DNA of 64,000 nucleotides from assembly GCA_022707425.1 (NCBI GenBank), contig JAKJAQ010000008.1, positions 2,498 through 66,497 of the forward strand, written 5' to 3'. Shown one piece after another: positions 1-64,000 of this stretch. The translations under genes and the position numbers were made by a program. The notes below the pieces were generated by a model that was not told the DNA's origin, ran no database searches, and saw only the letters and a program-made list of their open reading frames with translations. Positions within the stretch are counted from its first letter, which is position 1. Each line of letters begins with the position of its first letter. This DNA is from Candidatus Babelota bacterium. GTDB taxonomy: Bacteria > Babelota > Babeliae > Babelales > JACPOV01.

Positions 1-232
1 CTAAACGATTTGGTAATTTCTCAAGATCGGTTACCATTCCCTTTTTTTCAAATAGCGCCATCAATTCCAGAAAATAACGCTCAAGTTGAATGGGAACAAA
101 AAACTCAAAGAGGCTGCTTTGTTTATCAACAGTTCGCTCAAAAACTAAATGTTCATAACTTCGCAAAATTCCAACGATGAACCAAACCTGACTGCGCTCT
201 AATTTAGCTTGATAATATAAACAGACAGACAT
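1..232 (-). CDS. hypothetical protein, partial (runs off window start)
   Basis: Open frame from ATG (232-230) to the window edge: MSVCLYYQAKLERSQVWFIVGILRSYEHLVFERTVDKQSSLFEFFVPIQLERYFLELMALFEKKGMVTDLEKLPNRL. Absent from the ORF track because there is no stop in the window. No family recognised with confidence. Confidence 0.35.
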   Translation of the reverse strand, partial: MSVCLYYQAKLERSQVWFIVGILRSYEHLVFERTVDKQSSLFEFFVPIQLERYFLELMALFEKKGMVTDLEKLPNRL

Positions 233-374
233 TTTAATATCCCTATATCAGAAGAACAATTCACTCATCCAAGCATAGCAACACTAGATCATTTTAGCCA
301 ATTTACGAGCTGATTGACGAACTGCATCTAAAGGTGCTATAAAGGAACAAGAAGCTTTGATAGAAAGGATAGTG

Positions 375-1754
375 ATGAAGAAATTTTTCGCACCGGTGCT
401 TTTTTGCTTGATGGCACTCTTGGCATGGCATCACACAGGCTTAAGCATAACCATGCTCACGAAAAATGATCCATACCCACTTTATACAACGGCATATCCT
501 TACTACTACCTTCTTTTTGGGACGATCAATTATTTAAAGGATATCAATGCGTGTCCACATCTTGATCGTTTTAGTTTCACCATTACGCCTTTCCACCAAA
601 AAGCAAATAAGGGTAGGGATTTTGATGGCCAAAAAGCATTTTTGGGAGATCTTGAAGGCACGTGGGACATGCTTGCAATGCTGTATGGGCCAGTTCCTGC
701 TGGCAATACCTTAGCGGGCACAGAACTTGGCAGAGCCAAAACAATTATTTTTGGCATAGGCCCAGATGATCTGGTACCCAACGACCAAATTCTGACCGAT
801 ACCAGCGGTAACGTTGGCTTTTTCTCAGTTCCACTCAAATATCGCAAATCAGGTGTTCGCTTTGAAATTTCAGTTCAACCGATTGAAGATTTTGGCGCAA
901 CCCTTCAATTTGGTTTTGCAGACATTAAACAAACACTCACCAATTTCATCGATCTAACGCAAACCGTAAGTTTACCCGATACCGTTTTTCCACCGCTTGT
1001 GGTACAGCAGGTAGAACAACTATTAATGAGTTCAACAGAAGCACAGCTTACCTTCAGTCAAATCGGTCTTGAAACATGCGATTTTGAATCTGATTCAATT
1101 GAAGATTTACGCTTCTGGATTTGGTGGCGACATGTTTATGAAATTAATCATTGCAATTCTTATTGGCCGCGCGTGTTTGTTATTCCATTCGTTCAAATCG
1201 AAGGAACCGCGCCGATAGCTAAGGTGCAAGATCGAACCAAAGCCTTTGCGTTACCATTTGGTAATGATGGCCATGCTTCGGTTGGCTTTACTACCGGTTT
1301 TCATCTGGATTTTAAAGATACAATTGAGTTTGGATTTTTTGGTGGTTATACCTACTTTTTTCCTCGCACCATAAATAGGTTTAGAGTTCCTAATAGTTTC
1401 ATACAAAGTGGTGTATTCCCCTTTTCAACAACCGTTCGGCGAACTCCTGGTCACAATAGTATTTTTGGGGTTCTATTCCATGCCTACAGATTTATAGACC
1501 GTGTTTCATTTTACGCCGAATATGATTGCATTCATCATACAGAAGATAAGATAGAATTGGTTAATCCCGATCCAGCATTCATCCCACGGCAAGTTGAGTG
1601 TTTATCAAAATGGCGTGTCCAAGTGCTCAATACTGCGCTCAATTATGAAGCAACGCCAAATATTACCCTTGGTTTGGCTGCACAATGGCCTATTACTCAG
1701 CGCAATGCTTACCGAAGCACAACCTTTGCAGGATCTATCATCGCCACTTTCTAA
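375..1754 (+). CDS. putative outer-membrane beta-barrel protein (porin-like)
   Basis: ATG at 375 preceded by AAAGGA. N-terminal signal-like MKKFFAPVLFCLMALLAW. C-terminus ...GSIIATF ends in Phe, as typical for OMPs. Alternating aromatic/hydrophilic pattern. Shares an LPFG-DG motif with the ORF at 48981-50222. Confidence 0.6.
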   Translation: MKKFFAPVLFCLMALLAWHHTGLSITMLTKNDPYPLYTTAYPYYYLLFGTINYLKDINACPHLDRFSFTITPFHQKANKGRDFDGQKAFLGDLEGTWDMLAMLYGPVPAGNTLAGTELGRAKTIIFGIGPDDLVPNDQILTDTSGNVGFFSVPLKYRKSGVRFEISVQPIEDFGATLQFGFADIKQTLTNFIDLTQTVSLPDTVFPPLVVQQVEQLLMSSTEAQLTFSQIGLETCDFESDSIEDLRFWIWWRHVYEINHCNSYWPRVFVIPFVQIEGTAPIAKVQDRTKAFALPFGNDGHASVGFTTGFHLDFKDTIEFGFFGGYTYFFPRTINRFRVPNSFIQSGVFPFSTTVRRTPGHNSIFGVLFHAYRFIDRVSFYAEYDCIHHTEDKIELVNPDPAFIPRQVECLSKWRVQVLNTALNYEATPNITLGLAAQWPITQRNAYRSTTFAGSIIATF

Positions 1755-1861
1755 CCATTATTGGCCCTAGACAGCACAAAATAAAAAACCTATAATGATG
1801 CTATGTAATTCATTATTAGCTACACCCCCTAAATGATGACCTGAAAGGATCGTGTTTCTCG

Positions 1862-2074
1862 ATGAGTAAGAGAAAAGCTAACGTAATTATCAATGTTAAT
1901 GCAAATGTAGAAAAAGCGCTTAAACAATTGAAAAAAAAGATTGAGCGTGAAGGTATCGTAAGAGATATGAAACGAGTGGTGTATTTTGAATCACCAACAC
2001 AAAAAAAACGTAAACGTCTCATGCGTGCTGTCAAACAAAACTACATTCGCATGGCTTCACAAAAATTGATCTAA
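1862..2074 (+). CDS. rpsU: 30S ribosomal protein S21
   Basis: 70 aa, very basic. The pattern ...VEKALKQLKKKIEREGIVRDMKRVVYFESPTQKKRKR... matches the S21 family layout. Confidence 0.9.
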   Translation: MSKRKANVIINVNANVEKALKQLKKKIEREGIVRDMKRVVYFESPTQKKRKRLMRAVKQNYIRMASQKLI

Positions 2075-2087
2075 CTTAATTATATCC

Positions 2088-2465
2088 ATGACCATATTTG
2101 AATCAAAACGAGTAAGAGATATAAAAAAAGCACAAAAAGAGAAGCTCCTTTTCCGTGAGCTCTCTCAGCTTTTTTTGCAAGCAACTATAGATGATTCACG
2201 ATTGCGCGATGTTTATGTAAACCGCGTAGCGTTATCAGCTGATAAAAGTATTTGCTTTATTTATTTCTATTCTCCGCAAGGTCCTGCTTTTTTTGAAGAA
2301 AAGCTCGATATTTTAAAACTATACAAACCTTCGTTGCGCAAAGCAATTGCTGAAAAAATCGATGCACGCTACACTCCTGACCTTGTTTTTAAATATGATG
2401 AACAGTATGAAAAAATAGAAAAAATGGAAAATCTGTTTGAACAAATTAAAAAATCAGACAAATGA
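2088..2465 (+). CDS. rbfA: ribosome-binding factor A
   Basis: 125 aa. RbfA-like pattern: KRVRDIKK...LLFRELSQLF...DSRLRDVYVNRVALSADKSICFIYF...LRKAIAEKIDARYTPDLVFKYD. Confidence 0.85.
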   Translation: MTIFESKRVRDIKKAQKEKLLFRELSQLFLQATIDDSRLRDVYVNRVALSADKSICFIYFYSPQGPAFFEEKLDILKLYKPSLRKAIAEKIDARYTPDLVFKYDEQYEKIEKMENLFEQIKKSDK

Positions 2466-3229
2466 TATTTTTAAATCCAATCATTCTGATTCCATTGCTT
2501 TTATGCTGGGGCTCATTTTTAAATGTAGTTGCTTATCGATTGATTCATGACGGTTCAATTTTTTTTGGTCGTTCTCAATGCATTCATTGTCATCATCAAC
2601 TTGCCTGGTATCACTTAATACCTGTTCTTTCATATATTTTTTTGCAAAAAAAATGCGCTTTCTGCAAAAAAACAATATCGTGGCTTTATCCGTTCATTGA
2701 GCTATTCACCGCCTTGTGCCTTTATTTGATGTTCACGAATGTGCCCGCTCAATTTTGGTTTGGCTATTTTATTTTCTTCTCTGCTTTGATGGTAACCATT
2801 AGAACCGATCTTGAAACATTCATGATTTCTCGATTTGCTACTTTATTTTTATTACCCATTGCTTTTATTCTTTCATATTTGGAATACATCCCATTGAATC
2901 TTGAGCAAGTTATTTTAGGCTGCATAACTGGCTATTTTTTTTTATTAGCAATCTCATCACTCTATTATTGGTTGACCGGACGAGTTGGGATGGGCCAAGG
3001 GGATATTGAACTGCTTTCATTAATAGGTGCATTTTGTGGCATAGAAGGATGGTGGATAACTATTGTTATTGCTTCATCTCTCGGTTCATTATCAGGCATT
3101 ATTTTTTTATTTTGTTCCGGAAAAAAAACAACAAAAATACAAATTCCTTTTGGTCCATTTTTGGCATTCGGTGCCATGAGCTATGTTCTCTGGCAAACAC
3201 CATTAAAATCGTTGTTATTAGCTCTCTAA
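2462..3229 (+). CDS. pilD: prepilin peptidase (A24 family, type IV leader peptidase/N-methyltransferase-like)
   Basis: ATGA overlap with rbfA. N-terminal Cys motif CIHCHHQL...CAFCKK. Multi-pass membrane protein with GQGDIELLSLIG (the GxGDxKL-type aspartyl motif) and PFGPFLAFG near the C-terminus. Confidence 0.85.
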   Translation: MIFLNPIILIPLLLCWGSFLNVVAYRLIHDGSIFFGRSQCIHCHHQLAWYHLIPVLSYIFLQKKCAFCKKTISWLYPFIELFTALCLYLMFTNVPAQFWFGYFIFFSALMVTIRTDLETFMISRFATLFLLPIAFILSYLEYIPLNLEQVILGCITGYFFLLAISSLYYWLTGRVGMGQGDIELLSLIGAFCGIEGWWITIVIASSLGSLSGIIFLFCSGKKTTKIQIPFGPFLAFGAMSYVLWQTPLKSLLLAL

Positions 3230-3796
3230 AGATCGTGTTAAATAATCAGGTTGCTCTGGTAAATCGTAGCACAGCAACGAGCACGACAATTTTTTTTTGT
3301 TTTTCAATTTTTTCTTCCATGTTAAAACGTGCTGATTATCGTTAAGTAATGAATACGCATGTATTAAGTAGCCATACATTCGCCAATCAGCTGCATTAAC
3401 TGGTGAAGAAAAACTTTTCTCAATCAACGAAATTGTCAGTGTAGGATTATGCTGATTAAAAAGCAGATGAACTGCTCCTAAACGATAAGCACTCGTGAAA
3501 TGCGGGTCAAGTTGAGAAATCCAGTTAATCCACGAAATAACATTTTCTACGTTTGCCTTATCAATATTTTGCTGCAAAAAATAAAACCAATGCCAATCGG
3601 CTACCATCATTTTCCATGAACCAAAACATTCAGCATTATACGTTGGACACCGAGCAAAACCTACTTCATTTTCTGGTAACTGTTTCCTAATTAAAAAGAG
3701 TGTTATGGCACACAATACACAATACTGCAATACAACAATCAAACCCGTGATAACTAATTCTTTAAGCCAGATCGTCATTCGTAATTTGAATTTCAT
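3218..3796 (-). CDS. hypothetical membrane-anchored protein, helical-repeat (TPR-like) ectodomain
   Basis: One N-terminal TM (LVITGLIVVLQYCVLCAITLFLI) followed by a helical Trp/Tyr-rich region. Overlaps the 3' end of the pilin gene on the same strand, suggesting co-transcription. No family recognised. Confidence 0.5.
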   Translation of the reverse strand: MKFKLRMTIWLKELVITGLIVVLQYCVLCAITLFLIRKQLPENEVGFARCPTYNAECFGSWKMMVADWHWFYFLQQNIDKANVENVISWINWISQLDPHFTSAYRLGAVHLLFNQHNPTLTISLIEKSFSSPVNAADWRMYGYLIHAYSLLNDNQHVLTWKKKLKNKKKLSCSLLCYDLPEQPDYLTRSLES

Positions 3797-4247
3797 GATG
3801 TTGATTCACAGTTAATCGATCAAGAATACCGTCTCCATCAATATCACCGGCTGCGGCAGCAACAAAGGTAGTCGCATCGGCCTTAGTGTTTCCTAATTCG
3901 CTTGAGCCAGCACCTAACTTGCCAGTAAAACAGCATTGCCCTTCTTGTCCACTAAAGCCATATGTATAATAGAAGCGTTCACTAGAACCACCACCAGCAT
4001 ATCCTTCAGGTTGCCATCCGGCACCATCTTTGCCAGTAAGCATAGTAGTATATTTGCCGTGCTCTGCCCAGTATGCTTTTTCAGCTAAATAGAGGCTACC
4101 TAAATTCATGTACGCTTCAGTTCGTTTTGCCTTTGCTAAAAATCGAAAAAAACTCGGCATTGAAACCATAGATAGGAATGCAACAATTGCAACAACAATC
4201 ATTAATTCAATGAGGGTAAATCCCCCATTACGAGTAACCCACTTCAT
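3762..4247 (-). CDS. type IV pilin / pseudopilin with class III signal peptide
   Basis: N-terminus MKWVTRNGGFTLIELMIVVAIVAFL is the canonical G|FTLIE prepilin cleavage/methylation motif plus hydrophobic helix. The C-terminal region contains GDIDGDGILD. Confidence 0.9.
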   Translation of the reverse strand: MKWVTRNGGFTLIELMIVVAIVAFLSMVSMPSFFRFLAKAKRTEAYMNLGSLYLAEKAYWAEHGKYTTMLTGKDGAGWQPEGYAGGGSSERFYYTYGFSGQEGQCCFTGKLGAGSSELGNTKADATTFVAAAAGDIDGDGILDRLTVNQHHEIQITNDDLA

Positions 4248-4625
4248 ATAATTTTCCTCTCCCCCAAGCCCCTTAGTCTTAATGCTATCATACTGGAATT
4301 AGGCACAATCAAGTCAATAATCCATATTAAAAACTCTTAAAGCTAAAAACCACCAATTAAATTCAGGTGTAATAATACAATTTTAATATTATTGATGAGT
4401 TACTATAAAGAGTGCCAAAACAAAGTTTTTTAATCTTTTGTAAATAAAAAATCTGAATTTAAAGCTTAATTCATTGTTTGACATTTTTCCTGAATATTAT
4501 ATTCTAATATCTATATTAAGTTGGCATAATTTGCTGTTATATATTTTTTCTGGCCAACCAATTCTTTTTTTATATAAAAAAAGGCGATTAAAAAAATTGT
4601 AAACATCCCTGGAGTGGAGAAAAAA

Positions 4626-6047
4626 ATGATCAATCAAAAACAACCAGTTCCTCAAAAAGGCACAATGCCTGGTTCGACGAGAAATTATAATGAAGTGATT
4701 GAGTTTCTCGATAGCCACTGGTCAGCTACACGAACCGAGAAAAATATTGCTGCCGTAAAAGCGCTTGATAAAACTGTGGGGACTCCATCAAAATCGGTTT
4801 CAACCATACTTATTGGCGGTACCAATGGTAAAGGACTTACCATCAATTTTGCAGCTCATTTGCTCAAAGAAGAGGGGTTAAAAGTTGGTGCTTTTTACAG
4901 TCCACACCTTTTGACTTATAACGAGCGAATTTCTCTCAATAACGAAACGATTTCCAATAAAAATTTTACCGAACTTGCAAATGAAGTAATTAATGCTGCT
5001 GTTCTTAACGATATTAAAGCAGATTCTCTTGATATTTTGACTGTCATGGCATTGCTTTATTTTAAACAACAACAAGTTGATGTTGCATTATGTGAATTAA
5101 CACTTGGAAATGGCGTTGATCCTCTTTCAATCTGTTCTGCACAAATAGTTGCAATTACTCGCGTAACACAAAATAGCTCAACTATTGTTGATGAAGAAAT
5201 TCTTAAAAAACAAATTTTAGATCTGATGCTATTTACAAAACCTAACAGCTTTGTAGTTTCAGCAGACCAAAGCAAAGCTCATTTACAATTAATGCTCGAT
5301 GAAACAAAACGAATGGGTGCTCAATGGTCTATGCCAATTCGTAAACTTGCACAATTACGTTATCCATTCGAACAACTTTTTGGTAGATGCGCAGCGCTTG
5401 CTGAACGTATCAGTCAAATTTTTGTAGATAATTTTGCAAATAAAGATGCATTACACATTGAAAATAGCTTGCTTGCAAAACTTAAAGGGCAACGTGGTCG
5501 ACCAACTCTTGAAAAGAAACGTTTCGATGAAATGAATCCTAAAAAAACTATCGAGCAATTCTGGAAAGAAACTGTAACTTCATTGCCAGCTCACTTTGAA
5601 CTTCTCGATAAAGAAAAACCAACAATTTTACTCGATAATGCAAGCAACATAGATGCATTACAGAATCTATTACTTGGCATCCGCCTTCTTCATTATCAAC
5701 GTCCATTAAAAGGACTTACCTTTATCTTTGGCTGCGATAAAAACAAATTGCATGTTGATGAATTTTTACGCTTACTGCGTTATTTTTCAAAAAAGAATTC
5801 TGCCAATGTTATTTTCTGCCCAATTTCTACAACCCTTCCAGGTGTTAAATCTGAGTCATGGGATGTTGATCAAATTGCAATCGATGTGAAAAGTCTCAAA
5901 ATTAAGGCACGTTCTGCTAAGAATTTTGAAGAAGCATTTGATGCTGCAAAAAAATCTGTTGATGAACGCCACGGTTTGGTAGTTATCACTGGATCGCCAT
6001 CAATTGTTGCAGAATATTGGCACCACAAAGGCATTAAGAAAATCTAA
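4626..6047 (+). CDS. folC: folylpolyglutamate synthase / dihydrofolate synthase (Mur ligase family)
   Basis: P-loop ILIGGTNGKGLT, SPHLLTYNERI, and LLDNASNIDAL (DxAHN-like). Track ORF starts at GTG 4614. ATG 4626 lies behind GGAGTGGAG and is the more likely start. Confidence 0.75.
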   Translation: MINQKQPVPQKGTMPGSTRNYNEVIEFLDSHWSATRTEKNIAAVKALDKTVGTPSKSVSTILIGGTNGKGLTINFAAHLLKEEGLKVGAFYSPHLLTYNERISLNNETISNKNFTELANEVINAAVLNDIKADSLDILTVMALLYFKQQQVDVALCELTLGNGVDPLSICSAQIVAITRVTQNSSTIVDEEILKKQILDLMLFTKPNSFVVSADQSKAHLQLMLDETKRMGAQWSMPIRKLAQLRYPFEQLFGRCAALAERISQIFVDNFANKDALHIENSLLAKLKGQRGRPTLEKKRFDEMNPKKTIEQFWKETVTSLPAHFELLDKEKPTILLDNASNIDALQNLLLGIRLLHYQRPLKGLTFIFGCDKNKLHVDEFLRLLRYFSKKNSANVIFCPISTTLPGVKSESWDVDQIAIDVKSLKIKARSAKNFEEAFDAAKKSVDERHGLVVITGSPSIVAEYWHHKGIKKI

Positions 6048-6050
6048 ACC

Positions 6051-6320
6051 ATGAATTTCCTCAACTGCGTTTTACCAATCGCTGTTGGGTGTATAAGTGG
6101 AGCAATCTATGGGCTTTTGTTCTTGCGAACAAAAGCCCTTTTCTTTAACAATCATTCTCTTGCACCGATTATCACCTTTCTACGATTACTTACGTTGTCT
6201 CTTTTTTTTGTTTATGTATTGCGTACCTCGCTTGTTCATTCTATACTCGTATTAATAACCTTTTTTACTGCATTTTGGTTGATCATTTTCAAAAGGGCCA
6301 CGCAGCATGGAAGCTTTTGA
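6051..6320 (+). CDS. small hydrophobic protein, ATP synthase protein I (AtpI/AtpR)-like by position
   Basis: 89 aa with 3 predicted TM helices, immediately upstream of and overlapping atpB. The call rests on position and topology only. Confidence 0.45.
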   Translation: MNFLNCVLPIAVGCISGAIYGLLFLRTKALFFNNHSLAPIITFLRLLTLSLFFVYVLRTSLVHSILVLITFFTAFWLIIFKRATQHGSF

Positions 6321-7047
6321 AGGAGTTAAGTCGTCACTCTGGAACCCATTTGGTTGGTTTGGTATAGATAATAGTCTGCTCAAAATTAACGGTTCAACCA
6401 TCATTAACACATGGATTGTTCTGTTTTTGCTTTCTGCATTTTTACTTTTTTGCCGTCTTCTTTTTTTTAAACAGCCGATAGTTCGCTATCTTGTTACTCA
6501 AGGTGTTACCAATTTTATGGAGATGGTGGTTCATAACATGGGCACATTCATCTATGCACATTTTTTAATGGTTATTTCTCTTTTTTTATTCATTTTAGCT
6601 TGCAATTGGATAATAATTTTACCATGGACAAAAGAACCAACATCAGACATTAATACTACAATTGCACTCGCACTCATAGCATTTTTTTATAAAGAAGTTG
6701 CATCCATCAAAGCTCGCGGTTGGTGGGGATATTTTAAAGAATTTTTAGAACCATTTTTTATTATGTTTCCCGTTAATGTTATTGGCCACTTTTCCAAAAT
6801 AATTTCACTCGCATTTCGTCTTTTTGGTAATATTTTTGGTAGTTCTATCATTATGGATTTGTATACTCACGTTATTTCTATGGTGTGGGTTGCTGAGTTG
6901 GTTGGACTATTTTCAGGACTCAATTTTCTTATTGTTATTTTCTTTGGTCTTTTTGAAGGACTTATTCAAGCATTTGTATTTGCTATGCTCACGCTAACCT
7001 ATATTAGTCTTGCAATACAAAAAGATGTTCATGGTGAAGGAATTTAA
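6307..7047 (+). CDS. atpB: F-type ATP synthase subunit a
   Basis: Multi-pass membrane protein with the subunit-a signature ISLAFRLFGNIFGSSIIM (essential Arg in RLFGN) and the C-terminal helix GLIQAFVFAMLTLTYISLA. Confidence 0.9.
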   Translation: MEAFEGVKSSLWNPFGWFGIDNSLLKINGSTIINTWIVLFLLSAFLLFCRLLFFKQPIVRYLVTQGVTNFMEMVVHNMGTFIYAHFLMVISLFLFILACNWIIILPWTKEPTSDINTTIALALIAFFYKEVASIKARGWWGYFKEFLEPFFIMFPVNVIGHFSKIISLAFRLFGNIFGSSIIMDLYTHVISMVWVAELVGLFSGLNFLIVIFFGLFEGLIQAFVFAMLTLTYISLAIQKDVHGEGI

Positions 7048-7048
7048 C

Positions 7049-7996
7049 ATGATCGACCCAGCACTTCTGCATTATATGAGTATCGCAATCGTTATTGTAC
7101 TCACAACAGTTGGTGCAACAGTTGGCAGTATACGTGCAAGTAAATCTGCTCTTGATGCAATTAATATTGCCCCCGCAGCAAAAAATGAAATAACGCGCGC
7201 TTCCGTAATTGGTCTTGCATTAATTGAAACGGCTCCGATACTTGGTCTTATTTTAATTTTGATGCTTTTGCTCGTTCGCTCCACAACACCAACGCTTCCC
7301 GTTGCCTTAGCAGAATTGGGTATTGCTCTTGGCATGGGCATTACCGGATTTATAGGTGGCATCGTTTCTGCCTATCCAACCCAAGAAACGTGCTTTGCAA
7401 TAGCTCGTCAACCTTTTTTTAGTCAAAATTTGTTAAATTTAATGGTAATCACACAAACAATCATTCAAACACCACTTATTTTTGTGTTTCTTGTTTCTCT
7501 TTTTATTTTTTTTCAATTGAATCTTCTTGTTTCGATTAAAGCTGGACTCATATTGATGGCATCAGGGTTGTGTATGGGAATTGGATCAGTTGGTCCGTCA
7601 ATTGGTCTTGGTAGATTCGCTCGTACTGCATGCAAAAGTGTCGGCATAAATCGCAAAGCATACAGCTACATTCTTCCTTTCACACTCATGAGCGGCGCAT
7701 TTATCGAAACACCACTCATTTTTGCATTTCTTGTTTCTCTTATCTTACTTGGCAATATTTTAAATACCGATCCATTAATAGGAATTCGATCAATTTGCGC
7801 TGCATTATGCATTGGTTTTGGTACATTTGCACCTGGTATCAATTCAAGTAAAACTGCAAGTTCTGCATGCCAGCAAATGGCATTAAATCCATCCGCTTAT
7901 TCTTCATTATCGCAAATAAGTATGTTTAGTCAGGGAATTATTGATGCTGCAGCAATTTATGCATTGCTCACTGCATTGTTTATTGTGTTGCTCAAA
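7049..7996 (+). repeat. four tandem c-subunit hairpin modules (7049-7282, 7283-7528, 7529-7768, 7769-7996)
   Basis: Protein-level internal repeat. Modules 2 and 3 share QTPLIFVFLVSL / ETPLIFAFLVSL. The modules are diverged at DNA level, so this is not a recent duplication or an assembly artefact of identical repeats. Confidence 0.8.
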
Positions 7997-7999
7997 TAA
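7049..7999 (+). CDS. atpE: ATP synthase subunit c, four fused hairpins (8 TM) in one polypeptide
   Basis: ATG 7049 is 1 nt after the atpB stop, behind GGTGAAGGA. Four consecutive c-like helical hairpins, each with a Gly-rich helix 1 and a polar loop (IAPAAKNE / IARQPFFSQ / INRKAYS / LNPSAYS). The helix-2 key residues are E (7226-7228), Q (7466-7468), E (7706-7708) and D (7943-7945). There is no stop codon between the modules. Confidence 0.85.
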   Translation: MIDPALLHYMSIAIVIVLTTVGATVGSIRASKSALDAINIAPAAKNEITRASVIGLALIETAPILGLILILMLLLVRSTTPTLPVALAELGIALGMGITGFIGGIVSAYPTQETCFAIARQPFFSQNLLNLMVITQTIIQTPLIFVFLVSLFIFFQLNLLVSIKAGLILMASGLCMGIGSVGPSIGLGRFARTACKSVGINRKAYSYILPFTLMSGAFIETPLIFAFLVSLILLGNILNTDPLIGIRSICAALCIGFGTFAPGINSSKTASSACQQMALNPSAYSSLSQISMFSQGIIDAAAIYALLTALFIVLLK

Positions 8000-8039
8000 T
8001 TTAGGAGAGTAAAAAACCAGACACACTCGATACGAAAGA

Positions 8040-9185
8040 ATGTGGATGAAGAAAAAGGAGTTGCATGTTCTGTACATTATCACCAAGCTCGAGCTTGGTG
8101 GCGCTCAAAAAGTTTGCCTCAGTTTGTTCAATGGCTTATCTTCACAAGGACATCGAAGTTTTCTCATCTCAGGCACAGATGGAACTTTAACTAACCAAGT
8201 TTCAGAAGAAAAAAATATTATTTTACTTTCTTCTTTCGTAAGAGAAGTGGGTTGGCAATCATTTATCACTGAATGGCGCGCGTTTAAAGAGCTTGTACGA
8301 AAAATAAAACAGTTAAAAAAAGAATTTCCTGATCTTATTGTTCATACACACAGCACGAAAGCCGGCATTCTCGGTCGATGGGCAGCATGGTGGTGTGGCA
8401 TTGAAAAACGTATTCATACGGTGCACGGATTTGCATTTCATGAATATCAAACATGGTTGAAGTGGGTGTGTATTTATGCAGTTGAATTCATAACAAGTTT
8501 TATTACTACCCATTATGTTTGCGTTTCATCACATGATGTTAAAACCGGTATTCGATTATTTCCTCGTTTTACACAAAAACATTCGATCATTCGTGCTGCA
8601 GTTGATACAAAACAATTTTATCTTCCCGCTCAAAAAAATAAATTCGAACGATCAACAAACACATTTGTTTTCGGCACCATTTCTTGTTTTAAAGAACAAA
8701 AAAATCTTTTTGATTTATTACACGCATTTAAAGATGCATATGCAAAAAACAACACAATTAGACTCGAAATTATCGGTGATGGTATTTTGCGTCCCGCACT
8801 CGAAGAATGGATCAAGCACCATGAATTAACACAAGTTATTACGCTGCATGGCTGGCAATCTGAAGTTGCACCAATCATGATTGATTGGCATGCATTCGTG
8901 CTCAGTTCACTTTGGGAAGGATTGCCATGTGCAGTTGTCGAAGCGCGATTGCTCAAACTACCAGTTCTATCGTACAACACCGGTGGTATTCATGATATCA
9001 TTTTTAGTGGTGAAAACGGTTTTTTGTATAAACAAAAACAGTGGCATCAATTAGCGCATGGTATGCTCACTCTTGCTCAAAATAATCAGCTTTATAAAAA
9101 ATTAGCTTCTTATCACGATGATTTACGTTCATTTGAACAATCGTATATGATTCAGCAACATCTTACCCTTTACCGCGATTTTTAA
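8040..9185 (+). CDS. glycosyltransferase, GT4 (GT-B fold) family
   Basis: N-terminal LHVLYIITKLELGGAQKV. C-terminal EX7E-type region SSLWEGLPCAVVEARLLKLPVLSYNTGGIHDIIFSGENGFL. Confidence 0.85.
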   Translation: MWMKKKELHVLYIITKLELGGAQKVCLSLFNGLSSQGHRSFLISGTDGTLTNQVSEEKNIILLSSFVREVGWQSFITEWRAFKELVRKIKQLKKEFPDLIVHTHSTKAGILGRWAAWWCGIEKRIHTVHGFAFHEYQTWLKWVCIYAVEFITSFITTHYVCVSSHDVKTGIRLFPRFTQKHSIIRAAVDTKQFYLPAQKNKFERSTNTFVFGTISCFKEQKNLFDLLHAFKDAYAKNNTIRLEIIGDGILRPALEEWIKHHELTQVITLHGWQSEVAPIMIDWHAFVLSSLWEGLPCAVVEARLLKLPVLSYNTGGIHDIIFSGENGFLYKQKQWHQLAHGMLTLAQNNQLYKKLASYHDDLRSFEQSYMIQQHLTLYRDF

Positions 9186-9252
9186 GTGACATTTTATTGC
9201 ATTTCAAGTAATTTGTGGAGCAATAAGGGACATTGACACGTAAGGAATTTGT

Positions 9253-10164
9253 ATGCACTTCAAAACAGTACTTGAATCAATCGGAAACACGCCGCTCGTC
9301 AAAGTTAATTTTGGCACACCGCCGTGTGTTCTTGCAAAACTTGATTATTTAAACCCCGGCGGCAGCGTGAAAGATCGCTCTGCGTTGTATATGATTGAAG
9401 AAGCTGAGCGTGAAGGATTATTAAAGCCAGGCGGCACTTTGATTGATGCATCATCAGGTAATCAAGGAATCGCAACTGCAATGATTGGTGCACTGAAAAA
9501 TTATAAAGTAATTATTACCGTGTCAGAAAAAATCAGCAAAGAAAAACTGCAAACTATCAAAGCCTATGGAGCTGAGGTTGTCATGTGTCCTTCAACTTCA
9601 TATTTAGAAGATCCAAATAGTTATCACAGCAGAGCGGTAGAAATTCACAAAAAAACACCAAATTCATTCATGCCAAATCAATATTTTAATGTGGCCAATT
9701 CGCGAGCACATTATTTTTCACTCGGTCCTGAAATATGGAACCAAACAAATGGCAAAGTTACACACCTGCTTGGTGCAGTTGGAACAGGTGGTCATGTAAG
9801 TGGCCTTGGCAGATATTTAAAAGAAAAAAATCCAAACATTAAAGTTGTTGCACTCGATTCTATCAATTCCTGGCGCGCTACAAAAGGAAACCCAAAGCCG
9901 TACAAAATTGAAGGAATCGGTGTTGACTTTGCATCACCGGTACTTGATTATTCAGTTATTGATGAATTTATTGGTGTCACTGATGAAGATGGCTTGGGAA
10001 TGCTAAAAATAATGGCGCAAAAACATGGTCTATTAATTGGACCAAGTAGTGGTGCTGTTGCTTGGGCAGGAAGAGAATACAGCAAAAAATTGTCTCCTGA
10101 TGCAGTGGTTGTCATGCTTTTTGGCGATTCTGGCCGCGCATATTTAACTAAAGATTTTTATTAA
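9253..10164 (+). CDS. cysK: PLP-dependent cysteine synthase / cystathionine beta-synthase family protein
   Basis: IGNTPLVKV, LNPGGSVKDRSA (PLP lysine), SSGNQGIATA, GTGGHVSG. Substrate specificity cannot be resolved from sequence alone. Confidence 0.75.
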   Translation: MHFKTVLESIGNTPLVKVNFGTPPCVLAKLDYLNPGGSVKDRSALYMIEEAEREGLLKPGGTLIDASSGNQGIATAMIGALKNYKVIITVSEKISKEKLQTIKAYGAEVVMCPSTSYLEDPNSYHSRAVEIHKKTPNSFMPNQYFNVANSRAHYFSLGPEIWNQTNGKVTHLLGAVGTGGHVSGLGRYLKEKNPNIKVVALDSINSWRATKGNPKPYKIEGIGVDFASPVLDYSVIDEFIGVTDEDGLGMLKIMAQKHGLLIGPSSGAVAWAGREYSKKLSPDAVVVMLFGDSGRAYLTKDFY

Positions 10165-10376
10165 TTTTTTAAAGTGGAAATTGTTTTTAATAAGCAATGA
10201 CCCACCACCCCATACAATAAAAGATGCACCATTCCTAACAAAAGACCGTACGATGAATTTTTTCCACTCGCAGGTTTGCGCAGAGAATCGTAACATTTTT
10301 GTGCATAATTTTTTTTATTACTCTGTTTGTAAAGTGCAAATGAAAGTATGTGCAATTGTGTATTTAAATCAATCAT
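10161..10376 (-). CDS. hypothetical small protein with C-terminal TM
   Basis: 71 aa. Start overlaps the stop of the upstream 114-aa ORF by 4 nt (10373-10376, ATGA junction), suggesting coupling. Hydrophobic stretch YGLLLGMVHLLLYGVVGHCLL. Weak support. Confidence 0.3.
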   Translation of the reverse strand: MIDLNTQLHILSFALYKQSNKKNYAQKCYDSLRKPASGKNSSYGLLLGMVHLLLYGVVGHCLLKTISTLKN

Positions 10377-10717
10377 TTCACCGAACTGCGCACTCGGAAC
10401 ACCTGTTCAATTGCATTTTCTTTGAAATACCATTGCACGAATTCATTTTCGGGATAATATGAAATTGCTTTCACATTCCCGTAGAAATCTCCACACACCA
10501 CTTGGACAATTCTGTGATTTTTACACATTAAAGAATCTTTCAAAGGCGTAAAGGTGAAAATGTTGATTTCATCAGTTGGAAGTTTATGCAAACGTGTTTC
10601 AATATCGGTTATTTTATGCCTTTTTCGATTGGCTATTATTAGCCGTTGAGGATGTTCCATTCCCTGCATAGAAATAAACTGCACCAAATAAAGGAAAATA
10701 CTATATCGATTGTTCAT
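10373..10717 (-). CDS. hypothetical protein
   Basis: 114 aa. 4-nt overlaps with the ORFs on both sides. No family recognised. Confidence 0.45.
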   Translation of the reverse strand: MNNRYSIFLYLVQFISMQGMEHPQRLIIANRKRHKITDIETRLHKLPTDEINIFTFTPLKDSLMCKNHRIVQVVCGDFYGNVKAISYYPENEFVQWYFKENAIEQVFRVRSSVK

Positions 10718-10965
10718 TTATTAACTATTGTTTTTACCACAGGTTTTCGTAATCGAATTCCGCCTTGATCTTCTTGAGAAACATTTTTATTGTTAACAGC
10801 CCCTGTTGGTGTGATTCCAGAATTTCCTGATTTTTTACTGTTTTCATTATTTTGTTCGTTCACAATTATTTTAGATTTTTTTTCCCCACTAACATTTTCT
10901 TTTTCGTGCATTGCAAACACACTTTGTATAACAACAAAGAATACCAAAACTCTTATTTTCAGCAT
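10714..10965 (-). CDS. hypothetical small exported protein (Asn/Lys-rich)
   Basis: Signal-like MLKIRVLVFFVVIQSVFA followed by a low-complexity polar region. Confidence 0.45.
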   Translation of the reverse strand: MLKIRVLVFFVVIQSVFAMHEKENVSGEKKSKIIVNEQNNENSKKSGNSGITPTGAVNNKNVSQEDQGGIRLRKPVVKTIVNK

Positions 10966-10991
10966 TACTTTTTTCCGTTCGTGTTATTGCT

Positions 10992-11252
10992 TCAATCATT
11001 TTTTTTTTGCTTAACACGCAATTTTCTCAGCCTTTTTGGAAGCTGTCTTTGCACTATATGATTAGTTTTCTTTTGTAGATTTTGTGCCGGCTCACCTGCT
11101 TGAGTTGCTTGAACCCAGCTATTGTGTGCAAGAAATGCACCAATTTTCGCCTGAGCTGCCGCGAATGCTGCGGGATTCATTCCTGGATTATTATCAGCAG
11201 CTTTTAATTTTAAAAAAAATATAAAAAAAAACAGCATATTTAGATTTTTCAT
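10992..11252 (-). CDS. hypothetical small exported protein with basic C-terminus
   Basis: ATG 11252 is preceded by AAGGAG on the minus strand. Signal-like MKNLNMLFFFIFFLKLKA. C-terminal tail KRLRKLRVKQKK. Confidence 0.45.
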   Translation of the reverse strand: MKNLNMLFFFIFFLKLKAADNNPGMNPAAFAAAQAKIGAFLAHNSWVQATQAGEPAQNLQKKTNHIVQRQLPKRLRKLRVKQKKND

Positions 11253-11417
11253 GCCGCTCCTTATACCAAATAAAAATTTGTTCAAATAAATTTTTGCACA
11301 ACAAAAGTCTTAATTACAATATATTTTATCGTGCTTTGTTTGTCTTGATTTACCAAATCAAGGTCGATACAATTTTGAGGCAAATACTATTAAATGCCAA
11401 AAGAATCGGTGCATCTT

Positions 11418-12818
11418 ATGAAAAGTACATTTTTTCTCACTGCAGTTTTCTCATTTTCAGCGTTCGCGATGGAAAATGATAAATTGTCTCAATTTACAAA
11501 CTTAAATCTGAATAATTCAGTAAACAACGAACTAGCAGAATTTAAACAACGAAGAACAACGCTACTCAGTTTGGTTGAAAAGCAACACAAAAAAACTGGA
11601 CCAATTTTGCTTGTTGCTGGATTTGATCAGGAACTTCTTGAATTTGAACAGGAAAAATCATTTTATTATTATACTGGCATTGTGCATCCTGGCCTTACTC
11701 TCATGCTCGAGCAAAATAAATCAAGCATATACGCACCAAAATATTTGAGAGACCCACTGCTATGGACCGATTATTCTGTTGTATCACAAGAAACGGTGCA
11801 AGCGGCAGGAATTGATGAGTTTTTATTTATAGGAAAAGCGATCGAACCAGGATGTACCTCCGCGCTCTGTGACAGTCCAGAACATTATGCAAACTTGATT
11901 TCCAATCTCAAAAAACGCATACAAGAAAAACAAACAATATACTCACTTAACTCAACTTCCGAAGGTCTTTATAACCAGCACATTACCTTTTTAAGAAATT
12001 TGATGAAGCATGTGCCCGGGCTTGAAAGTTCATTGAAAGATATTTCTCCCCTTGTTGCACACATGCGCAGAACAAAATCGGCTCTCGAAATTCAAAAAAT
12101 GGAAGCCTCTATCGCCCTATCAATCAAAGGATTTAATAAAATTGCCCCTAAAATTCGTGACGGCCTTTCTCAGACGCAAATTCGCACAAAAATCGAAAGC
12201 GTTTTTACCGCATGTGGGGCACAACCTGCTTATTATTCCATTGTAGGTTCAGGTGATACTATTCATTATCTACATCCAAAACCAAGTCATTTGGTCAAAG
12301 TAAAAAATGGTGATCTTGTACTTATTGATGCTGGTGCACGGAAAGAATATTATTGTGCAGATTTGACAAGAACCTTTCCTGTCTCCGGCAAATTCACTGA
12401 GCGCCAAAAAGAGATCTATAACCTTGTATTAGCAACGCAACAGCATTTAGCTAATACAGTAAAACCTGGTTTTTATATAAGCAACAGAAAGGAAGCTGAC
12501 AAATCGTTAAATTGTATTGCTAAAACGTTTTTAAAAGAACATGGTGGCTTTGATCACTGTTTGCCTCATGGAGTTAGCCATCATCTGGGCCTTGATGTTC
12601 ATGATCCGGTTACGGATTGGGAAATGGCTCTCAAAGAAGGGGATGTGATCACGATCGAACCGGGAATTTACATTAAAGACGAACAAATCGGCATTCGCAT
12701 CGAGGATAATTATTTGATTACTGAAAATGGTGCACAATGCTTAAGTGCAGCATTACCCAAAACAGTTGAAGAAATTGAAGCCTTAATGCAATCAGGCAAA
12801 AAGAATATGATTCGCTAA
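11418..12818 (+). CDS. pepP: Xaa-Pro aminopeptidase (M24B) with N-terminal signal peptide
   Basis: M24 metal-ligand motifs: LIDAGARKEYYCADLTRTF, HGVSHHLGLDVHD, ITIEPGIY, GIRIEDNYLITENG. N-terminus MKSTFFLTAVFSFSAFA is signal-like. Confidence 0.85.
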   Translation: MKSTFFLTAVFSFSAFAMENDKLSQFTNLNLNNSVNNELAEFKQRRTTLLSLVEKQHKKTGPILLVAGFDQELLEFEQEKSFYYYTGIVHPGLTLMLEQNKSSIYAPKYLRDPLLWTDYSVVSQETVQAAGIDEFLFIGKAIEPGCTSALCDSPEHYANLISNLKKRIQEKQTIYSLNSTSEGLYNQHITFLRNLMKHVPGLESSLKDISPLVAHMRRTKSALEIQKMEASIALSIKGFNKIAPKIRDGLSQTQIRTKIESVFTACGAQPAYYSIVGSGDTIHYLHPKPSHLVKVKNGDLVLIDAGARKEYYCADLTRTFPVSGKFTERQKEIYNLVLATQQHLANTVKPGFYISNRKEADKSLNCIAKTFLKEHGGFDHCLPHGVSHHLGLDVHDPVTDWEMALKEGDVITIEPGIYIKDEQIGIRIEDNYLITENGAQCLSAALPKTVEEIEALMQSGKKNMIR

Positions 12819-12821
12819 AAA

Positions 12822-12862
12822 TTAAGTGGTTATGAACGTTATTGCAATTCATAACCACTTAA
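12822..12862. terminator. hairpin between convergent genes (15-bp stem, 11-nt loop)
   Basis: ttaagtggttatgaa (12822-12836) pairs perfectly with ttcataaccacttaa (12848-12862). A T-run follows only on the minus-strand reading (aattttta). Confidence 0.6.
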
Positions 12863-12879
12863 TATCAAGAACAATTTTA

Positions 12880-13269
12880 CTATTTTTTTACAATCAGCTC
12901 AGCAAAGTCATACGAAACTTGAGCCTGCGGGAGTAAAATGGCAGCAATTGCTTGCGATCCGATACCATGTTGCCAACGAACGCCAGCTACATTTTTAAGT
13001 GAAGTGTTAAGGTTGACTAATAATTGATAATTTATTGGTTGGCCGGCTAATGCATATACACCCCAAAATGCACCGGTTGTATCTTGAAAATTGCCAATTT
13101 TGGGCCATCCATTAAGCGGCGGTTGATAAGCTTTGACCACAACTTGTCCATTATTATAGGCCGACATAAAAATGTCGGTAATTGCCACTCTTGGGTCAAC
13201 ATTCATCGCCTTTATTGTTGAAGACGCAGAAAACAACGCGCATAATGCGATTTTGTACATTTTATTCAT
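12880..13269 (-). CDS. hypothetical exported protein
   Basis: 129 aa. Signal-like MNKMYKIALCALFSASSTIKA. No family recognised. Confidence 0.5.
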   Translation of the reverse strand: MNKMYKIALCALFSASSTIKAMNVDPRVAITDIFMSAYNNGQVVVKAYQPPLNGWPKIGNFQDTTGAFWGVYALAGQPINYQLLVNLNTSLKNVAGVRWQHGIGSQAIAAILLPQAQVSYDFAELIVKK

Positions 13270-13379
13270 CTTTTACCCTTTCCACTGGTTTTATTGTATC
13301 CCCACATACTCTCAGAAATCTTTTTTCAAAACGCTGAAAAAAATAGAAAGAAAAATGCAAAATTCTATAGAAAAAATTA

Positions 13380-13413
13380 TCCCCTATCCAGACAGAACGT
13401 CGTGGACAGGGGA
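13380..13413 (-). terminator. Rho-independent terminator candidate downstream of the fdx / acyl-CoA ligase / GT4 operon
   Basis: tcccctatcca (13380-13390) pairs with tggacagggga (13403-13413), 11 bp with one mismatch. On the minus strand it is followed by ataatttttt. Confidence 0.55.
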
Positions 13414-13559
13414 AATGGAGGTTATCATCTTCAAAACTTTTTAATATCTTTGAAAAAAGAGTACCCCAACATCAGGTAAAAAGCAAATTTTTTACCAATA
13501 ACATGCCGCACAACATTGTTCTCTTTTGTTGTAACAAAAAATAATATCAATTTGCAATA

Positions 13560-14675
13560 TTATAGTCTTCGAATCGATGAAAAATAATACAAATTTTCAT
13601 ATTCGCCAACCATTTTGGCAAGCGTAAAATTGCTTTCTATTGTTATGTGAGCAGCATTTTCACATTTTTTACGAATGAATGGTTTTTCGATCATTATTTT
13701 TAATGCTTCGTACAATGCATCCTCATCATTTGCCGCAACAATATACCCATTTTTCCCATTTTCAATCACTTCATGATCTCGTTCGCTCGTTGTAACCACG
13801 CAGGCTCGACCGAAACTCATTGCTTCAAGAAGCGCAATTGAAATTCCTTCTTTAGTTGAAGATTGCACAAAACAATCAAATAATCGGTAATAACCGTACG
13901 CTTTCTGTCCAATAACAAAACACACTGCATTCTTAATGCCCAATCGAACCGCCTGAGCGCGAAGCCGGCTTTCCTCGGGTCCTCCACCAACTAAAATGAG
14001 CCGCGCGCTGGGAAAATCGCGATAAATACGCGCAAAGACCGTTAATAAAAATGAATAATTTTTAAGTGCCACAAATCTGCCAACAGCACCAATAATAAAA
14101 TGAGTTGGTAAAAACCCTAATTGTTCATGGGAAATAATCTGCTCCTGTGCACGTGCACGTACTTGTACTGCATCGATCCCATTTCTTATTACTTTGACCC
14201 GCTCAGCTGGTAAAAATCTATAGGTGCGCATTGTTCGCACGACCCCTTCAGAAACGGCAATTAACTCATCGGCTAACCACAAAGAAAGCATATCAATTGC
14301 ATTGCGAACAAAACCGTTTTGGTCATTGTTATTATGCAGAACACAAATAACCGGAGTTCTGGTAAATATCCCAATAATTCGTGCAACTACATTCGCTGCC
14401 CACAATGATGAGTGAATACAGGTGGGTTTTTCTTTTTTTACCATTCTGTAAAAACGCACAAAAAATAGTGGATCAAATAAGCATACCGCACCACGCAAAT
14501 GATAAAGTGGTATACTCAAGCTCCTTAAAGCTTCAACCTTGGGACCTGGGTGAATAAAAACTACTGCTTGCTGAATATTTTTTTTGTGAAGCTGTGCAAC
14601 CAAATCGCACAAAAGTGTTTCGGCACCACCGGTTTTCAAACTTGAAATAACATGCATAACTTTAATCGTTTGCAC
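13560..14675 (-). CDS. glycosyltransferase, GT4 (GT-B fold) family
   Basis: IKVMHVISSLKTGGAETLL at the N-terminus. C-terminal SSTKEGISIALLEAMSFGRACVVTT...ENGKNGYIV. GTG start overlaps the upstream TAG stop by 1 nt (TAGTG). Confidence 0.85.
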   Translation of the reverse strand: MQTIKVMHVISSLKTGGAETLLCDLVAQLHKKNIQQAVVFIHPGPKVEALRSLSIPLYHLRGAVCLFDPLFFVRFYRMVKKEKPTCIHSSLWAANVVARIIGIFTRTPVICVLHNNNDQNGFVRNAIDMLSLWLADELIAVSEGVVRTMRTYRFLPAERVKVIRNGIDAVQVRARAQEQIISHEQLGFLPTHFIIGAVGRFVALKNYSFLLTVFARIYRDFPSARLILVGGGPEESRLRAQAVRLGIKNAVCFVIGQKAYGYYRLFDCFVQSSTKEGISIALLEAMSFGRACVVTTSERDHEVIENGKNGYIVAANDEDALYEALKIMIEKPFIRKKCENAAHITIESNFTLAKMVGEYENLYYFSSIRRL

Positions 14676-16249
14676 TAACTATTATCCTTCACAGAATGAT
14701 TAGCCAGTTGGGCGCGCAATTTCTTTTTATCTACCTTACCAAGAGGCGTCATGGGCAAATCGTCCAAAACAAAAAAAACACGTGGTATTTTGTAGGGTGC
14801 CAAGTGTTGAGTACATAACATTTTCAATTGTTGCTCAATAGTTGTCACCGGTTCACGTAATGCTACAAAAGCTACAGGAATTTCGCCAACGGATTCATCT
14901 TTTTTTCCTACAACCGCCACTTTGATAACTGCCGTGTGCCCAAGAAGGACATTCTCAATTTCTTGTGGATAAATAATCAGCCCTTTATTTTTGATAATGT
15001 CACGTTCGCGACCGAATATGACTAAGCGATTTTTCGCATCAAAATAGGCACAATCACCAGTATTGAGCCACCCATCTTGTAACACAGCTTGTGTTTGTTG
15101 TTCATCTTTATAATAGCCCTTCATGACATTGTCACCTTTTACCCACAAAATCCCTTTTGCTCCGAAAGAAACTTCTTGGTTATTATCACCGCGAATTGAA
15201 CATGCTAACCCGGGTGCAGGAACTCCGACCGTATTTGGTGCACAAAGTTCATCATCAAAGTTAATCGCAATTAATGGCGATGTTTCGGTCATGCCATAAC
15301 CATTGCAAATTCTACGGCGAAAAATAAGTTCGAATGCCATTCTAATTTTGTCTGGCATAGCATCGCCACCTGAAACAAAATAACGAACTGAATCAAATTT
15401 TATTGAGCGCATCAAGCAAAAAAGACCATAAAGCGCGGGAACACCAAGCACTATGGTTGGCTGGTGATGTAATCCATGCACGATAAATTTTCGATCAATT
15501 TTGGGCACGATAATAACTGCAGCACCAACAAAAAAATTTCCCCAAACACACGCAAGCTGAGCAAAACTGTGAAAAAGAGGTAAGACCCCTAGTATTCTAT
15601 CCTTTTCAGTTGCATCAATGCAGGCCATTCCTTGTGCAATATTGGTAAGAATACACCGAGAACTGAGCATAACTCCCTTAGGAACACCCGTAGTTCCTGA
15701 AGTATACAATAATGCAGCCATATCTTCAGGGGCACGATTCGGTACGGTAAGATTTACTAATTCATCTTGCGTTGCTCGCGTTAATCCTGATAATTGCGTT
15801 CCGGTTATCAGCGGTGGGAGGTGGTTACTAATTAACTGTATTTTTTGTGCAAGTTGATCGGATGCAATGACAACAACTGGTTGTGCATCGTCCAAAATGT
15901 GTTGAATTTCTTTTTCGTGTAAAAATGTATTAAGTGGAATAACAACTGCGCCGACCTGCCATGCACCATAATAGCTCACATAAAATTCAATCGAATTTTC
16001 AAATGCAACGCATACGCGATCGCCCGGCTTGACACCCATACTCTTAAGTTTGATAGTTACCGCAACCGCCCGCGCAAACAATTCTTCAAACGAAATGATT
16101 TCTTGATCGGTAATCAAAGCAGGTCGCTTGCGAAATTCTTTTGCTGCATGCGCAAGCAAATTACCAGCATAGCTATAATTATTTTTGCCCAACAAAAGTT
16201 CACAATAATATTCAAAACGCTTTATTGAGGCTTTTGTGCGTCGTTGCAT
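14675..16249 (-). CDS. AMP-dependent acyl-CoA synthetase / ligase (ANL superfamily)
   Basis: AMP-binding motif LLYTSGTTGVPKGVMLS, plus GYGMTETS, and GWLNTGDCAYFD...GRERDIIKNKG. Confidence 0.9.
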   Translation of the reverse strand: MQRRTKASIKRFEYYCELLLGKNNYSYAGNLLAHAAKEFRKRPALITDQEIISFEELFARAVAVTIKLKSMGVKPGDRVCVAFENSIEFYVSYYGAWQVGAVVIPLNTFLHEKEIQHILDDAQPVVVIASDQLAQKIQLISNHLPPLITGTQLSGLTRATQDELVNLTVPNRAPEDMAALLYTSGTTGVPKGVMLSSRCILTNIAQGMACIDATEKDRILGVLPLFHSFAQLACVWGNFFVGAAVIIVPKIDRKFIVHGLHHQPTIVLGVPALYGLFCLMRSIKFDSVRYFVSGGDAMPDKIRMAFELIFRRRICNGYGMTETSPLIAINFDDELCAPNTVGVPAPGLACSIRGDNNQEVSFGAKGILWVKGDNVMKGYYKDEQQTQAVLQDGWLNTGDCAYFDAKNRLVIFGRERDIIKNKGLIIYPQEIENVLLGHTAVIKVAVVGKKDESVGEIPVAFVALREPVTTIEQQLKMLCTQHLAPYKIPRVFFVLDDLPMTPLGKVDKKKLRAQLANHSVKDNS

Positions 16250-16251
16250 TT

Positions 16252-16443
16252 TTACTCCTCACACTCGATAACATTAACTGGACACGCTAAGACCGCATCT
16301 TTAATCAACTGAGTGTGTGCGTTGAGATCAGCATTTTTTTTTACATGGCTAATATCGGTTACTTCAAACACTTCAGGTGCAATGAATTCACAAGCTCCAC
16401 AGGTGATACAACCAGGATTGATAACTACTTTTTTCATAAACAC
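16252..16443 (-). CDS. small single-cluster ferredoxin
   Basis: 63 aa. Cluster ligands CITCGACEFIAP ... ACP (Cx2Cx2C...CP). Confidence 0.8.
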   Translation of the reverse strand: MFMKKVVINPGCITCGACEFIAPEVFEVTDISHVKKNADLNAHTQLIKDAVLACPVNVIECEE

Positions 16444-16545
16444 GATTCCTTATAAGGCACAAGACACCGATCTGGAGTTGCGCTATACTTACCATAAAGT
16501 TTTTTTTACAATTTATCAAAAATTAGTACAGCTCAAGGATGAATT

Positions 16546-17196
16546 ATGCCTCAGTTGCAACGCGGCATTTTAATAGCGATAGAAGGGATCGATGGTTCTG
16601 GTAAAACCACGTTGATCAATAATCTTGCTGATCGTTTTGCGCAACTTAATCTTCCTGTTTTAAAGACACGAGAACCGGGCGCCAGCAAGCTAGGCAAAGC
16701 GTTACGAGAACTTCTACAACATCGCACCTACGATATTTTTCCGGTTGCTGAGTTTTTGCTGTTTGCCGCTGATCGGGCGCAACACATGCAAGAAATTATT
16801 CTTCCAGCCCTGCAGGCTCACACTATTGTCATTTCTGATCGCATGAGTGATTCATCGCTCGTTTATCAAGGATATGGCAAAGGTGTAGATCTTGAAATGA
16901 TAAATTCTGTTAACCGATGGGCTATGCACAATAAAAAACCGGATCTTACGTGTTTTGTGCACATTGAACAACAATTAGCAAAAAAACGGTTGCATGAACG
17001 CGCGCAAAAATTAACTGCTTTTGAAAAAGAATCGAACGATTTTACCCAAAAACTTATTGCAGGATTTGAAACACTCTATAAAAATAGAGAGGATGTTATT
17101 TTTCTTGAAGGTTCAGATGCACCTGAATCTATTGCACATAATGCATTTACTCAAATAAAAACTTTCCTTGTTAATAATCGGTTACTTACCCTATGA
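16546..17196 (+). CDS. tmk: thymidylate kinase
   Basis: P-loop IAIEGIDGSGKTT, TREPG, and DRxxxSSLVYQG motifs. Confidence 0.9.
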   Translation: MPQLQRGILIAIEGIDGSGKTTLINNLADRFAQLNLPVLKTREPGASKLGKALRELLQHRTYDIFPVAEFLLFAADRAQHMQEIILPALQAHTIVISDRMSDSSLVYQGYGKGVDLEMINSVNRWAMHNKKPDLTCFVHIEQQLAKKRLHERAQKLTAFEKESNDFTQKLIAGFETLYKNREDVIFLEGSDAPESIAHNAFTQIKTFLVNNRLLTL

Positions 17197-17942
17197 ATAA
17201 TGCATTCACTAATCATTCAACACATTTAATTGTCGGTCCACACGATGAAACACGTGCATACATTATAAAATCTTTGCAACAACTCTGGTGCGCTCACAAT
17301 GGTTGCAGTACATGCGGAGTGTGCGCGTCGGTTGTAGCGCAACAACATCATGCACTTTTTTGGTTAACACCAAATCCTCAATATACATTAGAGCAAATTG
17401 ATTTACTCATCGAAAAAACTGCATTTACGCTTGAACCATATAACTATTTTTTTTGCATAATTGAAAAAGCAGATTTTTTAACACTTGCAAGTGCAAATCG
17501 TCTTCTTAAAACACTAGAAGAGCCTCCGCGTGGTTATCATTTTATTTTGCAAGCACCTCGCATCGAGTCAATTTTACCTACCATTGCTTCTCGGTGCTTA
17601 ATTACTCCCATTTACTCTACAAAATCAGTTCTTGTTAGCCATCCCATTGCAGTGGTTTTTATTAACTTACAATTTGCACATCCTGATATTTTTTTAAAAC
17701 TCATCGATGATCATGAATTAACCGACCGAGAAACAACTGAACTCATCGATCAACTATTACATTATTGGCTCGTACAAACGATACATGATCAAGGTGAAAA
17801 TTGCGCAAAAACCAAATCTCATATTATGAGTCAATTATTGAAAGAAGCGTTAAACAATCCACCAATGCCAGGCAGCAGTAAATTATTTTGGAAAAACTTA
17901 TTCTTAAAAACACAACAGCATTTATCTCATGCACGAAGTTGA
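17193..17942 (+). CDS. holB: DNA polymerase III delta-prime subunit (short form)
   Basis: ATGA overlap with tmk, the usual tmk-holB synteny. Cys cluster CSTCGVCASV. LLKTLEEPP and SRC motifs. Confidence 0.7.
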   Translation: MNNAFTNHSTHLIVGPHDETRAYIIKSLQQLWCAHNGCSTCGVCASVVAQQHHALFWLTPNPQYTLEQIDLLIEKTAFTLEPYNYFFCIIEKADFLTLASANRLLKTLEEPPRGYHFILQAPRIESILPTIASRCLITPIYSTKSVLVSHPIAVVFINLQFAHPDIFLKLIDDHELTDRETTELIDQLLHYWLVQTIHDQGENCAKTKSHIMSQLLKEALNNPPMPGSSKLFWKNLFLKTQQHLSHARS

Positions 17943-18472
17943 TAGGTAGCAATTGTTGTATATTCTGGACCATTTGCTGATAACACAGAAGATCTCAATG
18001 TAAATTCGGTTACCGCAAAGCATTCGTTGAGCGATCCACTGTTGCGCACGAACGTTGTCAATCCATGAAAATCGGTAATCTTTTTTATGCGAGCAATGGT
18101 TACATGCCCCGCATAAGGACGATCATCAGTTTTCACAAAATCACGCAATACATCGTTCATTGTTTGAGCAAATAAAGACAATTGTAAAGACAGTGCTTCA
18201 ACCCACAACAAATGTGCATTTTCTGTCGCCGGCTTTAACGTAAGTGAAGAGACACAAATTTCAAATGGCGCAAACACAATAGAACTAAGAATTGTTTTTA
18301 TCTGCAACAATTGATCATTGCCTACATTACCAATAAATGCCAATGTTAGGTGAATATTTTCTGGCGTTACAAAACGTCCTTCAAAAAAATGATACTGCTT
18401 CATTTCTTTTTCAAGTGATTCAAAGCGTGTTCGAACTGTTTTTGGTAACTCAATACTGACAAATAATCTCAT
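17927..18472 (-). CDS. thpR: RNA 2',3'-cyclic phosphodiesterase (2H phosphoesterase, ThpR/LigT)
   Basis: Two HxTx motifs, HLTLAFIG and HVTIARI. About 180 aa. Confidence 0.85.
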   Translation of the reverse strand: MRLFVSIELPKTVRTRFESLEKEMKQYHFFEGRFVTPENIHLTLAFIGNVGNDQLLQIKTILSSIVFAPFEICVSSLTLKPATENAHLLWVEALSLQLSLFAQTMNDVLRDFVKTDDRPYAGHVTIARIKKITDFHGLTTFVRNSGSLNECFAVTEFTLRSSVLSANGPEYTTIATYQLRA

Positions 18473-18511
18473 GAGAGCTTTCTCACTTGTCTACACACAT
18501 CATTCATATAT

Positions 18512-19966
18512 TCAGCCACCTTTAATAACCGCGATCGGTTCTAATCGCGCAACTTTGCGCGCCAAATGTGCATCATGCACAACTTGCACTACTTCTTCAA
18601 CATCTTTATATGCAGTCGGTGCTTCTTCTGCCAACCCTGCATCCGAATCACAACGCACAACAATGCCCTTTTTTTCTAACTGACCGCGCAATGCTGAACC
18701 ACGCACCGTTTTTTTTGCTTGAACACGCGACATTCTGCGACCCGCTCCGTGGCAACAAGTGCCAAATGAAAGATCCATGCCTTTTTTAGTCCCAACCAAC
18801 ACATATGAAGCAGTACCCATTGTTCCCGGAATTAATACAGGCTGACCAATGGCGTGATATTTCGCCGGGAGTTCAGGTCGTCCTGGACCAAAAGAGCGTG
18901 TCGCACCTTTTCGATGCACTAACAATTCCAGCTCGCTGCCATTTATACTATGTTTTTCTTTTTTTCCAATATTGTGTGAAACATCATAAATCAAATTAAG
19001 CTGCGCACCATTTCCTAATATTTTTTGCCAACTTTCACGTACCCAATGACCAATCAAGTGACGATTTGCCCACGCAAAATTTGAGGCAGCTTGCATTGCT
19101 GCAAAATAATTTTGACCTTCTTGAGAATTAAACGGTGCACACACTAATTCACGATCGGGCAATTCAATATTCCATTTTTTTAACAATGGCATGAAATCGC
19201 GAACATAATCGGTACATGTTTGGTGGCCAAGTCCACGAGACCCACAATGGATCATCACCGTTACTTGGTTCATGCGCAGTCCCATGGTAGATGCAACTTC
19301 TTGGTCAAAAATTTCGGCAACTTTTTGCACTTCCAAAAAATGATTTCCTGAACCGAGTGTACCAAGTTGATCTGTGCCCCGATTTTTTGCTTTCTCTGAA
19401 ACACGGTCCGGATTTGCACCACTCATGCATCCATGCTCTTCGCAAAATTCAATATCAGTTCGCTCACCATATCCTTTTTTAAGCATATACGGTGCGCCTT
19501 CTGCTAATACATGATCAAGCTCCCTTTCCTTCAGCACCAATTTGCCACCACGCCCTACTCCAGAAGGAACCGCATGAAAAAGAGCCGTTGCAAGAGCATC
19601 AAGACTTTTTTTTATTTCCTCAAATTCATTATTTGCTGCAAGTAATCGCACACCGCAATTAATATCATACCCAATTCCCCCGGGAGAAATCGCGCCACCG
19701 TGGTCGATTGCAGTAGCTGCAACACCACCAATTGGAAATCCATACCCTTCATGAATATCGGGCATAGCAAACGCATAACCAACTATTCCAGGTAAGGTTG
19801 TGATATTCACCAATTGCCACAATGAACGATCTATACCAATTTCTTTCAACATTTTTTCAGTTGCAAAAACTCGTGCGGGCACACGCATATCAGAACGAAA
19901 GGAACGTTCAATTTCATATAAATAGGGTTCAATTTTTAACATTTGAGATCGATCAATCGTTTGCAT
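18512..19966 (-). CDS. rtcB: RNA-splicing ligase RtcB
   Basis: PDIHEGYGFPIGG, GGIGYDINCGVR, GSGNHFLE, IHCGSRGLGHQ, CHGAGR. Confidence 0.95.
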   Translation of the reverse strand: MQTIDRSQMLKIEPYLYEIERSFRSDMRVPARVFATEKMLKEIGIDRSLWQLVNITTLPGIVGYAFAMPDIHEGYGFPIGGVAATAIDHGGAISPGGIGYDINCGVRLLAANNEFEEIKKSLDALATALFHAVPSGVGRGGKLVLKERELDHVLAEGAPYMLKKGYGERTDIEFCEEHGCMSGANPDRVSEKAKNRGTDQLGTLGSGNHFLEVQKVAEIFDQEVASTMGLRMNQVTVMIHCGSRGLGHQTCTDYVRDFMPLLKKWNIELPDRELVCAPFNSQEGQNYFAAMQAASNFAWANRHLIGHWVRESWQKILGNGAQLNLIYDVSHNIGKKEKHSINGSELELLVHRKGATRSFGPGRPELPAKYHAIGQPVLIPGTMGTASYVLVGTKKGMDLSFGTCCHGAGRRMSRVQAKKTVRGSALRGQLEKKGIVVRCDSDAGLAEEAPTAYKDVEEVVQVVHDAHLARKVARLEPIAVIKGG

Positions 19967-19984
19967 GTGTTCCTTTTTTTTTAT

Positions 19985-20434
19985 CTAAATATCAAAAACG
20001 ATTTCTACTGTCCATAATCCATTGTGTTGCTGTATTTCGCATCCGTGATAAGTAACTGCTTTTATTTCAACAACATCAAAATGTTCGATAGCAATGCCAT
20101 GCAAAGTTGCATCAACATGTGTTGCAGAAAGCTGATGAATGGTAACATCTAAATATGCTTCATTATATATATCTGATAAATACAGTGCATGAGACAAGAA
20201 ATCAATAAGCAATTCATCTTTACTATGAGATTGAATTGAAACAGGTCGAGAAATTGGTAATTGTGCACAAATAAGTTGGTTGTTAAGTCGTTCACAACCA
20301 CGAGCTTGTGGTCCGATACTTTGAAACATGCCAATCAGTGCATGACGAAAGAGATCTTCGATTGTTTTACCGCACACGCGAATTTTTAAATCGGCCGTGT
20401 GCGGCAAAATTTCATAATCGGCGCTACACTTCAT
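19985..20434 (-). CDS. archease (RtcB activator)
   Basis: YEILPHTADLKIRVCGKTIEDLFRHALIGMF at the N-terminus and IKAVTYHGCEI...WTVEIVFDI at the C-terminus. Confidence 0.85.
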   Translation of the reverse strand: MKCSADYEILPHTADLKIRVCGKTIEDLFRHALIGMFQSIGPQARGCERLNNQLICAQLPISRPVSIQSHSKDELLIDFLSHALYLSDIYNEAYLDVTIHQLSATHVDATLHGIAIEHFDVVEIKAVTYHGCEIQQHNGLWTVEIVFDI

Positions 20435-20468
20435 ACTCTATTCCTTGTTTTAATTTTAACTTGGGTCT

Positions 20469-20732
20469 CTAATGAGCCCCTTTGCTAGATTTCTTTGGAG
20501 GTCCCTGTACTGGTGTTTGACCGTGGGCAAACTGATTTGATTGTAAATTAGTATATTGTACCTGTGCACTTCCTTCACATTCATGACCATGTATGTACGC
20601 AGCACTACCGGTTGGTACGGGAAGCGTGCTTTCCAAATGACCATTACTGCCGCGACGTCTTGTGGTATCACCCAATATATTCAATACGCCAGAACTACTC
20701 ACCAGCAAAAAAAGCCAAAAAAAATTAATCAC
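20469..20732 (-). CDS. hypothetical small exported protein (His/Gly/Gln-rich)
   Basis: Signal-like MINFFWLFLLVSSSGVLNILG. No family recognised. Confidence 0.4.
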   Translation of the reverse strand: MINFFWLFLLVSSSGVLNILGDTTRRRGSNGHLESTLPVPTGSAAYIHGHECEGSAQVQYTNLQSNQFAHGQTPVQGPPKKSSKGAH

Positions 20733-20771
20733 AATTTTTCTTTCTAGTAAATGTTAATTTTCAATTTCTAT

Positions 20772-21083
20772 TTAACCTGCTTGATTTGTGTTGCTAACTA
20801 CATTCACCATATGATTTTGCATTGTATGATTGTGTGTTGGCACAACATTGTTATGATTGCCAGAGACCTGTGGTACATAGTTAGCTCCGGGAAAATCTGC
20901 TTCGTAAGACATTGGATAGGTCGAAGCAGCAACCAATGCTCCGATTGCAGCATTAACATGTTGGTTAGTTTGATTATTTGTATGCTGAACTGAATTTTGG
21001 AGTTGATTTTGTCCGCCACACGGCTTTGCTGAGAGCATACCCATATTCAAAAGCAAAAAGAATGTCATTAACTTCGATTTCAT
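20772..21083 (-). CDS. hypothetical small exported protein (Asn/Gln/His-rich)
   Basis: Start taken at MKSKLMTFFLLLNMGMLSA (ATG 21083). Mature part is rich in N/Q/H (HTNNQTNQH, THNHTMQNH). Confidence 0.4.
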   Translation of the reverse strand: MKSKLMTFFLLLNMGMLSAKPCGGQNQLQNSVQHTNNQTNQHVNAAIGALVAASTYPMSYEADFPGANYVPQVSGNHNNVVPTHNHTMQNHMVNVVSNTNQAG

Positions 21084-21267
21084 AAAGAGTCTTCTTCTAT
21101 GTAAAAAATGAAATAATTCAAAAATATACATATACTATAGATCAATTTTTATTTTCATTCAATCAATAATTATGTACATTTGATTGATCGCCAGTTGATT
21201 AATTTTTACACTAAATCTACAAACAAAATTTCATCATTTTTTTACCCTAAAATGATAGTTATCCCTT

Positions 21268-21699
21268 ATGCCCGCACCAATTAAACATTTCTTAAACGCG
21301 CTGTTACCGGCGCAACAAAGTTGGAAACTAACGTTGCTTCAACAATGGCACACCATCATGGGCAATTTAAAAACACACGTCACACTTGAAAAAATTAATG
21401 ATGACACACTAACCTTAGGAGTCTTCAATTCAAGCTGGATGCAAGAGCTCTATCTCATTTCACCCATAATTCTTGAAACAATTAACAAAAATCTGGACCA
21501 GCCGCGCATAAAACAGATACGCTTTAAACAGATTGTGCAGAAAAAAAAGAAGAAAATTATGAATAATGCGCCAAGCAATCTTAAAGAAATTGACATATCA
21601 TTAACGGTAAATGAAAAAAATGCTTTGGCCACTATTCAAGACCCCGAACTGCGGCAGTCACTCTATAAATTTTTAGTTCGTTGCCAAAGGGAGAAATAA
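21268..21699 (+). CDS. DUF721 / DciA-like protein (candidate replicative helicase operator)
   Basis: WHTIMGNLKTHVTLEKINDDTLTLGVFNSSWMQELYLISPIILETINKNL matches the DUF721 pattern (W..IvG..l..ht....l.dgtL.v.v.s..W..EL). Confidence 0.65.
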   Translation: MPAPIKHFLNALLPAQQSWKLTLLQQWHTIMGNLKTHVTLEKINDDTLTLGVFNSSWMQELYLISPIILETINKNLDQPRIKQIRFKQIVQKKKKKIMNNAPSNLKEIDISLTVNEKNALATIQDPELRQSLYKFLVRCQREK

Positions 21700-23279
21700 T
21701 GAGGGATAATCATATTACTTTTTTTTTGCTGTACATACTCCTGAGCAGCTGCGCAACAACATTTCTTACACCCCCTTCTCAAATTGATGACACACCAACG
21801 AATCCTTTTCATCTTTATTTCTGGGCATATTACAACGATTTAACACGCAATCATCCAGCTGCGCAAAAATGTTATGACGCTCTTTTTCGGTCAGAAACAT
21901 CTCCCTATATTTATGCAGGGTATTTACATCATCTATTTAACACAAACCAATTTGAAAAAATTGTTTCACTTACTCCTAAAGTCGAATCGCATTTCCCTCA
22001 CAATCTCGAGTTACAACTCATTGTTGTAAAAGCGCTTGAGCAAACTGGAAAGCAAGCTCACGCTGATAAACGAATCATGACTTTAGCAGCAACACATACA
22101 AATAATCCCGAACTAATTTATTACGGCGCAGCAGCCTATGTTCGCGCAAATCAGTCGCAAGAAGCGGTAGCGTTGATTGATCGTTATTTAACAAGCAAAC
22201 CTGAACGACCATCACACTTTATTTTTTATTTTATGAAAGCGCAAATACATTTACAGCTATTTCAAAAAGATGCAGCCTTAGCACAGATAGAAAAATGTTT
22301 AGAGCTGAATCCGCATTTCGAGCAAGGTTGGTTACTTTCAGGATTGTTGAATGAACTTTCTGGTAAAATTGATCAAGCACTCGTTGGCTACCGTAACTTT
22401 CTTTCAATTGTCGGTAATGACAAAGCGGTGGAACAACAAATTCTCAATCTCATTATAAAAAAACAACAAAATAATTTATTACCATACAATGATCATTTAT
22501 TTAAAAAAGCAATAGAGCTCAATGATCAGAAACAATCAAAAACAGCACTCACCATGATTAATCAATATCTCTCGCACTATCCCAAAAATACCGAAGCACA
22601 GCTTTTTAAAATCGAATTACTTTGTTCTCAAGGAAAAGCTGCGCGTGCTGTTGAATTGATTAAACAATTAATTGTGCATGATTCAACAAATCCATTTTGG
22701 TATCAAGTACTCCATGTTCTTTATGAAGCACAGGTTGAACAAAAACATATTACGTATGTTCTGCGCATGCTTGAACAACGGTACCCTAAAAATTTGTTAC
22801 CGCTTTTTTATTTAATTGATATTTCACTCAAAAAAGATGACATGCAAACCGCTTTTTATTATCTGAATCATGCACTTACTATCACCAATGATCCCCTCAT
22901 GCATGCCAAATTACTTTATCAAATGGCTTTGATGTACTATGCAAAAAAAGATTGGACGAGCATGATACAAACACTCCATTCATGCCAAGCACTAAAAAAT
23001 CATTTTGCACCAGCGTATCATTTACTTGCTTATTATTATGCAACTGAAGAAAAAAATTTCGCGACTGCACAAAAATATATTGATCTTGCGCTTATACATG
23101 ATAAATCAAATCGCATCTTTTTAAATACGCAAGCGCGCATTTGGTATAAACAAAAGCAATATGACAAAGCTTCAGATTTAATTGCATTGACACCCTATCA
23201 ACTGCCAGTTTCATTTCCACATTTAAAATATTGCGATAAATTACAAAATAAATACGAACAACTTTCAAAAATTAATTAG
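21699..23279 (+). CDS. TPR-repeat lipoprotein
   Basis: TAATG overlap with the upstream gene, with AAGGGAG as RBS. Lipobox LLSSC. Multiple TPR-like helical repeats throughout. Confidence 0.7.
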   Translation: MRDNHITFFLLYILLSSCATTFLTPPSQIDDTPTNPFHLYFWAYYNDLTRNHPAAQKCYDALFRSETSPYIYAGYLHHLFNTNQFEKIVSLTPKVESHFPHNLELQLIVVKALEQTGKQAHADKRIMTLAATHTNNPELIYYGAAAYVRANQSQEAVALIDRYLTSKPERPSHFIFYFMKAQIHLQLFQKDAALAQIEKCLELNPHFEQGWLLSGLLNELSGKIDQALVGYRNFLSIVGNDKAVEQQILNLIIKKQQNNLLPYNDHLFKKAIELNDQKQSKTALTMINQYLSHYPKNTEAQLFKIELLCSQGKAARAVELIKQLIVHDSTNPFWYQVLHVLYEAQVEQKHITYVLRMLEQRYPKNLLPLFYLIDISLKKDDMQTAFYYLNHALTITNDPLMHAKLLYQMALMYYAKKDWTSMIQTLHSCQALKNHFAPAYHLLAYYYATEEKNFATAQKYIDLALIHDKSNRIFLNTQARIWYKQKQYDKASDLIALTPYQLPVSFPHLKYCDKLQNKYEQLSKIN

Positions 23280-23286
23280 GCATTCG

Positions 23287-24336
23287 ATGATAACTTCATT
23301 TTGTTTTGTTGCAGGTGGCTCAGGAGGACACAGCGTTCCTTGTTTAACCATTGCCTATAATTATCAACAACAATATCCAGATGCACAGTGTATATTTTTC
23401 ACCTCAAGTCGAACACTTGATCAAAAAATTGCTAAAGAATATACATGGCTTTCACAAATCCAACATCTTCGGCTTACTTCGTTTCCTGGTTGGCGATTGT
23501 GGCGTTATCCATCATTTTTTTGGCTGATTGGTACCGCATTTGTTAAAGCTTATACTATTTTGCGGACAGAAAAACCGCGTAAACTCATAAGCCTGGGTGG
23601 TTTTGTTTCAGTTCCCGTGTGTTTAGCAGCCGCTTTGTTGCGCATCCCCATCGAATTGTATGAACTCAATGCTGTACCAGGCAAAGCAGTTCGTTTGTTA
23701 GCGCTTTTCGCCCAACGAATTTTTATTTGTTTTGAGCAAGCTCAAAATAACTTACCAAGCGAAAAATGTATTTTTGCTCCTTATCCAATTCGATTTTCAA
23801 ACGTTTTGTCTTTATCCTCGAAAAAATTACTGGCTCCAGTAAAAAATTTAACGCTCTTAATTGTCGGTGGATCACAAGGTTCCGCTTTTATTAATTCCGC
23901 TATTAAAAAGTGGCTCTCGCTTCCCAATCGTTTATCGATCCCATTTACCATTATTCATCAAACTGGGGCTCAACATCTTGATGATATGCAACGTTTTTAT
24001 GCAGATGCCGGAATAGATGCGCACGTTTTTGATTATCACCATCAACTCGAATCTTTTTATCAGCAAGCAGATATTGTCGTGTGCCGTGCAGGAGCAGGAA
24101 CATTGTTTGAATTACTCTTTTTTAACAAACAATGCATTACCATTCCGCTTGAAGATTGCGCTGATAACCATCAATATGCCAATGCAATTGCGCTCGCTCA
24201 AAAATATCCAGAATTAGTAAGTGTCGTCAGACAACATGAACTTCAAAAAGATCCTGAGTTGCTCGATTGTGCACTGCGCTTGAAACTTTTTCATGATGGC
24301 CAACCATCTGGTTTTGAGCCTAATCCAAACACATAA
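23287..24336 (+). CDS. murG: undecaprenyldiphospho-muramoylpentapeptide beta-N-acetylglucosaminyltransferase
   Basis: AGGSGGHSVPCLTIA, GGSQGS, VVCRAGAGTLFEL, NHQYANA. Confidence 0.9.
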   Translation: MITSFCFVAGGSGGHSVPCLTIAYNYQQQYPDAQCIFFTSSRTLDQKIAKEYTWLSQIQHLRLTSFPGWRLWRYPSFFWLIGTAFVKAYTILRTEKPRKLISLGGFVSVPVCLAAALLRIPIELYELNAVPGKAVRLLALFAQRIFICFEQAQNNLPSEKCIFAPYPIRFSNVLSLSSKKLLAPVKNLTLLIVGGSQGSAFINSAIKKWLSLPNRLSIPFTIIHQTGAQHLDDMQRFYADAGIDAHVFDYHHQLESFYQQADIVVCRAGAGTLFELLFFNKQCITIPLEDCADNHQYANAIALAQKYPELVSVVRQHELQKDPELLDCALRLKLFHDGQPSGFEPNPNT

Positions 24337-26201
24337 TAATTAACACCACTTTTTCTCACCAACGGATAATTAACAATACTAATTGGTCCCGTCAAAAGAG
24401 CGTCAATCATATGTTGCCCTTGCGGAGTAATTGCAGCAGCATTTGTTTTCGGATCGATCGCCGCAAATAAACTTTTATTTCCTTTGAGCGCTAAATAATT
24501 TTTTATATCGGTCGCCACTTTTGTTTTGTCTTTATTATAATTATTAACCCAATTAATTAAATTCGTTGTGAGCTCCTGCATCACATCAGGTTTTAAAACA
24601 AGCGCTCCTGAACTATCTTTTATGTAAAAACTATCATCAAGATACATGTTGCTTATTAATTGATCGATGCGTAACTGCGGTGGCTGGACATAGTAATAAA
24701 AATCGGCAGAGCTATCAACACCAGTTGGTAAAAACCGATCAGCAAATAGTACAAATCCAGAAATGCCAGAACTTGCTGCATCTTTGGGATCCACATCGAC
24801 AATTTTTCCGTTACTGTTCGCTTGCAACTTACTCAGATCAAATTTATTACCAACCAAACCTACCTGAGAATATACCGCACCTTGCCCAATTTTTCCTGAA
24901 GCTAAACGATCAAGAAATTTTTTGGCTTGTGCATCATCCATTGTTTGCAATGTGACACCATAGAGCCATGCTTCTTTTTCTTTAATTTGTGGACGAACCA
25001 CGGTAAAATCTGCAACTTTGCCCGCGTCAATTTTTTGCATGAGTTGATAATCAGCAGTTTTATAAACTACCCAAAAAGATTCAACAGCATCAAAAGGAAT
25101 TGAACTCGGATCGGTTTGTTCTTTATTTTGTACACTTATTTGTTGTTCCTGAGTCGCTGATTGTCGCCATACATGACATTTTACTGGATTAATATCGCGA
25201 ACTTTGCCCGCAACCGGTTGTGGAAAATTGCCAATCGAAAGCCCTTGCATACTCACCATGGGGCCAGTTGCACCATCATATAATTGATAGGTATACAACA
25301 TTGGACCAGCAGGGTCATATTGTTTGGTTGTATCGTTATAGGCCACATTGCCGATACCTAGTGGCTGCACAGGAATTGATCCGGCAGATTTTCCACCTGC
25401 TGTGAATACAAAAGAACGGGTTTCTCCGGGGCCAGGACGAATTGATGTTGGATTATTAGCCGTCGATTGCAATGAATTAAATGACAATATTTCAAGTGTG
25501 ACGGTGTATTGTTTTCCATCTTTTGTAAAAGAAAGTTGACCCTCTTGTTTGGAATTATTAAAAAAAGACCCTAAAAAATCTGTTGAATCGGTTTTAACTC
25601 CCAAATACTCTGCCTTCAATTGGCTTCCCCCAAAATAAACACGATAATAATAAATATTATTATCATTGGGACTCCATGGATAAATTTGGCGAAACATAAT
25701 TTGTAAATTACCAAATTGTCCGCTCGCAACAGTCAAAAATTTATTAAGATCGGTTGTGGGAGTAAGTTTTGCAAAAAATGTATTTGCCGGATCTGCATAA
25801 AGTACTACATTGAGATAAAGCTGCTGATTAAAAAAAGTTTTTCCCGATGTTGAAAATGGCTGAATAAGCGCAGAATTATCATAATCTTCTGATATATTTG
25901 CTCCCATTGCCGGAACAACTCGTTGTTGACCCGCAAGAACCAATACATTTGAATCGTTCCAAACAACATAACTATAATGATAATCTGCTGTCACCACACC
26001 AATACTTTGCCCCATACCTTTCAGGAAGTTGAGTCCTCCATCAGCTGCACCTTGAGCAGTATTTACAAATTTGTCCTTCAAATCACTCCATTTTTGGTCA
26101 ATTCCCTGTTGATCTGTCCCTTGATTTCCTTGTCCACCCGCATAAATCACACTGGTACACAACCCAAGCAGAAACACCCTGCATAATCCTCTCCAAACCA
26201 T
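24291..26201 (-). CDS. large exported protein of unknown function
   Basis: ATG 26201 is preceded by AAGGAGG. Signal-like MVWRGLCRVFLLGLCTSVIYAGG. 636 aa, rich in Gln/Asn/Tyr/Gly. No motif recognised. Confidence 0.7.
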   Translation of the reverse strand: MVWRGLCRVFLLGLCTSVIYAGGQGNQGTDQQGIDQKWSDLKDKFVNTAQGAADGGLNFLKGMGQSIGVVTADYHYSYVVWNDSNVLVLAGQQRVVPAMGANISEDYDNSALIQPFSTSGKTFFNQQLYLNVVLYADPANTFFAKLTPTTDLNKFLTVASGQFGNLQIMFRQIYPWSPNDNNIYYYRVYFGGSQLKAEYLGVKTDSTDFLGSFFNNSKQEGQLSFTKDGKQYTVTLEILSFNSLQSTANNPTSIRPGPGETRSFVFTAGGKSAGSIPVQPLGIGNVAYNDTTKQYDPAGPMLYTYQLYDGATGPMVSMQGLSIGNFPQPVAGKVRDINPVKCHVWRQSATQEQQISVQNKEQTDPSSIPFDAVESFWVVYKTADYQLMQKIDAGKVADFTVVRPQIKEKEAWLYGVTLQTMDDAQAKKFLDRLASGKIGQGAVYSQVGLVGNKFDLSKLQANSNGKIVDVDPKDAASSGISGFVLFADRFLPTGVDSSADFYYYVQPPQLRIDQLISNMYLDDSFYIKDSSGALVLKPDVMQELTTNLINWVNNYNKDKTKVATDIKNYLALKGNKSLFAAIDPKTNAAAITPQGQHMIDALLTGPISIVNYPLVRKSGVNYYVFGLGSKPDGWPS

Positions 26202-26354
26202 AGTAGCCTCCTTGATGGCAGATTCCGTTAAAATCCACTGATAGCCTACACACCCCTCCCAGTGCCGCGCAATGATTGACCCCCTTGAATAAAATTTTAA
26301 AAACAGTAAACTTATTAATGAAAAATATTTCAAATAGTTTATATTGGAATTATT

Positions 26355-27386
26355 ATGAAAAAAAGAAGAGCCATATTTTATAGTTTATTAACACTTTTGC
26401 TTTTTCTGCAATATCCATTAAAACCAATGGATTTTATAAAAAATATTACGAACGCCAGCGCTAGTACAATCACCCAATCCATCTACTGGGGATCTGCAAT
26501 GTACTATTTATGGTCAACAATGCGTGAACCAAAAGGCACACCTTTAAAAAATGATAGTCCCACGGTCGCCTATTTAAAACAAAAACGTAAGGAATTAGGG
26601 TACCCTGAGTCGCTCGATAATATTAAATTTTACAGTGGCGACGTTCCTTTTTCAGGAAATAACCATATTTATCTACCAATGAATGATGAGCTAATTATCG
26701 CATACTGCTTGAATCCAGATACAATTAAAGATACCGCCAAAGCCCAATCAACTCGTAAAGCAATAGAAAATTTTAAACGTGAACAAAACGAATCGATTGA
26801 AAATTTTGCAAAGAAATCAAATGTTGATGCCGATTCATCTAAAATAATTGCAACTCAATTGTTTGGAAAAGGATCACCAGACGATATGATTCCAACAATT
26901 TGTCATGAATACGGCCATATATATCACAATCATTATCATCAATTTTGGTTAGCTCCATTCATTACATGGACTTGCAGCGAAATCGGAGCACAAGTTTTAG
27001 ATACGCATATTTTTGGTGGCAAAATGCAGGATTATCCGCTCACTACACTTGGTGTCAAATTAGCATGTGCAGCCACTGGCGCAATAGCGCATAGATGGTT
27101 CGCAGAATACCAAGCTGATGGTGAAGTCATTAAAAGAATTAAAAATTCTACATTGCTAGAAAAAGATGCACATCTTTGGCGCGCACTCCATAAATTATCT
27201 GACCAGCAAATAAAACACTACCCCTCTTTGATAAAACCCGCTGCAAAAATTTTATCAAACTGGCAACATCCAAGCGATTTGAGTAGAGCACAACGAATGC
27301 AAAAAGCTGCAAATAACCAAAAAATATATAGCCAACAATTACAACAACAATCATTTCAAAATATCAAAAACGTCCTTGATCGATAA
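26355..27386 (+). CDS. exported putative zinc metallopeptidase (HExxH, M48-like)
   Basis: Signal-like MKKRRAIFYSLLTLLLFLQ. HEYGH at ICHEYGHIYHNH. Downstream WFAEYQADG resembles the M48 third-ligand E..AD motif. Confidence 0.45.
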   Translation: MKKRRAIFYSLLTLLLFLQYPLKPMDFIKNITNASASTITQSIYWGSAMYYLWSTMREPKGTPLKNDSPTVAYLKQKRKELGYPESLDNIKFYSGDVPFSGNNHIYLPMNDELIIAYCLNPDTIKDTAKAQSTRKAIENFKREQNESIENFAKKSNVDADSSKIIATQLFGKGSPDDMIPTICHEYGHIYHNHYHQFWLAPFITWTCSEIGAQVLDTHIFGGKMQDYPLTTLGVKLACAATGAIAHRWFAEYQADGEVIKRIKNSTLLEKDAHLWRALHKLSDQQIKHYPSLIKPAAKILSNWQHPSDLSRAQRMQKAANNQKIYSQQLQQQSFQNIKNVLDR

Positions 27387-29262
27387 AAATAGTTATTGCG
27401 TTTGCATCATCCTTTGCGCAAGGTTTACCTGTTCGCTCGTGAACCGTAATTTCTCGCAACGAAGGATCAATCGCGAACTGTTTTTTTACAATCGGCAACT
27501 TTTGTTGAACATTCAACCACAAGGGAAACGCAGTTTTAGCACCAAAAATATTTCTTCCTAAAGATCGATTGTCGTCACACCCAATATACACACCGGTTGT
27601 ATAGGTTGGTGTTGAACCAATGTGCCAGCAGGAGCGACATTTATCATGCGTTCCTGTTTTACCAATTGCTGCACATTCAAGTAGTTGTGGAAATCTTTTT
27701 TGCAAACGGTCAAAACTCAAACTCAGAATTTTGGCAACCTGATCGCTCACACGAGAATTGAAAACACGCCGTTGTTCAATTTTCATTTTCCAAATCTTAG
27801 TTCCCATACCATCTTTTATCCACCGAATTAAATGTGGTTCAACGTAGATGCCATTATTTGCAAATACATTAAACATGCCAACTGCTTCTTTGAGTGTTCC
27901 ATCAACACAGCCAAGAGCTAAAGAAGGATAGGGCACTATGCGAGCCGAAAAATTAAAACGCTGTGCAACATCAACTACTTTCTGTACGCCAATTTTAAGT
28001 AATGTTTTAATAGTGACAATATTATTCGAATGCGAAAGTGCATACGCAAGTGTCATTTGCCCATCAAACGTATTTGAAAAATTATCGGGTTTCCACACAC
28101 TATTTTCTTGCACCATTTCGAACGGTTCATCAATTTCAGTTTCAAAAAATTGAACACCATTTTCTACTGCAGCTGCATATACAATTGGTTTAAAAATCGA
28201 ACCAAATTGTCTAAAAGCACAGTGCGCACGATCAAATTGCGAAATTGAAAAATCATAGCCACCAATTAACGCTTTGATTTCTCCACTCTTTACCTCAGTA
28301 CAAATGAGTGCACCATCAATTTCTGGCATCATTTTTTCACGCAAATGTACAATCTGTTTTTTGAACTCTTCAATCGCATCTTTTTGCATGGCGCTGTTCA
28401 AGGTTGTTTGGATTACTAACCCACCGCGATACAATTTATCACGGCCAAATTCTTTTTCTACAAAATATCGAATCCATTCTTTTGCATGCGGTGCAATCAT
28501 AATTGAATGATCAACAATAGCTAGTTGTTTCTGCATAGCATCTTTGTACTCTTCGAACGTAATAAATTTGCATTGCATCATTGAGTTCAAAACAATATTG
28601 CGTCGCTGTTGACACGAAAGAGGAAATAATAATGGACAATAATTTTGCGGCGATTTCATAATGGCAGCCAACACCGCTGCTTGATCAATCGTAACTTGCT
28701 CAACTGTTTTTCCCCAAAACCGTTTTGCTGCTGCGCCGATGCCATAAATACCGCAACCAAAATAAACATGATTAAGATACAGTTCCATGATTTGATGTTT
28801 ACTCAATTGTCGCTCAAGCAAAATTGCAACAACTTGTTCTTTAATTTTTCGCACAAACGTCTTACTCGCATCAAAATATAATAAGCGCACGAGTTGTTGC
28901 GTAATCGTACTTGCTCCTTGTGCTCGTTTTGCTTGGTATAAATTTACAAAGAGTGAACGAATGATACCACGAAAAGAAATTCCTGCATGATGAAAAAAAG
29001 AACGATCTTCTGCAGCCAAAAATGCATGAATAACATGTTCAGGAATAGCTGAAAATTGCACCGGATCGCAGCGCTCAATTTGAAATCGTGTCAATTCATT
29101 GCCTTCATCATCAAGTACAATTGATGGACGTGATTGAATATCATTTTGTAATGAAGCAACATCGATTGTTGGATAAATAAGGAAAAAAAATAATATGCCG
29201 AGCAAAAAAGCAGCACAGCAAAAAAGTACACCAAAAAGATAGGAAAAAAAACGAAACAACAT
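27364..29262 (-). CDS. mrcA: class A penicillin-binding protein (glycosyltransferase GT51 + transpeptidase)
   Basis: GT51 motifs AAEDRSFFHHAGI and GASTITQQL. Transpeptidase motifs SIFKP (SxxK), SHSNN (SxN) and KTGT. Confidence 0.9.
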   Translation of the reverse strand: MLFRFFSYLFGVLFCCAAFLLGILFFFLIYPTIDVASLQNDIQSRPSIVLDDEGNELTRFQIERCDPVQFSAIPEHVIHAFLAAEDRSFFHHAGISFRGIIRSLFVNLYQAKRAQGASTITQQLVRLLYFDASKTFVRKIKEQVVAILLERQLSKHQIMELYLNHVYFGCGIYGIGAAAKRFWGKTVEQVTIDQAAVLAAIMKSPQNYCPLLFPLSCQQRRNIVLNSMMQCKFITFEEYKDAMQKQLAIVDHSIMIAPHAKEWIRYFVEKEFGRDKLYRGGLVIQTTLNSAMQKDAIEEFKKQIVHLREKMMPEIDGALICTEVKSGEIKALIGGYDFSISQFDRAHCAFRQFGSIFKPIVYAAAVENGVQFFETEIDEPFEMVQENSVWKPDNFSNTFDGQMTLAYALSHSNNIVTIKTLLKIGVQKVVDVAQRFNFSARIVPYPSLALGCVDGTLKEAVGMFNVFANNGIYVEPHLIRWIKDGMGTKIWKMKIEQRRVFNSRVSDQVAKILSLSFDRLQKRFPQLLECAAIGKTGTHDKCRSCWHIGSTPTYTTGVYIGCDDNRSLGRNIFGAKTAFPLWLNVQQKLPIVKKQFAIDPSLREITVHERTGKPCAKDDANAITIFIDQGRF

Positions 29263-29282
29263 GCGTAGACGCCACTAAAGAA

Positions 29283-29308
29283 AAAAGGCCGTACTGCTAC
29301 GGCCTTTT
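29283..29308 (-). terminator. Rho-independent terminator
   Basis: aaaaggccgta / tacggcctttt stem with a 4-nt loop. On the minus strand it is followed by a T-run. Lies just downstream of the 115-aa gene. Confidence 0.75.
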
Positions 29309-29338
29309 AGGAAAAATTACAAATTTAATGCGCAAATT

Positions 29339-29686
29339 TTAGCGACTTGTGTTGTAGTTTGCACGGCGCATTGTTGTTGGCGCATCTTCTTCTTCATTTT
29401 CAGTGAAATATGCTTTGTAAATGCAATAAGCACCAATTAATGCCGTAACACCAATACCATATGCATATTTATGTGCACATACATGAGTTGTTACATCAGA
29501 CGATTTTGCTTTGATTGAATTCCATACTGTTTGCAAAGAAAATGTAGATGCTGGCTTATTATCATTATCTTTTTTTTCAATTTTTTCTGATTGTTCCGTT
29601 GATCCTTGTTCAGTGCCAGCAAAAATTGTAGAACCAACAACCAGCATACTTGAAACAAGAAGCGCTAAAACGAAATTTCTTTTCAT
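29339..29686 (-). CDS. hypothetical small protein, N-terminal signal plus C-terminal TM
   Basis: Signal MKRNFVLALLVSSMLVVGSTIFA, C-terminal TM YGIGVTALIGAYCIYKAYF. A terminator lies downstream. Confidence 0.5.
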   Translation of the reverse strand: MKRNFVLALLVSSMLVVGSTIFAGTEQGSTEQSEKIEKKDNDNKPASTFSLQTVWNSIKAKSSDVTTHVCAHKYAYGIGVTALIGAYCIYKAYFTENEEEDAPTTMRRANYNTSR

Positions 29687-29798
29687 AAAAATAACTCCCT
29701 ATATTAATTGTTTTGATTTCGAATACAAAGTTACTTGAATACGTTCCTTTGTCAATATAAAATCACCATGCAAGAGCCTCTTACTTAAGGAGAACAAA

Positions 29799-30251
29799 TT
29801 GAACTTTTGTCTGGCACCACTTTATTATAGTATGCTTATTGGATTTCTCTTAATCGACTTGTGCGCATGGCATTTGTGCGCATTTCCAATTGTACAATTA
29901 GTATGGTGCTTATTTTCCGTTGCACTTTTTTCACAAAGTAGCATTATGCGCCTTTGCATAACATTCACCGTTTTGTGCATGGAACAATTCATTGCCATTG
30001 GTTCATATAAAGAATCAACAGCACTTCTCATGACATCGATTTTATGGATTGTGCCATTTTTGACATTTATTAATCATTCCCTCGAACTTTTTCCCTATGC
30101 ATTCATTATTAGTTCGTTGCTTCTTTTTCGGACCTTTTGTCAACCATTCTGGCTCACTGAATCGACAATTGTGATCTATACAATTATCCAAATTTTTGTT
30201 AATATTATAGGTGTACGAATTCTTTTGAAATATAGATCCAAGGCAATCTAG
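29799..30251 (+). CDS. hypothetical polytopic membrane protein
   Basis: TTG start behind AAGGAGA. About 5 hydrophobic helices. The 3' end overlaps the first nucleotides of rnpB. Confidence 0.5.
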   Translation: MNFCLAPLYYSMLIGFLLIDLCAWHLCAFPIVQLVWCLFSVALFSQSSIMRLCITFTVLCMEQFIAIGSYKESTALLMTSILWIVPFLTFINHSLELFPYAFIISSLLLFRTFCQPFWLTESTIVIYTIIQIFVNIIGVRILLKYRSKAI

Positions 30252-30582
30252 ACAATCGCTTGCTGTTTTAACCAGATGAGCAAGAGGAAAGTCCGGACTC
30301 CAAACGAAAAAAGCACCTTAGAAATTAAGGGGGGCGTAAGCTCATGGAAAGTGCCACAGAAAAAAACCGCCTGTAAAAAGGTAAGGGTGAAAATGTGCGG
30401 TAAAAGCGCACACCTCTTATTAGTAATAATAAGAGTGGGGCAAACCCTGCTTGGAGCAAGACAAAATAGGCACGAACGGTTTTTCGTTCCGGTTATCACG
30501 TGCGGGTATGTCGCCAAGAGAAATGGTTGTCATGTGCATATTCGTATGCACAACAGAATCCGGCTTACTGATTGCCTTTGAT
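30240..30582 (+). ncRNA. rnpB: RNase P RNA (bacterial)
   Basis: Conserved P4 strands GAGGAAAGTCCGG (30284-30296) and ACAGAATCCGGC (30553-30564). GGTAAGGGTGAAAATGTGCGGTAAAAGCGCAC core block. P1 pairing aaggcaatc (30240-30248) / gattgcctt (30570-30578), followed by a T-run. Ends are approximate to within a few nt. Confidence 0.93.
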
Positions 30583-30606
30583 CTTTTTTTTATTCAAGTG
30601 TTATTT

Positions 30607-31305
30607 GTGAAAATCAACTCATTTTTGTGGATATTTCCATTTCTTTTTTTCATCGTTGGGTACACAACACTTTCGCTTTTACGCGGCAAACAACAGATTT
30701 CTGTTCCCGTTCTTATTGGACAAACAGTTGGCAACGCAACCATTATTCTCGCAGAACAGCATCTCAATTTTCGCGTGCTCGCCCAAAAAGAAGACAATGA
30801 TCTTGCGCAGGGAACTATTTTGAGTCAAATACCTGCTGCGGGACAATTTATGCGACTCAATCAAGCAGTTTTTTGCGTTATTTCAAAAAAAACTGCCGCG
30901 GTTCTGGCACCGATCTGTGTTGGTGCGACACTTTCTGACGTTCAAAACCATTGCTCAAGGCTTAATATCATTCCACAGATATTTTATGTTCCAAGCTCAT
31001 TACCAGGAAACACGTGCATCGCACAGTCTCCACAAGCAGGCGAGATAATCAATAATAAATCGATTACAGTCTATGTTGCCAATCCAGGTTCTTCGCTTGT
31101 GGTAGTTCCATCATTTATTGGTTCTTCTCTTGACAGTTCTCTTGGGACACTTGAATTATATCAAATTAAACCACTCATTATTCATGCAAAAAAAAACACC
31201 TCTTTAGAGGCAAACAAGAACTATACTGTTGCTGAGCAAAAACCGCTTGCAGGTTCTATTATTGATATTAATAGTTTGCACACATTTCAATTCTTGGTTG
31301 AATAA
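30607..31305 (+). CDS. membrane-anchored protein with three PASTA domains (no kinase or PBP domain)
   Basis: TM INSFLWIFPFLFFIVGYTTLSLL, then three PASTA-like repeats (VPVLIGQTVGNA...CVIS; LAPICVGATLSDV...TVYVA; VVPSFIGSSLDSS...FQFLV). Start is uncertain: GTG 30607 or 30598. The track ORF start at 30451 lies inside rnpB. Confidence 0.7.
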   Translation: MKINSFLWIFPFLFFIVGYTTLSLLRGKQQISVPVLIGQTVGNATIILAEQHLNFRVLAQKEDNDLAQGTILSQIPAAGQFMRLNQAVFCVISKKTAAVLAPICVGATLSDVQNHCSRLNIIPQIFYVPSSLPGNTCIAQSPQAGEIINNKSITVYVANPGSSLVVVPSFIGSSLDSSLGTLELYQIKPLIIHAKKNTSLEANKNYTVAEQKPLAGSIIDINSLHTFQFLVE

Positions 31306-31402
31306 CAAAACCTATGTGCTATACTAATTTTTGTTCTTATCAGAAGGTCTGATATAAACAAAACTTTCACATCTTCGTTCTTTTTCATTTTAAGGAGATC
31401 GT

Positions 31403-31834
31403 ATGAAAAATAATTTGTTAATCATTGCCCTTGCTGTAATGAGCAATGCTCTACAAGCAGAAGATATGCCTTCAATGACTATTGAAAGCATTACACCAGA
31501 AGAAGTAAGGTCAATTCAAATTAACATGGCGATCGAAATGCAACCAGATTGTAATCCTGAGATGCGCGCTGAATGCGTTCGTTGCACACAAGAATGCTTG
31601 AAAATGTGCCAAGAAGCTACAGATCGTCAAATGACCATGGATTTAATTTTAGAAACACAGCGCAAATTAATGATGCTTGCTTCAGAAGATAATAAAATGC
31701 AAGTTCAATTTTTCTTCGGGATGTCAAACGTAAACCCAATGGAAGAACAACCAGCAGCTCAAATGTGTGCTGATGACATTTGCCCGGCATGTCCTGATAT
31801 GCCATCAATGACACAGCCAGAGCCACAAGCATAA
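31403..31834 (+). CDS. exported Met/Cys-rich small protein
   Basis: Signal MKNNLLIIALAVMSNALQA. Mature part has 8 Cys and many Met. The DMPSMT motif occurs at both ends (31463-31480 and 31796-31813). Confidence 0.6.
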   Translation: MKNNLLIIALAVMSNALQAEDMPSMTIESITPEEVRSIQINMAIEMQPDCNPEMRAECVRCTQECLKMCQEATDRQMTMDLILETQRKLMMLASEDNKMQVQFFFGMSNVNPMEEQPAAQMCADDICPACPDMPSMTQPEPQA

Positions 31835-31864
31835 ACTCAATAAAAAAACACAATACGCACTAAA

Positions 31865-31896
31865 AAAAGGGCAGTAACAACTGCTCTTTTTTATTT
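31865..31896 (+). terminator. Rho-independent terminator
   Basis: aaaagggcagt / actgctctttt stem with loop aaca, followed by ttttttatttt. Confidence 0.75.
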
Positions 31897-31914
31897 TCAC
31901 GAAAGGATATTTTT

Positions 31915-32502
31915 ATGAATTTTTTGTTAATTCTTTTTCCACTACTATTAATTGCCCAGTTACAGGCAACTCAGTTTCCAAAGGGAATCGATTATTCTGG
32001 AATGGCACAACAACAAATCGCTGCAATACCAATAATTAAACCTGAGTTAGCAACATTTCCTTTACCAAACCAATCAGAAGCGCTTTTTTTTATTAATATT
32101 ATTAATAAAATTAGTGACGATTCTGTCAAAGAATTAATTGACGCCAGTATCACGTTTTGCAAAAAAAACAATTTAGAAATTGACGAAAGTTATTTTTCTG
32201 AACTACAAGGTAAACTACGCGCACTCAAGATACAGGAAGATGATAATTCAGAGGAAAAAGCTTATCTTGAACTCTTAAAAATCGTAAATACCAATGATAT
32301 TATTTTAAAGCACTATTTTGGCGACAAAGCAGAAATTGTTAAAAAATTAGCAATCAAAAACATTGATGAAACTGCCCAACTACAAAATATCGTTGAGAAA
32401 CAAGGTAAACAATCGACAGAAAAATTACTAACTTTTGCAGATTACGCACTGAAAAGATTTGAACAAGAAGGTTTAGTAAAAAAAATAAATAAACCTATTT
32501 AA
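31915..32502 (+). CDS. hypothetical exported protein
   Basis: Signal MNFLLILFPLLLIAQLQA. Helical, Lys/Glu-rich. No family recognised. Confidence 0.5.
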   Translation: MNFLLILFPLLLIAQLQATQFPKGIDYSGMAQQQIAAIPIIKPELATFPLPNQSEALFFINIINKISDDSVKELIDASITFCKKNNLEIDESYFSELQGKLRALKIQEDDNSEEKAYLELLKIVNTNDIILKHYFGDKAEIVKKLAIKNIDETAQLQNIVEKQGKQSTEKLLTFADYALKRFEQEGLVKKINKPI

Positions 32503-33499
32503 CAACACATTCTTGCTCCAAGGGCCGATTCATTAAATCGGCCAGGAGCGTTTCAATTTTTTTTCCATGCATCAATACTTCAAAAACACCTTTACAAACG
32601 GGTAAATCAAGAGAAAACTGCTCTATTAATTGATGCAAAGAAATTGCAGTGTTCACACCTTCAGGAATATATCCTGTCTCATACAAAATAGTTTCTAATG
32701 TTTGTCCTGCACCAATTCGTTTACCCACTTCTCGGTTTCTGCTTCGTGCGCCCATTGCTGTCAATACCAAGTCACCTACACCTGAAAGCCCATAAATAGT
32801 TTCGGGCCTGCCACCGCGCAATTGAGAAACAATCATCATTTCATGCAACCCGCGTGATAACACAAATGCTTTGACATTGTCACGATACCCAGCACCATCA
32901 AGCATACCAATTGCGAGAGCAATAACATTTTTAAGAGCACCACCAATTTGAACACCAATCACATCAAGCGATAAATACGGTCTAAAATAATTATTCGCGA
33001 GCAGTTTTTGCAGCATCAGTCCAAATTCACAATCGGTGGCTGCCAACGTAACCGCAGTAATTTGTTGCGTAGCAACATCGCTGGCAAAACTTGGGCCAAC
33101 CAAAACTGCTTTGTGTGCAGTTTTGACAATAACTTCATCAATTAATTGTGTAGGTAATAACAATGAATTATTTTCGATTCCTTTACTCAATACAATCCAT
33201 TTATGATCAGATCTAACATGCGGCCTGCATTTTTCTAAAACTGAGCGCATGTATTGTACCGGAATCGCTTCAAAAATAAGTTCACTTTCTGCCAGCGCTT
33301 GAGCAAGATCATGAGTTGGCTTGATTCGATCACTCAAAGGAACTTGTGGTAAATAACGATTATTACTGTGATTTTTTTTTATCTCATCGCACACTTGTTC
33401 ATCGTAACACCATAAATTTACTTGAATATTGTTATTTGCAAGCAATGTTGCTACTGCAGTTCCCCATGCTCCTTCACCAATCATTGCTACTTGTTTCAT
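32495..33499 (-). CDS. gpsA: NAD(P)H-dependent glycerol-3-phosphate dehydrogenase
   Basis: MKQVAMIGEGAWGTAVA (Rossmann), GALKNVIALA. Start taken at ATG 33499, giving an ATGA overlap with the uppS stop. The track start is 33520. Confidence 0.9.
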   Translation of the reverse strand: MKQVAMIGEGAWGTAVATLLANNNIQVNLWCYDEQVCDEIKKNHSNNRYLPQVPLSDRIKPTHDLAQALAESELIFEAIPVQYMRSVLEKCRPHVRSDHKWIVLSKGIENNSLLLPTQLIDEVIVKTAHKAVLVGPSFASDVATQQITAVTLAATDCEFGLMLQKLLANNYFRPYLSLDVIGVQIGGALKNVIALAIGMLDGAGYRDNVKAFVLSRGLHEMMIVSQLRGGRPETIYGLSGVGDLVLTAMGARSRNREVGKRIGAGQTLETILYETGYIPEGVNTAISLHQLIEQFSLDLPVCKGVFEVLMHGKKIETLLADLMNRPLEQECVVK

Positions 33500-34191
33500 G
33501 CTCCAAAGTTCCTTCGACATTGCTCAAAATTGGTATACGCAGCTTGCAAATGATCTTGAGTAATTTCTGGCCAAAAACAATCTAAAAAATAAAATTCGCT
33601 ATACGCAGCTTGATACAACAAAAAATTGCTCATTCGTTTGGCACCACCAGTTCTTATAATAATATCTGGCTCAGGCATGCCCGCTGTCCATAAATAGTCT
33701 TTAAATGTTTCATCAGTAATATCATTTTCAGACAGTTCACCATTTTTTACTTTTGCAAGTAAAGCCTTTATACCATGCACAATTTCTTGCCGTGCTCCAT
33801 AACAAAAAAGAAAATTAACTTGCAAATTAGCGCCATTGGCCGTTTTTTGCTCAAGCTGATCAATGATGGTAATCAAATGTTTAGGAAAGAGCGATCGTTC
33901 ACCGATGAACTTGGCACGAATACCATTTTTAATAAATTCTTCCGTATATTCCTGAGCTTTTTGTGAAAAAAGATCAAATAAATATGAACGTTCACTTTCA
34001 GATCGTCGCAAATTTTCGATCGAAAACGTATACAAAGAAAGATATGGAATTTTTTTGCTCAAACAAAATTCAATAACACATTTTACCGCATTCATGCCAT
34101 TTGAATGACCAAGCCACGGTTGCAATCCGCGCAACCGTGCCCAGCGACGATTTCCATCCATGATAATTGCCAAATGTTTCATACCCATCAT
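33496..34191 (-). CDS. uppS: undecaprenyl (isoprenyl) diphosphate synthase
   Basis: HLAIIMDGNRRWA, SIENLRRS, IRTGGAKRMSNFLLYQAAYSEFYF. Confidence 0.9.
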   Translation of the reverse strand: MMGMKHLAIIMDGNRRWARLRGLQPWLGHSNGMNAVKCVIEFCLSKKIPYLSLYTFSIENLRRSESERSYLFDLFSQKAQEYTEEFIKNGIRAKFIGERSLFPKHLITIIDQLEQKTANGANLQVNFLFCYGARQEIVHGIKALLAKVKNGELSENDITDETFKDYLWTAGMPEPDIIIRTGGAKRMSNFLLYQAAYSEFYFLDCFWPEITQDHLQAAYTNFEQCRRNFGA

Positions 34192-34213
34192 CCCTCAAAC
34201 AGCATGTGAGTAG

Positions 34214-34864
34214 TTAAACAATTGTGTGCGTTCGCGCGCCAGGTGCATGAAGAGTAAAACCAGAGAAATAACTAACAGCCTGATGAATTATCACCATGCC
34301 ACTTGCATAGACAATTCGTTCAAACAGAACAATTGGCATGAGCAGGGCAAATGTTTCTGCGCTCATTGGAACCCAATAAAGCCATAAAACTGAGCCCACT
34401 GCATGTGCAGTAAAGGTGCTACCAAGAGCGGTTAAAAATAAAGAACGTTCTGGTATAAATGCTAGCACCATTGGTATTAACCAAAAGGCACTGTACCAGA
34501 ATGCTTGCTGTCCTACTGGATGGATAATGAACAAGAACATGCAAAGCAACGGTATCATAATTTTAAAGAGTCGTTTTCCAGGCAAAAAAAAGGTAGATGC
34601 ACAAATCGTTGGAATATGATATGCTAAAGGAGTGAAAAGAAAATTACTCATAAAAAAAGACTTAATGAACGCTCTTCCAATCAAAAGCCCAACCGCAAGT
34701 GGCATACCAAGCCATATACCCAGCAATGGACCGAAAAAATTAATACCAGAAAAAATCGCAATTTGGGAACCAAAAACGCAATTTACTTTAAAATGACTGA
34801 CTATTTGTAGTAAAATGACAGTACCACTCAGAGCACCGATCGCTTTAAGGCATCGATGAAACAT
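34214..34864 (-). CDS. hypothetical polytopic membrane protein
   Basis: 216 aa with about 6 TM helices. Upstream of uppS-gpsA on the same strand. No family recognised. Confidence 0.5.
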   Translation of the reverse strand: MFHRCLKAIGALSGTVILLQIVSHFKVNCVFGSQIAIFSGINFFGPLLGIWLGMPLAVGLLIGRAFIKSFFMSNFLFTPLAYHIPTICASTFFLPGKRLFKIMIPLLCMFLFIIHPVGQQAFWYSAFWLIPMVLAFIPERSLFLTALGSTFTAHAVGSVLWLYWVPMSAETFALLMPIVLFERIVYASGMVIIHQAVSYFSGFTLHAPGARTHTIV

Positions 34865-34886
34865 AACTACTCCTAAGGTATAAAAA

Positions 34887-35636
34887 ATGAATAAATTAAC
34901 TCAAACACGTTTCCATAGTATAACCGATAGAGAAACAGTGGACAATACAAAAAAAGAGACCTTCAACCGCTATCATGCAATTATTTTTGATCTTGATGGC
35001 ACTATTATTGATACGGAACATATTTGGCGGCGAGCTACCAAAGAACTGCTGTATCAGCGCGGCATAAGTGTATCTCCCGAACTCGAAACTGAACTGCAAC
35101 AAAAACTGTGCGGGCTTGCTTTGCATGAAAGCTGCACTTTTATAAAAAATCATTTTTCATTGCCCGATGCACTTTCGGTCTTAGTAAATGAAAAAGCACA
35201 TCGTGCAAACACTCTTTATGGTGTTGAAGTAAAATTTGTTGAAGGCTTTCTTGATTTCTATGCAAAAGTACGTGCAAATAATCTCAAGAGCGGTGTTGCA
35301 ACCAATGCGCATGATGACACAGTAGCAGTTACCGATCGCGCACTCGGACTCACTTCTCTTTTTGGAGAACATATTTACCCGATATCGCGCGTTAATAATT
35401 TGGGTAAACCTGATCCGGCAATTTATTTACATGCTGCTGAAAAACTTGGTGTCAATCCAACCAATTGCATTGCCATTGAAGATTCTGCACATGGTCTTGC
35501 GGCGGCTAAAAAAGCTGGCATGCTCTGCATCGGGATCAATACAGCTAAAGATCGAACACGATTAACCCAAGCACATCACATTATTGAAGCTTATCAAGAA
35601 ATTAATTTGGATGAGCTTCTTAAACATTTAGTATAA
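34887..35636 (+). CDS. HAD-superfamily hydrolase (subfamily IA, beta-phosphoglucomutase-like)
   Basis: AIIFDLDGTIIDTE (DxDGT), GVATNA, GKPDPAIYLHAAEKLGV, IAIEDSAHGLAAAKKAGM. Confidence 0.85.
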   Translation: MNKLTQTRFHSITDRETVDNTKKETFNRYHAIIFDLDGTIIDTEHIWRRATKELLYQRGISVSPELETELQQKLCGLALHESCTFIKNHFSLPDALSVLVNEKAHRANTLYGVEVKFVEGFLDFYAKVRANNLKSGVATNAHDDTVAVTDRALGLTSLFGEHIYPISRVNNLGKPDPAIYLHAAEKLGVNPTNCIAIEDSAHGLAAAKKAGMLCIGINTAKDRTRLTQAHHIIEAYQEINLDELLKHLV

Positions 35637-35638
35637 TA

Positions 35639-36352
35639 CTATTTTACAATCCGCTTTTTATCCATTTTTTCGCATTCATCACATTGATGTTTGAGCAGTT
35701 CAACTGCTTGATCAATATCATCAACTACAACGAGTAATTTCATTTCCATTTCAACAATAAGTTTTTCTTTAACTGCATATCCAAGCCACCAATCAAGCAA
35801 CGGTTTCCAATAGTCTGAACCAATCAAAACAATAGGAACACTCGCTAATTTTTTTGTTTGCATCAACGTTAAAACTTCTGATAGTTCTTCTAATGTACCA
35901 AATCCACCCGGAAATACCGCAAACGCAACTGAGTAATTTATCATGAGCCACTTGCGTGCAAAAAAAAAATCGGTAGTAATGTAATCATCTACTATACATT
36001 CATTAATGCCTTCCGATTCAAGACCGCTTACCGTAATGCCCAGAGTACGTGCTCTTGATTTATTTTTTTTTATAACTTCCATTGCACCACAACTTGCGGC
36101 TTGCATAATGCCAGGCCCACCTCCAGTAATCACTGAAATGTTCCGCTCGACAAGTTTATGTGCAAGCTCATGTGCTTGGCGTGTATATTTATTTTCTTGT
36201 GCAAATCGAGAGCCGCCAAAAATCGTAACAATAGGGTGTGGAAGCTTAGATACCTTCCACACTCCATATATTAACTGGGACGTAGTTTTTATCGCATCTT
36301 TTAGAAGAACGCCGTAGGTATAGAAAAATCGTTTTATTGATCCCATAGCCAT
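35639..36352 (-). CDS. LOG-family / TIGR00730 nucleotide 5'-monophosphate nucleosidase-like protein
   Basis: VITGGGPGIMQAA and VFPGGFGTLEEL motifs. Confidence 0.85.
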   Translation of the reverse strand: MAMGSIKRFFYTYGVLLKDAIKTTSQLIYGVWKVSKLPHPIVTIFGGSRFAQENKYTRQAHELAHKLVERNISVITGGGPGIMQAASCGAMEVIKKNKSRARTLGITVSGLESEGINECIVDDYITTDFFFARKWLMINYSVAFAVFPGGFGTLEELSEVLTLMQTKKLASVPIVLIGSDYWKPLLDWWLGYAVKEKLIVEMEMKLLVVVDDIDQAVELLKHQCDECEKMDKKRIVK

Positions 36353-36366
36353 AATTAATTCTTTCT

Positions 36367-37560
36367 TTAGAGCACGTTAATCATGAATAACGATTCCATA
36401 TTGCTAAACCTGTTAATTGCATGCTCACCTTTACATAACATCCACTCGGGAACAACACGTTGTGCATATTCCATGAAAAATTTAAGCCCAACACGATATT
36501 CAATATTACCATCGGGATAGCTAAATTTTTCAGGAAATGCAATTCCTATACCGAAAAGACGCGGTCCGATAATACCTGAAATGTCATCATAAATTAAATT
36601 ATTAGTTCCATTAATTGGTGGTAATTCATTTCGTTCAAAGCCGATTGCATAAATCAGTTTTGTACATAAGGGTAACCATTTGCGTAGAATAGTAGGTTTA
36701 TTTTTTAATCGTGCCAGATTTTTTGGTGGTTTTTTTTCTAGTACCTCTTTTGCCCATTGCGCCGTTGATCCTTTAAGTCCAGCATTTTGATTTTGAACCC
36801 AGGTTCCCATATCAACGGTATACACAATTGGTTTATTGAAAAAATTAACAATATATTTAACCGGTAGTTCAGATAAATATTTTAAAATTAATATTGCTGA
36901 ATGCGCACTGCCAAAAACACCAACAACATCGGTTGGCGTGAGGTAACTTGCCAACGTCGATTTATCAAGTGCAAGATCAAGCGGAATAGCTTGCTTATTT
37001 TCATAATGCAACTCTTTCGGATGTGATCCTGTTGCGAGGACCACAAAGCGTGCATGCTGTTCATGCACATTCTGTTTATCGGTTGATTCAATACCAACGT
37101 GCCATAAATCATCATCAAACTGCAGCGAAATGAGTGAACCCTTTATTGCCTGAACTCGTGAAAGTAATCCTTGGGTAATTGCACGTAAGGGACGCACAAT
37201 AACATGGAGCGGAAATGCCGTTTTTTGGTCCATTTTTTTTAATTCATCGATCATTTCAGGTGCACAATCGTTAAATACTTTGCAAGCAGTTAAAAATTCA
37301 ACGTACATCCACGTAGGCGCATTTCCCGGAACTGTTTCATAATAGTGCCCCAATCTACCTACATCAAATTCAGGATCCAGCCAAATAATAGATGATCCCT
37401 CAATTCCTAAATCTAGCAGCAGACCAATAACTGCAATGCCTGCAGGTCCAGCACCAACAACAACCCATTTATTATTTTGAATCTCACTTTGCGCGGTTGC
37501 TGCAAGGCAAAAGAAAAACACGAAAAATATGATAAAGTTTTTGAATAATTTTTTCATCAC
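36367..37560 (-). CDS. FAD/NAD(P)-binding oxidoreductase with N-terminal signal/anchor
   Basis: Signal-like MMKKLFKNFIIFFVFFFCLAATA, then WVVVGAGPAGIAVIG (GxGxxG). Second dinucleotide-fold-like VGVFGSAHSAILI. Confidence 0.65.
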   Translation of the reverse strand: MMKKLFKNFIIFFVFFFCLAATAQSEIQNNKWVVVGAGPAGIAVIGLLLDLGIEGSSIIWLDPEFDVGRLGHYYETVPGNAPTWMYVEFLTACKVFNDCAPEMIDELKKMDQKTAFPLHVIVRPLRAITQGLLSRVQAIKGSLISLQFDDDLWHVGIESTDKQNVHEQHARFVVLATGSHPKELHYENKQAIPLDLALDKSTLASYLTPTDVVGVFGSAHSAILILKYLSELPVKYIVNFFNKPIVYTVDMGTWVQNQNAGLKGSTAQWAKEVLEKKPPKNLARLKNKPTILRKWLPLCTKLIYAIGFERNELPPINGTNNLIYDDISGIIGPRLFGIGIAFPEKFSYPDGNIEYRVGLKFFMEYAQRVVPEWMLCKGEHAINRFSNMESLFMINVL

Positions 37561-37706
37561 CGCTCCTTTTGAATCATTGTTTTCAATCTACATGAAGCTT
37601 TTTATAAAACACAAGATACACAAGCGCAATTTTGGTTGACGAACCATTATCTATTTAACTAGAGTAATGAAAATGCTTGTAAAAAAAGATTTTAAGGGAG
37701 CATCGT

Positions 37707-38105
37707 ATGCAGAAATTGTCCAGTGATGGAGTTGATATTTTAAATAATTGCATCGATCAATGTGAAAAGTGTATTACTGCGTGCCAAGATCTTATCGATA
37801 AATGTAGCGTCAATAATGGCCCTGAATGTGCACAAGCAGTTGGTGCATGTGTCAAACAAAATAATTTTTGTATAGATGCATGTTCAAAAACAATTGATTG
37901 GTGTAACGCACAACTCATAGTTGATGAAAAAAACCGACATTTGTATAAAACATGTATTGAATCATGCCAAAATTGCATCGATCAATGTGAAAACACAACT
38001 GAACAGTGTCGCACGGGGCATGAAGAATGTATTGAAATTTGCTTACAGTGCATAAAATTATGCACCGAAGCTGCCAAAGCATGCGACGCTCTGCTGGAAC
38101 AGTAA
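37707..38105 (+). CDS. Cys-rich four-helix-bundle protein (DUF326 / Csp-like copper-binding type)
   Basis: 20 Cys in 132 aa, in repeated Cx3Cx2Cx3C spacing (CIDQCEKCITAC..., CIESCQNCIDQC...). An exact 20-nt internal repeat occurs at 37749-37768 and 37974-37993. No signal peptide. Confidence 0.7.
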   Translation: MQKLSSDGVDILNNCIDQCEKCITACQDLIDKCSVNNGPECAQAVGACVKQNNFCIDACSKTIDWCNAQLIVDEKNRHLYKTCIESCQNCIDQCENTTEQCRTGHEECIEICLQCIKLCTEAAKACDALLEQ

Positions 38106-38114
38106 AAAAAAATT

Positions 38115-38960
38115 ATGCTGTGCAAAAATTATCGATCATATTCCATTTCTTTTTTTTGTGCATTTTCATTTATCGTTCTTCACAGTCAAGAACGCGCACA
38201 AGATAGCTCAGCGTTTGGATTAGCACTGCCAGATATTGGTAAAACCATTCCGCGGCAAGCAGGCAAAACAAGTGTACGCGAATCGGCAGTTTATTATCGC
38301 GCACAACATGATTATTTATTTTTTCTTGAGACGATAGTTTCATATGCGTTTAGCGATTTTTTTGGCGTACAGATTGGAATGCCGATAATTGTTGCATTTC
38401 AAAAGAACTTTCATCGTTCAGCTGGCGCAAGTGATGCGCGTGTTGAACTTTCATTTAATATTTACAATCAACCAAATTTTTTAGCAAATATTATGGTTGG
38501 CGTACAGTTTCCTAGTGGCAATGCGCGAGTTATTCCAAATACGGGTACCGGATCATTCGATTTTGTAGGTAGATTTACCACCGTTCATTCTTCCGAACAT
38601 TGGTACATGGGATATAAAACATCTGCCTTCGTTACCCATACACGAAGACATTTTAAAAATGGAAATTTTTACTTTTTTGAAATGGGATTTGGTCCAAAAT
38701 TTCACTTTAACAAAAAATCGCCCCTGCATTGCTATTGTATCGGTCAATTATTTGGTATTCTTTTCGAACAAGATAAATTTAACAATATCACTTTGCAAAA
38801 CACCGGTGGACAAGTATATTTTTTTGGCCCACTATTGAGTGCAACTTGGAAAGGATTTCTAGTTGAAGGAAGTTTTCTTGTTCCTATTGGGCAAAGCAGG
38901 TACGGAAATCAACCAAAATTTGATTTTCGCACCGCACTCACATTCGAAATTACTTTTTAA
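38115..38960 (+). CDS. putative outer-membrane beta-barrel protein
   Basis: Signal-like N-terminus. Alternating beta-strand pattern. C-terminus TALTFEITF ends in Phe. Starts 9 nt after the Cys-rich gene. Confidence 0.55.
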   Translation: MLCKNYRSYSISFFCAFSFIVLHSQERAQDSSAFGLALPDIGKTIPRQAGKTSVRESAVYYRAQHDYLFFLETIVSYAFSDFFGVQIGMPIIVAFQKNFHRSAGASDARVELSFNIYNQPNFLANIMVGVQFPSGNARVIPNTGTGSFDFVGRFTTVHSSEHWYMGYKTSAFVTHTRRHFKNGNFYFFEMGFGPKFHFNKKSPLHCYCIGQLFGILFEQDKFNNITLQNTGGQVYFFGPLLSATWKGFLVEGSFLVPIGQSRYGNQPKFDFRTALTFEITF

Positions 38961-38981
38961 AATGGTAAACGAAAAATCACT

Positions 38982-39668
38982 ATGAGCACCTTATTATCAC
39001 GCCGAAAAAAAATCGCTCTTTTTTCTTTGATTATTATTATCAGTTGCGCTATCTATTTTGCACATCAATCTTCCTATTTAAGCTTTGCCTATTTTAATCA
39101 AAAAAAAGATGAGCTTTTATATTTAGTACAAACGAATGAACTTCTGGCATCACTTATTTTTATAGGATTATATATTTTAGTGACTTTGTTCACTCCCGGT
39201 GCCGCTATGTTTTCGCTCGCAGGAGGATTTTTATTCGGTGTTCTTAAAGCAACCGCTTTTATTGTTATTGCTGCGACAATTAGTGGCTCCATCACGTTTT
39301 TGATTATGCGCTATCTTTTGGGCAATGCAGTACAACAAAAATATGCTGTGCGATTAAAAAATTTTAATCATGAGTTGCACCATTACGGAAGCTACTACTT
39401 GCTAATGGTGCGCGTTATTCCCATATTTCCATTTTTTTTGGTTAACAGCATTATTGGGCTCACAAAAATTCGACTTACCACCTTTGCATGGACAACTGCT
39501 CTTGGCATTATTCCCGGCACACTCATTTATACCTTCGCTGGCAAACAAATCGGTAATATAAATTCTCCGCGAGATGTTTTGTCGCTACCGTTATTGCTCG
39601 CCCTTATTTGTCTTGGGCTACTTGCGCTCATTCCGGTTTTTATTAAAAAAAGACAAAAATCACTTTAA
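38982..39668 (+). CDS. TVP38/TMEM64 (DedA-related) family membrane protein
   Basis: LVTLFTPGAAMFSLAGGFLFG and RVIPIFPFFLVNSIIGLTKIRLTTF...GIIPGTLIYTFAG match the family pattern. Confidence 0.8.
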   Translation: MSTLLSRRKKIALFSLIIIISCAIYFAHQSSYLSFAYFNQKKDELLYLVQTNELLASLIFIGLYILVTLFTPGAAMFSLAGGFLFGVLKATAFIVIAATISGSITFLIMRYLLGNAVQQKYAVRLKNFNHELHHYGSYYLLMVRVIPIFPFFLVNSIIGLTKIRLTTFAWTTALGIIPGTLIYTFAGKQIGNINSPRDVLSLPLLLALICLGLLALIPVFIKKRQKSL

Positions 39669-39797
39669 GGCCGTCCGTTTTTTATAATAAAAGATTAAAA
39701 TTGTCCTGAATTCATTAAATATTTCTGATTGTAATTTTTTGTAGAAATGGTATCCTATTAATAGAATTTAATTTTATTAATAAAATGGAACAGAGCT

Positions 39798-40427
39798 ATG
39801 AAAAAGACATTATTTCTACTCATTCATGTCCTAGCTTTTGCGGTTGGCTCGATCAAAGCCATTAATGAAAACTATTCTCCTATTGTTGACAATGAACAAA
39901 ACCTGCCGCCCCGAGCAAATAATACAGAACAGGTCGCAGTAAATCCGTTAGCTAACCAAATTCCCGTAGCTCAGCAACAGCCTAATGGATCCAAGTTTTC
40001 TCGCGATATGGCATCTGCGAAAAAAATGCAAAAAAATCAAACAGAAAGTAAATTTAAATGGCCCAAAAAACAATCATTGGGACATAAGATACTGCAGGAC
40101 AATGCAGATCAGCAAAAAACTAAAGAACAATTAGAAGAACTGAGCAGAGTTTTGCAACAAAGAATGAACCGAAATACAATGATAAATAATTACAAGTATT
40201 TACAACATCGCAAAAATATTGATCTTACAAAAAATCCAGATGATGAAAAAAAATTTAATAAGCTGCCCCCAAAAGCACAACAAAATCTTATCAATAAGCA
40301 TGGCATTATAACCAAAGAAGTAAAACGCGAGAAAGCAAGAAATCGTGTTGCATTCGCTATTGTTGGAACTGCGATCTTTGCGATATATAAATGCTTTGGT
40401 GATTTGCGTGGTATATTTTCTGAATAA
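39798..40427 (+). CDS. hypothetical protein, N-terminal signal plus C-terminal TM
   Basis: Signal MKKTLFLLIHVLAFAVGSIKA. Gln/Lys-rich middle. C-terminal TM VAFAIVGTAIFAIYKCF. Confidence 0.5.
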   Translation: MKKTLFLLIHVLAFAVGSIKAINENYSPIVDNEQNLPPRANNTEQVAVNPLANQIPVAQQQPNGSKFSRDMASAKKMQKNQTESKFKWPKKQSLGHKILQDNADQQKTKEQLEELSRVLQQRMNRNTMINNYKYLQHRKNIDLTKNPDDEKKFNKLPPKAQQNLINKHGIITKEVKREKARNRVAFAIVGTAIFAIYKCFGDLRGIFSE

Positions 40428-40433
40428 TATTTT

Positions 40434-41147
40434 CTATTGTCCGGCACCTTTATCTACCGCTTCATTTTTATTTTGTTCAGAAAGTTTTTTTACATTTTCA
40501 AAGAAATTCACAATTCCCTGGGCATTATTATATTTTTCAACATTATACTTGTTTCTTGACTTAAATTCAGAAATATTCTCAGGTAAATCCGCTACCGCTT
40601 TTCCTATGCTACTAAAAGATATAATTCCAGCAACAAATGCCCCAAGTCTCATGAGCGGATTATCAAAGTAACTATGTGCTTTATGACATACATAAGTTGA
40701 TGCAATCGAAATTCCTAATCCAGCGAATATGTTTGCAAATCCAACTGTTCGCTCATAAAGCAACTCTTTTTTTCTTTTTTTTAATTCATCTGCCGCAAAC
40801 TCATTATAGCTTTCATTATTTTCCAATGTTTTTAAAAAAGATCCTATTTGATCAAGCTGTTCACTTAAAATTTCATTACGCGCAACAGTAATTTTTTTAT
40901 TGTTTGTACACAAAAAATCGATCGTTTTATAATTAATTTTAGTTGTAGTAATTAATTTATATTTAAATTCTTCCAATTTAGCTTCTTGAATTAAACATCG
41001 TATATCAACAAAATCTTGAGGTTTGAATTTAATTACCGAATCATTCTTAAATAATGGATAAGTGTCATTCTCCATTGCTCCACATTGTAAAAAATTAAGC
41101 ACAACGAGCAACATTAAACACGATTGTTTCAGATTTATTATTTTCAT
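40434..41147 (-). CDS. hypothetical exported/membrane protein
   Basis: Start taken at MKIINLKQSCLMLLVVLNFLQCGA (ATG 41147). Two hydrophobic helices near residue 150-200. No family recognised. Confidence 0.5.
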   Translation of the reverse strand: MKIINLKQSCLMLLVVLNFLQCGAMENDTYPLFKNDSVIKFKPQDFVDIRCLIQEAKLEEFKYKLITTTKINYKTIDFLCTNNKKITVARNEILSEQLDQIGSFLKTLENNESYNEFAADELKKRKKELLYERTVGFANIFAGLGISIASTYVCHKAHSYFDNPLMRLGAFVAGIISFSSIGKAVADLPENISEFKSRNKYNVEKYNNAQGIVNFFENVKKLSEQNKNEAVDKGAGQ

Positions 41148-41256
41148 GCCGTACCATTTCTTGAAATTGAATTTTTTTTTAAACAGCGCATACATTCTTT
41201 ACTTACATACTCTCACTATATTAACGTGAAACAAAAAATATAGGGAGAATTTTTAT

Positions 41257-42558
41257 TTGAATAACTATTTTTATTTTTTTATTTTAATTCTGAATTTTTT
41301 TTGCACACTGCATTCATCACATCATGAACAAATGTCAATACACGATCGTACTCTTGATGATTTAACACCCAGCAATCATTCAAATCAGCACATGATGCAC
41401 GGAATGTATGGGCGTTATCCAATGGAACGAGAAATTTCTGGCACCGATTGGCAACCAGAATCAATTCCGATGGATGGTCTTCATTACATGCACAATGAAT
41501 GGTTGTTCATGACGCACGATTTTATCAATGCAGCATTTACACACCAAAGCGGCCCGCGCGGCGGAAATCAAATTTTTAGCACAAGCATGTTCATGGCAAC
41601 TGCACAGCGCGATTTTGGTGAACATTACACATTTGCTGCGCGCACAATGTTCTCACTCGATCCATTAAACGGAAAAAAAGGGTATCGATTACTGTTACAG
41701 ACTGGTGAAACAGCAGATGGTGTTACGCCGCTTATTGATCGGCAACATCCACACGAGCTTGTTGATGAGCTTGCGGTAGTACAAACTATAATGATCAATA
41801 AACACAGTTCAATTTTTTTTTATTTTGGATTACCTGGTGAACCTGCACTTGGCCCGCCAGTGTATATGATGCGTTACAGTGGCACATATAACCCTGAAGC
41901 ACCAATCAGTCACCATTGGCTTGATTCAACGCATGTTCAATTTGGTGTTTTTACGGTTGGTTATGTTTGGCGCATGCTCAAAATTGATGCTTCGGTATTT
42001 ACTGGACGCGAACCAGATCAGCATCGCTACGATTTTGAATGTCCACGTTTTGATTCATTTTCAATTCGTGCAACGGCAAATCCAACCCCCGATCTTTCAA
42101 TGCAATTGAGTATTGGTTTTTTAAAATCACCAGAACAGTTAGAGCCCGATGTTAATATTACACGCACAACCGCCTCATGTATCTATAACATTTTGAGAAA
42201 TCGGTTGAAGTGCCAAATAACCGGATGCTGGGGTCTCAATAAAAAACATCCTGGTACCACGACAAACGCATTATTATTAGAAACAACCGTTGATCTTCAT
42301 GATAAACATTATTTTTTTGGTCGCACAGAATTCGTGCAGAAAGATGAATTGTTTGCGCCACCCGATCCACGATTTTCACAAATTTTTAACGTGGGTAAAT
42401 TAACACTTGGTTATATTTATCAATTGGTAGTGTGCCATCATGTTGAATTTGGCATCGGCGCATTAGGTTCTGTTATTTTTATACCTCACGATTTAGTCGA
42501 AAGTTACGGAAAGAATCCGCTTTCTGGAACAATCTTTCTACAAATGCGAATTGTGTAA
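41257..42558 (+). CDS. putative outer-membrane protein with His/Met-rich N-terminal segment
   Basis: TTG start behind AGGGAGA. Signal-like NNYFYFFILILNFFCTL. Then HSSHHEQMSIHD...HSNQHMMHGMYGRYPME. Conserved-looking LLLQTGETADGVTPLIDRQHPHE. Beta-rich C-terminal part. Confidence 0.55.
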   Translation: MNNYFYFFILILNFFCTLHSSHHEQMSIHDRTLDDLTPSNHSNQHMMHGMYGRYPMEREISGTDWQPESIPMDGLHYMHNEWLFMTHDFINAAFTHQSGPRGGNQIFSTSMFMATAQRDFGEHYTFAARTMFSLDPLNGKKGYRLLLQTGETADGVTPLIDRQHPHELVDELAVVQTIMINKHSSIFFYFGLPGEPALGPPVYMMRYSGTYNPEAPISHHWLDSTHVQFGVFTVGYVWRMLKIDASVFTGREPDQHRYDFECPRFDSFSIRATANPTPDLSMQLSIGFLKSPEQLEPDVNITRTTASCIYNILRNRLKCQITGCWGLNKKHPGTTTNALLLETTVDLHDKHYFFGRTEFVQKDELFAPPDPRFSQIFNVGKLTLGYIYQLVVCHHVEFGIGALGSVIFIPHDLVESYGKNPLSGTIFLQMRIV

Positions 42559-42707
42559 GAAAATGGGTGGAAACCATCCAAAAAAGTTGTTATCATTATA
42601 ATTAATAGTGGCACTTTTCCATCAACTTCGTGCTATTTGCACATTATGCGCACAAAAAAAGTGAAAAAGGAGCTCTAGTAACCCAAAAAACGGCCATTTT
42701 TTGCACT

Positions 42708-43994
42708 ATGAAAAAGAAAAATTTACTTTTTACCATGATTTTAGCTTGCACATCATTAGTTGTGCCATTGCATTGTACCGAATTTGCAACTCCTGAACGG
42801 CGCGAAAAATGGTTTACCATTTTTGTTCATGGTATTATCAGTGTTAAACCTCATCTGAATGTACCTAATATTATTAAACTTATGCGCGATGATATTGCCA
42901 ATTCGGTCTACGCACGTGCCGTTGAAATTATGCGAAAAGATGACTTTTTTTATAAATATCACGCGATGCAAGAGGTCGGGTTACTTCCTGTTGATATCAA
43001 TTCAACCAAGCCAGGTGCCGCTGCATCGGTTTTTGCGCGCACTTTTGACACAGTTGCCAAATTTGCAAACCCTGAGATGCCAAAACAGGAATATTACACG
43101 TTCGGCTGGTCAGGCCTGTTGAGCCAATTCATGTGGAATCTGGAAGCGGAAATTTTTTACAAAAAATTGGATGAATTAGTAGCAACAACGCGAGCGCAAG
43201 GATATGAACCACGCATCCGCATGGTTGGCTACAGCCATGGTGGCACGTTTGCACTCCATTTGGCGCATTTTGATACCGGTTCATTTGCGATCGACGAAAT
43301 GTGGCTTATTGGTGTTCCAGTATTGCCAGGAGCCTATGACCTTATTAATAGACCATTTTTTAAAAAAATTGACCATTTTTATTCATACGGCGATCGTGTT
43401 CAACCACTTGATTGTTTTGGCCTCAACAGATTTTTTTCAGATCGTGTTTTTTCGCCAACTTCAAAAAAACCACTGCCTGCAAAATTAACTCAAATTCAGA
43501 TGAAATTTCGCCGACCTGTATTTGCGCATAAAACATGCCCTATTCATAAAAATGGTTGCACCAAAATTAACCGATCACGCATGCGAAATGCCGATCCGGG
43601 TCACACAGAACTGTGGTCATTTGGCTGGTCACCAGCAAGTTATCGCAGCAATTTCCCATTGCATCCACTTCCTGCGACCGTGTGCTTACCATTTTTTGCT
43701 CAAACAATTGCAAACGAACGTTTGCTTGGTAGCCATGCATCAATCGAAGTTTATTCAAATCACGAATTTATGGTAATTAGTAGCAATAAGTTGAAAAAAA
43801 CAATCCAAGTGCCTTTTTTACCTGACTATTTACTCTCTGCGCTTAAAGATGATGCATTAGCATGCAGACCAGATAATTATCATCCACAGCTTTATAGTGA
43901 GAAAGTGCAACAGGCAATTGTTCATGCGCAAAAAGATCATGATCATGAAAAAAAATTAATGCGCACTAAGCATTCAGCTTATCCCACAAACTAA
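42708..43994 (+). CDS. exported alpha/beta-hydrolase (lipase/esterase-like)
   Basis: Start taken at MKKKNLLFTMILACTSLVVPL (ATG 42708). IFVHGI oxyanion-type motif and nucleophile elbow VGYSHGG (GxSxG). Confidence 0.55.
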   Translation: MKKKNLLFTMILACTSLVVPLHCTEFATPERREKWFTIFVHGIISVKPHLNVPNIIKLMRDDIANSVYARAVEIMRKDDFFYKYHAMQEVGLLPVDINSTKPGAAASVFARTFDTVAKFANPEMPKQEYYTFGWSGLLSQFMWNLEAEIFYKKLDELVATTRAQGYEPRIRMVGYSHGGTFALHLAHFDTGSFAIDEMWLIGVPVLPGAYDLINRPFFKKIDHFYSYGDRVQPLDCFGLNRFFSDRVFSPTSKKPLPAKLTQIQMKFRRPVFAHKTCPIHKNGCTKINRSRMRNADPGHTELWSFGWSPASYRSNFPLHPLPATVCLPFFAQTIANERLLGSHASIEVYSNHEFMVISSNKLKKTIQVPFLPDYLLSALKDDALACRPDNYHPQLYSEKVQQAIVHAQKDHDHEKKLMRTKHSAYPTN

Positions 43995-44745
43995 GCAAAT
44001 CGTTCATGCTCATTTGCTGAGCTCGCAACGCAAGTGTTGTTTCAGAGATCTTAGTTAAATCAAAATGTGTTTGCTGTAAATTGTTTTTCAATGTTCGTCT
44101 TGGTTGCTTAAAACACAATTTAATGAACTGCCAAAATTCTTCTTCATTTTTAATTGGCTGCACTGATTGCTTAGGCTTAAAATATAAAAGACGAGAATCT
44201 ACTTTTGGCGGTGGTTCAAAAGCTTGTGGTGGAACTTTATCAAGCTTTTTCCATTCAAAATAGTGTTGAAAAAAAAGTGATGGGTAACCATAGCCCCGCC
44301 CATGCGTTTTTAAAATTTTTTCAGCTACTTCTTCTTGAATCATTATTACTCCCTCTTTAAGCACCGCTCTATTTTTGTGCAGCATGTGCAAAATAGGAAA
44401 AGTAATTTGATAGGGTAAATTGGCTAGTAATGTCCACGGTTTATGTTCATCAAATCGTGCCCAATCAACATCCAAAATATTTTCTTGAAAAATGGTCATA
44501 CGTAAATCGGCATATTTTTTTTCAACAAATCGTGCCCAATCAGCATCAATTTCAAAAACCCACAATCTCTTTATTGGTTGCTGCAAAATTGATCGTGTTA
44601 AAAAACCATCACCACACCCAATTTCAAAAACGGACGAATTTTCATCAAGTATAACATTGGCCACCATGTGATCAATCACCGCTTGCCAACGCAAAAAATG
44701 CTGCCCATACATTTTTTTAACTGCTATGCCTTCGACAAATACCAT
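43966..44745 (-). CDS. rsmA: 16S rRNA (adenine1518/1519-N6)-dimethyltransferase
   Basis: GQHFL, VFEIGCGDGFLT (SAM motif), ANLPYQITFPIL. Confidence 0.9.
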   Translation of the reverse strand: MVFVEGIAVKKMYGQHFLRWQAVIDHMVANVILDENSSVFEIGCGDGFLTRSILQQPIKRLWVFEIDADWARFVEKKYADLRMTIFQENILDVDWARFDEHKPWTLLANLPYQITFPILHMLHKNRAVLKEGVIMIQEEVAEKILKTHGRGYGYPSLFFQHYFEWKKLDKVPPQAFEPPPKVDSRLLYFKPKQSVQPIKNEEEFWQFIKLCFKQPRRTLKNNLQQTHFDLTKISETTLALRAQQMSMNDLLSLWDKLNA

Positions 44746-44872
44746 GAAATCCTTTTGTAATCTTGAAAATCAAAATCAGCCAATATATACTAATAGTAAA
44801 TAATTGAAAAACTAAAAATTGTTGGTTTACCATATAAATTATACCATAAACGACAAAAAAAACAGGTCAGGT

Positions 44873-45889
44873 ATGAAGTTTTCAAAAATTTGTTATTTTA
44901 TAACTTCATTCTTTATCCTAATGAGTTCGCTGTATCTACAAGCGATGGAATATGAACAAGAAAATAATGAGTTCATATTAAGCTCTTCATCAAGTGATAA
45001 AGAAGAATCTATTGATCAAGAAAACAGCGATCAAAATAAATTACAAAAAAAAATAAGCTCGACGCTCAAACAAATCCGTAATAACACTCACTCACTTGTA
45101 CTATCATTTAATAAAAAAGAAAATCCGGACACGATCGCAAATAAAATTGCACGTAATGACACGTTAAATGCCCAGGCGCTTGTGCTTATTGATCAATTAA
45201 ATAAAACACCCACGATAAGCGATAATTATAAATTTCAGATAAAAAAACATCACGATGAACTTCGCGCACTTATGAAAAATTCATTCGTTGCTCCACTTGA
45301 GACACTAAAATCACAACTTCATATTATTAATCTTAAAAATATTATTATTGATAATGTACAAGTTCAAGATACTGATAGCACCAAAAGCATTGAAAAAGAA
45401 GTCGACAATTATCTTTCAACCTATTTTAATAATCTCCTTGATGATTCAAATTACGTAGCGCATATCTATTTAAACTTAATAAATAAATATGAAGTAATTA
45501 TTGGACAAGTTGCTTCTCGCATAGGAAAAGGCCAAGAAAATATAACACAAAAAATGATACAAACTAATAAACCACTACAGGCACTTTTACAAAAATTTGA
45601 AGATGCAATTGATTTTGGCACATTGGCTGAAAAATATTTGAGCCACTATCATTTGCAGCCAAAGACGCAATTAAAGCAAGACCACACGCAATTAACATTT
45701 GATCTTGCTCAGCAAATTGAAAAAATTGATCCCAACGCACTCGTTCGCAATAGTGTCAGAAACCGTGAAAAGCAAGAATACTATGCTCAAAAAACTCATT
45801 TATGGGAGATTTTTATTAATCAATCTCCAAAAAAGAAAAATCTTATTAAACAAATAAAAGAAAATAAAAAAGGAATGGTGCTACCATGA
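44873..45889 (+). CDS. exported helical protein, tandem paralog 1 of 3
   Basis: Signal MKFSKICYFITSFFILMSSLYLQA, acidic tract, helical body with SNYVAHIYLNL and AIDFG motifs shared with the next two genes, and a Lys-rich tail. Confidence 0.65.
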   Translation: MKFSKICYFITSFFILMSSLYLQAMEYEQENNEFILSSSSSDKEESIDQENSDQNKLQKKISSTLKQIRNNTHSLVLSFNKKENPDTIANKIARNDTLNAQALVLIDQLNKTPTISDNYKFQIKKHHDELRALMKNSFVAPLETLKSQLHIINLKNIIIDNVQVQDTDSTKSIEKEVDNYLSTYFNNLLDDSNYVAHIYLNLINKYEVIIGQVASRIGKGQENITQKMIQTNKPLQALLQKFEDAIDFGTLAEKYLSHYHLQPKTQLKQDHTQLTFDLAQQIEKIDPNALVRNSVRNREKQEYYAQKTHLWEIFINQSPKKKNLIKQIKENKKGMVLP

Positions 45890-46968
45890 AAAAGCTAAAT
45901 TATTCATTTATATTATTACCGGTTAGTTCTTTATCGTTATTTTTTCTGCTCACGTTCATGATTAATTTAATCATAATGCCAAATAGTTGGTGTATGGAAC
46001 AACCGCAAGAAATTGAACTATCACAAGGTGACACAGAAGAATCTTCTGAAGAACGAGAAGAAGTAAGTAATGAAGAACAACTTGATACGCTTATTGAAAA
46101 AATGCAGCTTGCAGGTACCCAATTGGTCGAGGCTATAAAAAATAAAAAGCACTTTCAAGAAATACAACGAGCATATGCTCTTCAAAAAAAATTATCAGCT
46201 GCCGCCGAAAATCTCATTGCTAAATTGCAAGAAACACCTACAGCTAACCTTAAAACTTTAATAAGCCAATTTAAACAAGCAAAAATGAAATTTAGCGGTC
46301 AACTAAAAAGTCCTCTTTTTATCCTTAATGAAGCATTGCAACCCGAGACCGTAAAAGCGATACTTGGATCAACAATGAAAAGCACAAAGGAAGAGGACAT
46401 AGCAAGAGCACTTGAAGGGTATTATAACCATCAGTTGTATAACGCAAATTATGCAGCTCTCATTTATTTAACTCTCCTTGAAGACAATAACACCCTTATT
46501 CAAGAAATTGTTGACGAAGATGATGCAATAGCAAAGCAAAAACTTGAAATCGATAAGATAAAAAACAACGAAGAACGACTGTTGGAAATGTCAATTCTTG
46601 ATGAGCGAAAATCTGACCTCAATGCCAAAAGAAATCTGCTTATTCCACTTTTAAGATCATTAGAGACAGCTTTAGATTATGGAAACAAAGCACAGTCCTT
46701 GATGAAAAAACAAAGCATAGCTGTAGACTCGCGCTTCGCAAACGATCAAGCACAATTATCTCAAAAGTGGAGTAATTATTATAAAAAAATAGATCCTGAA
46801 TCCCTAGAAGCTGGATCAGCTAAAAATGAAGCATTACGACAAGAATGGGCGCGACAAGCACTGAAGTTATCTGAAACAGTAAAAAAGACACCCGAACGAA
46901 AAGGTAGCGTAAAAGATATTCAAAAATTAATAAAAGAAACAAAACTTAAAGAATCTCAAAAGAAATAA
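45886..46968 (+). CDS. exported helical protein, tandem paralog 2 of 3
   Basis: ATGA overlap with paralog 1. Hydrophobic N-terminus, acidic tract, ANYAALIYLTL, ALDYG and KKIDPESL matching paralog 1, and a Lys-rich tail. Confidence 0.65.
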   Translation: MKKLNYSFILLPVSSLSLFFLLTFMINLIIMPNSWCMEQPQEIELSQGDTEESSEEREEVSNEEQLDTLIEKMQLAGTQLVEAIKNKKHFQEIQRAYALQKKLSAAAENLIAKLQETPTANLKTLISQFKQAKMKFSGQLKSPLFILNEALQPETVKAILGSTMKSTKEEDIARALEGYYNHQLYNANYAALIYLTLLEDNNTLIQEIVDEDDAIAKQKLEIDKIKNNEERLLEMSILDERKSDLNAKRNLLIPLLRSLETALDYGNKAQSLMKKQSIAVDSRFANDQAQLSQKWSNYYKKIDPESLEAGSAKNEALRQEWARQALKLSETVKKTPERKGSVKDIQKLIKETKLKESQKK

Positions 46969-47000
46969 TGCATAGACCTAAAAAATAGGTATACTTACTC

Positions 47001-47036
47001 ATGCGGCGGGAAAAGTTTCTCGCCGCATTTTTTTTC
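47001..47036 (+). terminator. Rho-independent terminator
   Basis: atgcggcg (47001-47008) pairs with cgccgcat (47021-47028), followed by tttttttt. Confidence 0.8.
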
Positions 47037-47070
47037 CTTAACCTACTCTACCTATTTCAAAAGGATTTCT

Positions 47071-47904
47071 ATGAATTATCGCTCTTTGTTATTTTTAATG
47101 ACTGCTTGTTCAACCTTACTGAATGCAATGGATTATAAGGAATCTGAAAATCAAAAGAAAAAAATGATCAACGAAGGTGCACAGTTAGTTACGCAAGCCA
47201 TAACTCATGTTCATCAACTTAAACACACCGATAATTGGAGAATTTTGACAAACCTTACTCAAGGAGTTGATATCGTTTGCTCAAAGTTGCATCATACTCA
47301 AGGTATTGAAGCCCATCCAAATGAAGTAAAACAAGTTATTTTAGCAAAAGCGAAATTTGATAAAGCAGTTCGCATAAAAAGTGATGGTGCATACAGTGTT
47401 CTCCGCTCAAGAATTGAAAAAAATGAATTGGCATTTATTGCCAATATTGCTTTTCAAACCACGTTTGCTTCCAACTACGTGGCCGATTATACAGAAGACC
47501 TTATTTGCAAAGAAGCGTTGCTTAGAAAGGCCTGGATCGCGCTTGGTTTGTATAGTACTGCTGTAGCTAAACAAAATAAATATAATTCACTTCATTCACA
47601 AACTGCTACCGATTACGCTCTTCTTTCTCATGTGACCGAAGAGCTTATAAAGAAAAACTTTGATAAATTTGATTGGACTGAACAACATACACTTGAAAAT
47701 AATGATCTAAATATAACTTATTACACCCCAGCGCCTAAAAATACAAATGCAAGTGCACCCCGTGAAGGGAGAATTGCAAAATTAATGCGCAAGCTTACTC
47801 AATCAAAAATAGAGACTCTTGAATCAAAAAAAGAAGAAAATAATAATAATAATCTTAAAAAGTCTTTATCGATGGATGGAATGAATAAATTCGCCAAAAA
47901 ATAA
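47071..47904 (+). CDS. exported helical protein, tandem paralog 3 of 3 (most diverged)
   Basis: Signal MNYRSLLFLMTACSTLLNA. SNYVADYTEDL motif at the equivalent position. Lys/Asn-rich tail. Confidence 0.6.
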   Translation: MNYRSLLFLMTACSTLLNAMDYKESENQKKKMINEGAQLVTQAITHVHQLKHTDNWRILTNLTQGVDIVCSKLHHTQGIEAHPNEVKQVILAKAKFDKAVRIKSDGAYSVLRSRIEKNELAFIANIAFQTTFASNYVADYTEDLICKEALLRKAWIALGLYSTAVAKQNKYNSLHSQTATDYALLSHVTEELIKKNFDKFDWTEQHTLENNDLNITYYTPAPKNTNASAPREGRIAKLMRKLTQSKIETLESKKEENNNNNLKKSLSMDGMNKFAKK

Positions 47905-47916
47905 TTTATACAACTA

Positions 47917-48954
47917 TTATTTCAATAGCGCTTCTTTGAAAAAATCAAGTTGCTCGAGAACTTTGCCCGCTCCCATAACAACACAAAGGAGCGGGTTTTC
48001 TGCAAGCGTTACCCGCAATCCCGTTTCCTTTGAAATTAATTGAGCAAGTCCACGTAATAATGAACCACCACCGGCCATCACAATTCCTTTATCAACTAAA
48101 TCTGATGACAATTCTGGCGGTGTATTTTCAAGAGCAACACGCACAACATCAACTATGGTAGCAATTGTTTCTAATAATGATTCATGAACTTCGGCGCTCG
48201 TGAGCACGATTGTTTTTGGAACACCAGTTACTAAATCACGCCCTTTGACTTCCATTGTTTCAGCATTTGAATCAGGCATAACTGAACCAATTTGAATTTT
48301 AATTAATTCAGCCGTTCGTTCACCAATCAATAAATTGTATTTACGTTTTACATATTGAACAATTGCGCGATCCATTTCGTCGCCGCCAACACGCACCGAA
48401 CGGCAAAACACCACATCTTTGAGCGCAATGACCGCAACTTCAGTGGTACCGCCACCAATATCAACAATCATGCTGCATGATGGATCTTGTACTGGAAGGC
48501 CAGCGCCAATTGCCGCCGCCATTGGTTCCATAATAGTATACACTTCACGCGCACCAGCTTGTTTTGCTGAATCTTCAACTGCGCGACGTTCAACTTGTGT
48601 AATTCCTGAAGGAACACCAATAATCATTCGTGGACTGATCATCATACGGCGATTACCGTGCACTTTTCTGATAAAATAACGCAGCATGCTTTCAGTTAAT
48701 TCAAAATTTGCAATCACCCCATCACGCATTGGACGGCATGCAACAATACTTTCTGGCGTTTTGCCAAGCATCTCTTTTGCACCTCTACCTGCTGCGAGAA
48801 CTTCATTAGTTTTTGCATTAATTGCAACAACTGATGGTTCATCAAGCACAATACCGCGATTGCGTACATATACTAATGTATTAGCTGTACCCAAATCAAT
48901 TGCAAGATCGGTTGAGAAGTAACTGAACAATCTTTTTGCAGGAAAAAATCTCAT
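47917..48954 (-). CDS. mreB: rod shape-determining protein MreB
   Basis: Actin-fold motifs DLGTANTLVY, VIGVPSGITQVERRA, IVDIGGGTTEVAVI, GIVMAGGGSLLRGL. Confidence 0.95.
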   Translation of the reverse strand: MRFFPAKRLFSYFSTDLAIDLGTANTLVYVRNRGIVLDEPSVVAINAKTNEVLAAGRGAKEMLGKTPESIVACRPMRDGVIANFELTESMLRYFIRKVHGNRRMMISPRMIIGVPSGITQVERRAVEDSAKQAGAREVYTIMEPMAAAIGAGLPVQDPSCSMIVDIGGGTTEVAVIALKDVVFCRSVRVGGDEMDRAIVQYVKRKYNLLIGERTAELIKIQIGSVMPDSNAETMEVKGRDLVTGVPKTIVLTSAEVHESLLETIATIVDVVRVALENTPPELSSDLVDKGIVMAGGGSLLRGLAQLISKETGLRVTLAENPLLCVVMGAGKVLEQLDFFKEALLK

Positions 48955-48980
48955 CGTATGCCCACCTTTTCATTTGCCCG

Positions 48981-50222
48981 TTAAAAACTAAATAATAAGC
49001 CTAAAGAAATACGCTGCGTTTTGCTCACGTTTTTTGCCGCTAAAACTGAAACTGGCATATCCCACCGCAATTGTGCAATAGGTGCCCACCAATATGGTTT
49101 ACGTACGCGCGCAAAATCATAAAACGCATAGACACTAAAATATTCTGAATTAAAATCTGAAAATTTACGAACTGTTTCAAGTGTTGCCGGTGGCTGTGGA
49201 TCGGTACGCGCATCTTTTATTGAATCACGCAAATGGAAAACAGCGGTGTATACTAATTGACCACCCAGTCCTTCACGAATATCTTCGATGCGAATATAGG
49301 GAGAGAACATAAAAGTAAATCCTGGAGAAACACGCAGATCGCCAACAACTGCACCAAAAAGCGGTTGCTCATTGGCAATTGCAATTCGCTCTTTGAGTGT
49401 TCGTGCAAATCGCTTACTAATACGCACGTTCAATCCTACTTTCCAATCTTCTTTCACCTCAACTTCGGTGTCACCAGCGATATATAAACCAAAAAAACCA
49501 TCGCCACCAAACGGGAGTGATGCTGGATTATTAATTTCTCGTGTCAACCCTGAATTAATAAGCATACCAACGCGGCCACCACAATCAACTCTGCGCAATT
49601 TATATACATATTCCCAAATTTTACCAATACGAGCATACAGATCAATATCTGAAAAACCAACTTTACTAAATTTGGGTGCGTCAAAACCAAGAAACGCTTG
49701 CGTTTGCCTTCTAATTTCATCTAACTGCAATATTTGATCGCTCGTTAACGAAAAACGACGTGCTGTTTCATCTGAAAGTCTAAAATTAATGCGAGAAAAA
49801 AGATGCATAAAAAAAGCGTTACCACCAACCCAAAAATGATCAGTAAATCGATGTTCAAATGAAAATGCAAAACCTTGTGCATCGATAGCACCGCTCATGT
49901 TGTAAATAATTTCGGTCAAATTTAAAAAATCTGGTGAGAGCGGATTTGGATTACCCAATAACACAACGGCATTTGCTAATTTGGTAAAATCGTAGACACC
50001 AAATATTTCAGGAATACCAATTACCGTATCTTCTTCGCGAGTAGCATTGTGTCCCAGAAACACAAACGCATCTCCAGTAAGATAGGTACATTTTTCATTC
50101 GTTCGTGAATAAATATGCGGGTACAATGGAAAATAGCGATTATCATACACCATTGCTCTTAGGCTCGTAACCCAACATATGATGAACGCAGAGAGTAAGA
50201 TTTTTTTTGGCACATGCATCAT
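48981..50222 (-). CDS. putative outer-membrane beta-barrel protein (paralog of 375-1754)
   Basis: Signal-like KKILLSAFIICWVTSLRA. C-terminus RISLGLLFSF ends in Phe. LPFGGDG motif shared with the first ORF of the window. Confidence 0.6.
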   Translation of the reverse strand: MMHVPKKILLSAFIICWVTSLRAMVYDNRYFPLYPHIYSRTNEKCTYLTGDAFVFLGHNATREEDTVIGIPEIFGVYDFTKLANAVVLLGNPNPLSPDFLNLTEIIYNMSGAIDAQGFAFSFEHRFTDHFWVGGNAFFMHLFSRINFRLSDETARRFSLTSDQILQLDEIRRQTQAFLGFDAPKFSKVGFSDIDLYARIGKIWEYVYKLRRVDCGGRVGMLINSGLTREINNPASLPFGGDGFFGLYIAGDTEVEVKEDWKVGLNVRISKRFARTLKERIAIANEQPLFGAVVGDLRVSPGFTFMFSPYIRIEDIREGLGGQLVYTAVFHLRDSIKDARTDPQPPATLETVRKFSDFNSEYFSVYAFYDFARVRKPYWWAPIAQLRWDMPVSVLAAKNVSKTQRISLGLLFSF

Positions 50223-50275
50223 TCGTTTATCATCCCAATTTTTTTTCGATGTGCATCGTTGTTTGCAATTATATA

Positions 50276-50364
50276 TGGAGAGAGAGGGATTCGAACCCCC
50301 GATCCCACGTTAATGGGATAACCGCTTTCGAGGCGGCCGCTTTCGACCACTCAGCCATCTCTCC
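50276..50364 (-). tRNA. tRNA-Ser (anticodon CGA)
   Basis: Reverse complement reads GGAGAGATGGCTGAGTGGTCGAAAGCGGCCGCCTCGAAAGCGGTTATCCCATTAACGTGGGATCGGGGGTTCGAATCCCTCTCTCTCCA. 7-bp acceptor stem, anticodon loop CTCGAAA, long variable arm (class II), GGTTCGAATCC T-loop. CCA is not encoded. Confidence 0.92.
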
Positions 50365-50578
50365 AGCGTATCTTTTTTTCCTCTTTTTATGGCGAGGCTT
50401 GCTCTCTATAATACTCCATTCTCTTTTTTTTTAAAGATTTTTGCTTATTGTTAATCAATACGCGGTGAAAATTGACAATTAAATACGCTCACGTTTAAGC
50501 TTTTGACGATTGGTTCACATAAACAACATCATTTTCAGTAGAAACTCATGAAACATGTATTATAATAAAGGAGCAGGG

Positions 50579-52063
50579 ATGAATGCATCGTCTATCCAAG
50601 CGATTATTTTGGCCGCTGGTAAATCAACACGATTCAACACAGGCCGATCCAAACTTCTTGAAAGACTCTGTGGACAAGAAATGATTCTTTACACAACAAA
50701 ACTTTTTGAATCACTTTCTTTACCAACTACCGTTGTACTTGGATACGAAGCTGAAAATATAAAAAAAGTAATTACAAATCACCACACTCAAATCATGTTT
50801 GCAGAACAGCCTGAACAAAAAGGCACAGGACATGCTCTTGCATGTTCGCAACATACATGGATGAGCGACCACATTTTGGTTATAAATGCAGACATGCCTC
50901 TAATTACCAAAAAAATTATCAATGAACTCATCGAAAAACATCTCACGAAGAATGCTGATGTTTCATTTGTCACTTCACATACAGAAAATCCATCACAATT
51001 TGGCTATGGACGCGTTATTCAACAAAACGGCACTCTTAAAATTGTTGAAACACGAAACTATCAAGGTACAGAAATTGATGACTGCTGCATCAATGCTGGT
51101 ATTTATATGTTCAAAAAAACTTTTTTGAATAATTATTTACCGCAACTTGGCAGCCAGAATGCTCAAAATGAATTTTATTTGACCGATTTGATCGAGAAAG
51201 CAAGCGCTCATCAACTCACTATTGAAACTGTTGCTGCATCATTTGATCACATTCGCGGTGTAAACACACTCAAAGAATTGTGGTCAGCTGAACAAATAAA
51301 ACGGGCTGAACTCATTAGCCATTGGATGGATAATGGTGTGCGTTTTTTTGCTGCACAAGCGGTGCATGTTGATGAGAATGTAACAATCGGGCAAGGCAGT
51401 ACTATCAGTTATGGAACTCATGTCATTAATGGCACTAAAATTGGGATCAATTGCCACATTGAACCGTTCTCCATTATTAGTAATAGTACCATCGGCAACA
51501 ATGTTACCATTTATTCTCATTCCGTAATCACCGATTCAACCATTGAAGCACATACAAAAATTGGTCCATTTGCACATATTCGTACTCATTCAACCATCAA
51601 ACAATCAGCTACGGTCGGCAATTTTGTTGAACTCAAAGCAACAACACTTGGTGCCAATAGCAAAGCAAAACATTTAGCTTATTTAGGCGATACTACTGCC
51701 GGTGAACGGGTAAATATTGGCGCAGGAACTATTACATCAAATCACAATGGTTTTTCAAAACAACCAACCACTATTGAAGACAATGCATACATTGGAAGCA
51801 ATAATACGCTTGTTGCACCACTCACCATTGGTAAAAACTCATATACTGCCGCAGGATCAGTAATTACAAAACAAGTACCACCCGAAGCACTCGCCATTGC
51901 ACGCGCCTATCAAGTTAACAAAGAAGGATATGCCCGAAAATTACGAGAAAAATTTGCAAAAGAACAACAAACAAAAACAAATGAACTAAAAGAAAGCGAG
52001 GCGGTTTCATTTGTTGCTGCACTCAAAACTCACAACGATTCAACTCTCTCAGGCAATACATGA
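50579..52063 (+). CDS. glmU: bifunctional UDP-N-acetylglucosamine pyrophosphorylase / glucosamine-1-phosphate N-acetyltransferase
   Basis: ATG 50579 behind AAAGGAG. AIILAAGKSTRF, GTGHA. C-terminal hexapeptide-repeat (left-handed beta-helix) region, NIGAGTITSNHNG. Confidence 0.9.
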   Translation: MNASSIQAIILAAGKSTRFNTGRSKLLERLCGQEMILYTTKLFESLSLPTTVVLGYEAENIKKVITNHHTQIMFAEQPEQKGTGHALACSQHTWMSDHILVINADMPLITKKIINELIEKHLTKNADVSFVTSHTENPSQFGYGRVIQQNGTLKIVETRNYQGTEIDDCCINAGIYMFKKTFLNNYLPQLGSQNAQNEFYLTDLIEKASAHQLTIETVAASFDHIRGVNTLKELWSAEQIKRAELISHWMDNGVRFFAAQAVHVDENVTIGQGSTISYGTHVINGTKIGINCHIEPFSIISNSTIGNNVTIYSHSVITDSTIEAHTKIGPFAHIRTHSTIKQSATVGNFVELKATTLGANSKAKHLAYLGDTTAGERVNIGAGTITSNHNGFSKQPTTIEDNAYIGSNNTLVAPLTIGKNSYTAAGSVITKQVPPEALAIARAYQVNKEGYARKLREKFAKEQQTKTNELKESEAVSFVAALKTHNDSTLSGNT

Positions 52064-53307
52064 TTCGTTTTATTCATACTGCAGATATCCATTTTGGTGT
52101 AGAAAATTATGGACGCATTGATCCTGCAACAGGTATTCATTCACGATTGCTCGATTTTGAAAAAGCGCTCAACTTTTGCATTGATTACGCAATTGAACAC
52201 AACGTAGATTTTTTTTTGTTTGCAGGTGATGCCTATAAAACAACACATCCAAGTCCGACACAACAACGGCTGCTCTTAAAGTGTTTTTTGCGTTTACATC
52301 AAGCACACATACCATTAGTAATGGTTGTTGGAAATCATGATCATCCACTTAGTTTTGGTAAAGCACATACGCTCGATATTTTTAATCAACTACCGTTGAG
52401 CGGTTTTCATTTAATTGCAAAACCACATGCATTTGTTCTTGAAACGAAAAGCGGACCAGTCAATATTGTGGGTCTTCCCTGGCCAAATCGCACAACGGTA
52501 GCTGGCGCACAACAGCACATGTTTAAATCGGCGATTGAATTAACCGATTATATTGCACAATCTACAACAACTATTCTTACTCATTTAGTAACACAAATTG
52601 ATCATGCATTGCCATCGGTGCTTACGGGACATTTAACAGTGAGCTCTGGCATTTTTTCAGGCTCAGAAAAGCGCGCAGTGTATGGAAACGATCCACTCTT
52701 TTTACCTTCGCAGCTTGCGATCGCACCATTTGATTATGTGGGACTTGGCCATTTGCATCGTCATCAAAATCTTAACCCAAGTGGTCATCCACCACTTGTT
52801 TACTCAGGATCTCCGGAGCGAATTGATTTTGGAGAACGAAAAGAAGAAAAAGGATTTTGTGATGTTATGTTACATGAAAAAGGAAATACAACATACGAAT
52901 TTGTAAAAACACCAGTACGCCCACTTGTACAAATTGATGTGACACTTAATACGACAACCGATTACACACAACAAATTATTGCATCAATTGAAAAACGAAC
53001 AATCGCTGATGCAATTGTAAAAATTGTATATCACGTGCCTGCTGGCACAAAAGATACGGTTGACTTGTCAGCTGTTGAACGGGCATGCACATCTGCACTT
53101 GATCTTGTTGCAGTGATTCCAGTACATGAACATAAAGTCCGCGAAAAAAGATCACATTTAAAAATTGATATGGATCTTGAAACATTACTCGATATTTATT
53201 TCGATTCTAAACCTGAGCTTAAAAACGCAAAAAATCGATTGATTGAAAAAACATTACAACTTAAAGATGAACTTACACTTCAAGAAATAGCCCAAGAGCA
53301 AACATAA
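52060..53307 (+). CDS. sbcD: SbcD/Mre11-family nuclease
   Basis: Calcineurin-like phosphoesterase motifs IHTADIHFG, FAGDAYKT, VVGNHD, GHLH. ATGA overlap with glmU. Confidence 0.8.
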   Translation: MIRFIHTADIHFGVENYGRIDPATGIHSRLLDFEKALNFCIDYAIEHNVDFFLFAGDAYKTTHPSPTQQRLLLKCFLRLHQAHIPLVMVVGNHDHPLSFGKAHTLDIFNQLPLSGFHLIAKPHAFVLETKSGPVNIVGLPWPNRTTVAGAQQHMFKSAIELTDYIAQSTTTILTHLVTQIDHALPSVLTGHLTVSSGIFSGSEKRAVYGNDPLFLPSQLAIAPFDYVGLGHLHRHQNLNPSGHPPLVYSGSPERIDFGERKEEKGFCDVMLHEKGNTTYEFVKTPVRPLVQIDVTLNTTTDYTQQIIASIEKRTIADAIVKIVYHVPAGTKDTVDLSAVERACTSALDLVAVIPVHEHKVREKRSHLKIDMDLETLLDIYFDSKPELKNAKNRLIEKTLQLKDELTLQEIAQEQT

Positions 53308-53309
53308 CC

Positions 53310-54473
53310 TTATGCCGGCATTCCTGTTTGTTCATGCGAAAAATAAACTACCGACGCAGAATCGAAGAGTTTCTTTTTGTATTGTTCGATAATTTTACCA
53401 GCTTTTTCTTGGCGCAATTGAGCAACGATTTGTTTATAACGTTTTTTGAGCGAAATAACGGCGCGCGGTTTGTTTATCACAATTCTATACAATTCAAAAC
53501 CGCCATCCGTTTCTTGCGGTTGAGAAATAGTTGGTGGCTGCAAAGTCATAATAAATTTAAGATGTTCAGCTAATTCGTTTTCCACAAACCAGCATGGTGT
53601 ACTCCATTGCACCGAGTAACCGGTCCCCTTTTGGGCAAATTCTACTAACTGATTTAACTGCATTTCATGAGAAATAGCATGATCATAGGGCACAAATGCA
53701 CGTTCCGCTTTCACACGAGCTTCCTTGTAGAGTGGATGCGCATTATAATAAGCAACTATCTCTTCTTCCGGGACAGCCATTGTTTGCATTTTCATTTCGG
53801 TCATATAATTCACTGCATACATTTTTTTAAGCTCTTTGATCCCTTCCTGCAAACTGAATCCGGAACGTGAAAGAACTTGTTCCAAATCACTCATTGACCA
53901 ATTATTTTGCCGACAAAGTCCATCAATGTAGCTATTAACAATTGCGTTATCAAACGGATCCATTTTTTGACGTTCCATTACCTGAACCCAATCTTGATAG
54001 GCTAATTCACTAAAAGCAAAATGTTCAAAAAGTTCGGTTTCATTGCGCGCCGAGATTGGTGCTAAGCCAGGTTTATATTTTTCTGAGTCACAAACAATAT
54101 AACTTCGTTCAGGACCGTTAACTCTACAAGCCACGCCATCAATAAATTGTCGATTGCTTTTTTTTACTACCGCAGTTTGTGCAGTGGCGATTGGTGATTG
54201 TGTATTGTGTTCTTTTGTTTGACCTGCCGTTTGTACTGTTTTTGTCTTGGCAACTAACTGTTTGTTTTTTTCTGGCTGTTTTTTTTCAACTATTTTTTTT
54301 GATGAAGTTTGTACTGTCTGCGTTTTGGTTACCGGAACCATCTTGCTCTTGGTAACAGGTGTGGCTGGTTTTGGCAGCGTTTTGCTCACCACTTTTTTCG
54401 CAGCAGTTACCCCAAACGCTTCATTTGAAAAATGCAACACGCTCAGAGCCAAGATGAAGAAATAGATATTCAT
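53310..54473 (-). CDS. SurA/PpiD-like periplasmic chaperone (parvulin-like domain apparently degenerate)
   Basis: Signal MNIYFFILALSVLHFSNEAFG. Lys/Thr/Gln-rich linker. EEEIVAYYNAHPLYKE-type SurA N-domain pattern. Assignment is by pattern only. Confidence 0.5.
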   Translation of the reverse strand: MNIYFFILALSVLHFSNEAFGVTAAKKVVSKTLPKPATPVTKSKMVPVTKTQTVQTSSKKIVEKKQPEKNKQLVAKTKTVQTAGQTKEHNTQSPIATAQTAVVKKSNRQFIDGVACRVNGPERSYIVCDSEKYKPGLAPISARNETELFEHFAFSELAYQDWVQVMERQKMDPFDNAIVNSYIDGLCRQNNWSMSDLEQVLSRSGFSLQEGIKELKKMYAVNYMTEMKMQTMAVPEEEIVAYYNAHPLYKEARVKAERAFVPYDHAISHEMQLNQLVEFAQKGTGYSVQWSTPCWFVENELAEHLKFIMTLQPPTISQPQETDGGFELYRIVINKPRAVISLKKRYKQIVAQLRQEKAGKIIEQYKKKLFDSASVVYFSHEQTGMPA

Positions 54474-54501
54474 TGGTGCAATCCCTTTTTACTACTAAAA
54501 G

Positions 54502-54530
54502 AAAGAGGGGCACAAAATAAGCCCCTCTTT
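54502..54530 (-). terminator. terminator hairpin candidate
   Basis: aaagaggggc (54502-54511) pairs with gcccctcttt (54521-54530), 10 bp. On the minus strand it is followed by cttttag. Confidence 0.55.
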
Positions 54531-54577
54531 ATATCCTAGTTTAGGATCTTTTTGCACAATGTACAAGCAGCTTTCTC

Positions 54578-55600
54578 CTATGCACCTTTAATTGGCGCTA
54601 CTGTTGGAGCTGGAGCAGGTTGCGCATCGGCCTGAACCTGTTTGTCGGTTTTTTCCATCATCTTGTTCATTTCTTCTTCTTTGAGTTTCTTTTTGCGCTC
54701 AAAATAAGACTTATTTTCAACAACTTTGAACTCGTTTTTCAAATTTTCGAGTTCTGCAGTGAACATTTCACCCATTTTTTGTTGTTGCAAGAACGCTTCA
54801 AGACGAGGTTTGATTTGATCATACGGAACATATTGTGGATCTTGTTTGCTTACCGCTTTCACCACCCATGTTTTTTCTTTGCCAGTGACGAATTCAACCG
54901 CAGGCATTTTTTTCAAAGTAATCAATTTATCACGCAATGGAGCATCAACATCAAAGCTCAATTCGTTCACTTCCTTGAGATCTTTGATCATTAATTTTGC
55001 ATCACGAGCTAATTGCACAAAATCGGCTTTTGGATCTTTTACTTTCGCAAAAAACGCTTGTGCTTCTTCCGGTTTATCAAAACCGATTGCCATGCCAGAA
55101 ATACCACCGCGCGCGGTCATCAATTCTGGGATGCTCTTTTTATTTTCTTCATAATATTTTTTAACTTCTGCATCGCTTATTTTTATCGGATGAGCTTCTT
55201 GGAAGTACTTTAACGCAAGTTGTCGTTTACCAAAATCCATGATCATTTGGAAATCTTTTTTATAGTTTTCTTGTTGATCAATATGATTTTTTGACATCCA
55301 AGCTTGAAGCAATTCTTCACTAGACATACTTCTAAAGAGTTCCATTTCAGCATCTGGCATCAAACCAATCAACTGTTTTAATTGTGGCTGAGCTTCAAGA
55401 ACCGTGTTCATATAATTTTCAAAACGGTCGACGGTAATTCGTGGTTGTCCATCAATAGTAAGCAATACTTCACCCGCACCAATTGATGCTGGAGATGTTT
55501 CATCTTTTCTTATTTCTTCTTTTTTGCCCCAATCGCACTGCGGTAGCAAAACAATTAACGAAACGACCAATGCCCCCTGGAGTGATTTGTTAAAACGCAT
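54578..55600 (-). CDS. SurA/PrsA-like periplasmic chaperone / parvulin-type PPIase homolog
   Basis: Start taken at MRFNKSLQGALVVSLIVLLPQC (ATG 55600). ISDAEVKKYYEENKKSIPELM and a C-terminal helical tail typical of the SurA/PpiD/PrsA family. Confidence 0.55.
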   Translation of the reverse strand: MRFNKSLQGALVVSLIVLLPQCDWGKKEEIRKDETSPASIGAGEVLLTIDGQPRITVDRFENYMNTVLEAQPQLKQLIGLMPDAEMELFRSMSSEELLQAWMSKNHIDQQENYKKDFQMIMDFGKRQLALKYFQEAHPIKISDAEVKKYYEENKKSIPELMTARGGISGMAIGFDKPEEAQAFFAKVKDPKADFVQLARDAKLMIKDLKEVNELSFDVDAPLRDKLITLKKMPAVEFVTGKEKTWVVKAVSKQDPQYVPYDQIKPRLEAFLQQQKMGEMFTAELENLKNEFKVVENKSYFERKKKLKEEEMNKMMEKTDKQVQADAQPAPAPTVAPIKGA

Positions 55601-55682
55601 CTTCACGAGACCCTTTCTTAAAAAAAACAACTATTTTACTTTACCGAGTATACTAACATAGAACATTCATCGTTGCAAAAAC

Positions 55683-56351
55683 TCATACTGTTCGCGCTGC
55701 AACCACTGCATTTATTTTTTGTGGATGACACGAATCAACTACATTTTTTGCAACCCACTTGAGCGTGGCACCAGTTGTCATCAAATCATCAACAATCAAA
55801 AACGATGCACCCCGATATTGTTCTTTGTCACCACAAAAAATAAACGCATCGCGCACATTTTTATCACGCATTTCAACTGAAACCGACGATTGTTGTTCTG
55901 TTGCTGTAACTCTTTTAACCAGTTTTACTACCGGTTTTCCCGATTGTTTACTGATAGTTTGAGCAATTATCTGCGCTTGATTATAACCTCTCCATGCATA
56001 ACGCCGCCAATGAAGTGGCACCGGAACAATGTAGTCAAATTCCAAAACCGAAACTGGTGTTCTTTGCCAAATTAGATCTCCCAATTGCCAACTAGCAACT
56101 CGCTGCGACCACCATTTTGATATGATCAACTGTTTAATTGGTTCTGCATAGGCTGCAGCGGCAAAAACCGGCATTTGATGTGCAGCACTAATGCTCAATG
56201 TTGTTGAAACAACGGGCCGCAACTGTTGTGCACAGGAATGACACCATAATTGTCGTTGTGACAAAAAGATGTTGCATAAGGCACAATGTGGTGGATCAAA
56301 CAACTGGGCAATCAATTGAGTTATCAAATGCACCATGCAATCAACACTCAC
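55683..56351 (-). CDS. comFC: ComF-family phosphoribosyltransferase-like protein
   Basis: N-terminal Cys pairs CALCNIF...CHSCAQQL. C-terminal PRTase motif FLIVDDLMTTGATL. Confidence 0.8.
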   Translation of the reverse strand: MSVDCMVHLITQLIAQLFDPPHCALCNIFLSQRQLWCHSCAQQLRPVVSTTLSISAAHQMPVFAAAAYAEPIKQLIISKWWSQRVASWQLGDLIWQRTPVSVLEFDYIVPVPLHWRRYAWRGYNQAQIIAQTISKQSGKPVVKLVKRVTATEQQSSVSVEMRDKNVRDAFIFCGDKEQYRGASFLIVDDLMTTGATLKWVAKNVVDSCHPQKINAVVAARTV

Positions 56352-56354
56352 TCA

Positions 56355-56807
56355 TTAAATAAACAAACGAATAATAAGATTTGCGCATACTCCCGCTGCA
56401 AGATCGTCAAGCAAAACGCCCCATGCACCCGGCAAGCGTTCAAAGTAGCCGATTATCCATGGTTTGAAAATATCAAGAATGCGAAAAACTAAAAAACCCA
56501 ATAACACAGAATGTAATGAAAGTGGAATTGCCCAAAACGTAACAAGACATCCAAGCACTTCGTCAATAACTACTTCATGCGGATCATTTCTCAAAAAATA
56601 AGGCAAGCTCGCACGCAGTAGTGCAAACCCACTTACAATGGCAATTCCTAAAAAAAGAGTATAATCAAGCTCAAGCCATGAAAGCGCAAAAATAACTGGC
56701 AATGTAATAATTGTTGCTACCGTACCAGAAGCCGGTACATAGCCAATTTTTGACAATGTTACCATGCGTTGTGCAATGCTGCTCATGAAATAATCCCACC
56801 TATTCAA
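56355..56807 (-). CDS. pgpA: phosphatidylglycerophosphatase A
   Basis: ASGTVATIITLP, DPHEVVIDEVLG, FRILDIFKPW, LLDDLAAGV. Confidence 0.85.
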   Translation of the reverse strand: MNRWDYFMSSIAQRMVTLSKIGYVPASGTVATIITLPVIFALSWLELDYTLFLGIAIVSGFALLRASLPYFLRNDPHEVVIDEVLGCLVTFWAIPLSLHSVLLGFLVFRILDIFKPWIIGYFERLPGAWGVLLDDLAAGVCANLIIRLFI

Positions 56808-57252
56808 ATGTTTGTAAAATCATAATTGACGCACCGAGTACAATTGCTGCATCAGCAATATTAAATACCGGAAACGACCATGAACCATAAGAAAATAAAA
56901 TAAAATCTAAAACACCACCAAATAAAATGCGATCAATAAGATTTGAAAATCCACCTGCTAAAATTAATGTTTCACCATAAATAGTCTGGCCAGTTGCAAA
57001 TCGTCGATACGCATGAACAATAAGAACACCACAAATCGTTATAATGAGTGCGGTAATAAACCAAAAGCCAGTTGTTGATGTTTCGTTAAACATTCCCCAC
57101 GAAATCCCGCGATTAATTGTTTTGGTCAACGAAAGAAATGAATTTAGTTCATAGGTTGAATCAAGGTGTGTTTCAATACACCATTTACTCAATCGGTCAC
57201 AAACAATAACCAACAAAGCAATCAAACTATAGTTGATGCATTTTTTATTCAT
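56800..57252 (-). CDS. lspA: lipoprotein signal peptidase (signal peptidase II)
   Basis: DRLSKW, NRGISWGMF, NLIDRILFGGVLDFI, FPVFNIADAAI. Confidence 0.9.
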   Translation of the reverse strand: MNKKCINYSLIALLVIVCDRLSKWCIETHLDSTYELNSFLSLTKTINRGISWGMFNETSTTGFWFITALIITICGVLIVHAYRRFATGQTIYGETLILAGGFSNLIDRILFGGVLDFILFSYGSWSFPVFNIADAAIVLGASIMILQTFE

Positions 57253-59564
57253 CGGATCTGTGCTCCCGCTTGTTTCAAACCAAGCACAACATGACCATAC
57301 ATGTGATCAATTTCTTCGTGAGATAATGTTTTTTCAGAATCACGCGCATAGAAACGCATTGTAACAGATCGCTCTGCCTTCCATTCTTCTTTTTTGAAGA
57401 AATCGATCAGATCAACTTTGAAAATGCGTCCATCGGCATGCATGATAATTTTTTTCAATGTGTCGACAGTCACTTCGAGCGGAACCATCATGCTCACATC
57501 AAACCAGGTGAACGGATATTTTGCCAACGGTGCAAATTTTTCAACATGTTGACCTGAAAGCATTAACAATTTTTCAACATCAAGCTCAAAAATAAACGCA
57601 TCTCCTTGCGCAACGTTTGCTAAAAATGCAGGATCGATCATACCTGTATAGCCAATTGTTTGATCATTGTGTTTCAACAATGCCGTTTGAAAACGATGCA
57701 TCCATGGATATGAATTTTTTTCAGCTTTTGTCCAGGTAATTGTGCATTGATACAGTGCAAAGAGCTGATCGAGTTCATCTTTTAATTCATAAAAATTAAT
57801 TGAATTTTTTTGTGAATACGCAATTCCTGCAACAATTTTTTTTTCAGTAAACGTTTCACCTTTTTTATGCCAAACACGATTGCATTCAAAAAAACGTAAC
57901 GAAGATTCTGTTTTGTTTTGTTCAATATTTTTTAGCAAATGTGGAATGAGTGATGTCACCATCATTTGCCAATTTTCTGAAACCGGATTTTGAATCGTCA
58001 GTGCATCAGTTGGTTGCCAATTAAGTTTTCGTAAAAAATCTTGATCGTAAATTGCATAATTGGTAACTTCATGCGCACGAAATGCATAGGCACAATAATT
58101 TTTTAATTCACGCTCAAAAAACAGTTCGTTCATCGGCGTTGGAGAAAGTGTAAGCGCTGGCATATTCAAAGGAATGTGTTGATAACCAAAAAAGCGTCCA
58201 ATTTCTTCGACAATATCTTCTTTGATGAGCAACTCTTTTGATGAACGAAATGAAGGAACGGCAATATGATAATTTGTTCCTTTTTTGGTTAGACCAAATC
58301 CTAATTTTTTGAGCGTTTTTTTAACCATGTCAGATTTAATTGCAACACCTAATCGCTTCTCGATAAAATCGTGCGCTACTATTAATGTTTCTGGCTTCGG
58401 TTCGTGACCAAGCACTAGTAATGATCCATTAAGTTTGAACGAAATTTTATTTTCTTTGAGCAATGCTAAAAAGCGCTGCAGCGCTACAAGAGTAGTGGCA
58501 CCATCCAAGCTTTTTTCAAAACGGGTTGATGCCTCGGTCCTTTTTTTTACGCGCAACGCCGCTTTACGCACTGTACCTGCATCAAAACATCCTGCTTCAA
58601 TAAATAAAGAATGTGTTTGCTTTGATACACCAGTTGAACTTCCACCCATCACGCCCGCAAGTGCAAGCGCTTTTTTGCCATCGCTAATAATTAAATCATC
58701 GCTCGTAAGCGTTACCACCTGTTTATCAAGCAGTTCAAGTGTTTGGCCATCATGCGCCATCATTGGTTCAATGGTATGAGTTTCAATTTTTTGCGCATCA
58801 AATGCATGCATTGGTTGACCAATATCAAACATCACATAATTAGTTGCATCAACAAGCGCATCAATTGGTTTACTATCAATACGCGCTAACCGATGCGCAA
58901 TTGAAATAACTGAAGGTGTGTAATCAACATCAGTCAGCAATCCACCAGCAAATCGTTTACATTTTTCGGGTGCTTTAATGTTAACTGAGAAATTTCTCTC
59001 ATGAGTTGCAGGTGCAAAAAATTCATGTTTTTCTACGTGAAAATGGTCAGCTAATTTTTGTTTTTTTAATTTAATGTCAAACATTGCACCAATTTCACGT
59101 GCAATGCCGCGATGGTTCCATAAATCTGGTCTATGCGTAATCGATTTATTCTCAAGTGTTAAGATGTAATCTTCGGCTTCGAACTTATTTTTCCAATCAC
59201 CAGCAAGTTCTTTTTTCGTTGCACGCACTGGTGCAATTAAGCCTTCTTTTGCTGCATGCCAATCACCAAGAGCTGCCCACCGATAATCATTTTCATGCAC
59301 AAAGAGAAAAAAAATAGAACCGACTACAGCATCAGATCTTGCTGGCAAACTAAATTCTTTATTAAGTTCAGGACAAAAAACAGTGACTTTGTCAGTTATT
59401 TTGGTAACCGAGCCAAGGGTAAAATTCTGTACATTGGTGACACAATGCTCAAACGATTCAATTTCAGCTGTGGTCAGGTTAAACCGTTCCACAATCTGTG
59501 TAACATCGTAATCTGACCAAGAACCAGCCAAATGATCAAAAATCCAGGAAAGAGAAAGCTTCAT
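57249..59564 (-). CDS. pheT: phenylalanine--tRNA ligase beta subunit
   Basis: Start taken at MKLSLSWIFDHL (ATG 59564), the typical PheT N-terminus. RPDLWNHRGIAREIG, B3/4 domain GVMGGSSTGV. C-terminal ferredoxin-fold anticodon-binding-type domain. Confidence 0.9.
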   Translation of the reverse strand: MKLSLSWIFDHLAGSWSDYDVTQIVERFNLTTAEIESFEHCVTNVQNFTLGSVTKITDKVTVFCPELNKEFSLPARSDAVVGSIFFLFVHENDYRWAALGDWHAAKEGLIAPVRATKKELAGDWKNKFEAEDYILTLENKSITHRPDLWNHRGIAREIGAMFDIKLKKQKLADHFHVEKHEFFAPATHERNFSVNIKAPEKCKRFAGGLLTDVDYTPSVISIAHRLARIDSKPIDALVDATNYVMFDIGQPMHAFDAQKIETHTIEPMMAHDGQTLELLDKQVVTLTSDDLIISDGKKALALAGVMGGSSTGVSKQTHSLFIEAGCFDAGTVRKAALRVKKRTEASTRFEKSLDGATTLVALQRFLALLKENKISFKLNGSLLVLGHEPKPETLIVAHDFIEKRLGVAIKSDMVKKTLKKLGFGLTKKGTNYHIAVPSFRSSKELLIKEDIVEEIGRFFGYQHIPLNMPALTLSPTPMNELFFERELKNYCAYAFRAHEVTNYAIYDQDFLRKLNWQPTDALTIQNPVSENWQMMVTSLIPHLLKNIEQNKTESSLRFFECNRVWHKKGETFTEKKIVAGIAYSQKNSINFYELKDELDQLFALYQCTITWTKAEKNSYPWMHRFQTALLKHNDQTIGYTGMIDPAFLANVAQGDAFIFELDVEKLLMLSGQHVEKFAPLAKYPFTWFDVSMMVPLEVTVDTLKKIIMHADGRIFKVDLIDFFKKEEWKAERSVTMRFYARDSEKTLSHEEIDHMYGHVVLGLKQAGAQIR

Positions 59565-59671
59565 AAAATATGCAACCTTATTGAAAAAAGCCTTGATTCT
59601 TTCAGGATACGGCAAAACGGAAAAATGATCAATTTTGCTATCTGATTCCGTTGATAATCGATTTAATTAAA

Positions 59672-60529
59672 TTAAAGTTGTTTATAACCAAGACCGAGCA
59701 ATCCCGCGCCGACACCCATGAAAACAAACGCTGCTTTATCTGTTGCATTAAATCTCTTCAACTTAACTGGAACAGGTTTATTGATCTTGCTTATTTCATT
59801 CAGCTGATCTTCATAATATTTTGGTGTTTTTTCAATATACGTCGCGCCGTTATTACCGGTGAATATTTCATATTTGATTTGAAAATGACTTACATATTTG
59901 TAATGTTCGAAAGTTTTACGCCATTCATCTTCAGTATCTATGTTAAATTTCGTAGGCACCTCAATTAATGATTGTCGAAATGCAAGGTTCGGCAATTTAT
60001 CATAATCGCTCCAAGCGACATACATTCTTCTTTTTGTCTTAAAATGTGGGTTTTTTTTCATTGTGGCTTTTTCATCAAATTTAGTTAATGCTAAAAATTG
60101 ATATTTTTCTTCTTTCAAATTAGGCGTGGTGCGCGAGCTGCCATCAACAACGGTCGTTAGATCGAATTGATCAGCAATTTCGCTAAACTTAGTCTTTCCT
60201 TCTTCAGTGTTCGAAGGGAAATAGCCGCGGTTGTCATTATTTATTTTTTTGATGTGCTCTTCCAGATCCGAATAGTTTTTCTCAAATTTCTGTTGAATTT
60301 CAGCTTTCTGCTTATTGTATTGATCAGTTTGCAGAACAGCTTCAGCTTTTTGTCTATTATATTCAGCATTTTTCTTAATTAATTTATAGCCACAAAAAAG
60401 TGTTCCTACGCTATATACCCCACAGCCTACCGTAAACCATGTTTTAGGGCTGAACGATGGCAACTCCCATGCGTGGAGAGGTTGCGCTAACGCAAAAAGG
60501 ACGAGTAAAGAATTAAATCTAACAGTCAT
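59672..60529 (-). CDS. hypothetical membrane protein (N-terminal signal/TM and C-terminal TM)
   Basis: SLLVLFALAQPLHA, TM WFTVGCGVYSVGTLFCGY, C-terminal TM AAFVFMGVGAGLLGLGY. No family recognised. Confidence 0.5.
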   Translation of the reverse strand: MTVRFNSLLVLFALAQPLHAWELPSFSPKTWFTVGCGVYSVGTLFCGYKLIKKNAEYNRQKAEAVLQTDQYNKQKAEIQQKFEKNYSDLEEHIKKINNDNRGYFPSNTEEGKTKFSEIADQFDLTTVVDGSSRTTPNLKEEKYQFLALTKFDEKATMKKNPHFKTKRRMYVAWSDYDKLPNLAFRQSLIEVPTKFNIDTEDEWRKTFEHYKYVSHFQIKYEIFTGNNGATYIEKTPKYYEDQLNEISKINKPVPVKLKRFNATDKAAFVFMGVGAGLLGLGYKQL

Positions 60530-60735
60530 CGATCGTTCTTTCTATTTGTACTTATTAAGGGTTTATACCAATTAATATTAGATTATTTTTAATATTTCGC
60601 AATCTACCAATTTTGTTATGCAATCAAGTGATGATAAGGTTTTGAACTCCTGTTTTTATGTTAAACAAGTAGATAATTGACGCATTTGCTATATACTTAC
60701 TCAAGAAATCAACTAAATTCTCATTTAAAGACTGT

Positions 60736-61710
60736 ATGAGTTATTACCCAGCAATTGTTTTATCAGTACAGAATTTAACCAAAACGTTCTCGACTGGCTC
60801 ATTTTTTTCCGCTTCGAAATCAACCGCGATCGCTGTAAACAAGGTCTCATTTGATCTTGCGCAGGGTGAAATGGTGGGTATTCTTGGGCCAAACGGTGCC
60901 GGAAAAACAACTACATTGCATATGCTTGTGGGCGTTTTAAAACCTACTTCTGGCTCTATTTTCTATTTTGGCAAAGACTTTTCAATTGCCCGTTCTGAAT
61001 TATTGCAATCGATTGGGTTTGCAAGCGGCTCGCTTCAACTTCCAACTACCCTTTCGGTCGCACAAAATTTGGATATTTATGCACGTTTGTGCGGACTGAA
61101 CAAACAAGAACGAACCAACCGCATTGAAGAACTACTCACCACTTTTGGTATGTGGTCGCTACGCAACAGTGCAACTGGTCACCTGGCATTCGGTCAACTC
61201 AACCGAGTCATTTTAGCTAAAGCATTTTTAGCTCAGCCGCAAATTGTATTTCTTGATGAAGCTACAGCAGCACTTGATCCTGACATTGCACACACGGTGC
61301 GCCTTTTTTTAACAAAAGAACAAACTCAAAACGGTACTACTATTTTATTCTCATCACACAATATGGTTGAAGTAGCACACATGTGCAGCCGCGTTTTGGT
61401 AATGAAAGAAGGTGCAATTATAGCTGACAGCGCACCTGAAAAGCTTACTCATCAAATTGCAAAAGTCCGTGTTCAACTTACTGTTTTAGAAAGCAGTGCC
61501 CAGATTTCACATTTTTTAAAAAAACATTCTTTTTTGTACACGGCCCAAGGCAACGTTGTCACCATAGAAATCGATGAACAGGCAGTTGCATATCTTCTTA
61601 ATCATTTGGCACGAGAATCGATCATGTATTCACACATCTCAATTGACAAACCAACACTTGAAGATTACTTTCTAAAAATTTCATACGCACCAACACAATT
61701 GACCACCTAA
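60736..61710 (+). CDS. ABC transporter ATP-binding protein (ABC-2/DrrA-like)
   Basis: Walker A GPNGAGKTT, Q-loop, Walker B IVFLDEATAALD, H-loop SSHNM. The signature motif is degenerate (LAFGQLNRV instead of LSGGQ). Confidence 0.85.
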   Translation: MSYYPAIVLSVQNLTKTFSTGSFFSASKSTAIAVNKVSFDLAQGEMVGILGPNGAGKTTTLHMLVGVLKPTSGSIFYFGKDFSIARSELLQSIGFASGSLQLPTTLSVAQNLDIYARLCGLNKQERTNRIEELLTTFGMWSLRNSATGHLAFGQLNRVILAKAFLAQPQIVFLDEATAALDPDIAHTVRLFLTKEQTQNGTTILFSSHNMVEVAHMCSRVLVMKEGAIIADSAPEKLTHQIAKVRVQLTVLESSAQISHFLKKHSFLYTAQGNVVTIEIDEQAVAYLLNHLARESIMYSHISIDKPTLEDYFLKISYAPTQLTT

Positions 61711-61719
61711 AGGAATTTC

Positions 61720-62505
61720 ATGAAGTGGCATCGCATTTATGCCCTTGTCATTCGTTATGTATTGAGCTGGATAGGAAACATTCACAATTTTGTGGATGAT
61801 ATTATGTGGCCGATACTGGATATTATTCTCTGGGGCATGACCGGCATGTGGATGCAAGAAAACCAAGAAGGTATTTCAACATCGATTTTAACCCTGCTTG
61901 GTTGTTTGGTTTTTTGGTATGTAGTGCAGCGAGCAAACGATGCAGTTTCGATGACTGTACTTGAAGAACTGTGGGAGCGAAACTTAATCAATATTTTTTC
62001 TACTCCCCTTACCATTTTTGAGTGGATGACCTCACTCGTAATTTTAAGTTTTTTTAGAATTTTTTATACACTTCTCATCTGCGTTTTTACGGTGTGGATA
62101 CTCTATGCGTGCAATGTACTGACAACCGGGTGGTTGTTGCTCCCTTTTTTTTTCTCATTGTTGCTTTCAGGTCTTTTTATTGGATTTTTTACGACCGCAT
62201 TTATTCTTTACTGGGGCAGAAAAGCTCTCTTTTTTTCATGGACGTTAAGTTGGGTATTTTCACCATTTAGCTCGGTCTATTATCCGCTTAATACCCTTCC
62301 AAAATGGGGTCAATATATCGGTAAACTCATGCCAATGACCTATGCATTTGAAGGATTACGTACCGTAATGATCAAACAAGAAATGCCATTGGGTCTGTTG
62401 ACCACCAGTTTGGTACTCAATGTTTTTTATGTTATTTTATCAATAGGTTTTTTTGTTTTTATGTTTGAACAATCCCGCATTAAGGGGTTTACAAGTTTAC
62501 AGTAA
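61720..62505 (+). CDS. ABC-2 type transporter permease
   Basis: 261 aa with about 6 TM helices, directly downstream of the ATPase. Typical ABC-2 size and topology. Confidence 0.75.
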   Translation: MKWHRIYALVIRYVLSWIGNIHNFVDDIMWPILDIILWGMTGMWMQENQEGISTSILTLLGCLVFWYVVQRANDAVSMTVLEELWERNLINIFSTPLTIFEWMTSLVILSFFRIFYTLLICVFTVWILYACNVLTTGWLLLPFFFSLLLSGLFIGFFTTAFILYWGRKALFFSWTLSWVFSPFSSVYYPLNTLPKWGQYIGKLMPMTYAFEGLRTVMIKQEMPLGLLTTSLVLNVFYVILSIGFFVFMFEQSRIKGFTSLQ

Positions 62506-62573
62506 ACAATCGCCGTTGCATCCAACTCGTGCTACAATAGAACAGGTATCAGCTTTTTTTTGGGAAGAACACT

Positions 62574-63479
62574 ATGGGAAAAATTACTATTTACTATAAA
62601 TATGTTGAGATTGAAAATCCTCAGCAAATATGCACCTGGCAAAAAAAACTGTGCAAACAGCTCAATTTAAAAGGCAGAATTTTAATTGCACATGAAGGAA
62701 TCAATGGCACGGTGGGTGGATTGGATCACAATATTGAAAAATATAAAGAGCTCATGCTCGCACACCCTCTTTTTGCAGGAATTGATTTCAAAGACAGTGA
62801 AGGCGATGTTGACCATTTTCCGCGGTTGCGCGTTGTTGTTCGACCTGAAATTGTCAATTTAGGACTCGACACACAAAAAATCAATGCGCGCAATGGCGGT
62901 ATTCACCTCACTCCTGAACAAGCACACGAATTTTTAAAAAATAAAAGTGACGATACCGTTATTCTTGATACACGAAATAAATTTGAGTGGAAAATCGGTC
63001 AATTTAAAGATGCACTCAATGCACCAATTGACTATTTTCGAGAATTGCCGGCTTTTATTGACGAGAATTTAGACACATTTAAAGATAAAAAAGTGTTGAT
63101 GGCATGCACAGCTGGTGCTCGCTGTGAACGTGCTTCTGCCTATTTAAAATCAAAAAATGTAGCTGCTGAAGTTTACCAAATTCAAGGTGGCATTCATCGC
63201 TATGTTGAACAATTTCCAGATGGTTTTTTCCGCGGCAAAAATTATGTTTTCGACGGCAGAATTACCGTAAAAGTAAACGAAGATATTGTCGGTCGCTGCG
63301 ATGTGTGCAACGCACCGTATGATGAACCAACCAATTGCATTAACGCAGAATGCAACAAACAGTTTCTTGCGTGTCTAGCATGCTTGGAAAAACGACACAA
63401 CACGTGCAGTGAAACCTGCAGTGAATTAGTACGGTTGAAAAAAGTTAATATTCGCAAAATTCCTGCAAAAAAACAATGA
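62574..63479 (+). CDS. trhO: rhodanese-domain tRNA uridine(34) hydroxylase (UPF0176/YceA family)
   Basis: LKGRILIAHEGINGTVGG N-domain. Rhodanese active-site loop CTAGARCERASAYL. C-terminal Cys-rich tail. Confidence 0.85.
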   Translation: MGKITIYYKYVEIENPQQICTWQKKLCKQLNLKGRILIAHEGINGTVGGLDHNIEKYKELMLAHPLFAGIDFKDSEGDVDHFPRLRVVVRPEIVNLGLDTQKINARNGGIHLTPEQAHEFLKNKSDDTVILDTRNKFEWKIGQFKDALNAPIDYFRELPAFIDENLDTFKDKKVLMACTAGARCERASAYLKSKNVAAEVYQIQGGIHRYVEQFPDGFFRGKNYVFDGRITVKVNEDIVGRCDVCNAPYDEPTNCINAECNKQFLACLACLEKRHNTCSETCSELVRLKKVNIRKIPAKKQ

Positions 63480-64000
63480 ACATAAATCTCATTGAAAATA
63501 ACATTTCACTTGCCGATAAAAATTGGTTCAAAACGGGCGGATCTGCCCGTTATTTTGCACAACCACGCACGCAACAAGAATTTCAACAGGCGCTGCAATT
63601 TACGCACGAACACAATGTGGCAATTTTCGTTTTAGGAAGCGGTGCAAATATTTTGATAAGTGATGAAGGTTTTGATGGCTTGGTAATTCGCCCTGCACTC
63701 AACGAACTTTCGTACACAATTATTGACGAAAACAATGCATTCGTTACTGCAGGCGCTGGCGTTACCATGGATCAATTGATTGAATATTGTTTAAGTCATC
63801 AACTTGGTGGGCTTGAAGAATTTAGCGGCATTCCAGGAACCGTTGGCGGTTCTGTGTACATTAATTTGCACTATTTTCAATTTCTGCTCAGTCAATTTTT
63901 AGTTACTGCAACCGTGATCGATAGCGCAAACAATTCTGTGCACACGGTAGATAATGCATGGTTCAATTTTGGATACGATTATTCCACGTTGCATGCAGAA
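63476..64000 (+). CDS. murB: UDP-N-acetylenolpyruvoylglucosamine reductase, partial (runs off window end)
   Basis: ATGA overlap with trhO. Own translation: MNINLIENNISLADKNWFKTGGSARYFAQP...VAIFVLGSGANILISDEGFDGLVIRP, the MurB FAD-binding N-domain pattern. Confidence 0.85.
   Translation, partial: MNINLIENNISLADKNWFKTGGSARYFAQPRTQQEFQQALQFTHEHNVAIFVLGSGANILISDEGFDGLVIRPALNELSYTIIDENNAFVTAGAGVTMDQLIEYCLSHQLGGLEEFSGIPGTVGGSVYINLHYFQFLLSQFLVTATVIDSANNSVHTVDNAWFNFGYDYSTLHAE

Follow-up and report, generated by a model that had tools for sequence, protein, structure and literature searches.

Fo genes without F1 neighbours in Dependentiae: a four-hairpin rotor subunit and a dispersed ATPase gene set

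Can a gene cluster that encodes only subunits a and c of a rotary ATPase, with no gene for the peripheral stalk or for F1 beside it, belong to a complete enzyme, and what would such an enzyme do? The cluster lies on the forward strand of a 64-kb window, by which we mean the whole stretch of DNA analysed. A folC-like gene (4614–6047; TIGR01499 at 2.1e-42, which is below that model's cut-off, plus a Mur_ligase_C match) is its conserved upstream neighbour and lies outside the ATPase. It is followed by an ORF for a small membrane protein of 89 residues (6051–6320), by atpB for the 246-residue Fo subunit a (6307–7047; PF00119, 1.8e-35) and by the gene for c4, a 316-residue rotor subunit in which four c hairpins are fused (7049–7999; four PF00137 stretches). 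Downstream, and likewise outside the ATPase, are genes for a GT4 glycosyltransferase (8040–9185; Glycos_transf_1, 6e-27) and a PLP-dependent, cysteine synthase/CBS-like enzyme (PALP, 9253–10164; PF00291, 1e-70), for which all cysK and CBS models in our profile search stayed below their cut-offs. This is the gene order given in the earlier note, whose ‘fused atpE’ is confirmed and refined to a four-hairpin fusion. The genes are tightly packed, with successive gaps of 3, −14, 1, 40 and 67 nt from folC to PALP. The best promoter-like site of the region is at 4478–4505, and folC is possibly co-transcribed with the atp genes. We place the start of c4 at ATG 7049, where both the public gene call and the aligned homologues begin, and reject TTG 7010 on the same grounds.

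Missing neighbours in the window and in relatives

None of the scanned window ORFs matched the Pfam models ATP-synt_ab, gamma, OSCP, DE or ATP-synt_B. The scan covered ORFs of at least 120 residues from 17.2 kb onward and several earlier ones; for 1–17 kb, we used precomputed Pfam matches on the identical public contig (Candidatus Dependentiae bacterium ADurb.Bin331). Queries from E. coli (beta, gamma, delta, epsilon and b) gave no match in the 64-kb window by tblastn or phmmer. We treat these queries as valid controls because they obtained matches both in ordinary operons and in Dependentiae gamma loci: across 72 ordinary gamma-containing loci, beta was matched in 56, delta in 43, b in 41 and epsilon in 27, and gamma was also matched in the Dependentiae gamma loci. 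The absence of b, delta, alpha, gamma, beta and epsilon from the 64 kb, first noticed from the ORF list, is therefore borne out by Pfam scans, tblastn and phmmer alike. The earlier note had also allowed that the 89-residue ORF might be a divergent subunit b. Its architecture is wrong for this role, and we reject the assignment: the protein has about 90 residues, three transmembrane segments and a hydrophobic character throughout, with no long charged helix. PF00430, the subunit b model, found no match among the scanned window ORFs of at least 120 residues or the precomputed matches of the first 17 kb; unannotated ORFs were inspected as well.

The arrangement is common to the Dependentiae (also TM6 or Babelota), a phylum whose members are intracellular parasites. 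Comparison of synteny in relatives, proposed in the earlier note, showed that about 85 Dependentiae species (80 species loci and five further contigs) share the order folC, small ORF, atpB, c4, (GT4), PALP, and the a–c4 cluster is present in every species examined, with reading frames intact in all. Among 88 sequences, folC precedes the atp genes in 83, a member of the small-ORF family found by jackhmmer lies directly upstream of atpB in 84, PALP occurs in 72 and GT4 in 60, mostly right after c4; in several lineages, the PALP gene directly follows c4. No gene for alpha, beta, gamma, delta, epsilon or b was found within 10 kb of a–c4 in these species, in a search of 87 loci plus the window that covered 1.66 Mb. 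The precomputed Pfam lists of three further contigs contain none of these subunits, and tblastn with E. coli beta gave no match in the window or in the 87 c4 loci. A viral contig set scanned for c4 held no Dependentiae contigs. The suggestion that the a–c pair works with a non-canonical partner set finds no support here: GT4 and PALP, which we considered as functional partners and rejected, are housekeeping neighbours, and about one-third of species lack GT4 downstream of c4.

A dispersed set of ATPase genes

The remaining subunits appear elsewhere in the genomes of relatives. A COG table for Babela massiliensis (Additional file 11 of PMC4378268) lists AtpA, AtpD, AtpG, AtpC, AtpH, AtpF and AtpB, each with 1, and it is on this one published table that the presence of alpha and beta in Dependentiae rests. 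In the gene positions given in Additional file 9 of the same paper, c4 and AtpB lie together near 298 kb and AtpG by itself at 491 kb, which places a solitary atpG 193 kb from a–c4. With the Babela gamma as query, we obtained 665 relatives, several of them named F0F1 ATP synthase subunit gamma [Candidatus Dependentiae bacterium]. In a metagenome scan with a gamma profile, the matches listed were mostly from ordinary bacteria and included at least about eight Dependentiae-like loci, which then served, with the ordinary loci, as controls. On one contig of 1,194,016 bp (contig_7006, from MFD02416.bin.1.157), c4 lies at 230–251 kb and a solitary gamma gene (P0368) at 955–976 kb, so that ~725 kb separate the c4 locus from atpG. 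The gamma gene stands alone in nine of nine Dependentiae-like loci, between tsaE/yacP and murA. The atp operon has accordingly been dispersed, over at least three loci, and not just divided into two. A conventional atpFHAGDC locus elsewhere in the genome, which the earlier note had weighed, is not what these relatives show. Its other suggestion, that the missing subunits are simply encoded elsewhere, is supported for the phylum by the Babela table and by contig_7006; for the source genome, whose gamma was not among the best 120 matches of either gamma search (single sequence, with 665 relatives, or profile), we infer the F1 genes from these relatives.

This dispersal differs from divided atp operons elsewhere. 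In Acetobacterium woodii, the atp genes form one operon, and in alphaproteobacteria and in cyanobacteria and chloroplasts, they are split into two, with b or b′ retained at the Fo locus. By contrast, the Fo locus of Dependentiae holds only the AtpI-like gene, a and c, gamma is solitary, and at least three loci are involved. The N-ATPases (atpDCQRBEFAG) offer one parallel, a small membrane protein (AtpR in their case) encoded directly upstream of atpB. We nevertheless reject an N-ATPase assignment: TIGR03306 scores 85 against 302.1 and TIGR03322 scores 73.3 against 130.85, there are no adjacent F1 genes, and at the window locus we found neither atpQ nor beta and epsilon genes upstream. Moreover, relatives of the small ORF match ATP-synt_I more often than AtpR (11 versus 2 of 46).

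The rotor subunit and its companions

Both membrane subunits appear functional. Subunit a matches PF00119 with 123.2 bits (cut-off 33.9) over profile positions 3–217 of 217. Its Arg171 (codon 6817–6819), in the RLFGN motif that had been noted as intact, corresponds to E. coli R210, and the residues that align with S206, R210, N214 and Q252 of E. coli subunit a do not vary in any of 80 Dependentiae sequences. The dN/dS ratios, a check proposed in the earlier note for atpB and the fused c, are 0.058 for atpB and 0.074 for c4, much like those of the housekeeping neighbours folC (0.059) and PALP (0.045); the small ORF gives 0.25. Judged from these ratios, atpB and c4 are under purifying selection and have evidently retained function.

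The unusual part of the locus, and its real novelty, is c4; the missing partners are explained. The protein matches PF00137 in four separate stretches (77.3 bits, cut-off 24), and an AF2 model of it (pLDDT 96.2) has eight long transmembrane helices, some of them kinked, arranged in four hairpins. The key residues of hairpins 1–4 are E60, Q140, E220 and D299: an ion-binding Glu or Asp is present in hairpins 1, 3 and 4, and Gln140 takes its place in hairpin 2. Across 117 homologues, these positions hold Glu in 116 (hairpin 1), Gln in 115 (hairpin 2), Glu in 117 (hairpin 3) and Asp in 80 or Glu in 33 (hairpin 4). Because the hairpin-2 Gln is conserved in 115 of the 117, it seems to mark a fixed design feature rather than drift. 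The family as a whole comprises 232 clusters at 50% identity (E ≤ 1e-30). An alignment of 117 c4 proteins also picks out R120-Q121-P122 (codons 7406–7414) in the cytoplasmic loop of hairpin 2, with Arg in 114 and both Gln and Pro in all 117; this motif matches the RQP loop by which subunit c of E. coli contacts gamma and epsilon of F1. On our reading of the alignment, the ligand positions of helix 1 differ between species, and the motifs give no assignment to Na+ or H+.

We found no solved or described equivalent of c4, with its E/Q/E/D pattern and silent hairpin 2, in structures or in the literature. The closest known protein, by sequence (1.8e-9) and by fold (TM-score of 0.77 normalised to the target and rmsd of 1.7 Å for the AF2 model), is c1 of A. 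woodii (4BEM chain J). Both are F-type c subunits of fused hairpins in which one hairpin carries Gln in place of the carboxylate, although the Glu/Gln order in c4 is reversed relative to c1 in the alignment. The A. woodii subunit has two hairpins and one site and occurs as a single copy among nine one-hairpin c subunits (PMC9171764), whereas c4 has four hairpins and three sites; the A. woodii ring is thus mixed, whereas that of Dependentiae would be built from c4 alone, the only c gene that we found at the window locus. The next-best fold matches are V-type proteolipids (2BL2_A, 6WLW, 6O7U). Like c4, V-type proteolipids such as Enterococcus hirae NtpK and the eukaryotic c, c′ and c″ have duplicated hairpins and fewer carboxylates than hairpins, and they serve ATP-driven pumps. 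They differ in having two hairpins per protein and in being parts of V/A-type enzymes, in which the stator subunit is of another kind. In the window, subunit a is an ordinary F-type PF00119 protein, and the c4 hairpins score best against F-type c models. Archaeal c subunits with 2, 3 or 13 hairpins also share hairpin multiplication and, in some cases, loss of binding sites (PMC9171764), but these are parts of A-type enzymes and no four-hairpin form is described in that paper. The c4 family search also returned a protein of 1139 residues (P0254), which by its AEAL-IYGL motif looks like the archaeal long form.

The small ORF upstream of atpB, whose product has three hydrophobic segments, shares 14 nt with the start of atpB. 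The window protein itself matched no Pfam or NCBIfam model. Within its family, R45 and F71 are invariant, G13, G17, Y20 and W76 are nearly so, 11 of 46 members match PF03899 (ATP-synt_I) at E ≤ 1 (best 7.2e-4) and two match PF12966 (AtpR) weakly; hhalign against E. coli AtpI was negative, with a probability of 0.1. A divergent AtpI/UncI-type assembly factor for the c ring is a reasonable label for this protein, but the assignment is weak. According to the title of a study cited as reference 55 in PMC9171764, functional production of the A. woodii enzyme in E. coli depends on its native AtpI. Within the small ORF lies an RNA hairpin (6111–6138, forward strand) with a 12-bp stem and a 4-nt loop, followed by TTTTCTTT, at about −22 kcal/mol. 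An uninterrupted stem of at least 12 bp occurs at the same place in 39 of 79 species, compared with 15 of 1580 shuffles, and RNAalifold, run on 41 sequences preselected for long stems, gave 14 pairs, 11 of them with compensatory changes. The hairpin looks like an intrinsic terminator or attenuator.

A probable ATP-driven pump

We conclude that the a–c4 cluster very probably supplies the membrane part of an entire rotary ATPase of the F1Fo type, the other genes of which are dispersed on the chromosome, and that this enzyme is likely run as an ATP-driven pump. In our model, the a–c4 block would have been kept at the head of the ancestral operon, beside folC and, in relatives, sua5, with the other genes now elsewhere. 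A few copies of c4 could form the rotor ring, which would then have a hairpin number that is a multiple of four, and three of every four hairpins would carry an ion-binding carboxylate. This ring would turn against Arg171 of subunit a, and its RQP loops could dock the gamma/epsilon foot of F1. Running backwards, the enzyme would hydrolyse imported ATP and energise the membrane by pumping H+ (or Na+); the silent site may lower the ratio of ions to ATP, as in V-type pumps. A role as an ATP-driven ion pump is most likely, and the argument for reverse operation comes from physiology reported for other Dependentiae: their genomes lack an electron transport chain and encode ATP/ADP translocases and an H+-pyrophosphatase, and the authors read this as ATP import with ATP- or PPi-driven membrane energisation, the role proposed for the ATP synthase being to sustain the gradient or to work in reverse (PMC4776705, PMC6561590).

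An opposite direction of operation is improbable. A true forward synthase could work on a host-derived or shared ion gradient, its c4 ring tuning the ion/ATP ratio for a low driving force. Fewer binding sites per turn, though, make ATP synthesis harder, not easier, at a given gradient, and the reported lack of a respiratory chain, together with ATP/ADP translocases and H+-pyrophosphatase (PMC4776705, PMC6561590), also speaks against synthesis. Still, the loss of a binding site in a fused c subunit is not in itself a bar to ATP synthesis: an enzyme with a V-type c subunit can make ATP at physiological membrane potentials (PMC9171764). One paper also suggests that ultra-small prokaryotes dependent on hosts may put ATP synthase to use after ‘scavenging protons’ from them (PMC9938205).

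Readings in which there is no working F1Fo enzyme fare worse. An a–c4 module that lacks F1 and serves by itself or with other partners as, say, a gated ion channel or a membrane rotor coupled to another machine would accord with 10-kb flanks of a–c4 that carry no b, delta or F1 gene in about 85 species, and with F1 genes that, for the source genome, are predicted from relatives. We nonetheless consider it highly unlikely: relatives with the same a–c4 locus encode gamma and, by the COG table, all other subunits, the loop that would dock F1 is nearly invariant, no candidate partner is consistently adjacent, and Fo without F1 is a passive leak. Barely credible is the idea, entertained in the earlier note, of an ATP synthase that is degrading in a host-dependent organism and has left this remnant. 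A reduced parasite genome, a fragmented operon and the loss of one of four ion-binding sites would suit it, but it is contradicted by dN/dS values of 0.06–0.07 that equal those of housekeeping neighbours, by reading frames that are intact in all of about 85 species with invariant key residues, and by the near-universal hairpin-2 Gln.

Returning to the complete enzyme run as a pump, the several features can be joined in a broader reading, which we offer tentatively and at just short of an even chance: an F-type enzyme made into a V-type-like pump along a separate path in Dependentiae, with a homo-oligomeric c4 ring that has a fixed silent site, a lineage-specific AtpI-like assembly factor, expression tuned by the terminator-like hairpin and eight subunit genes spread over at least three loci. 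If this is true, two, three or four copies of c4 would give rings of 8, 12 or 16 hairpins that carry 6, 9 or 12 ions per turn, or 2, 3 or 4 ions per ATP, and the ring would be the first F-type one in nature to consist of multi-hairpin protomers only. A four-hairpin c with a silent site mirrors the change by which synthases are supposed to have become V-type pumps, and it suits organisms that import ATP and must spend it to energise the membrane.

More broadly, the meaning of the ‘Fo-only’ cluster itself is deflationary: it reflects a phylum-wide scattering of atp genes, not an orphan Fo or a dying enzyme, and operon-based annotation pipelines and pathway-completeness scores should expect such scattering. 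Protist hosts support the growth of Babela, Vermiphilus and Chromulinavorax. Hundreds of Dependentiae lineages retain c4 with its invariant silent site, a natural experiment on the setting of the ion-to-ATP ratio in F-type enzymes.

The atpB–c4 block and its conservation

Six tightly packed forward-strand genes make up the block: a folC-like gene (4614–6047), an 89-aa hydrophobic ORF (6051–6320), atpB encoding subunit a (6307–7047; PF00119, 123 bits against a cut-off of 33.9), the gene for rotor subunit c (7049–7999), a GT4 glycosyltransferase gene (8040–9185) and a PALP/cysteine-synthase-like gene (9253–10164). Four PF00137 matches mark the c subunit as a four-hairpin fusion, here termed c4. 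Its start is ATG 7049 (316 aa), the position given by the public gene call and shared by every homologue, and not TTG 7010, the start in a mechanical ORF list. Contig MWBD01000012.1 of GCA_002068925.1 carries an identical atpB, and an identical c4 is recorded under Candidatus Dependentiae bacterium ADurb.Bin331. Upstream of folC (2462–4247), a prepilin peptidase gene (A24) adjoins two small opposite-strand genes, one of which (3762–4247) encodes a type IV pilin-like protein with an N-terminal methylation motif; this neighbourhood is kept in relatives. Elsewhere, at 17927–20434 on the reverse strand, adjacent genes for a LigT-like 2',5'-RNA ligase/phosphoesterase, RtcB and archease constitute an RNA repair/ligation module, here in a parasite whose genome is reduced.

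Genes for alpha/beta, gamma, delta, epsilon or b were found neither by Pfam searches covering the window ORFs of 120 aa or more that lie beyond 17.2 kb, along with several earlier ones, nor among precomputed Pfam matches for the first 17 kb, and inspection of the window's unannotated ORFs revealed no subunit b architecture. Approximate E. coli subunit sequences used as queries also gave no match in the window by tblastn or phmmer. On 72 ordinary gamma-containing metagenome loci used as controls, the same queries detected beta in 56, delta in 43, b in 41 and epsilon in 27, and they also pick up Dependentiae gamma. With the queries thus validated, these negatives confirm the absence in cis, bearing out the earlier note's claim that the 64 kb hold no b, delta or F1 gene.

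The synteny comparison proposed in that note drew on a scan in which a single genome represented each GTDB species; it yielded 80 Dependentiae/Babeliales loci, some from complete genomes (AP025250.1, CP074345.1 of Vermiphilus pyriformis and several OY chromosomes). atpB and c4 are adjacent in 88 of 88 sequences (the window plus 87 loci), accompanied by folC in 83, PALP in 72 and GT4 in 60, and no match to alpha, beta, gamma, delta, epsilon or b was obtained across the 1.66 Mb searched. The a–c4 arrangement without partners in cis is thus a property of the phylum. Gene order is unchanged in more divergent c4 lineages, often with sua5/yrdC upstream on the opposite strand, just before the folC/AtpI-like/atpB block (6542–7153 in locus L006, 8208–8825 in L088 and 6695–7324 in L090, all on the reverse strand). 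In Firmicutes and Actinobacteria, sua5 also lies near the head of atp operons, which suggests that a–c4 remained at the ancestral operon head. Some typical Dependentiae loci bear titles such as 'uncultured Pseudomonadota bacterium', 'Alteromonas naphthalenivorans', 'Proteobacteria bacterium' or 'Novosphingobium sp.' (for example L043, JBLICC010000005.1; L073; many CAZ*/CAY* records; and protein P0273); probably these MAGs were given the wrong taxonomy.

Dispersed partner genes in relatives

Among the explanations for this arrangement weighed in the earlier note are that the pair is a remnant of a degrading ATP synthase and that the remaining subunits are encoded elsewhere. Decay is excluded by Nei–Gojobori dN/dS values against the relative L008 (89–93% identical) of 0.058 for atpB and 0.074 for c4, together with the invariance in 80 of 80 species of the subunit a equivalents of S206, R210, N214 and Q252 (E. 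coli numbering). Values for folC (0.059) and PALP (0.045) are similar, and that for the small ORF is 0.25; the genes of the block are under strong constraint.

Partner genes are documented in relatives. Two Dependentiae genome papers (PMC4776705, PMC6561590) give no ATPase subunit detail, but supplements to the Babela massiliensis genome (PMC4378268) settle their existence for that species: Additional file 11 lists one gene each for COG0055 AtpD, COG0056 AtpA, COG0224 AtpG, COG0355 AtpC, COG0712 AtpH, COG0711 AtpF and COG0356 AtpB, and Additional file 9 groups c4, AtpB (297,912–298,697) and an 84-aa ORF. AtpG (Babela_gene_468) stands alone at 491,091–491,933, with a PIN/YacP gene as one neighbour and a gene for a CAAX protease as the other (PMC4378268). 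With Babela gamma as query we recovered 665 relatives, several annotated as Dependentiae gamma. One of them, P0368, is encoded at 10001–10825 of locus L091, which spans 955–976 kb of contig_7006 (MFD02416.bin.1.157; 1,194,016 bp); the same contig bears a c4 locus (L071) at 230–251 kb. Like that of Babela, this atpG is solitary; tsaE and a YacP/PIN gene adjoin Dependentiae atpG on one side, and in L091 a murA-like EPSP_synthase gene adjoins it on the other. Alpha and beta were absent within 10 kb of gamma in nine of nine Dependentiae-like loci, one of which, L098, spans 2.5 kb; in the other eight phmmer detected gamma and no further subunit, and in L098 it gave no match.

Given an a–c4 locus and solitary atpG loci lacking other subunits, the atp genes of Dependentiae are therefore spread over at least three loci. 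Encoding elsewhere thus holds in relatives, through the Babela tables and contig_7006; for ADurb.Bin331, whose own gamma is not among the best 120 matches listed for either gamma search, we infer the F1 genes. The 'Fo-only' appearance reflects gene dispersal and is unremarkable in itself.

The AtpI-like ORF and its RNA hairpin

In 84 of 88 sequences, jackhmmer places a relative of the small ORF immediately before atpB. Family members have about 85–105 aa and three hydrophobic segments, and one Arg and one Phe never vary among them; the ORF is not subunit b. PF03899 (ATP-synt_I) matches weakly in 11 of 46 members (best 7e-4) and AtpR in two of 46, and a profile comparison with an approximate E. 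coli AtpI sequence was negative. AtpI-like, the label given earlier, is the best name for the ORF on the strength of its position and weak homology.

About 60 nt into this ORF, a forward-strand RNA hairpin (6111–6138) resembles an intrinsic terminator, with a 12–17-bp stem followed by a T-run, and overlaps codons for 'GLxF...(K/R)(K/R)xAL'. It recurs at the matching position in loci L003, L008, L009, L017 and about 35 others. Uninterrupted stems of at least 12 bp occur in 39 of 79 species, as against 0.9% of shuffles, and 11 of 14 base pairs show compensatory changes among 41 sequences preselected for long stems. One possible role for the hairpin is attenuation between folC and atpB–c4.

A four-hairpin rotor subunit

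Exhaustive profile searching placed 232 clusters (50% identity, E<=1e-30) in the c4 family, nearly all of 310–325 aa. The four hairpins are mutually homologous (28–39% identity between consensus sequences), and an AlphaFold2 model (pLDDT 96.2, pTM 0.92) predicts four hairpins of long TM helices. Across 117 c4 proteins, hairpins 1 and 3 carry Glu at the key position (in 116 and 117 proteins, respectively), hairpin 2 carries Gln (115), and hairpin 4 has either Asp (80) or Glu (33). The hairpin 2 cytoplasmic loop is Arg-Gln-Pro, its positions conserved in 114, 117 and 117 of the 117. In E. coli c, it is through this loop that the ring touches the gamma/epsilon foot of F1, and its near-invariance in c4 argues for an F1 partner.

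By sequence and fold, the closest match is the Acetobacterium woodii c1 subunit (4BEM_J), which has two hairpins where c4 has four, followed in fold by E. hirae NtpK and eukaryotic V-ATPase c; no chain among solved structures spans more than half of c4. One recent paper lists c subunits of 1, 2, 3 or 13 hairpins and describes the A. woodii ring as a hybrid of nine single c and one fused c (PMC9171764). Searches of open-access text turned up no account of a four-hairpin F-type c. The profile search also returned other multi-hairpin proteins, P0190 (406 aa), P0257 (411 aa), P0198 (968 aa) and P0254 (1139 aa): two have five hairpins with one Glu, four Gln and (A/S)xQTP-type motifs, another consists of about 12 hairpins rich in Trp, each with Glu, and one long form looks archaeal.

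The a/c interface is intact, c4 carries an F1-docking loop, an assembly-factor-like gene is present, and relatives encode partner genes elsewhere. We propose that two to four c4 copies could form a ring in which three of every four hairpins hold an active site. F1 would power this ring by hydrolysing ATP brought in by ATP/ADP translocases, and the ring would export H+ or Na+. Such a ring would have a lowered ions-per-ATP ratio, a logic shared with V-type pumps. A fused c that has lost a site does not, however, bar ATP synthesis (PMC9171764). The features that merit follow-up are a c4 rotor whose silent hairpin is fixed throughout the phylum and a conserved, terminator-like RNA hairpin within the AtpI-like gene.

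Follow-up and report, generated by a model that had tools for sequence, protein, structure and literature searches.

An intact gene for four fused F-type subunit c hairpins, here called c4, occupies positions 7049..7999 of the forward strand of the window (the whole 64-kb stretch of DNA analysed) and encodes 316 amino acids followed by a stop codon, as delineated by its open reading frame, Pfam and NCBIfam profiles, an AlphaFold2 model and alignments. It is likely that c4 is the only or main F-type rotor subunit of this parasitic Dependentiae bacterium, a covalent tetramer of hairpins, n copies of which would build a ring with 4n hairpins and 3n ion sites. In every rotary ATPase, the gear ratio is set by how many hairpins of the c-ring carry an ion; here, a site-to-hairpin ratio of 3:4 would be fixed within one polypeptide and across a whole phylum. 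The only documented natural F-type exception to one hairpin with one site that we found is the two-hairpin c1 of A. woodii.

Organization of the c4 gene

The ATG of c4 lies one nucleotide past the stop codon of atpB (7045-7047) on the ORF map. The original prediction had read a 316-codon frame with four c-like hairpins at this position, with which both the ORF and the codon check agree. All four hairpins are encoded on the forward strand. Hairpin 1 (aa 1-78; 7049..7282) has the carboxylate E60 (codon GAA, 7226-7228) and the loop NIAP, from which the Arg of the RQP motif has been lost; in hairpin 2 (aa 79-160; 7283..7528) Q140 (CAA, 7466-7468) replaces the carboxylate and the loop reads ARQPFF (nt 7403-7420); hairpin 3 (aa 161-240; 7529..7768) has the carboxylate E220 (GAA, 7706-7708) and the loop INRK; and hairpin 4 (aa 241-316; 7769..7996) has the carboxylate D299 (GAT, 7943-7945), Y304 and the loop LNP. 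The ARQP loop claimed for hairpin 2 is present (nt 7403-7414), and hairpin 2 is the only one of the four to keep it. A Thr follows the key residue in hairpins 1-3 (the ET/QT motif). Promoter and terminator signals over 5900-9400 were no more frequent in a signal scan than expected by chance. Such proteins are annotated as 'ATP synthase F0 subunit C' or sometimes as 'hypothetical protein', labels which hide the fusion.

Family affinity and predicted fold

PF00137 matches c4 in four separate stretches, the number of domains expected, with 77.7 bits against a cut-off of 24 bits. The NCBIfam F0F1 subunit-c models match it in three to four stretches with 69-87 bits, below their full-length equivalog cut-offs of 116-128 bits, the models having been built for a single hairpin. 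Strong NCBIfam matches are confined to F-type c families, and when the hairpins are compared with the sequences of solved structures using HMMER, all hits at E <= 0.01 are F-type c subunits, with no V/A-type chain among them. Assignment as a V/A-type proteolipid was rejected, with NF005124 scoring 22.4 bits against a cut-off of 127 and the partner protein being an F-type subunit a of 246 aa. The N-ATPase assignment was likewise rejected, both for subunit c (TIGR03322, 73.5 bits against 130.85) and subunit a (TIGR03306, 85 bits against 302); the gene order also differs from that of the N-ATPase operon, atpDCQRBEFAG, and adjacent F1 genes are absent.

The AlphaFold2 model, built with 117 homologues, has eight long helices in four hairpins, as had been anticipated, with a mean pLDDT of 96.2, a pTM of 0.92 and short, confidently modelled linkers between the hairpins. 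In fold, it comes closest to A. woodii c1 (4bem_J; rmsd 1.7 Å over 158 columns, 25% identity), followed by V-type proteolipids, and no solved chain spanning all four hairpins was found in this structure comparison. Thus, c4 combines a PF00137 score above threshold, the helical hairpin fold and an adjacent F-type subunit a bearing the essential Arg, all marks of an F-type c, with two departures from the norms of these subunits: a carboxylate is not found in every hairpin (Q140), and the protein has four hairpins in 316 aa instead of a single one of ~70-90 aa.

When each hairpin was aligned with HMMER to c subunits of solved structure (A. woodii c1/c2, I. tartaricus c, Spirulina c15 and chloroplast c14), E60, Q140, E220 and D299 fell in the same column as the ion-binding Glu. 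Here, E60 aligns with the Glu of A. woodii c2; Q140 with E65 of the I. tartaricus protein and with the Gln in the second hairpin of A. woodii c1; E220 with E62 of Spirulina c15; and D299 together with Y304 with E62 and Y67 of the latter. The same four residues share one column in a MAFFT alignment of the four hairpins. The E/Q/E/D series proposed for the canonical carboxylate position is borne out by the codons and by the HMMER alignments.

Phyletic spread and origin of the fusion

Judging from the genomes recovered, the c4 fusion is universal in the Dependentiae lineage and not peculiar to this genome. Orthologues of about 310-325 aa are encoded in at least 104 Dependentiae species genomes (GTDB), the complete genomes AP025250.1 and CP074345.1 among them. 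The first search gave, among the matches listed, at least 120 homologues of 283-324 aa, nearly all of 306-324 aa; an exhaustive search gave 141 cluster representatives at E <= 1e-30, and the four-hairpin architecture is seen in more than 240 distinct sequences. The original prediction had allowed that four-hairpin F-type c subunits might prove to be both common in this lineage and already described: common they are, in the above-mentioned species, but a full-text search of the literature found no description of one.

The four hairpins are pairwise 21-24% identical at the protein level in the MAFFT alignment, and the DNA has a single similar stretch of 44 nt with 84% identity (7458-7501 versus 7698-7741, spacing 240 nt), which encodes (Q/E)TPLIF(V/A)FLVSL in hairpins 2 and 3; therefore, identical repeats have not been collapsed. 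A protein identical to c4 is encoded in three independent assemblies, namely GCA_002068925.1 and two Logan assemblies. The supposition that four separate c genes were read as one through missed stops or frameshifts has only the unusual length in its favor, and its probability is negligible: it is refuted by the identical ORF in those three assemblies, by same-length orthologues in at least 104 species, closed genomes included, and by a dN/dS of 0.07, and the short, confidently modelled linkers likewise speak against it. The hairpin divergence, the three assemblies, the species count and the dN/dS also uphold the earlier claim of an internal duplication with diverged DNA that is not an assembly collapse. 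The fusion is thus supported, by comparison of sequences, as an ancient internal duplication and not an assembly error. As for the order of duplication, the interhairpin profile-profile ranking (3-4 > 1-4 > 2-3 > 1-3 > 2-4 > 1-2) fits neither a clean (1,3)(2,4) nor a serial pattern.

Ion-binding pattern across the family

Four patterns are prominent at the key positions among the approximately 245 members of the family: EQED (141 members), EQEE (55), EEEE or EEED (24) and E[MLV]E[DE] (8). In the family alignment of 188 sequences, the hairpin-1 site is E in 184 and D in four; the hairpin-2 site is Q in 184, E in two and M in two; the hairpin-3 site is E throughout (188/188); and the hairpin-4 site is D in 124, E in 60, G in three and S in one, with Y304 conserved in 186/188. 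The RQP loop of hairpin 2 is nearly invariant in the same alignment (R 185/188, Q 188/188, P 188/188), and this loop is the best conserved of the four, with a majority fraction of 0.81 versus 0.57-0.62. Selection is strongly purifying along the whole protein, with the overall dN/dS of 0.07 ranging from 0.03 to 0.13 in the individual hairpins. On a neighbor-joining tree the loss of the hairpin-2 carboxylate is essentially one event, and the divergent clade of 24 has all four carboxylates; therefore, the fusion preceded the loss of the site.

These patterns bear on whether all four hairpins might bind the coupling ion, with the Gln being part of a working (e.g. Na+) site and the ion/ATP ratio unchanged. 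Such a reading can draw on the Thr behind the key residue in hairpins 1-3, on the many members in which E or Q stands where helix 1 of I. tartaricus c has its Na+ ligand, and on the capacity of Gln to ligate Na+. We nevertheless hold it to be very improbable, given that eight further relatives have M, L or V at the hairpin-2 site, residues unable to ligate an ion, and that the helix-1 partner in hairpin 2 is Ser, neither Gln nor Glu. We know of no c-ring site that works without a carboxylate. The E56Q mutation kills the function of the Bacillus PS3 enzyme (PMC8809890), and the Gln hairpin of A. woodii c1 is a lost site (PMC9171764). The tolerance of M, L and V instead argues that hairpin 2 is simply a non-site, which would leave three sites per chain.

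At the predicted protomer junction, most of the family has a Na+-type ligand set (E/Q27, E60, T300, Y304), and the clade of the window has an H+-type set (S/G27, A300); hence, the c4 family may record a switch of the coupling ion. In an MI-APC analysis S27 covaries with A300 and I59 with A301/A305, and several hairpin-1/hairpin-4 pairs rank high; this is a weak sign of contact between hairpin 4 and hairpin 1, as the 27/300 switch falls mainly in one clade and MI-APC also scores pairs from non-adjacent hairpins.

Gene neighborhood and functional partners

Directly upstream of c4 is atpB (6307..7047, forward strand), encoding an F-type subunit a of 246 aa (PF00119, 123 bits, E 1.8e-35; motif AFRLFGN), the stator counterpart of the rotor, that also matches the NCBIfam F0F1 subunit A models. 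The essential-Arg motif R-L-[FWY]-G-N is present in all 81 atpB orthologues (81/81). The start of atpB is in turn overlapped by 14 nt by a gene for a small AtpI-like membrane protein of 89 aa (6051..6320, forward strand), an ORF which is uncalled in the NCBI record. A homologue of this ORF was found with jackhmmer directly upstream of atpB in 78 of the 81 sources; the copy in the window has no Pfam hit, and the Noda2021 orthologue (L044) gives a weak one to PF03899, ATP-synt_I (E 0.0028). Its product is probably a c-ring assembly helper. The order AtpI-like gene, atpB, c4 recurs across Dependentiae, with a gap between atpB and c4 of mostly -4 to +2 nt. The end of this Fo cluster is marked by a gene for a GT4-family glycosyltransferase (8040..9185, forward strand; PF00534 and PF13439), a non-ATP-synthase protein. 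This gene is also the downstream neighbor of c4 in the E/E/E/E clade (L082, L090), but is missing in other members such as L044 and L068. At all loci the cluster is flanked by unrelated genes, namely a Mur-ligase-like gene, the glycosyltransferase and a cysteine synthase.

Walker-motif scans and phmmer searches with subunit queries from two complete operons covered the 64-kb window and, at 80 other loci, ±10 kb around c4; they recovered no gene for subunit b, delta, alpha, gamma, beta or epsilon, and Pfam identified only housekeeping genes among 25 large ORFs of the window. No second c ORF was found either in the window or within ±10 kb of c4 across the 81 sources (the window and 80 loci). A self-contained three-gene cluster with unrelated flanks, near which an F1 gene was not found, could be taken to be an Fo-only module, in which the AtpI-like protein, subunit a and c4 would form a regulated passive ion channel or a remnant without F1. 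The chances of this are slim: two genome papers report an ATP synthase in Dependentiae (PMC4776705, PMC6561590), hairpin 2 has an invariant RQP loop for contact with F1, which would be pointless without F1, all four hairpins are under strong purifying selection, and a free Fo would leak ions. The preferred reading remains that of c4 as a rotor subunit of an F-type enzyme.

Proposed rotor and gearing

Under this reading, n copies of c4 would assemble into a ring of 4n hairpins, presumably with the help of the AtpI-like protein, neighboring copies meeting through hairpin 4 of the one and hairpin 1 of the other. This ring would rotate against subunit a, whose essential Arg is conserved, with hairpins 1, 3 and 4 carrying one ion each, on E60, E220 and D299 respectively, and the Gln-bearing hairpin 2 crossing the a/c interface ion-free as an empty step; the ARQPFF loop of the latter probably contacts the gamma/epsilon foot of F1. 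One turn, corresponding to 3 ATP, would then move 3n ions and not 4n, i.e. n ions per ATP versus 4n/3; for n = 3, with 12 hairpins, this would amount to 3.0 ions per ATP against 4.0 for a normal 12-mer. All genomes of TM6/Dependentiae encode an ATP synthase and ATP/ADP translocases and are without an electron transport chain, and their ATP synthase has been proposed to hydrolyse ATP, sustaining the gradient (PMC4776705, PMC6561590). The enzyme would accordingly be expected to run as an ATP-driven ion pump in cells that have no respiratory chain and import host ATP. With fewer ions per ATP, the attainable membrane potential would rise by about one third, by the same logic as in V-ATPases.

[quoted passage not shown] The accepted route to a lower ion/ATP ratio is a duplication after which one site is lost (PMC9171764). 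In the fused c10 of Bacillus PS3, E56Q in one hairpin abolishes ATP synthesis (PMC8809890); therefore, an F-type enzyme cannot simply be assumed to tolerate a Gln hairpin. As a more specific and tentative proposal, which we rate as possible and clearly less probable than the rotor role itself, the Dependentiae rotor might be a homo-trimer of c4 with 12 hairpins, nine ion sites and exactly 3 ions per ATP. Were this the case, rotor and F1 would share a three-fold symmetry, the carriers would be spaced unevenly (60°, 30° and 30° steps) and the three ion sites of each chain would differ chemically. An F-type enzyme would then have reached a V-ATPase-like pumping gear by its own route, via an all-carboxylate c4 intermediate that survives in the sister clade.

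The survival of both an ancestral-like 4:4 clade and the M, L and V variants provides a natural series. This series bears on the tolerance of the F-type a/c interface for empty steps, which are lethal to the Bacillus PS3 enzyme, on the mixing of Glu and Asp in one rotor, on ring size and symmetry, and on the evolution of F-type synthases towards V-type pumps. Further, c4 offers a testable reading of how ATP-importing parasites build up a membrane potential, as its natural re-gearing should allow harder ion pumping per ATP.

Comparison with known systems

The closest parallel to c4 is A. woodii c1 (PDB 4BEM chain J, from an 'F/V-hybrid rotor'), which is the best PDB sequence match for three of the four c4 hairpins and the second best for hairpin 4. 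Like c4, it is an F-type subunit of fused hairpins with a Gln for Glu in one of them; however, it has two hairpins and one site as opposed to four hairpins and three sites. Moreover, the A. woodii ring has just one c1 beside nine one-hairpin c2/c3 subunits, the genes being adjacent (PMC9171764), whereas c4 has no single-hairpin c gene beside it (±10 kb, 81 sources) and its F1 genes are unlinked.

We also recovered a second group of fused F-type c proteins, with four, five or six hairpins, in Desulfobacterota-like genomes; hence, the four-hairpin F-type c is not unique to Dependentiae. Unlike c4, these proteins mostly have one carboxylate (E/Q/Q/Q...), a minority having two or three, with mostly Gln elsewhere, and they resemble I. 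tartaricus c in sequence. In all three contexts examined, from four loci (L081, L087/L088, L089), the gene is part of a complete atp operon and has behind it, either at once or beyond one inserted gene, the gene for a single-hairpin c of 83-86 aa with the full ESTxxY motif. They look like extended A. woodii-type hybrid rotors and not homo-oligomers. To our knowledge, such fused F-type c proteins of four to six hairpins have not been described.

This second group raises the question of whether Dependentiae too might have a hybrid ring, made of a few c4 copies and a single-hairpin c encoded elsewhere, e.g. at the head of an atpE-FHAGDC operon; ring size would then be free of multiples of four and the loss of sites smaller. 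In bacteria whose atp operon is split, the c gene normally remains beside atpB, which argues against this, as does the finding of an extra c ORF near atpB or within ±10 kb in none of the 81 sources. The fused c of hybrid systems, further, has a carboxylate in a minority of hairpins, but c4 retains three or four and so looks like a working subunit in its own right. On the other side, the other fused c genes of four to six hairpins come with a single-hairpin c gene in a complete operon, the A. woodii rotor is likewise hybrid (PMC9171764; 4bem), and the F1 genes of Dependentiae are unlinked to c4, so that their operon is partly unseen. On balance we judge a hybrid ring unlikely, and retain c4 as the only or main rotor subunit.

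Outside the F-type enzymes, V-type proteolipids (E. hirae NtpK, PDB 2BL2, and the eukaryotic c, c' and c'') are comparable to c4 in being fused, with fewer carboxylates than hairpins, and in lowering the ion/ATP ratio in ATP-driven pumps. They differ in having two hairpins with one site and a large V-type subunit a/I, whereas the partner of c4 is a PF00119 protein. The archaeal A-type c subunits with 2, 3 or 13 hairpins, such as the three- and thirteen-hairpin forms of methanogens, also present natural multiplication with partial site loss (PMC9171764), but they belong to A1Ao enzymes whereas the affinity of c4 is clearly F-type, and a four-hairpin form is absent from the multi-hairpin archaeal c forms given in that paper. 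Finally, the engineered fusions of Bacillus PS3 (c2, c5, c10) and E. coli (c2, c3) are artificial, whereas c4 is natural. Fusion via the periplasmic ends gives functional rotors, so the topology is workable, and E56D in the PS3 c10 lowers ATP synthesis to about 36% (PMC8809890); in the natural c4, E, Q and D occur together in a single chain that is under purifying selection.

Gene, domain structure and predicted fold

The gene for the fused four-hairpin F-type subunit c (hereafter c4; 7049-7999, + strand) is an ORF of 316 codons without interruption, whose ATG lies 1 nt past the stop codon of the subunit a gene atpB (6307-7047); reading of the ORF in the window thus bears out the original observation of a single frame directly following atpB. 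An alternative, longer frame with a TTG start at 7010 would overlap atpB; the start site coincides with the ATG position in all orthologues compared, and a GAAGGA lies 8-13 nt 5' of the ATG.

The Pfam profile PF00137, for which four domain matches had been predicted, matches c4 in four separate stretches (77.7 bits, cut-off 24). NCBIfam models for F0F1 subunit c align with three or four stretches; against the V-type K model c4 scores 22 bits only, and the N-ATPase c model scores under its cut-off. When the hairpins (1, 7049-7282; 2, 7283-7528; 3, 7529-7768; 4, 7769-7996) were aligned singly to solved structures, F-type c subunits alone were returned at E <= 0.01, namely A. woodii c1 and c2, Spirulina c15, chloroplast c14, I. 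tartaricus c and F. nucleatum c11. In these alignments E60, Q140, E220 and D299 (codons GAA, CAA, GAA and GAT, respectively) share a column with the ion-binding Glu of the solved subunits, and a MAFFT alignment of the four hairpins gives the same column assignment, so that the claimed E/Q/E/D series holds in both codons and columns. Pairwise identity among the hairpins is 21-24%, and the sole notable DNA repeat is one of 44 nt at 84% identity (7458-7501 vs 7698-7741), which codes for the (Q/E)TPLIF(V/A)FLVSL segment already ascribed to hairpins 2 and 3 on a background of diverged DNA. An AlphaFold2 model (117 homologues; mean pLDDT 96.2, pTM 0.92) shows the eight helices foreseen, arranged as four hairpins; these are joined by linkers of 6-8 residues at the end away from the loops, a placement shared with other fused proteolipids.

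Distribution and selection

The concern about frameshift or stop errors is answered by an identical protein in three assemblies, GCA_002068925.1 and two independent ones from Logan. The 120 homologues listed in a first search are 283-324 aa long (nearly all 306-324 aa) and 40-100% identical to c4, with all named ones from Dependentiae or Babeliales. Among 1.84 billion cluster representatives, an exhaustive HMMER search recovered 141 at E <= 1e-30, nearly all of 300-325 aa, and relatives turned up in at least 104 species when one genome was scanned for each GTDB species; closed genomes with a relative include those of strain Noda2021 and Vermiphilus pyriformis. Against a 89%-identical orthologue (L001), dN/dS is 0.07, with single hairpins at 0.03-0.13 and hairpin 2 within that range. 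Thus, c4 is a real, old and selected gene, and the fusion, for which a survey of homologues had been proposed, is a lineage-wide trait rather than an oddity of one genome.

Ion-binding pattern across the family

Among 188 distinct sequences, the ion-binding position is E in 184 and D in 4 for hairpin 1, Q in 184, E in 2 and M in 2 for hairpin 2, E in all 188 for hairpin 3, and D in 124, E in 60, G in 3 and S in 1 for hairpin 4. In a wider count of ~245 full-length sequences, which includes more distant representatives, the patterns are EQED (141), EQEE (55), EEEE or EEED (24), E[MLV]E[DE] (8) and a few singletons. Since the key position of hairpin 2 tolerates Met, Leu and Val, it appears simply to be no ion site. 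Hairpin 2 is well conserved even so, and it alone keeps the ARQPFF loop (R in 185, Q in 188, P in 188 and F in 185 of the 188), the most conserved loop of the four.

The 24 all-carboxylate proteins (P0264, P0198, P0244, P0245 and others) form one divergent clade with 28-34% identity to the c4 of the window and have Gln as the helix-1 ligand residue in hairpins 1 and 3; one member is named 'Candidatus Babeliales bacterium'. Two of their loci (c4 at L082:10001-10969 and L090:7779-8750) share the context of the window, i.e. small ORF, atpB, c4 and GT4 glycosyltransferase. On an NJ tree the loss of the hairpin-2 carboxylate is essentially one event. To our knowledge, every single-hairpin c has a carboxylate; the four-carboxylate form hence has to be older, and fusion therefore preceded the loss in hairpin 2. 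The all-carboxylate clade probably represents the state preceding the E-to-Q loss.

Putative coupling-ion ligands

Per-hairpin alignments place c4 on the I. tartaricus numbering, where positions 32, 65, 66, 67 and 70 correspond to S27, E60, T61, A62 and L65 in hairpin 1; S107, Q140, T141, P142 and F145 in hairpin 2; L187, E220, T221, P222 and F225 in hairpin 3; and S266, D299, A300, A301 and Y304 in hairpin 4. In solved rings, residues 32 and 65 of one hairpin form an ion site together with 63, 66, 67 and 70 of its neighbour, which in E. hirae NtpK is the preceding hairpin. As a site spans two adjacent hairpins, the E60 site would draw its remaining ligands from hairpin 4 of the adjoining protomer. 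At this junction, E or Q at 27 is combined with T at 300 and Y at 304 in most of the family, which by its residues is a Na+-type ligand set; in the clade of the window, 27 is S or G and 300 is A. Positions 27 and 300 (codons 7127-7129 for S27 in helix 1 of hairpin 1, and 7946-7948 for A300 in helix 2 of hairpin 4) covary, with 132 sequences combining E/Q and T, 56 a small residue and A, and 29 mixed, and with S, G or A at 27 accompanying A at 300 in the clade of the window; they stand high in the MI-APC ranking, alongside I59-A301, I59-A305 and I59-G296. The switch is concentrated in one clade, so that the covariation statistics are weak and lend only slight weight to a contact between hairpins 4 and 1 and to a change of ion. 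The substitutions may mark a switch from Na+-type to H+-type at the inter-protomer site.

Gene neighborhoods

The conserved unit comprises, in order, an AtpI-like small membrane protein, atpB and c4. The AtpI-like ORF (6051-6320) precedes atpB in 78 of 81 sources, and its copy in strain Noda2021 matches PF03899 weakly; it is uncalled in the NCBI record of the organism, which leaves a gap between genes at 8636 and 8896 (L084). All 81 sources have the essential Arg motif in atpB (PF00119). The atpB-c4 spacing is mostly -4 to +2 nt, which suggests coupled translation. The 64-kb window and the ±10-kb regions around 80 other loci yielded no gene for b, delta, alpha, gamma, beta or epsilon.

The Fo cluster is flanked 5' by a Mur-ligase/FolC-like gene ending at 6047 and 3' by a GT4 glycosyltransferase (in the clade of the window) and a cysteine synthase. 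The GT4 gene (8040-9185, 40 nt after c4; also L082:10972-12114 and L090:8771-9919) directly follows c4 in this clade and in the distant all-carboxylate clade, and is missing in many intermediate clades. Just past the end of the Mur-ligase-like gene, ~60 nt into the AtpI-like ORF, lies a terminator-like element (6111-6138) with a perfect 12-bp G+C-containing stem-loop and a T-run. It may serve to terminate the upstream gene, in which case it overlaps the beginning of the Fo cluster, or be due to chance; the scan found terminator-like sites no more often than in shuffled sequence.

Elsewhere the window encodes a type IV pilin with prepilin peptidase (2462-4247), RtcB (18512-19966), a class A PBP (27364-29262) and MreB (47917-48954). 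Eight large ORFs (~350-680 aa) lack a Pfam match at E <= 0.001, among them 357-1754, 24291-26333, 36367-37560, 41257-42558, 42630-43994, 44819-46968 and 48981-50222, which is usual for the poorly characterised proteome of Dependentiae.

Proposed rotor mechanism and gearing

In the mechanism that we propose, n c4 chains would together form a closed ring of 4n hairpins and rotate against subunit a, with E60, E220 and D299 carrying one ion each and the Gln hairpin (hairpin 2) passing subunit a empty. Each turn, with three ATP made or used, would then move 3n ions instead of 4n. The range of 8-17 subunits in known F-type rings would allow an n of 2, 3 or 4; 12 hairpins (n = 3, 3.0 ions per ATP) would be the nearest choice, because the 4BEM ring has 11 hairpin equivalents. 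The ARQPFF loop, being invariant in hairpin 2, has probably been retained as the place where the gamma/epsilon foot of F1 docks. The ion-motive force that a pump can reach at most is the phosphorylation potential divided by the ions per ATP, so that going from 4.0 to 3.0 raises it by one third; reasoning of this kind, with fewer ions per ATP as pump gearing, is accepted for V-type c subunits (PMC9171764).

A lowered ion/ATP ratio would suit an ATP-importing organism without a respiratory chain. All TM6 genomes encode an ATP synthase and ATP/ADP translocases are present, the electron transport chain is absent, and the enzyme was proposed to hydrolyse ATP and so keep up a gradient (Yeoh et al., 2016; PMC4776705), a view also taken for Chromulinavorax (Deeg et al., 2019; PMC6561590); neither genome paper mentions the fused c. 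In a fused c10 of Bacillus PS3, E56Q in just one of the hairpins is enough to abolish ATP synthesis, and E56D cuts it to ~36% (PMC8809890). The Dependentiae a/c interface, like that of A. woodii, would have to be adapted to an empty step and mixed Glu/Asp carriers. Overall, the original interpretation is supported: the fused four-hairpin gene and its E/Q/E/D series stand, and the gearing is proposed on that basis.

A second group of fused c proteins

The exhaustive search also recovered a second group of fused c proteins, close to I. tartaricus c and distinct from c4, in Desulfobacterota-like genomes; the named ones come from Desulfarculus, Desulfobacterales, Thermodesulfobacteriota and 'Deltaproteobacteria'. 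They have 4 (~320 aa), 5 (~405 aa) or 6 (~485 aa) hairpins, mostly with one carboxylate (E/Q/Q/Q, E/Q/Q/Q/Q or E/Q/Q/Q/Q/Q). In all three contexts examined (four loci: L081:10001-11497, L087:7654-9270, L088:5318-6934 and L089:8001-9741) the fused c lies in a complete atp operon, ordered gene1, a, fused c, single-hairpin c, b(') b, delta, alpha, gamma, beta, epsilon. The single-hairpin c (83-86 aa), which carries the full ESTxxY Na+ motif, follows the fused c directly or past one inserted gene (L087 and L088). The insert, between a four-hairpin c and the single-hairpin c, is PanD (PF02261, aspartate 1-decarboxylase; L087:8637-8987, L088:6301-6651), and the operon around it is otherwise standard.

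This group looks like A. woodii-type hybrid rotors in extreme form. Its companion single-hairpin c is the reason why a hybrid ring, with c4 assembling together with a single-hairpin c, stays the main rival for Dependentiae; we regard this as unlikely, and neither the 64-kb window nor the ±10-kb surroundings of 80 other loci contain a second c ORF. We found no description of the second group in the accessible literature, and multi-hairpin F-type c proteins are more widespread than that literature suggests.

Comparison with known fused proteolipids

The best solved match to c4 is A. woodii c1 (4bem_J; rmsd 1.7 Å, 25% identity), which has two hairpins with Q in hairpin 2, followed by E. hirae NtpK and then eukaryotic V-ATPase proteolipids; none of the structural matches is a chain spanning more than two of the four hairpins. 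According to a 2022 paper, archaeal c subunits have 1, 2, 3 or 13 hairpins, and the A. woodii hybrid rotor combines nine one-hairpin c subunits with one V-type c (PMC9171764). A four-hairpin F-type c was not found described in the full-text literature searched, a provisional result as most subscription journals lie outside its coverage.

By sequence, fold and partner, c4 belongs to the F-type c family, departing from two of its usual features, the single hairpin and the carboxylate in every hairpin. In its predicted function it would work like a V-type or A. woodii-type reduced-site proteolipid. Membership in either group was considered and rejected, because the subunit a partner and the hairpin number differ and a companion single-hairpin c is missing. 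Among fused proteolipids with a reduced number of sites, c4 is an F-type case, for which we found only the two-hairpin c1 on record.

Follow-up and report, generated by a model that had tools for sequence, protein, structure and literature searches.

The three adjoining genes A, B and C, which lie on the forward strand between rsmA and mreB in a genus-level lineage of Candidatus Dependentiae (Babelota), form a divergence hotspot: they change much faster than their neighbours, and fast amino-acid turnover together with whole-allele exchange by recombination keeps the locus variable. Alignments identify A and B as an old tandem duplicate pair and C as a separate orphan gene, with no detectable sequence relationship to them. 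All three carry predicted export signals, and there is about an even chance that they are Sec-exported, lineage-specific proteins, placed at the surface or secreted, that face the host.

The window, meaning the whole 64,000-nucleotide stretch that was analysed, matches Candidatus Dependentiae bacterium ADurb.Bin331. Gene A occupies 44873-45889, gene B 45886-46968 and gene C 47071-47904 (all +), with open reading frames of 338, 360 and 277 aa; the place, strand and lengths given in the preliminary description stand, except for A, which had been put at 339 aa. The ATG start of A is kept across loci, position 44873 falling in line with the ATG at which the orthologs begin; a TTG upstream, at 44819, was tried as an alternative and is not conserved. 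The Met that follows the leader was likewise rejected as a start: it has no ribosome-binding site upstream, and the conservation of the leaders is that of coding sequence. The ATGA overlap of A and B at 45886-45889, described earlier, is present in this genome and missing in the sister lineage, where the gap between the two genes is 14-16 nt. The best sigma-70-like promoter candidate of the region (44763-44791, +; TTGAAA-17-TATACT, matching the consensus at 10 of 12 positions) would serve A and B; none of the five related loci departs from its -10 TATACT or from the bases around it, and the ribosome-binding regions, like the promoter, are conserved across loci. The spacer between B and C (46969-47070, +) holds the AAAGGA ribosome-binding site of C and an intrinsic terminator, rightly called strong in the earlier account: a stem-loop at 47001-47028, whose 12-bp stem includes 7 GC pairs, and behind it a T run that reaches about 47036, the terminator being almost invariant across five of five loci. 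This spacer is a conserved island within the variable locus, the stretch that contains it (46940-47075) having a mean column identity of 91% over the five loci, against 35-60% in the adjoining coding DNA. An Rfam scan returned nothing within the locus, whose G+C is low (0.32-0.35 vs about 0.38). With this layout, A and B would be co-transcribed from the conserved promoter, their translation coupled in this genome through the ATGA overlap; the transcript would stop at the terminator, and C would be expressed separately behind it.

Of the three tandem paralogs originally proposed, A and B are borne out and C is not. A and B align at BLASTP E=8e-14 (down to 2e-35 between A of locus L004 and B of locus L001, from sister genomes) and share the motifs NY.A..YL.L, LL..LE.A.DYG and IDP..L, with motif columns that are invariant across lineages; orthologs of each are found in every related locus. 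In all pairings with A and B, C gives BLASTP E>0.2; hhalign returns a probability of 0.4%, covering the signal peptide only, and comparison of mature-protein profiles by hmmsearch and hhalign yields no match. The motif LL..LE.A.D[YF]G is absent from the C orthologs, and SNYVADYTEDL, formerly listed as a shared motif, is not kept among them (ACDYVADYTENL, SALYLADYTQDE): no more than Y-[VL]-A-D-Y-T is retained, and CD or AL takes the place of the 'SN' that the window's C has. AF2 models both B and C as helical, C at low confidence (mean pLDDT 60). 'Local paralog expansion' was too strong a term for what is one old duplication (A/B) plus a third, orphan gene. Internal repeats, sought in A/B and in C, were not found.

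That no known domain is recognisable in these proteins was confirmed throughout. Scans of A, B and C against Pfam, NCBIfam and PHROGs give only sub-threshold noise (phage sheath, ParB HTH, TCTP, YneA), single proteins and profiles alike find no match among PDB sequences, and Foldseek finds nothing at E<=0.001 for the models of B and C against the PDB or for B against BFVD; its best matches, at TM <0.4, are designed helical repeats, 14-3-3 and tape-measure-like helices, the models having been built on 4-5 sequences. An exhaustive HMMER search of 1.84 billion proteins yields four A/B clusters, all at E<=6e-44 and with nothing weaker, which come from one narrow Dependentiae clade and share the same rsmA-A-B-C-mreB synteny; the A/B family is limited to this clade, each genome having two copies. 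No more than one further genome locus came to light, and metagenome_contigs, scanned with the A/B and C alignments, and viral_contigs yielded no loci. A word-indexed homolog search is not exhaustive (a B query returned its near-identical copy only, and an A/B profile a single sister-lineage cluster, P0015, an A ortholog); the sister-lineage B orthologs were reached through matches to C and synteny, and the exhaustive search then added nothing. Literature searched by the accession numbers contained nothing relevant. The Dependentiae are a phylum of obligate intracellular parasites of protists, widespread and almost uncultured, and as a label for A, B and C within it 'orphan exported helical proteins' holds.

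The leaders of all three proteins have a basic n-region, a hydrophobic h-region and a small residue at -1 (MKFSK...LQA in A, MKK...SWC in B, MNYRS...LNA in C, each followed by ME or MD), and their orthologs have A, G, S or C at -1. The predicted signal peptide of A spans residues 1-24 (44873-44944, +), with cleavage between LQA and MEY; the long hydrophobic leader of B spans residues 1-36 (45886-45993, +), with predicted cleavage between SWC and MEQ; and the short predicted signal peptide of C spans residues 1-19 (47071-47127, +), with cleavage between LNA and MDY. Judged by inspection and simple hydropathy rules, A, B and C look like Sec/signal peptidase I substrates, C with a weak leader (Kyte-Doolittle mean 0.87 over 19 residues, 2.0 over 11). 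The mature parts contain no further hydrophobic segments, the top 19-residue Kyte-Doolittle mean being 0.84 in A, 0.78 in B and 1.07 in C. A lipoprotein reading was rejected: the junction lacks a Cys in A and C, and NSWC in B and VALC in its L001 ortholog are not canonical lipoboxes ([LVI][ASTVI][GAS]C). The junction Cys of B is not conserved, THA preceding ME in L004 and L006. An Inc-like (bilobed hydrophobic) reading is ruled out on sequence.

Beyond the leader, A has an acidic, Ser-rich tract, a body taken to be helical from its full-length homology to B and a Lys-rich tail; B has an acidic tract, a helical body at about residues 60-305 and a Lys-rich tail, modelled entirely as helix with a mean pLDDT of 70.5 (80-93 in the core); and in C the helical body is accompanied by a beta-hairpin at 200-222, modelled at low confidence, and the tail is basic. 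Of the architecture ascribed to all three at the outset, charge and hydropathy bear out the hydrophobic N-termini and Lys-rich tails; the long helical bodies are seen in the all-helical AF2 models of B and C and extend to A only by homology; and the acidic tract exists in A and B (net charge of the first 40 mature residues -6 and -12) but not in C (+1). The Met-Glu/Asp junction, once put forward as a family mark, is a genome-wide feature of exported proteins here: it also follows the leaders of unrelated exported proteins in the window, where it is 7.3-fold enriched at N-terminal positions (p=5e-5).

Between lineages, amino-acid identity is 36-38% for A, 33-36% for B and 44-64% for C, against 85-99% for the flanking genes, and nucleotide identity drops from about 0.85 to 0.35-0.6 precisely over A and B. 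The dN/dS of A-C is 0.18-0.39; that of the flanks, at comparable divergence, is 0.01-0.10. In the closest genome pair, nonsynonymous changes outnumber synonymous ones by 33 to 19 in A-C together, while five flanking genes show 8 nonsynonymous to 64 synonymous (p=1.3e-9); C alone shows 15 and 3, with a dN/dS of 1.3. Local windows with dN/dS >1 rest on few changes. The gene-wide values stay below 1, so that much of the divergence could come from relaxed constraint alone. This could be the case if A, B and C were lineage-specific periplasmic or envelope proteins, structural or accessory (for example scaffold or chaperone-like), without host contact and under weak constraint, which is rather unlikely. 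Gene-wide dN/dS of 0.2-0.4 fits relaxed purifying selection; envelope genes are plentiful in the neighbourhood (mreB, a PBP, PPIase-like proteins and an OMP-like protein of 412 aa whose sequence ends in LLFSF); and A, B and C are soluble and helical, and their basic tail could attach to anionic components of the envelope. The envelope genes next door are, however, 89-99% conserved, the 15:3 ratio of C between the closest genomes is left unexplained, and relaxed constraint cannot account for the replacement of the B body and C, with saturated synonymous sites, between strains that are otherwise 97-100% identical.

These strains are represented by L004 and L006, in which the flanks and A show that near-identity, whereas the B body is 56-80% and C 45-60% identical; synonymous sites are saturated in the B body and C, against a dS of 0.07 in mreB. 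The replaced tract takes in the B body and C and spares A and mreB, while the signal peptide of B, its C-terminal tail and the B-C spacer stay conserved. Extreme divergence confined to the locus, raised dN/dS and allele replacement together lend independent support to a role in host interaction or at the surface, which the preliminary description had derived from paralog expansion. The extent of the tract would also suit B and C (or A/B and C) as a cognate interacting pair, for instance an exported effector and its partner or neutraliser, obliged to co-vary, and the conserved elements in and around B resemble the constant-plus-variable layout of polymorphic loci. Such a pair is improbable: there is a single recombination event, which simple adjacency could explain; between the lineage of the window and L001/L004, C is 64% but B 35% identical, which speaks against general co-variation; and Pfam and NCBIfam scans reveal no toxin, enzyme or immunity signature.

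It is very improbable that A, B and C form a tripartite alpha-helical pore-forming toxin of the ClyA/Hbl/Nhe/AhlABC/SmhABC kind that breaches the host membrane. AhlABC and SmhABC consist of three components, the third smaller, and the locus shares with the tripartite alpha-pore-forming toxins (AhlABC, SmhABC, Nhe, Hbl; ClyA fold) three adjoining genes for exported helical proteins of similar sizes (about 340, 360 and 280 aa, the third again smaller); AhlB, SmhB, ClyA and AhlC do occur in the Foldseek list for B. These matches are, however, at noise level (E 0.5-1.2, probability <=0.13, TM <=0.15), the HBL and ClyA families of Pfam/NCBIfam give no match even at E<=1, and there is no PDB sequence match; a hydrophobic head or beta-tongue is lacking, mature 19-residue hydropathy lying far under membrane-spanning values, and C shows no sequence relationship to the paralogs A and B. 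Hydropathy and fold (Foldseek) thus rule against a toxin of this type. That the genes are decaying or spurious reading frames, as the want of homologs outside the clade, low G+C and very high divergence might suggest, is hardly credible in the face of intact, full-length reading frames in five of five loci, conserved start sites, ribosome-binding sites, promoter and terminator, a dN/dS clearly below 1 over long divergence, invariant A/B motif columns across lineages and a confident model of the B core.

In the preferred reading, that of exported proteins facing the host, signal peptidase I would remove the Sec-type N-terminal signal peptide of each protein, cleaving behind a small residue so that the mature chain starts with Met-Glu/Asp. 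A small residue followed by Met-Glu/Asp is a common pattern among this organism's exported proteins. The mature form would have a short linker and a basic tail, both disordered, with a helical body of about 200-250 residues between them, and would act outside the cytoplasm, either on the surface of the bacterium or in the host following its release, possibly by type IV pilus/type II-like machinery or by vesicles; the window also has a prepilin peptidase and a pilin-like gene. A and B would probably act as a hetero-oligomer, an idea based only on their paralogy and coupling, in which the exposed helical surfaces would meet a changing host partner and the few motifs that do not vary (NY.A..YL.L and LL..LE.A.DYG..A) would stabilise either the fold or the contact between the two proteins. 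Export and localisation, like the pairing of A with B and contact with the host, are what we infer for the locus. A more specific form of the same reading is rather unlikely: the locus might be a dedicated variation cassette for a heteromeric helical complex at the surface or secreted (A-B, with C as a separately regulated partner), whose exposed body is swapped between strains through homologous recombination, with constant segments as anchors: the signal-peptide region and basic tail, the invariant B-C spacer and the housekeeping genes on either side. If so, it would be a determinant of host range or of the evasion of protist defences, and the first antigen-like variation system described for Dependentiae, on a fold without known relatives.

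Variable helical antigens offer a parallel to such an arrangement. Borrelia Vsp/OspC, VlsE and trypanosome VSG are exported helical bundles with fast-diverging surfaces, alleles installed by recombination and constant signal and anchoring ends, and the likeness lies in B, whose leader and tail are conserved and whose body is replaced in L004 vs L006. Unlike these antigens, A and B have no sequence or fold match and no lipobox or anchor; no archive of silent cassettes is seen, the A/B family numbers just two copies in each genome, and the surface exposure of the proteins is a prediction.

The nearest known kind is found within the phylum itself. In the Dependentiae isolate Chromulinavorax destructans, 44% of coding sequences have signal peptides, and this set is enriched in ORFans that are seen as candidate effectors (PMC6561590). 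Like A, B and C, these exported ORFans have an N-terminal secretion signal, no recognisable homologs and a presumed role in host manipulation after Sec delivery (PMC6561590); by genome, predicted leader and the lack of homologs outside their clade, A, B and C would fit this class, and surface or secreted host-interface ORFans are already a known kind in Dependentiae. The exhaustive search, which found nothing beyond the one narrow clade, links neither the A/B family nor C to any C. destructans protein, and the description of the C. destructans ORFans, statistical on the class, does not include hotspot and recombination behaviour (PMC6561590). The A-B-C locus by itself opens no new mechanism. 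Exported ORFans are, however, the main unexplored candidates for host manipulation by Dependentiae, and the locus is a concrete, well-delimited example of them: clade-restricted, the fastest-evolving spot in a conserved neighbourhood, subject to allele exchange, and one that could serve as a marker of strain or host range.

Genes A (44873-45889), B (45886-46968), and C (47071-47904), three orphan genes for predicted exported proteins on the plus strand, bordered by rsmA/ksgA (43966-44745, minus strand) on one side and mreB (47917-48954, minus strand) on the other, form a divergence hotspot, which is the main finding added here to the preliminary description. Between the window and its sister lineage (loci L001, L004, and L006), the flanking proteins are 85-99% identical (MreB 99%, RsmA 89-90%, the OMP-like protein 89-91%); A is 36-38%, B 33-36%, and C 44-64% identical. 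In a sliding comparison, nucleotide identity falls from about 0.85 to 0.35-0.6 exactly across A and B, stands at 0.87 in the spacer beyond B and at 0.66-0.78 in C, and has recovered in mreB. The dN/dS ratios (Nei-Gojobori) of A, B, and C are 0.18-0.39; the flanks, compared at similar divergence, give 0.01-0.10. In the closest genome pair, the window and L005, A to C differ by 33 nonsynonymous and 19 synonymous changes, and five flanking genes by 8 and 64 (p=1.3e-9); C alone accounts for 15 nonsynonymous and 3 synonymous changes. Windows with dN/dS >1, based on few changes, cover residues 203-242 of A and 61-120 of C.

L004 and L006 are 97-100% identical in their flanks, in A, and in the signal peptide of B; starting right past the AMEE junction that follows it, identity is 56-80% in the body of B, and it is 45-60% in C. 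Synonymous sites are saturated in the B body and in C, against a dS of 0.07 in A and mreB. This mosaic is one of recombinational allele replacement, beyond fast point substitution alone. Synonymous divergence is also uneven among the flanking genes of one genome pair (dS 0.30 in rsmA and 0.07 in mreB for L004-L006; 0.16 in mreB and 0.02 in rsmA for window-L005), which suggests frequent recombination across the whole region, beyond A-C.

The layout is much as first described: the ATGA overlap of A and B is present (45886-45889), with an AAGGA ribosome-binding site 12 nt 5' of it, and the terminator before C is a hairpin with a 12-bp stem (7 GC) followed by a T run, at 47001-47036 in the B-C gap. 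The lengths of B (360 aa) and C (277 aa) stand, and that of A is 338 aa, not 339. A TTG at 44819 was rejected as the start of A, as the ATG at 44873 matches the ATG starts of all orthologs; the stretch upstream of this ATG is conserved as non-coding DNA in the ortholog alignment. The best promoter-like match in the region, TTGAAA-17-TATACT (44763-44791), has a -10 element that is invariant across related loci. With all loci aligned, the region 46940-47075 (terminator, ribosome-binding site, and the final codons of B) has a mean column identity of 91%. The B-C spacer (46969-47070; hairpin, T run, and ribosome-binding site) hardly varies in five of five loci and is bordered by coding DNA of 35-75% identity; it may serve to anchor recombination, or as a regulatory element under constraint.

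The three genes had been taken for tandem paralogs, which holds for A and B only. These align over 280 residues at 26% identity (BLASTP, E=8e-14), and the lowest E-value between the two in the sister genomes is 2e-35 (L004_A against L001_B). Some 30 columns are invariant in an alignment of eight A/B sequences, among them N-Y-x-A-x-x-Y-L-x-L, L-L-x-x-L-E-x-A-x-D-x-G, and I-x-P-x-x-L. Since each related genome has one A and one B ortholog, the duplication is older than the lineage split. C has no significant match to A or B in any BLASTP comparison; the A/B profile aligns to the C profile with a probability of 0.4%, in the signal peptide region only (hhalign), and leaderless A/B gives no match to C by hmmsearch or hhalign. 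Two of the features proposed to link C to the others do not hold up: in place of SNYVADYTEDL, its orthologs carry ACDYVADYTENL and SALYLADYTQDE, and it has no acidic tract. A relationship of C to A/B is thus not detectable at this level.

The source phylum is Candidatus Babelota, also known as Dependentiae or TM6. The window MreB is identical to OQA35408.1, and A to BWY54_00591, both of Candidatus Dependentiae bacterium ADurb.Bin331; BWY54_00592 and BWY54_00593 share 90% clusters with near-identical copies of B and C. Word-indexed homolog searches returned near-identical copies only for B and three matches for C, and the contigs bearing the latter (L001-L003 and L004, from Logan runs SRR294769xx, and L005, from GCA_041907565.1) have the same order, rsmA, A, B, C, mreB. 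One more locus, L006 (CAZUJC010000001.1, 55151-66885), came from scanning 185,579 species genomes; scans of metagenome and viral contigs yielded no further loci. L006 is publicly titled "uncultured Pseudomonadota bacterium", a label that is probably wrong, as the locus shares synteny with the window and encodes an MreB of 99% identity to the window's. An exhaustive hmmsearch of 1.84 billion cluster representatives with the A/B profile found four proteins only, all at E<=6e-44 and none weaker; the family is thus limited to one narrow clade, at two copies per genome.

As first noted, no domain is recognised: neither the single proteins nor their profiles match Pfam, NCBIfam, PHROGs, or PDB sequences. 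The AF2 model of B (mean pLDDT 70.5, pTM 0.62) is wholly helical over residues 60-305 (pLDDT 80-93), with longest helices of 48 residues; that of C is weaker (mean pLDDT 60), with six helices and a low-confidence hairpin. The body of A is probably helical as well, as A aligns with B over its full length. Foldseek found nothing at E<=0.001 in PDB or BFVD, its lists being generic helical repeats, and no internal repeats were found. By hydropathy, mature A, B, and C have no membrane-spanning segment; the mature N-terminal linker is variable, and acidic in A and B, and the basic tail carries a net charge of +6 to +9. As the ORFs are intact, the expression signals conserved, and dN/dS <1, these are real genes, encoding soluble, all-helical, clade-specific proteins with Sec-type leaders, presumably exported.

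The Met-Glu/Asp junction is not a mark of this family: exported proteins unrelated to it also have the pattern behind their hydrophobic leader (including an M24 aminopeptidase P homolog, the OMP-like protein, and an M48-like peptidase). Met-[Glu/Asp/Asn/Val] preceded by a small residue occurs there in A, B, and C and in the proteins at 11394-12818 (+), 40434-41195 (-), 48981-50222 (-), 12880-13269 (-), 10373-10717 (-), and 26355-27386 (+), with SAFA|MEND and LRA|MVYD as examples; among window proteins, [AGSC]-M-[EDNV] is enriched 7.3-fold at residues 12-50 (Fisher p=5e-5). Met is uncommon at +1 of mature proteins, and the junction may reflect a signal-peptidase preference peculiar to this lineage, or else act in sorting.

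Another two orphan genes for exported proteins, at 39798-40427 (+) and 40434-41195 (-), form a second fast-evolving pair, adjoined by genes that are about 90-99% identical. Identity to the sister lineage is 62-75% for the 209-aa protein and 40-59% for the 253-aa one, identity to L005 is 81% and 86%, respectively, and neither has a Pfam family. Three exported proteins (41257-42558 and 42630-43994, plus strand; 48981-50222, minus strand) are well conserved (82-92%) and have no Pfam or NCBIfam family; the 454-aa one has a GYSHGG motif, by eye of lipase/esterase type, and the 412-aa one ends in LGLLFSF, an ending typical of outer-membrane beta-barrels. The window also encodes a class A RNase P RNA (30240-30582, +) and tRNA-Ser(CGA) (50275-50365, -). 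Its prepilin peptidase (A24; 2462-3229, +) and type IV pilin-like gene (3762-4247, -) indicate that the organism has a type IV pilus or type II-like apparatus.

The preliminary description, sound as to genes, overlap, terminator, A-B paralogy, and orphan status and not borne out as to the paralogy of C, had read the three as host-interaction or surface proteins, which is partly supported. Because the locus behaves as a hotspot and its alleles are swapped, we favour the reading that A, B, and C contact a changing external partner, at the bacterial cell surface or inside the host, over its serious rival, that they are purely envelope-internal and under weak constraint. A tripartite pore-forming toxin was considered and rejected by hydropathy, fold, and homology. 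We infer the pairing of A with B, and the export, localisation, and host contact of all three. In the Dependentiae isolate C. destructans, signal peptides occur on 44% of CDS, a set enriched in ORFans that are viewed as candidate host-manipulation factors exported via Sec (PMC6561590). A, B, and C fit this class; exported ORFans of Dependentiae are a known kind, and what is new is a very narrowly distributed A/B family with a signature of hypervariability and recombination.
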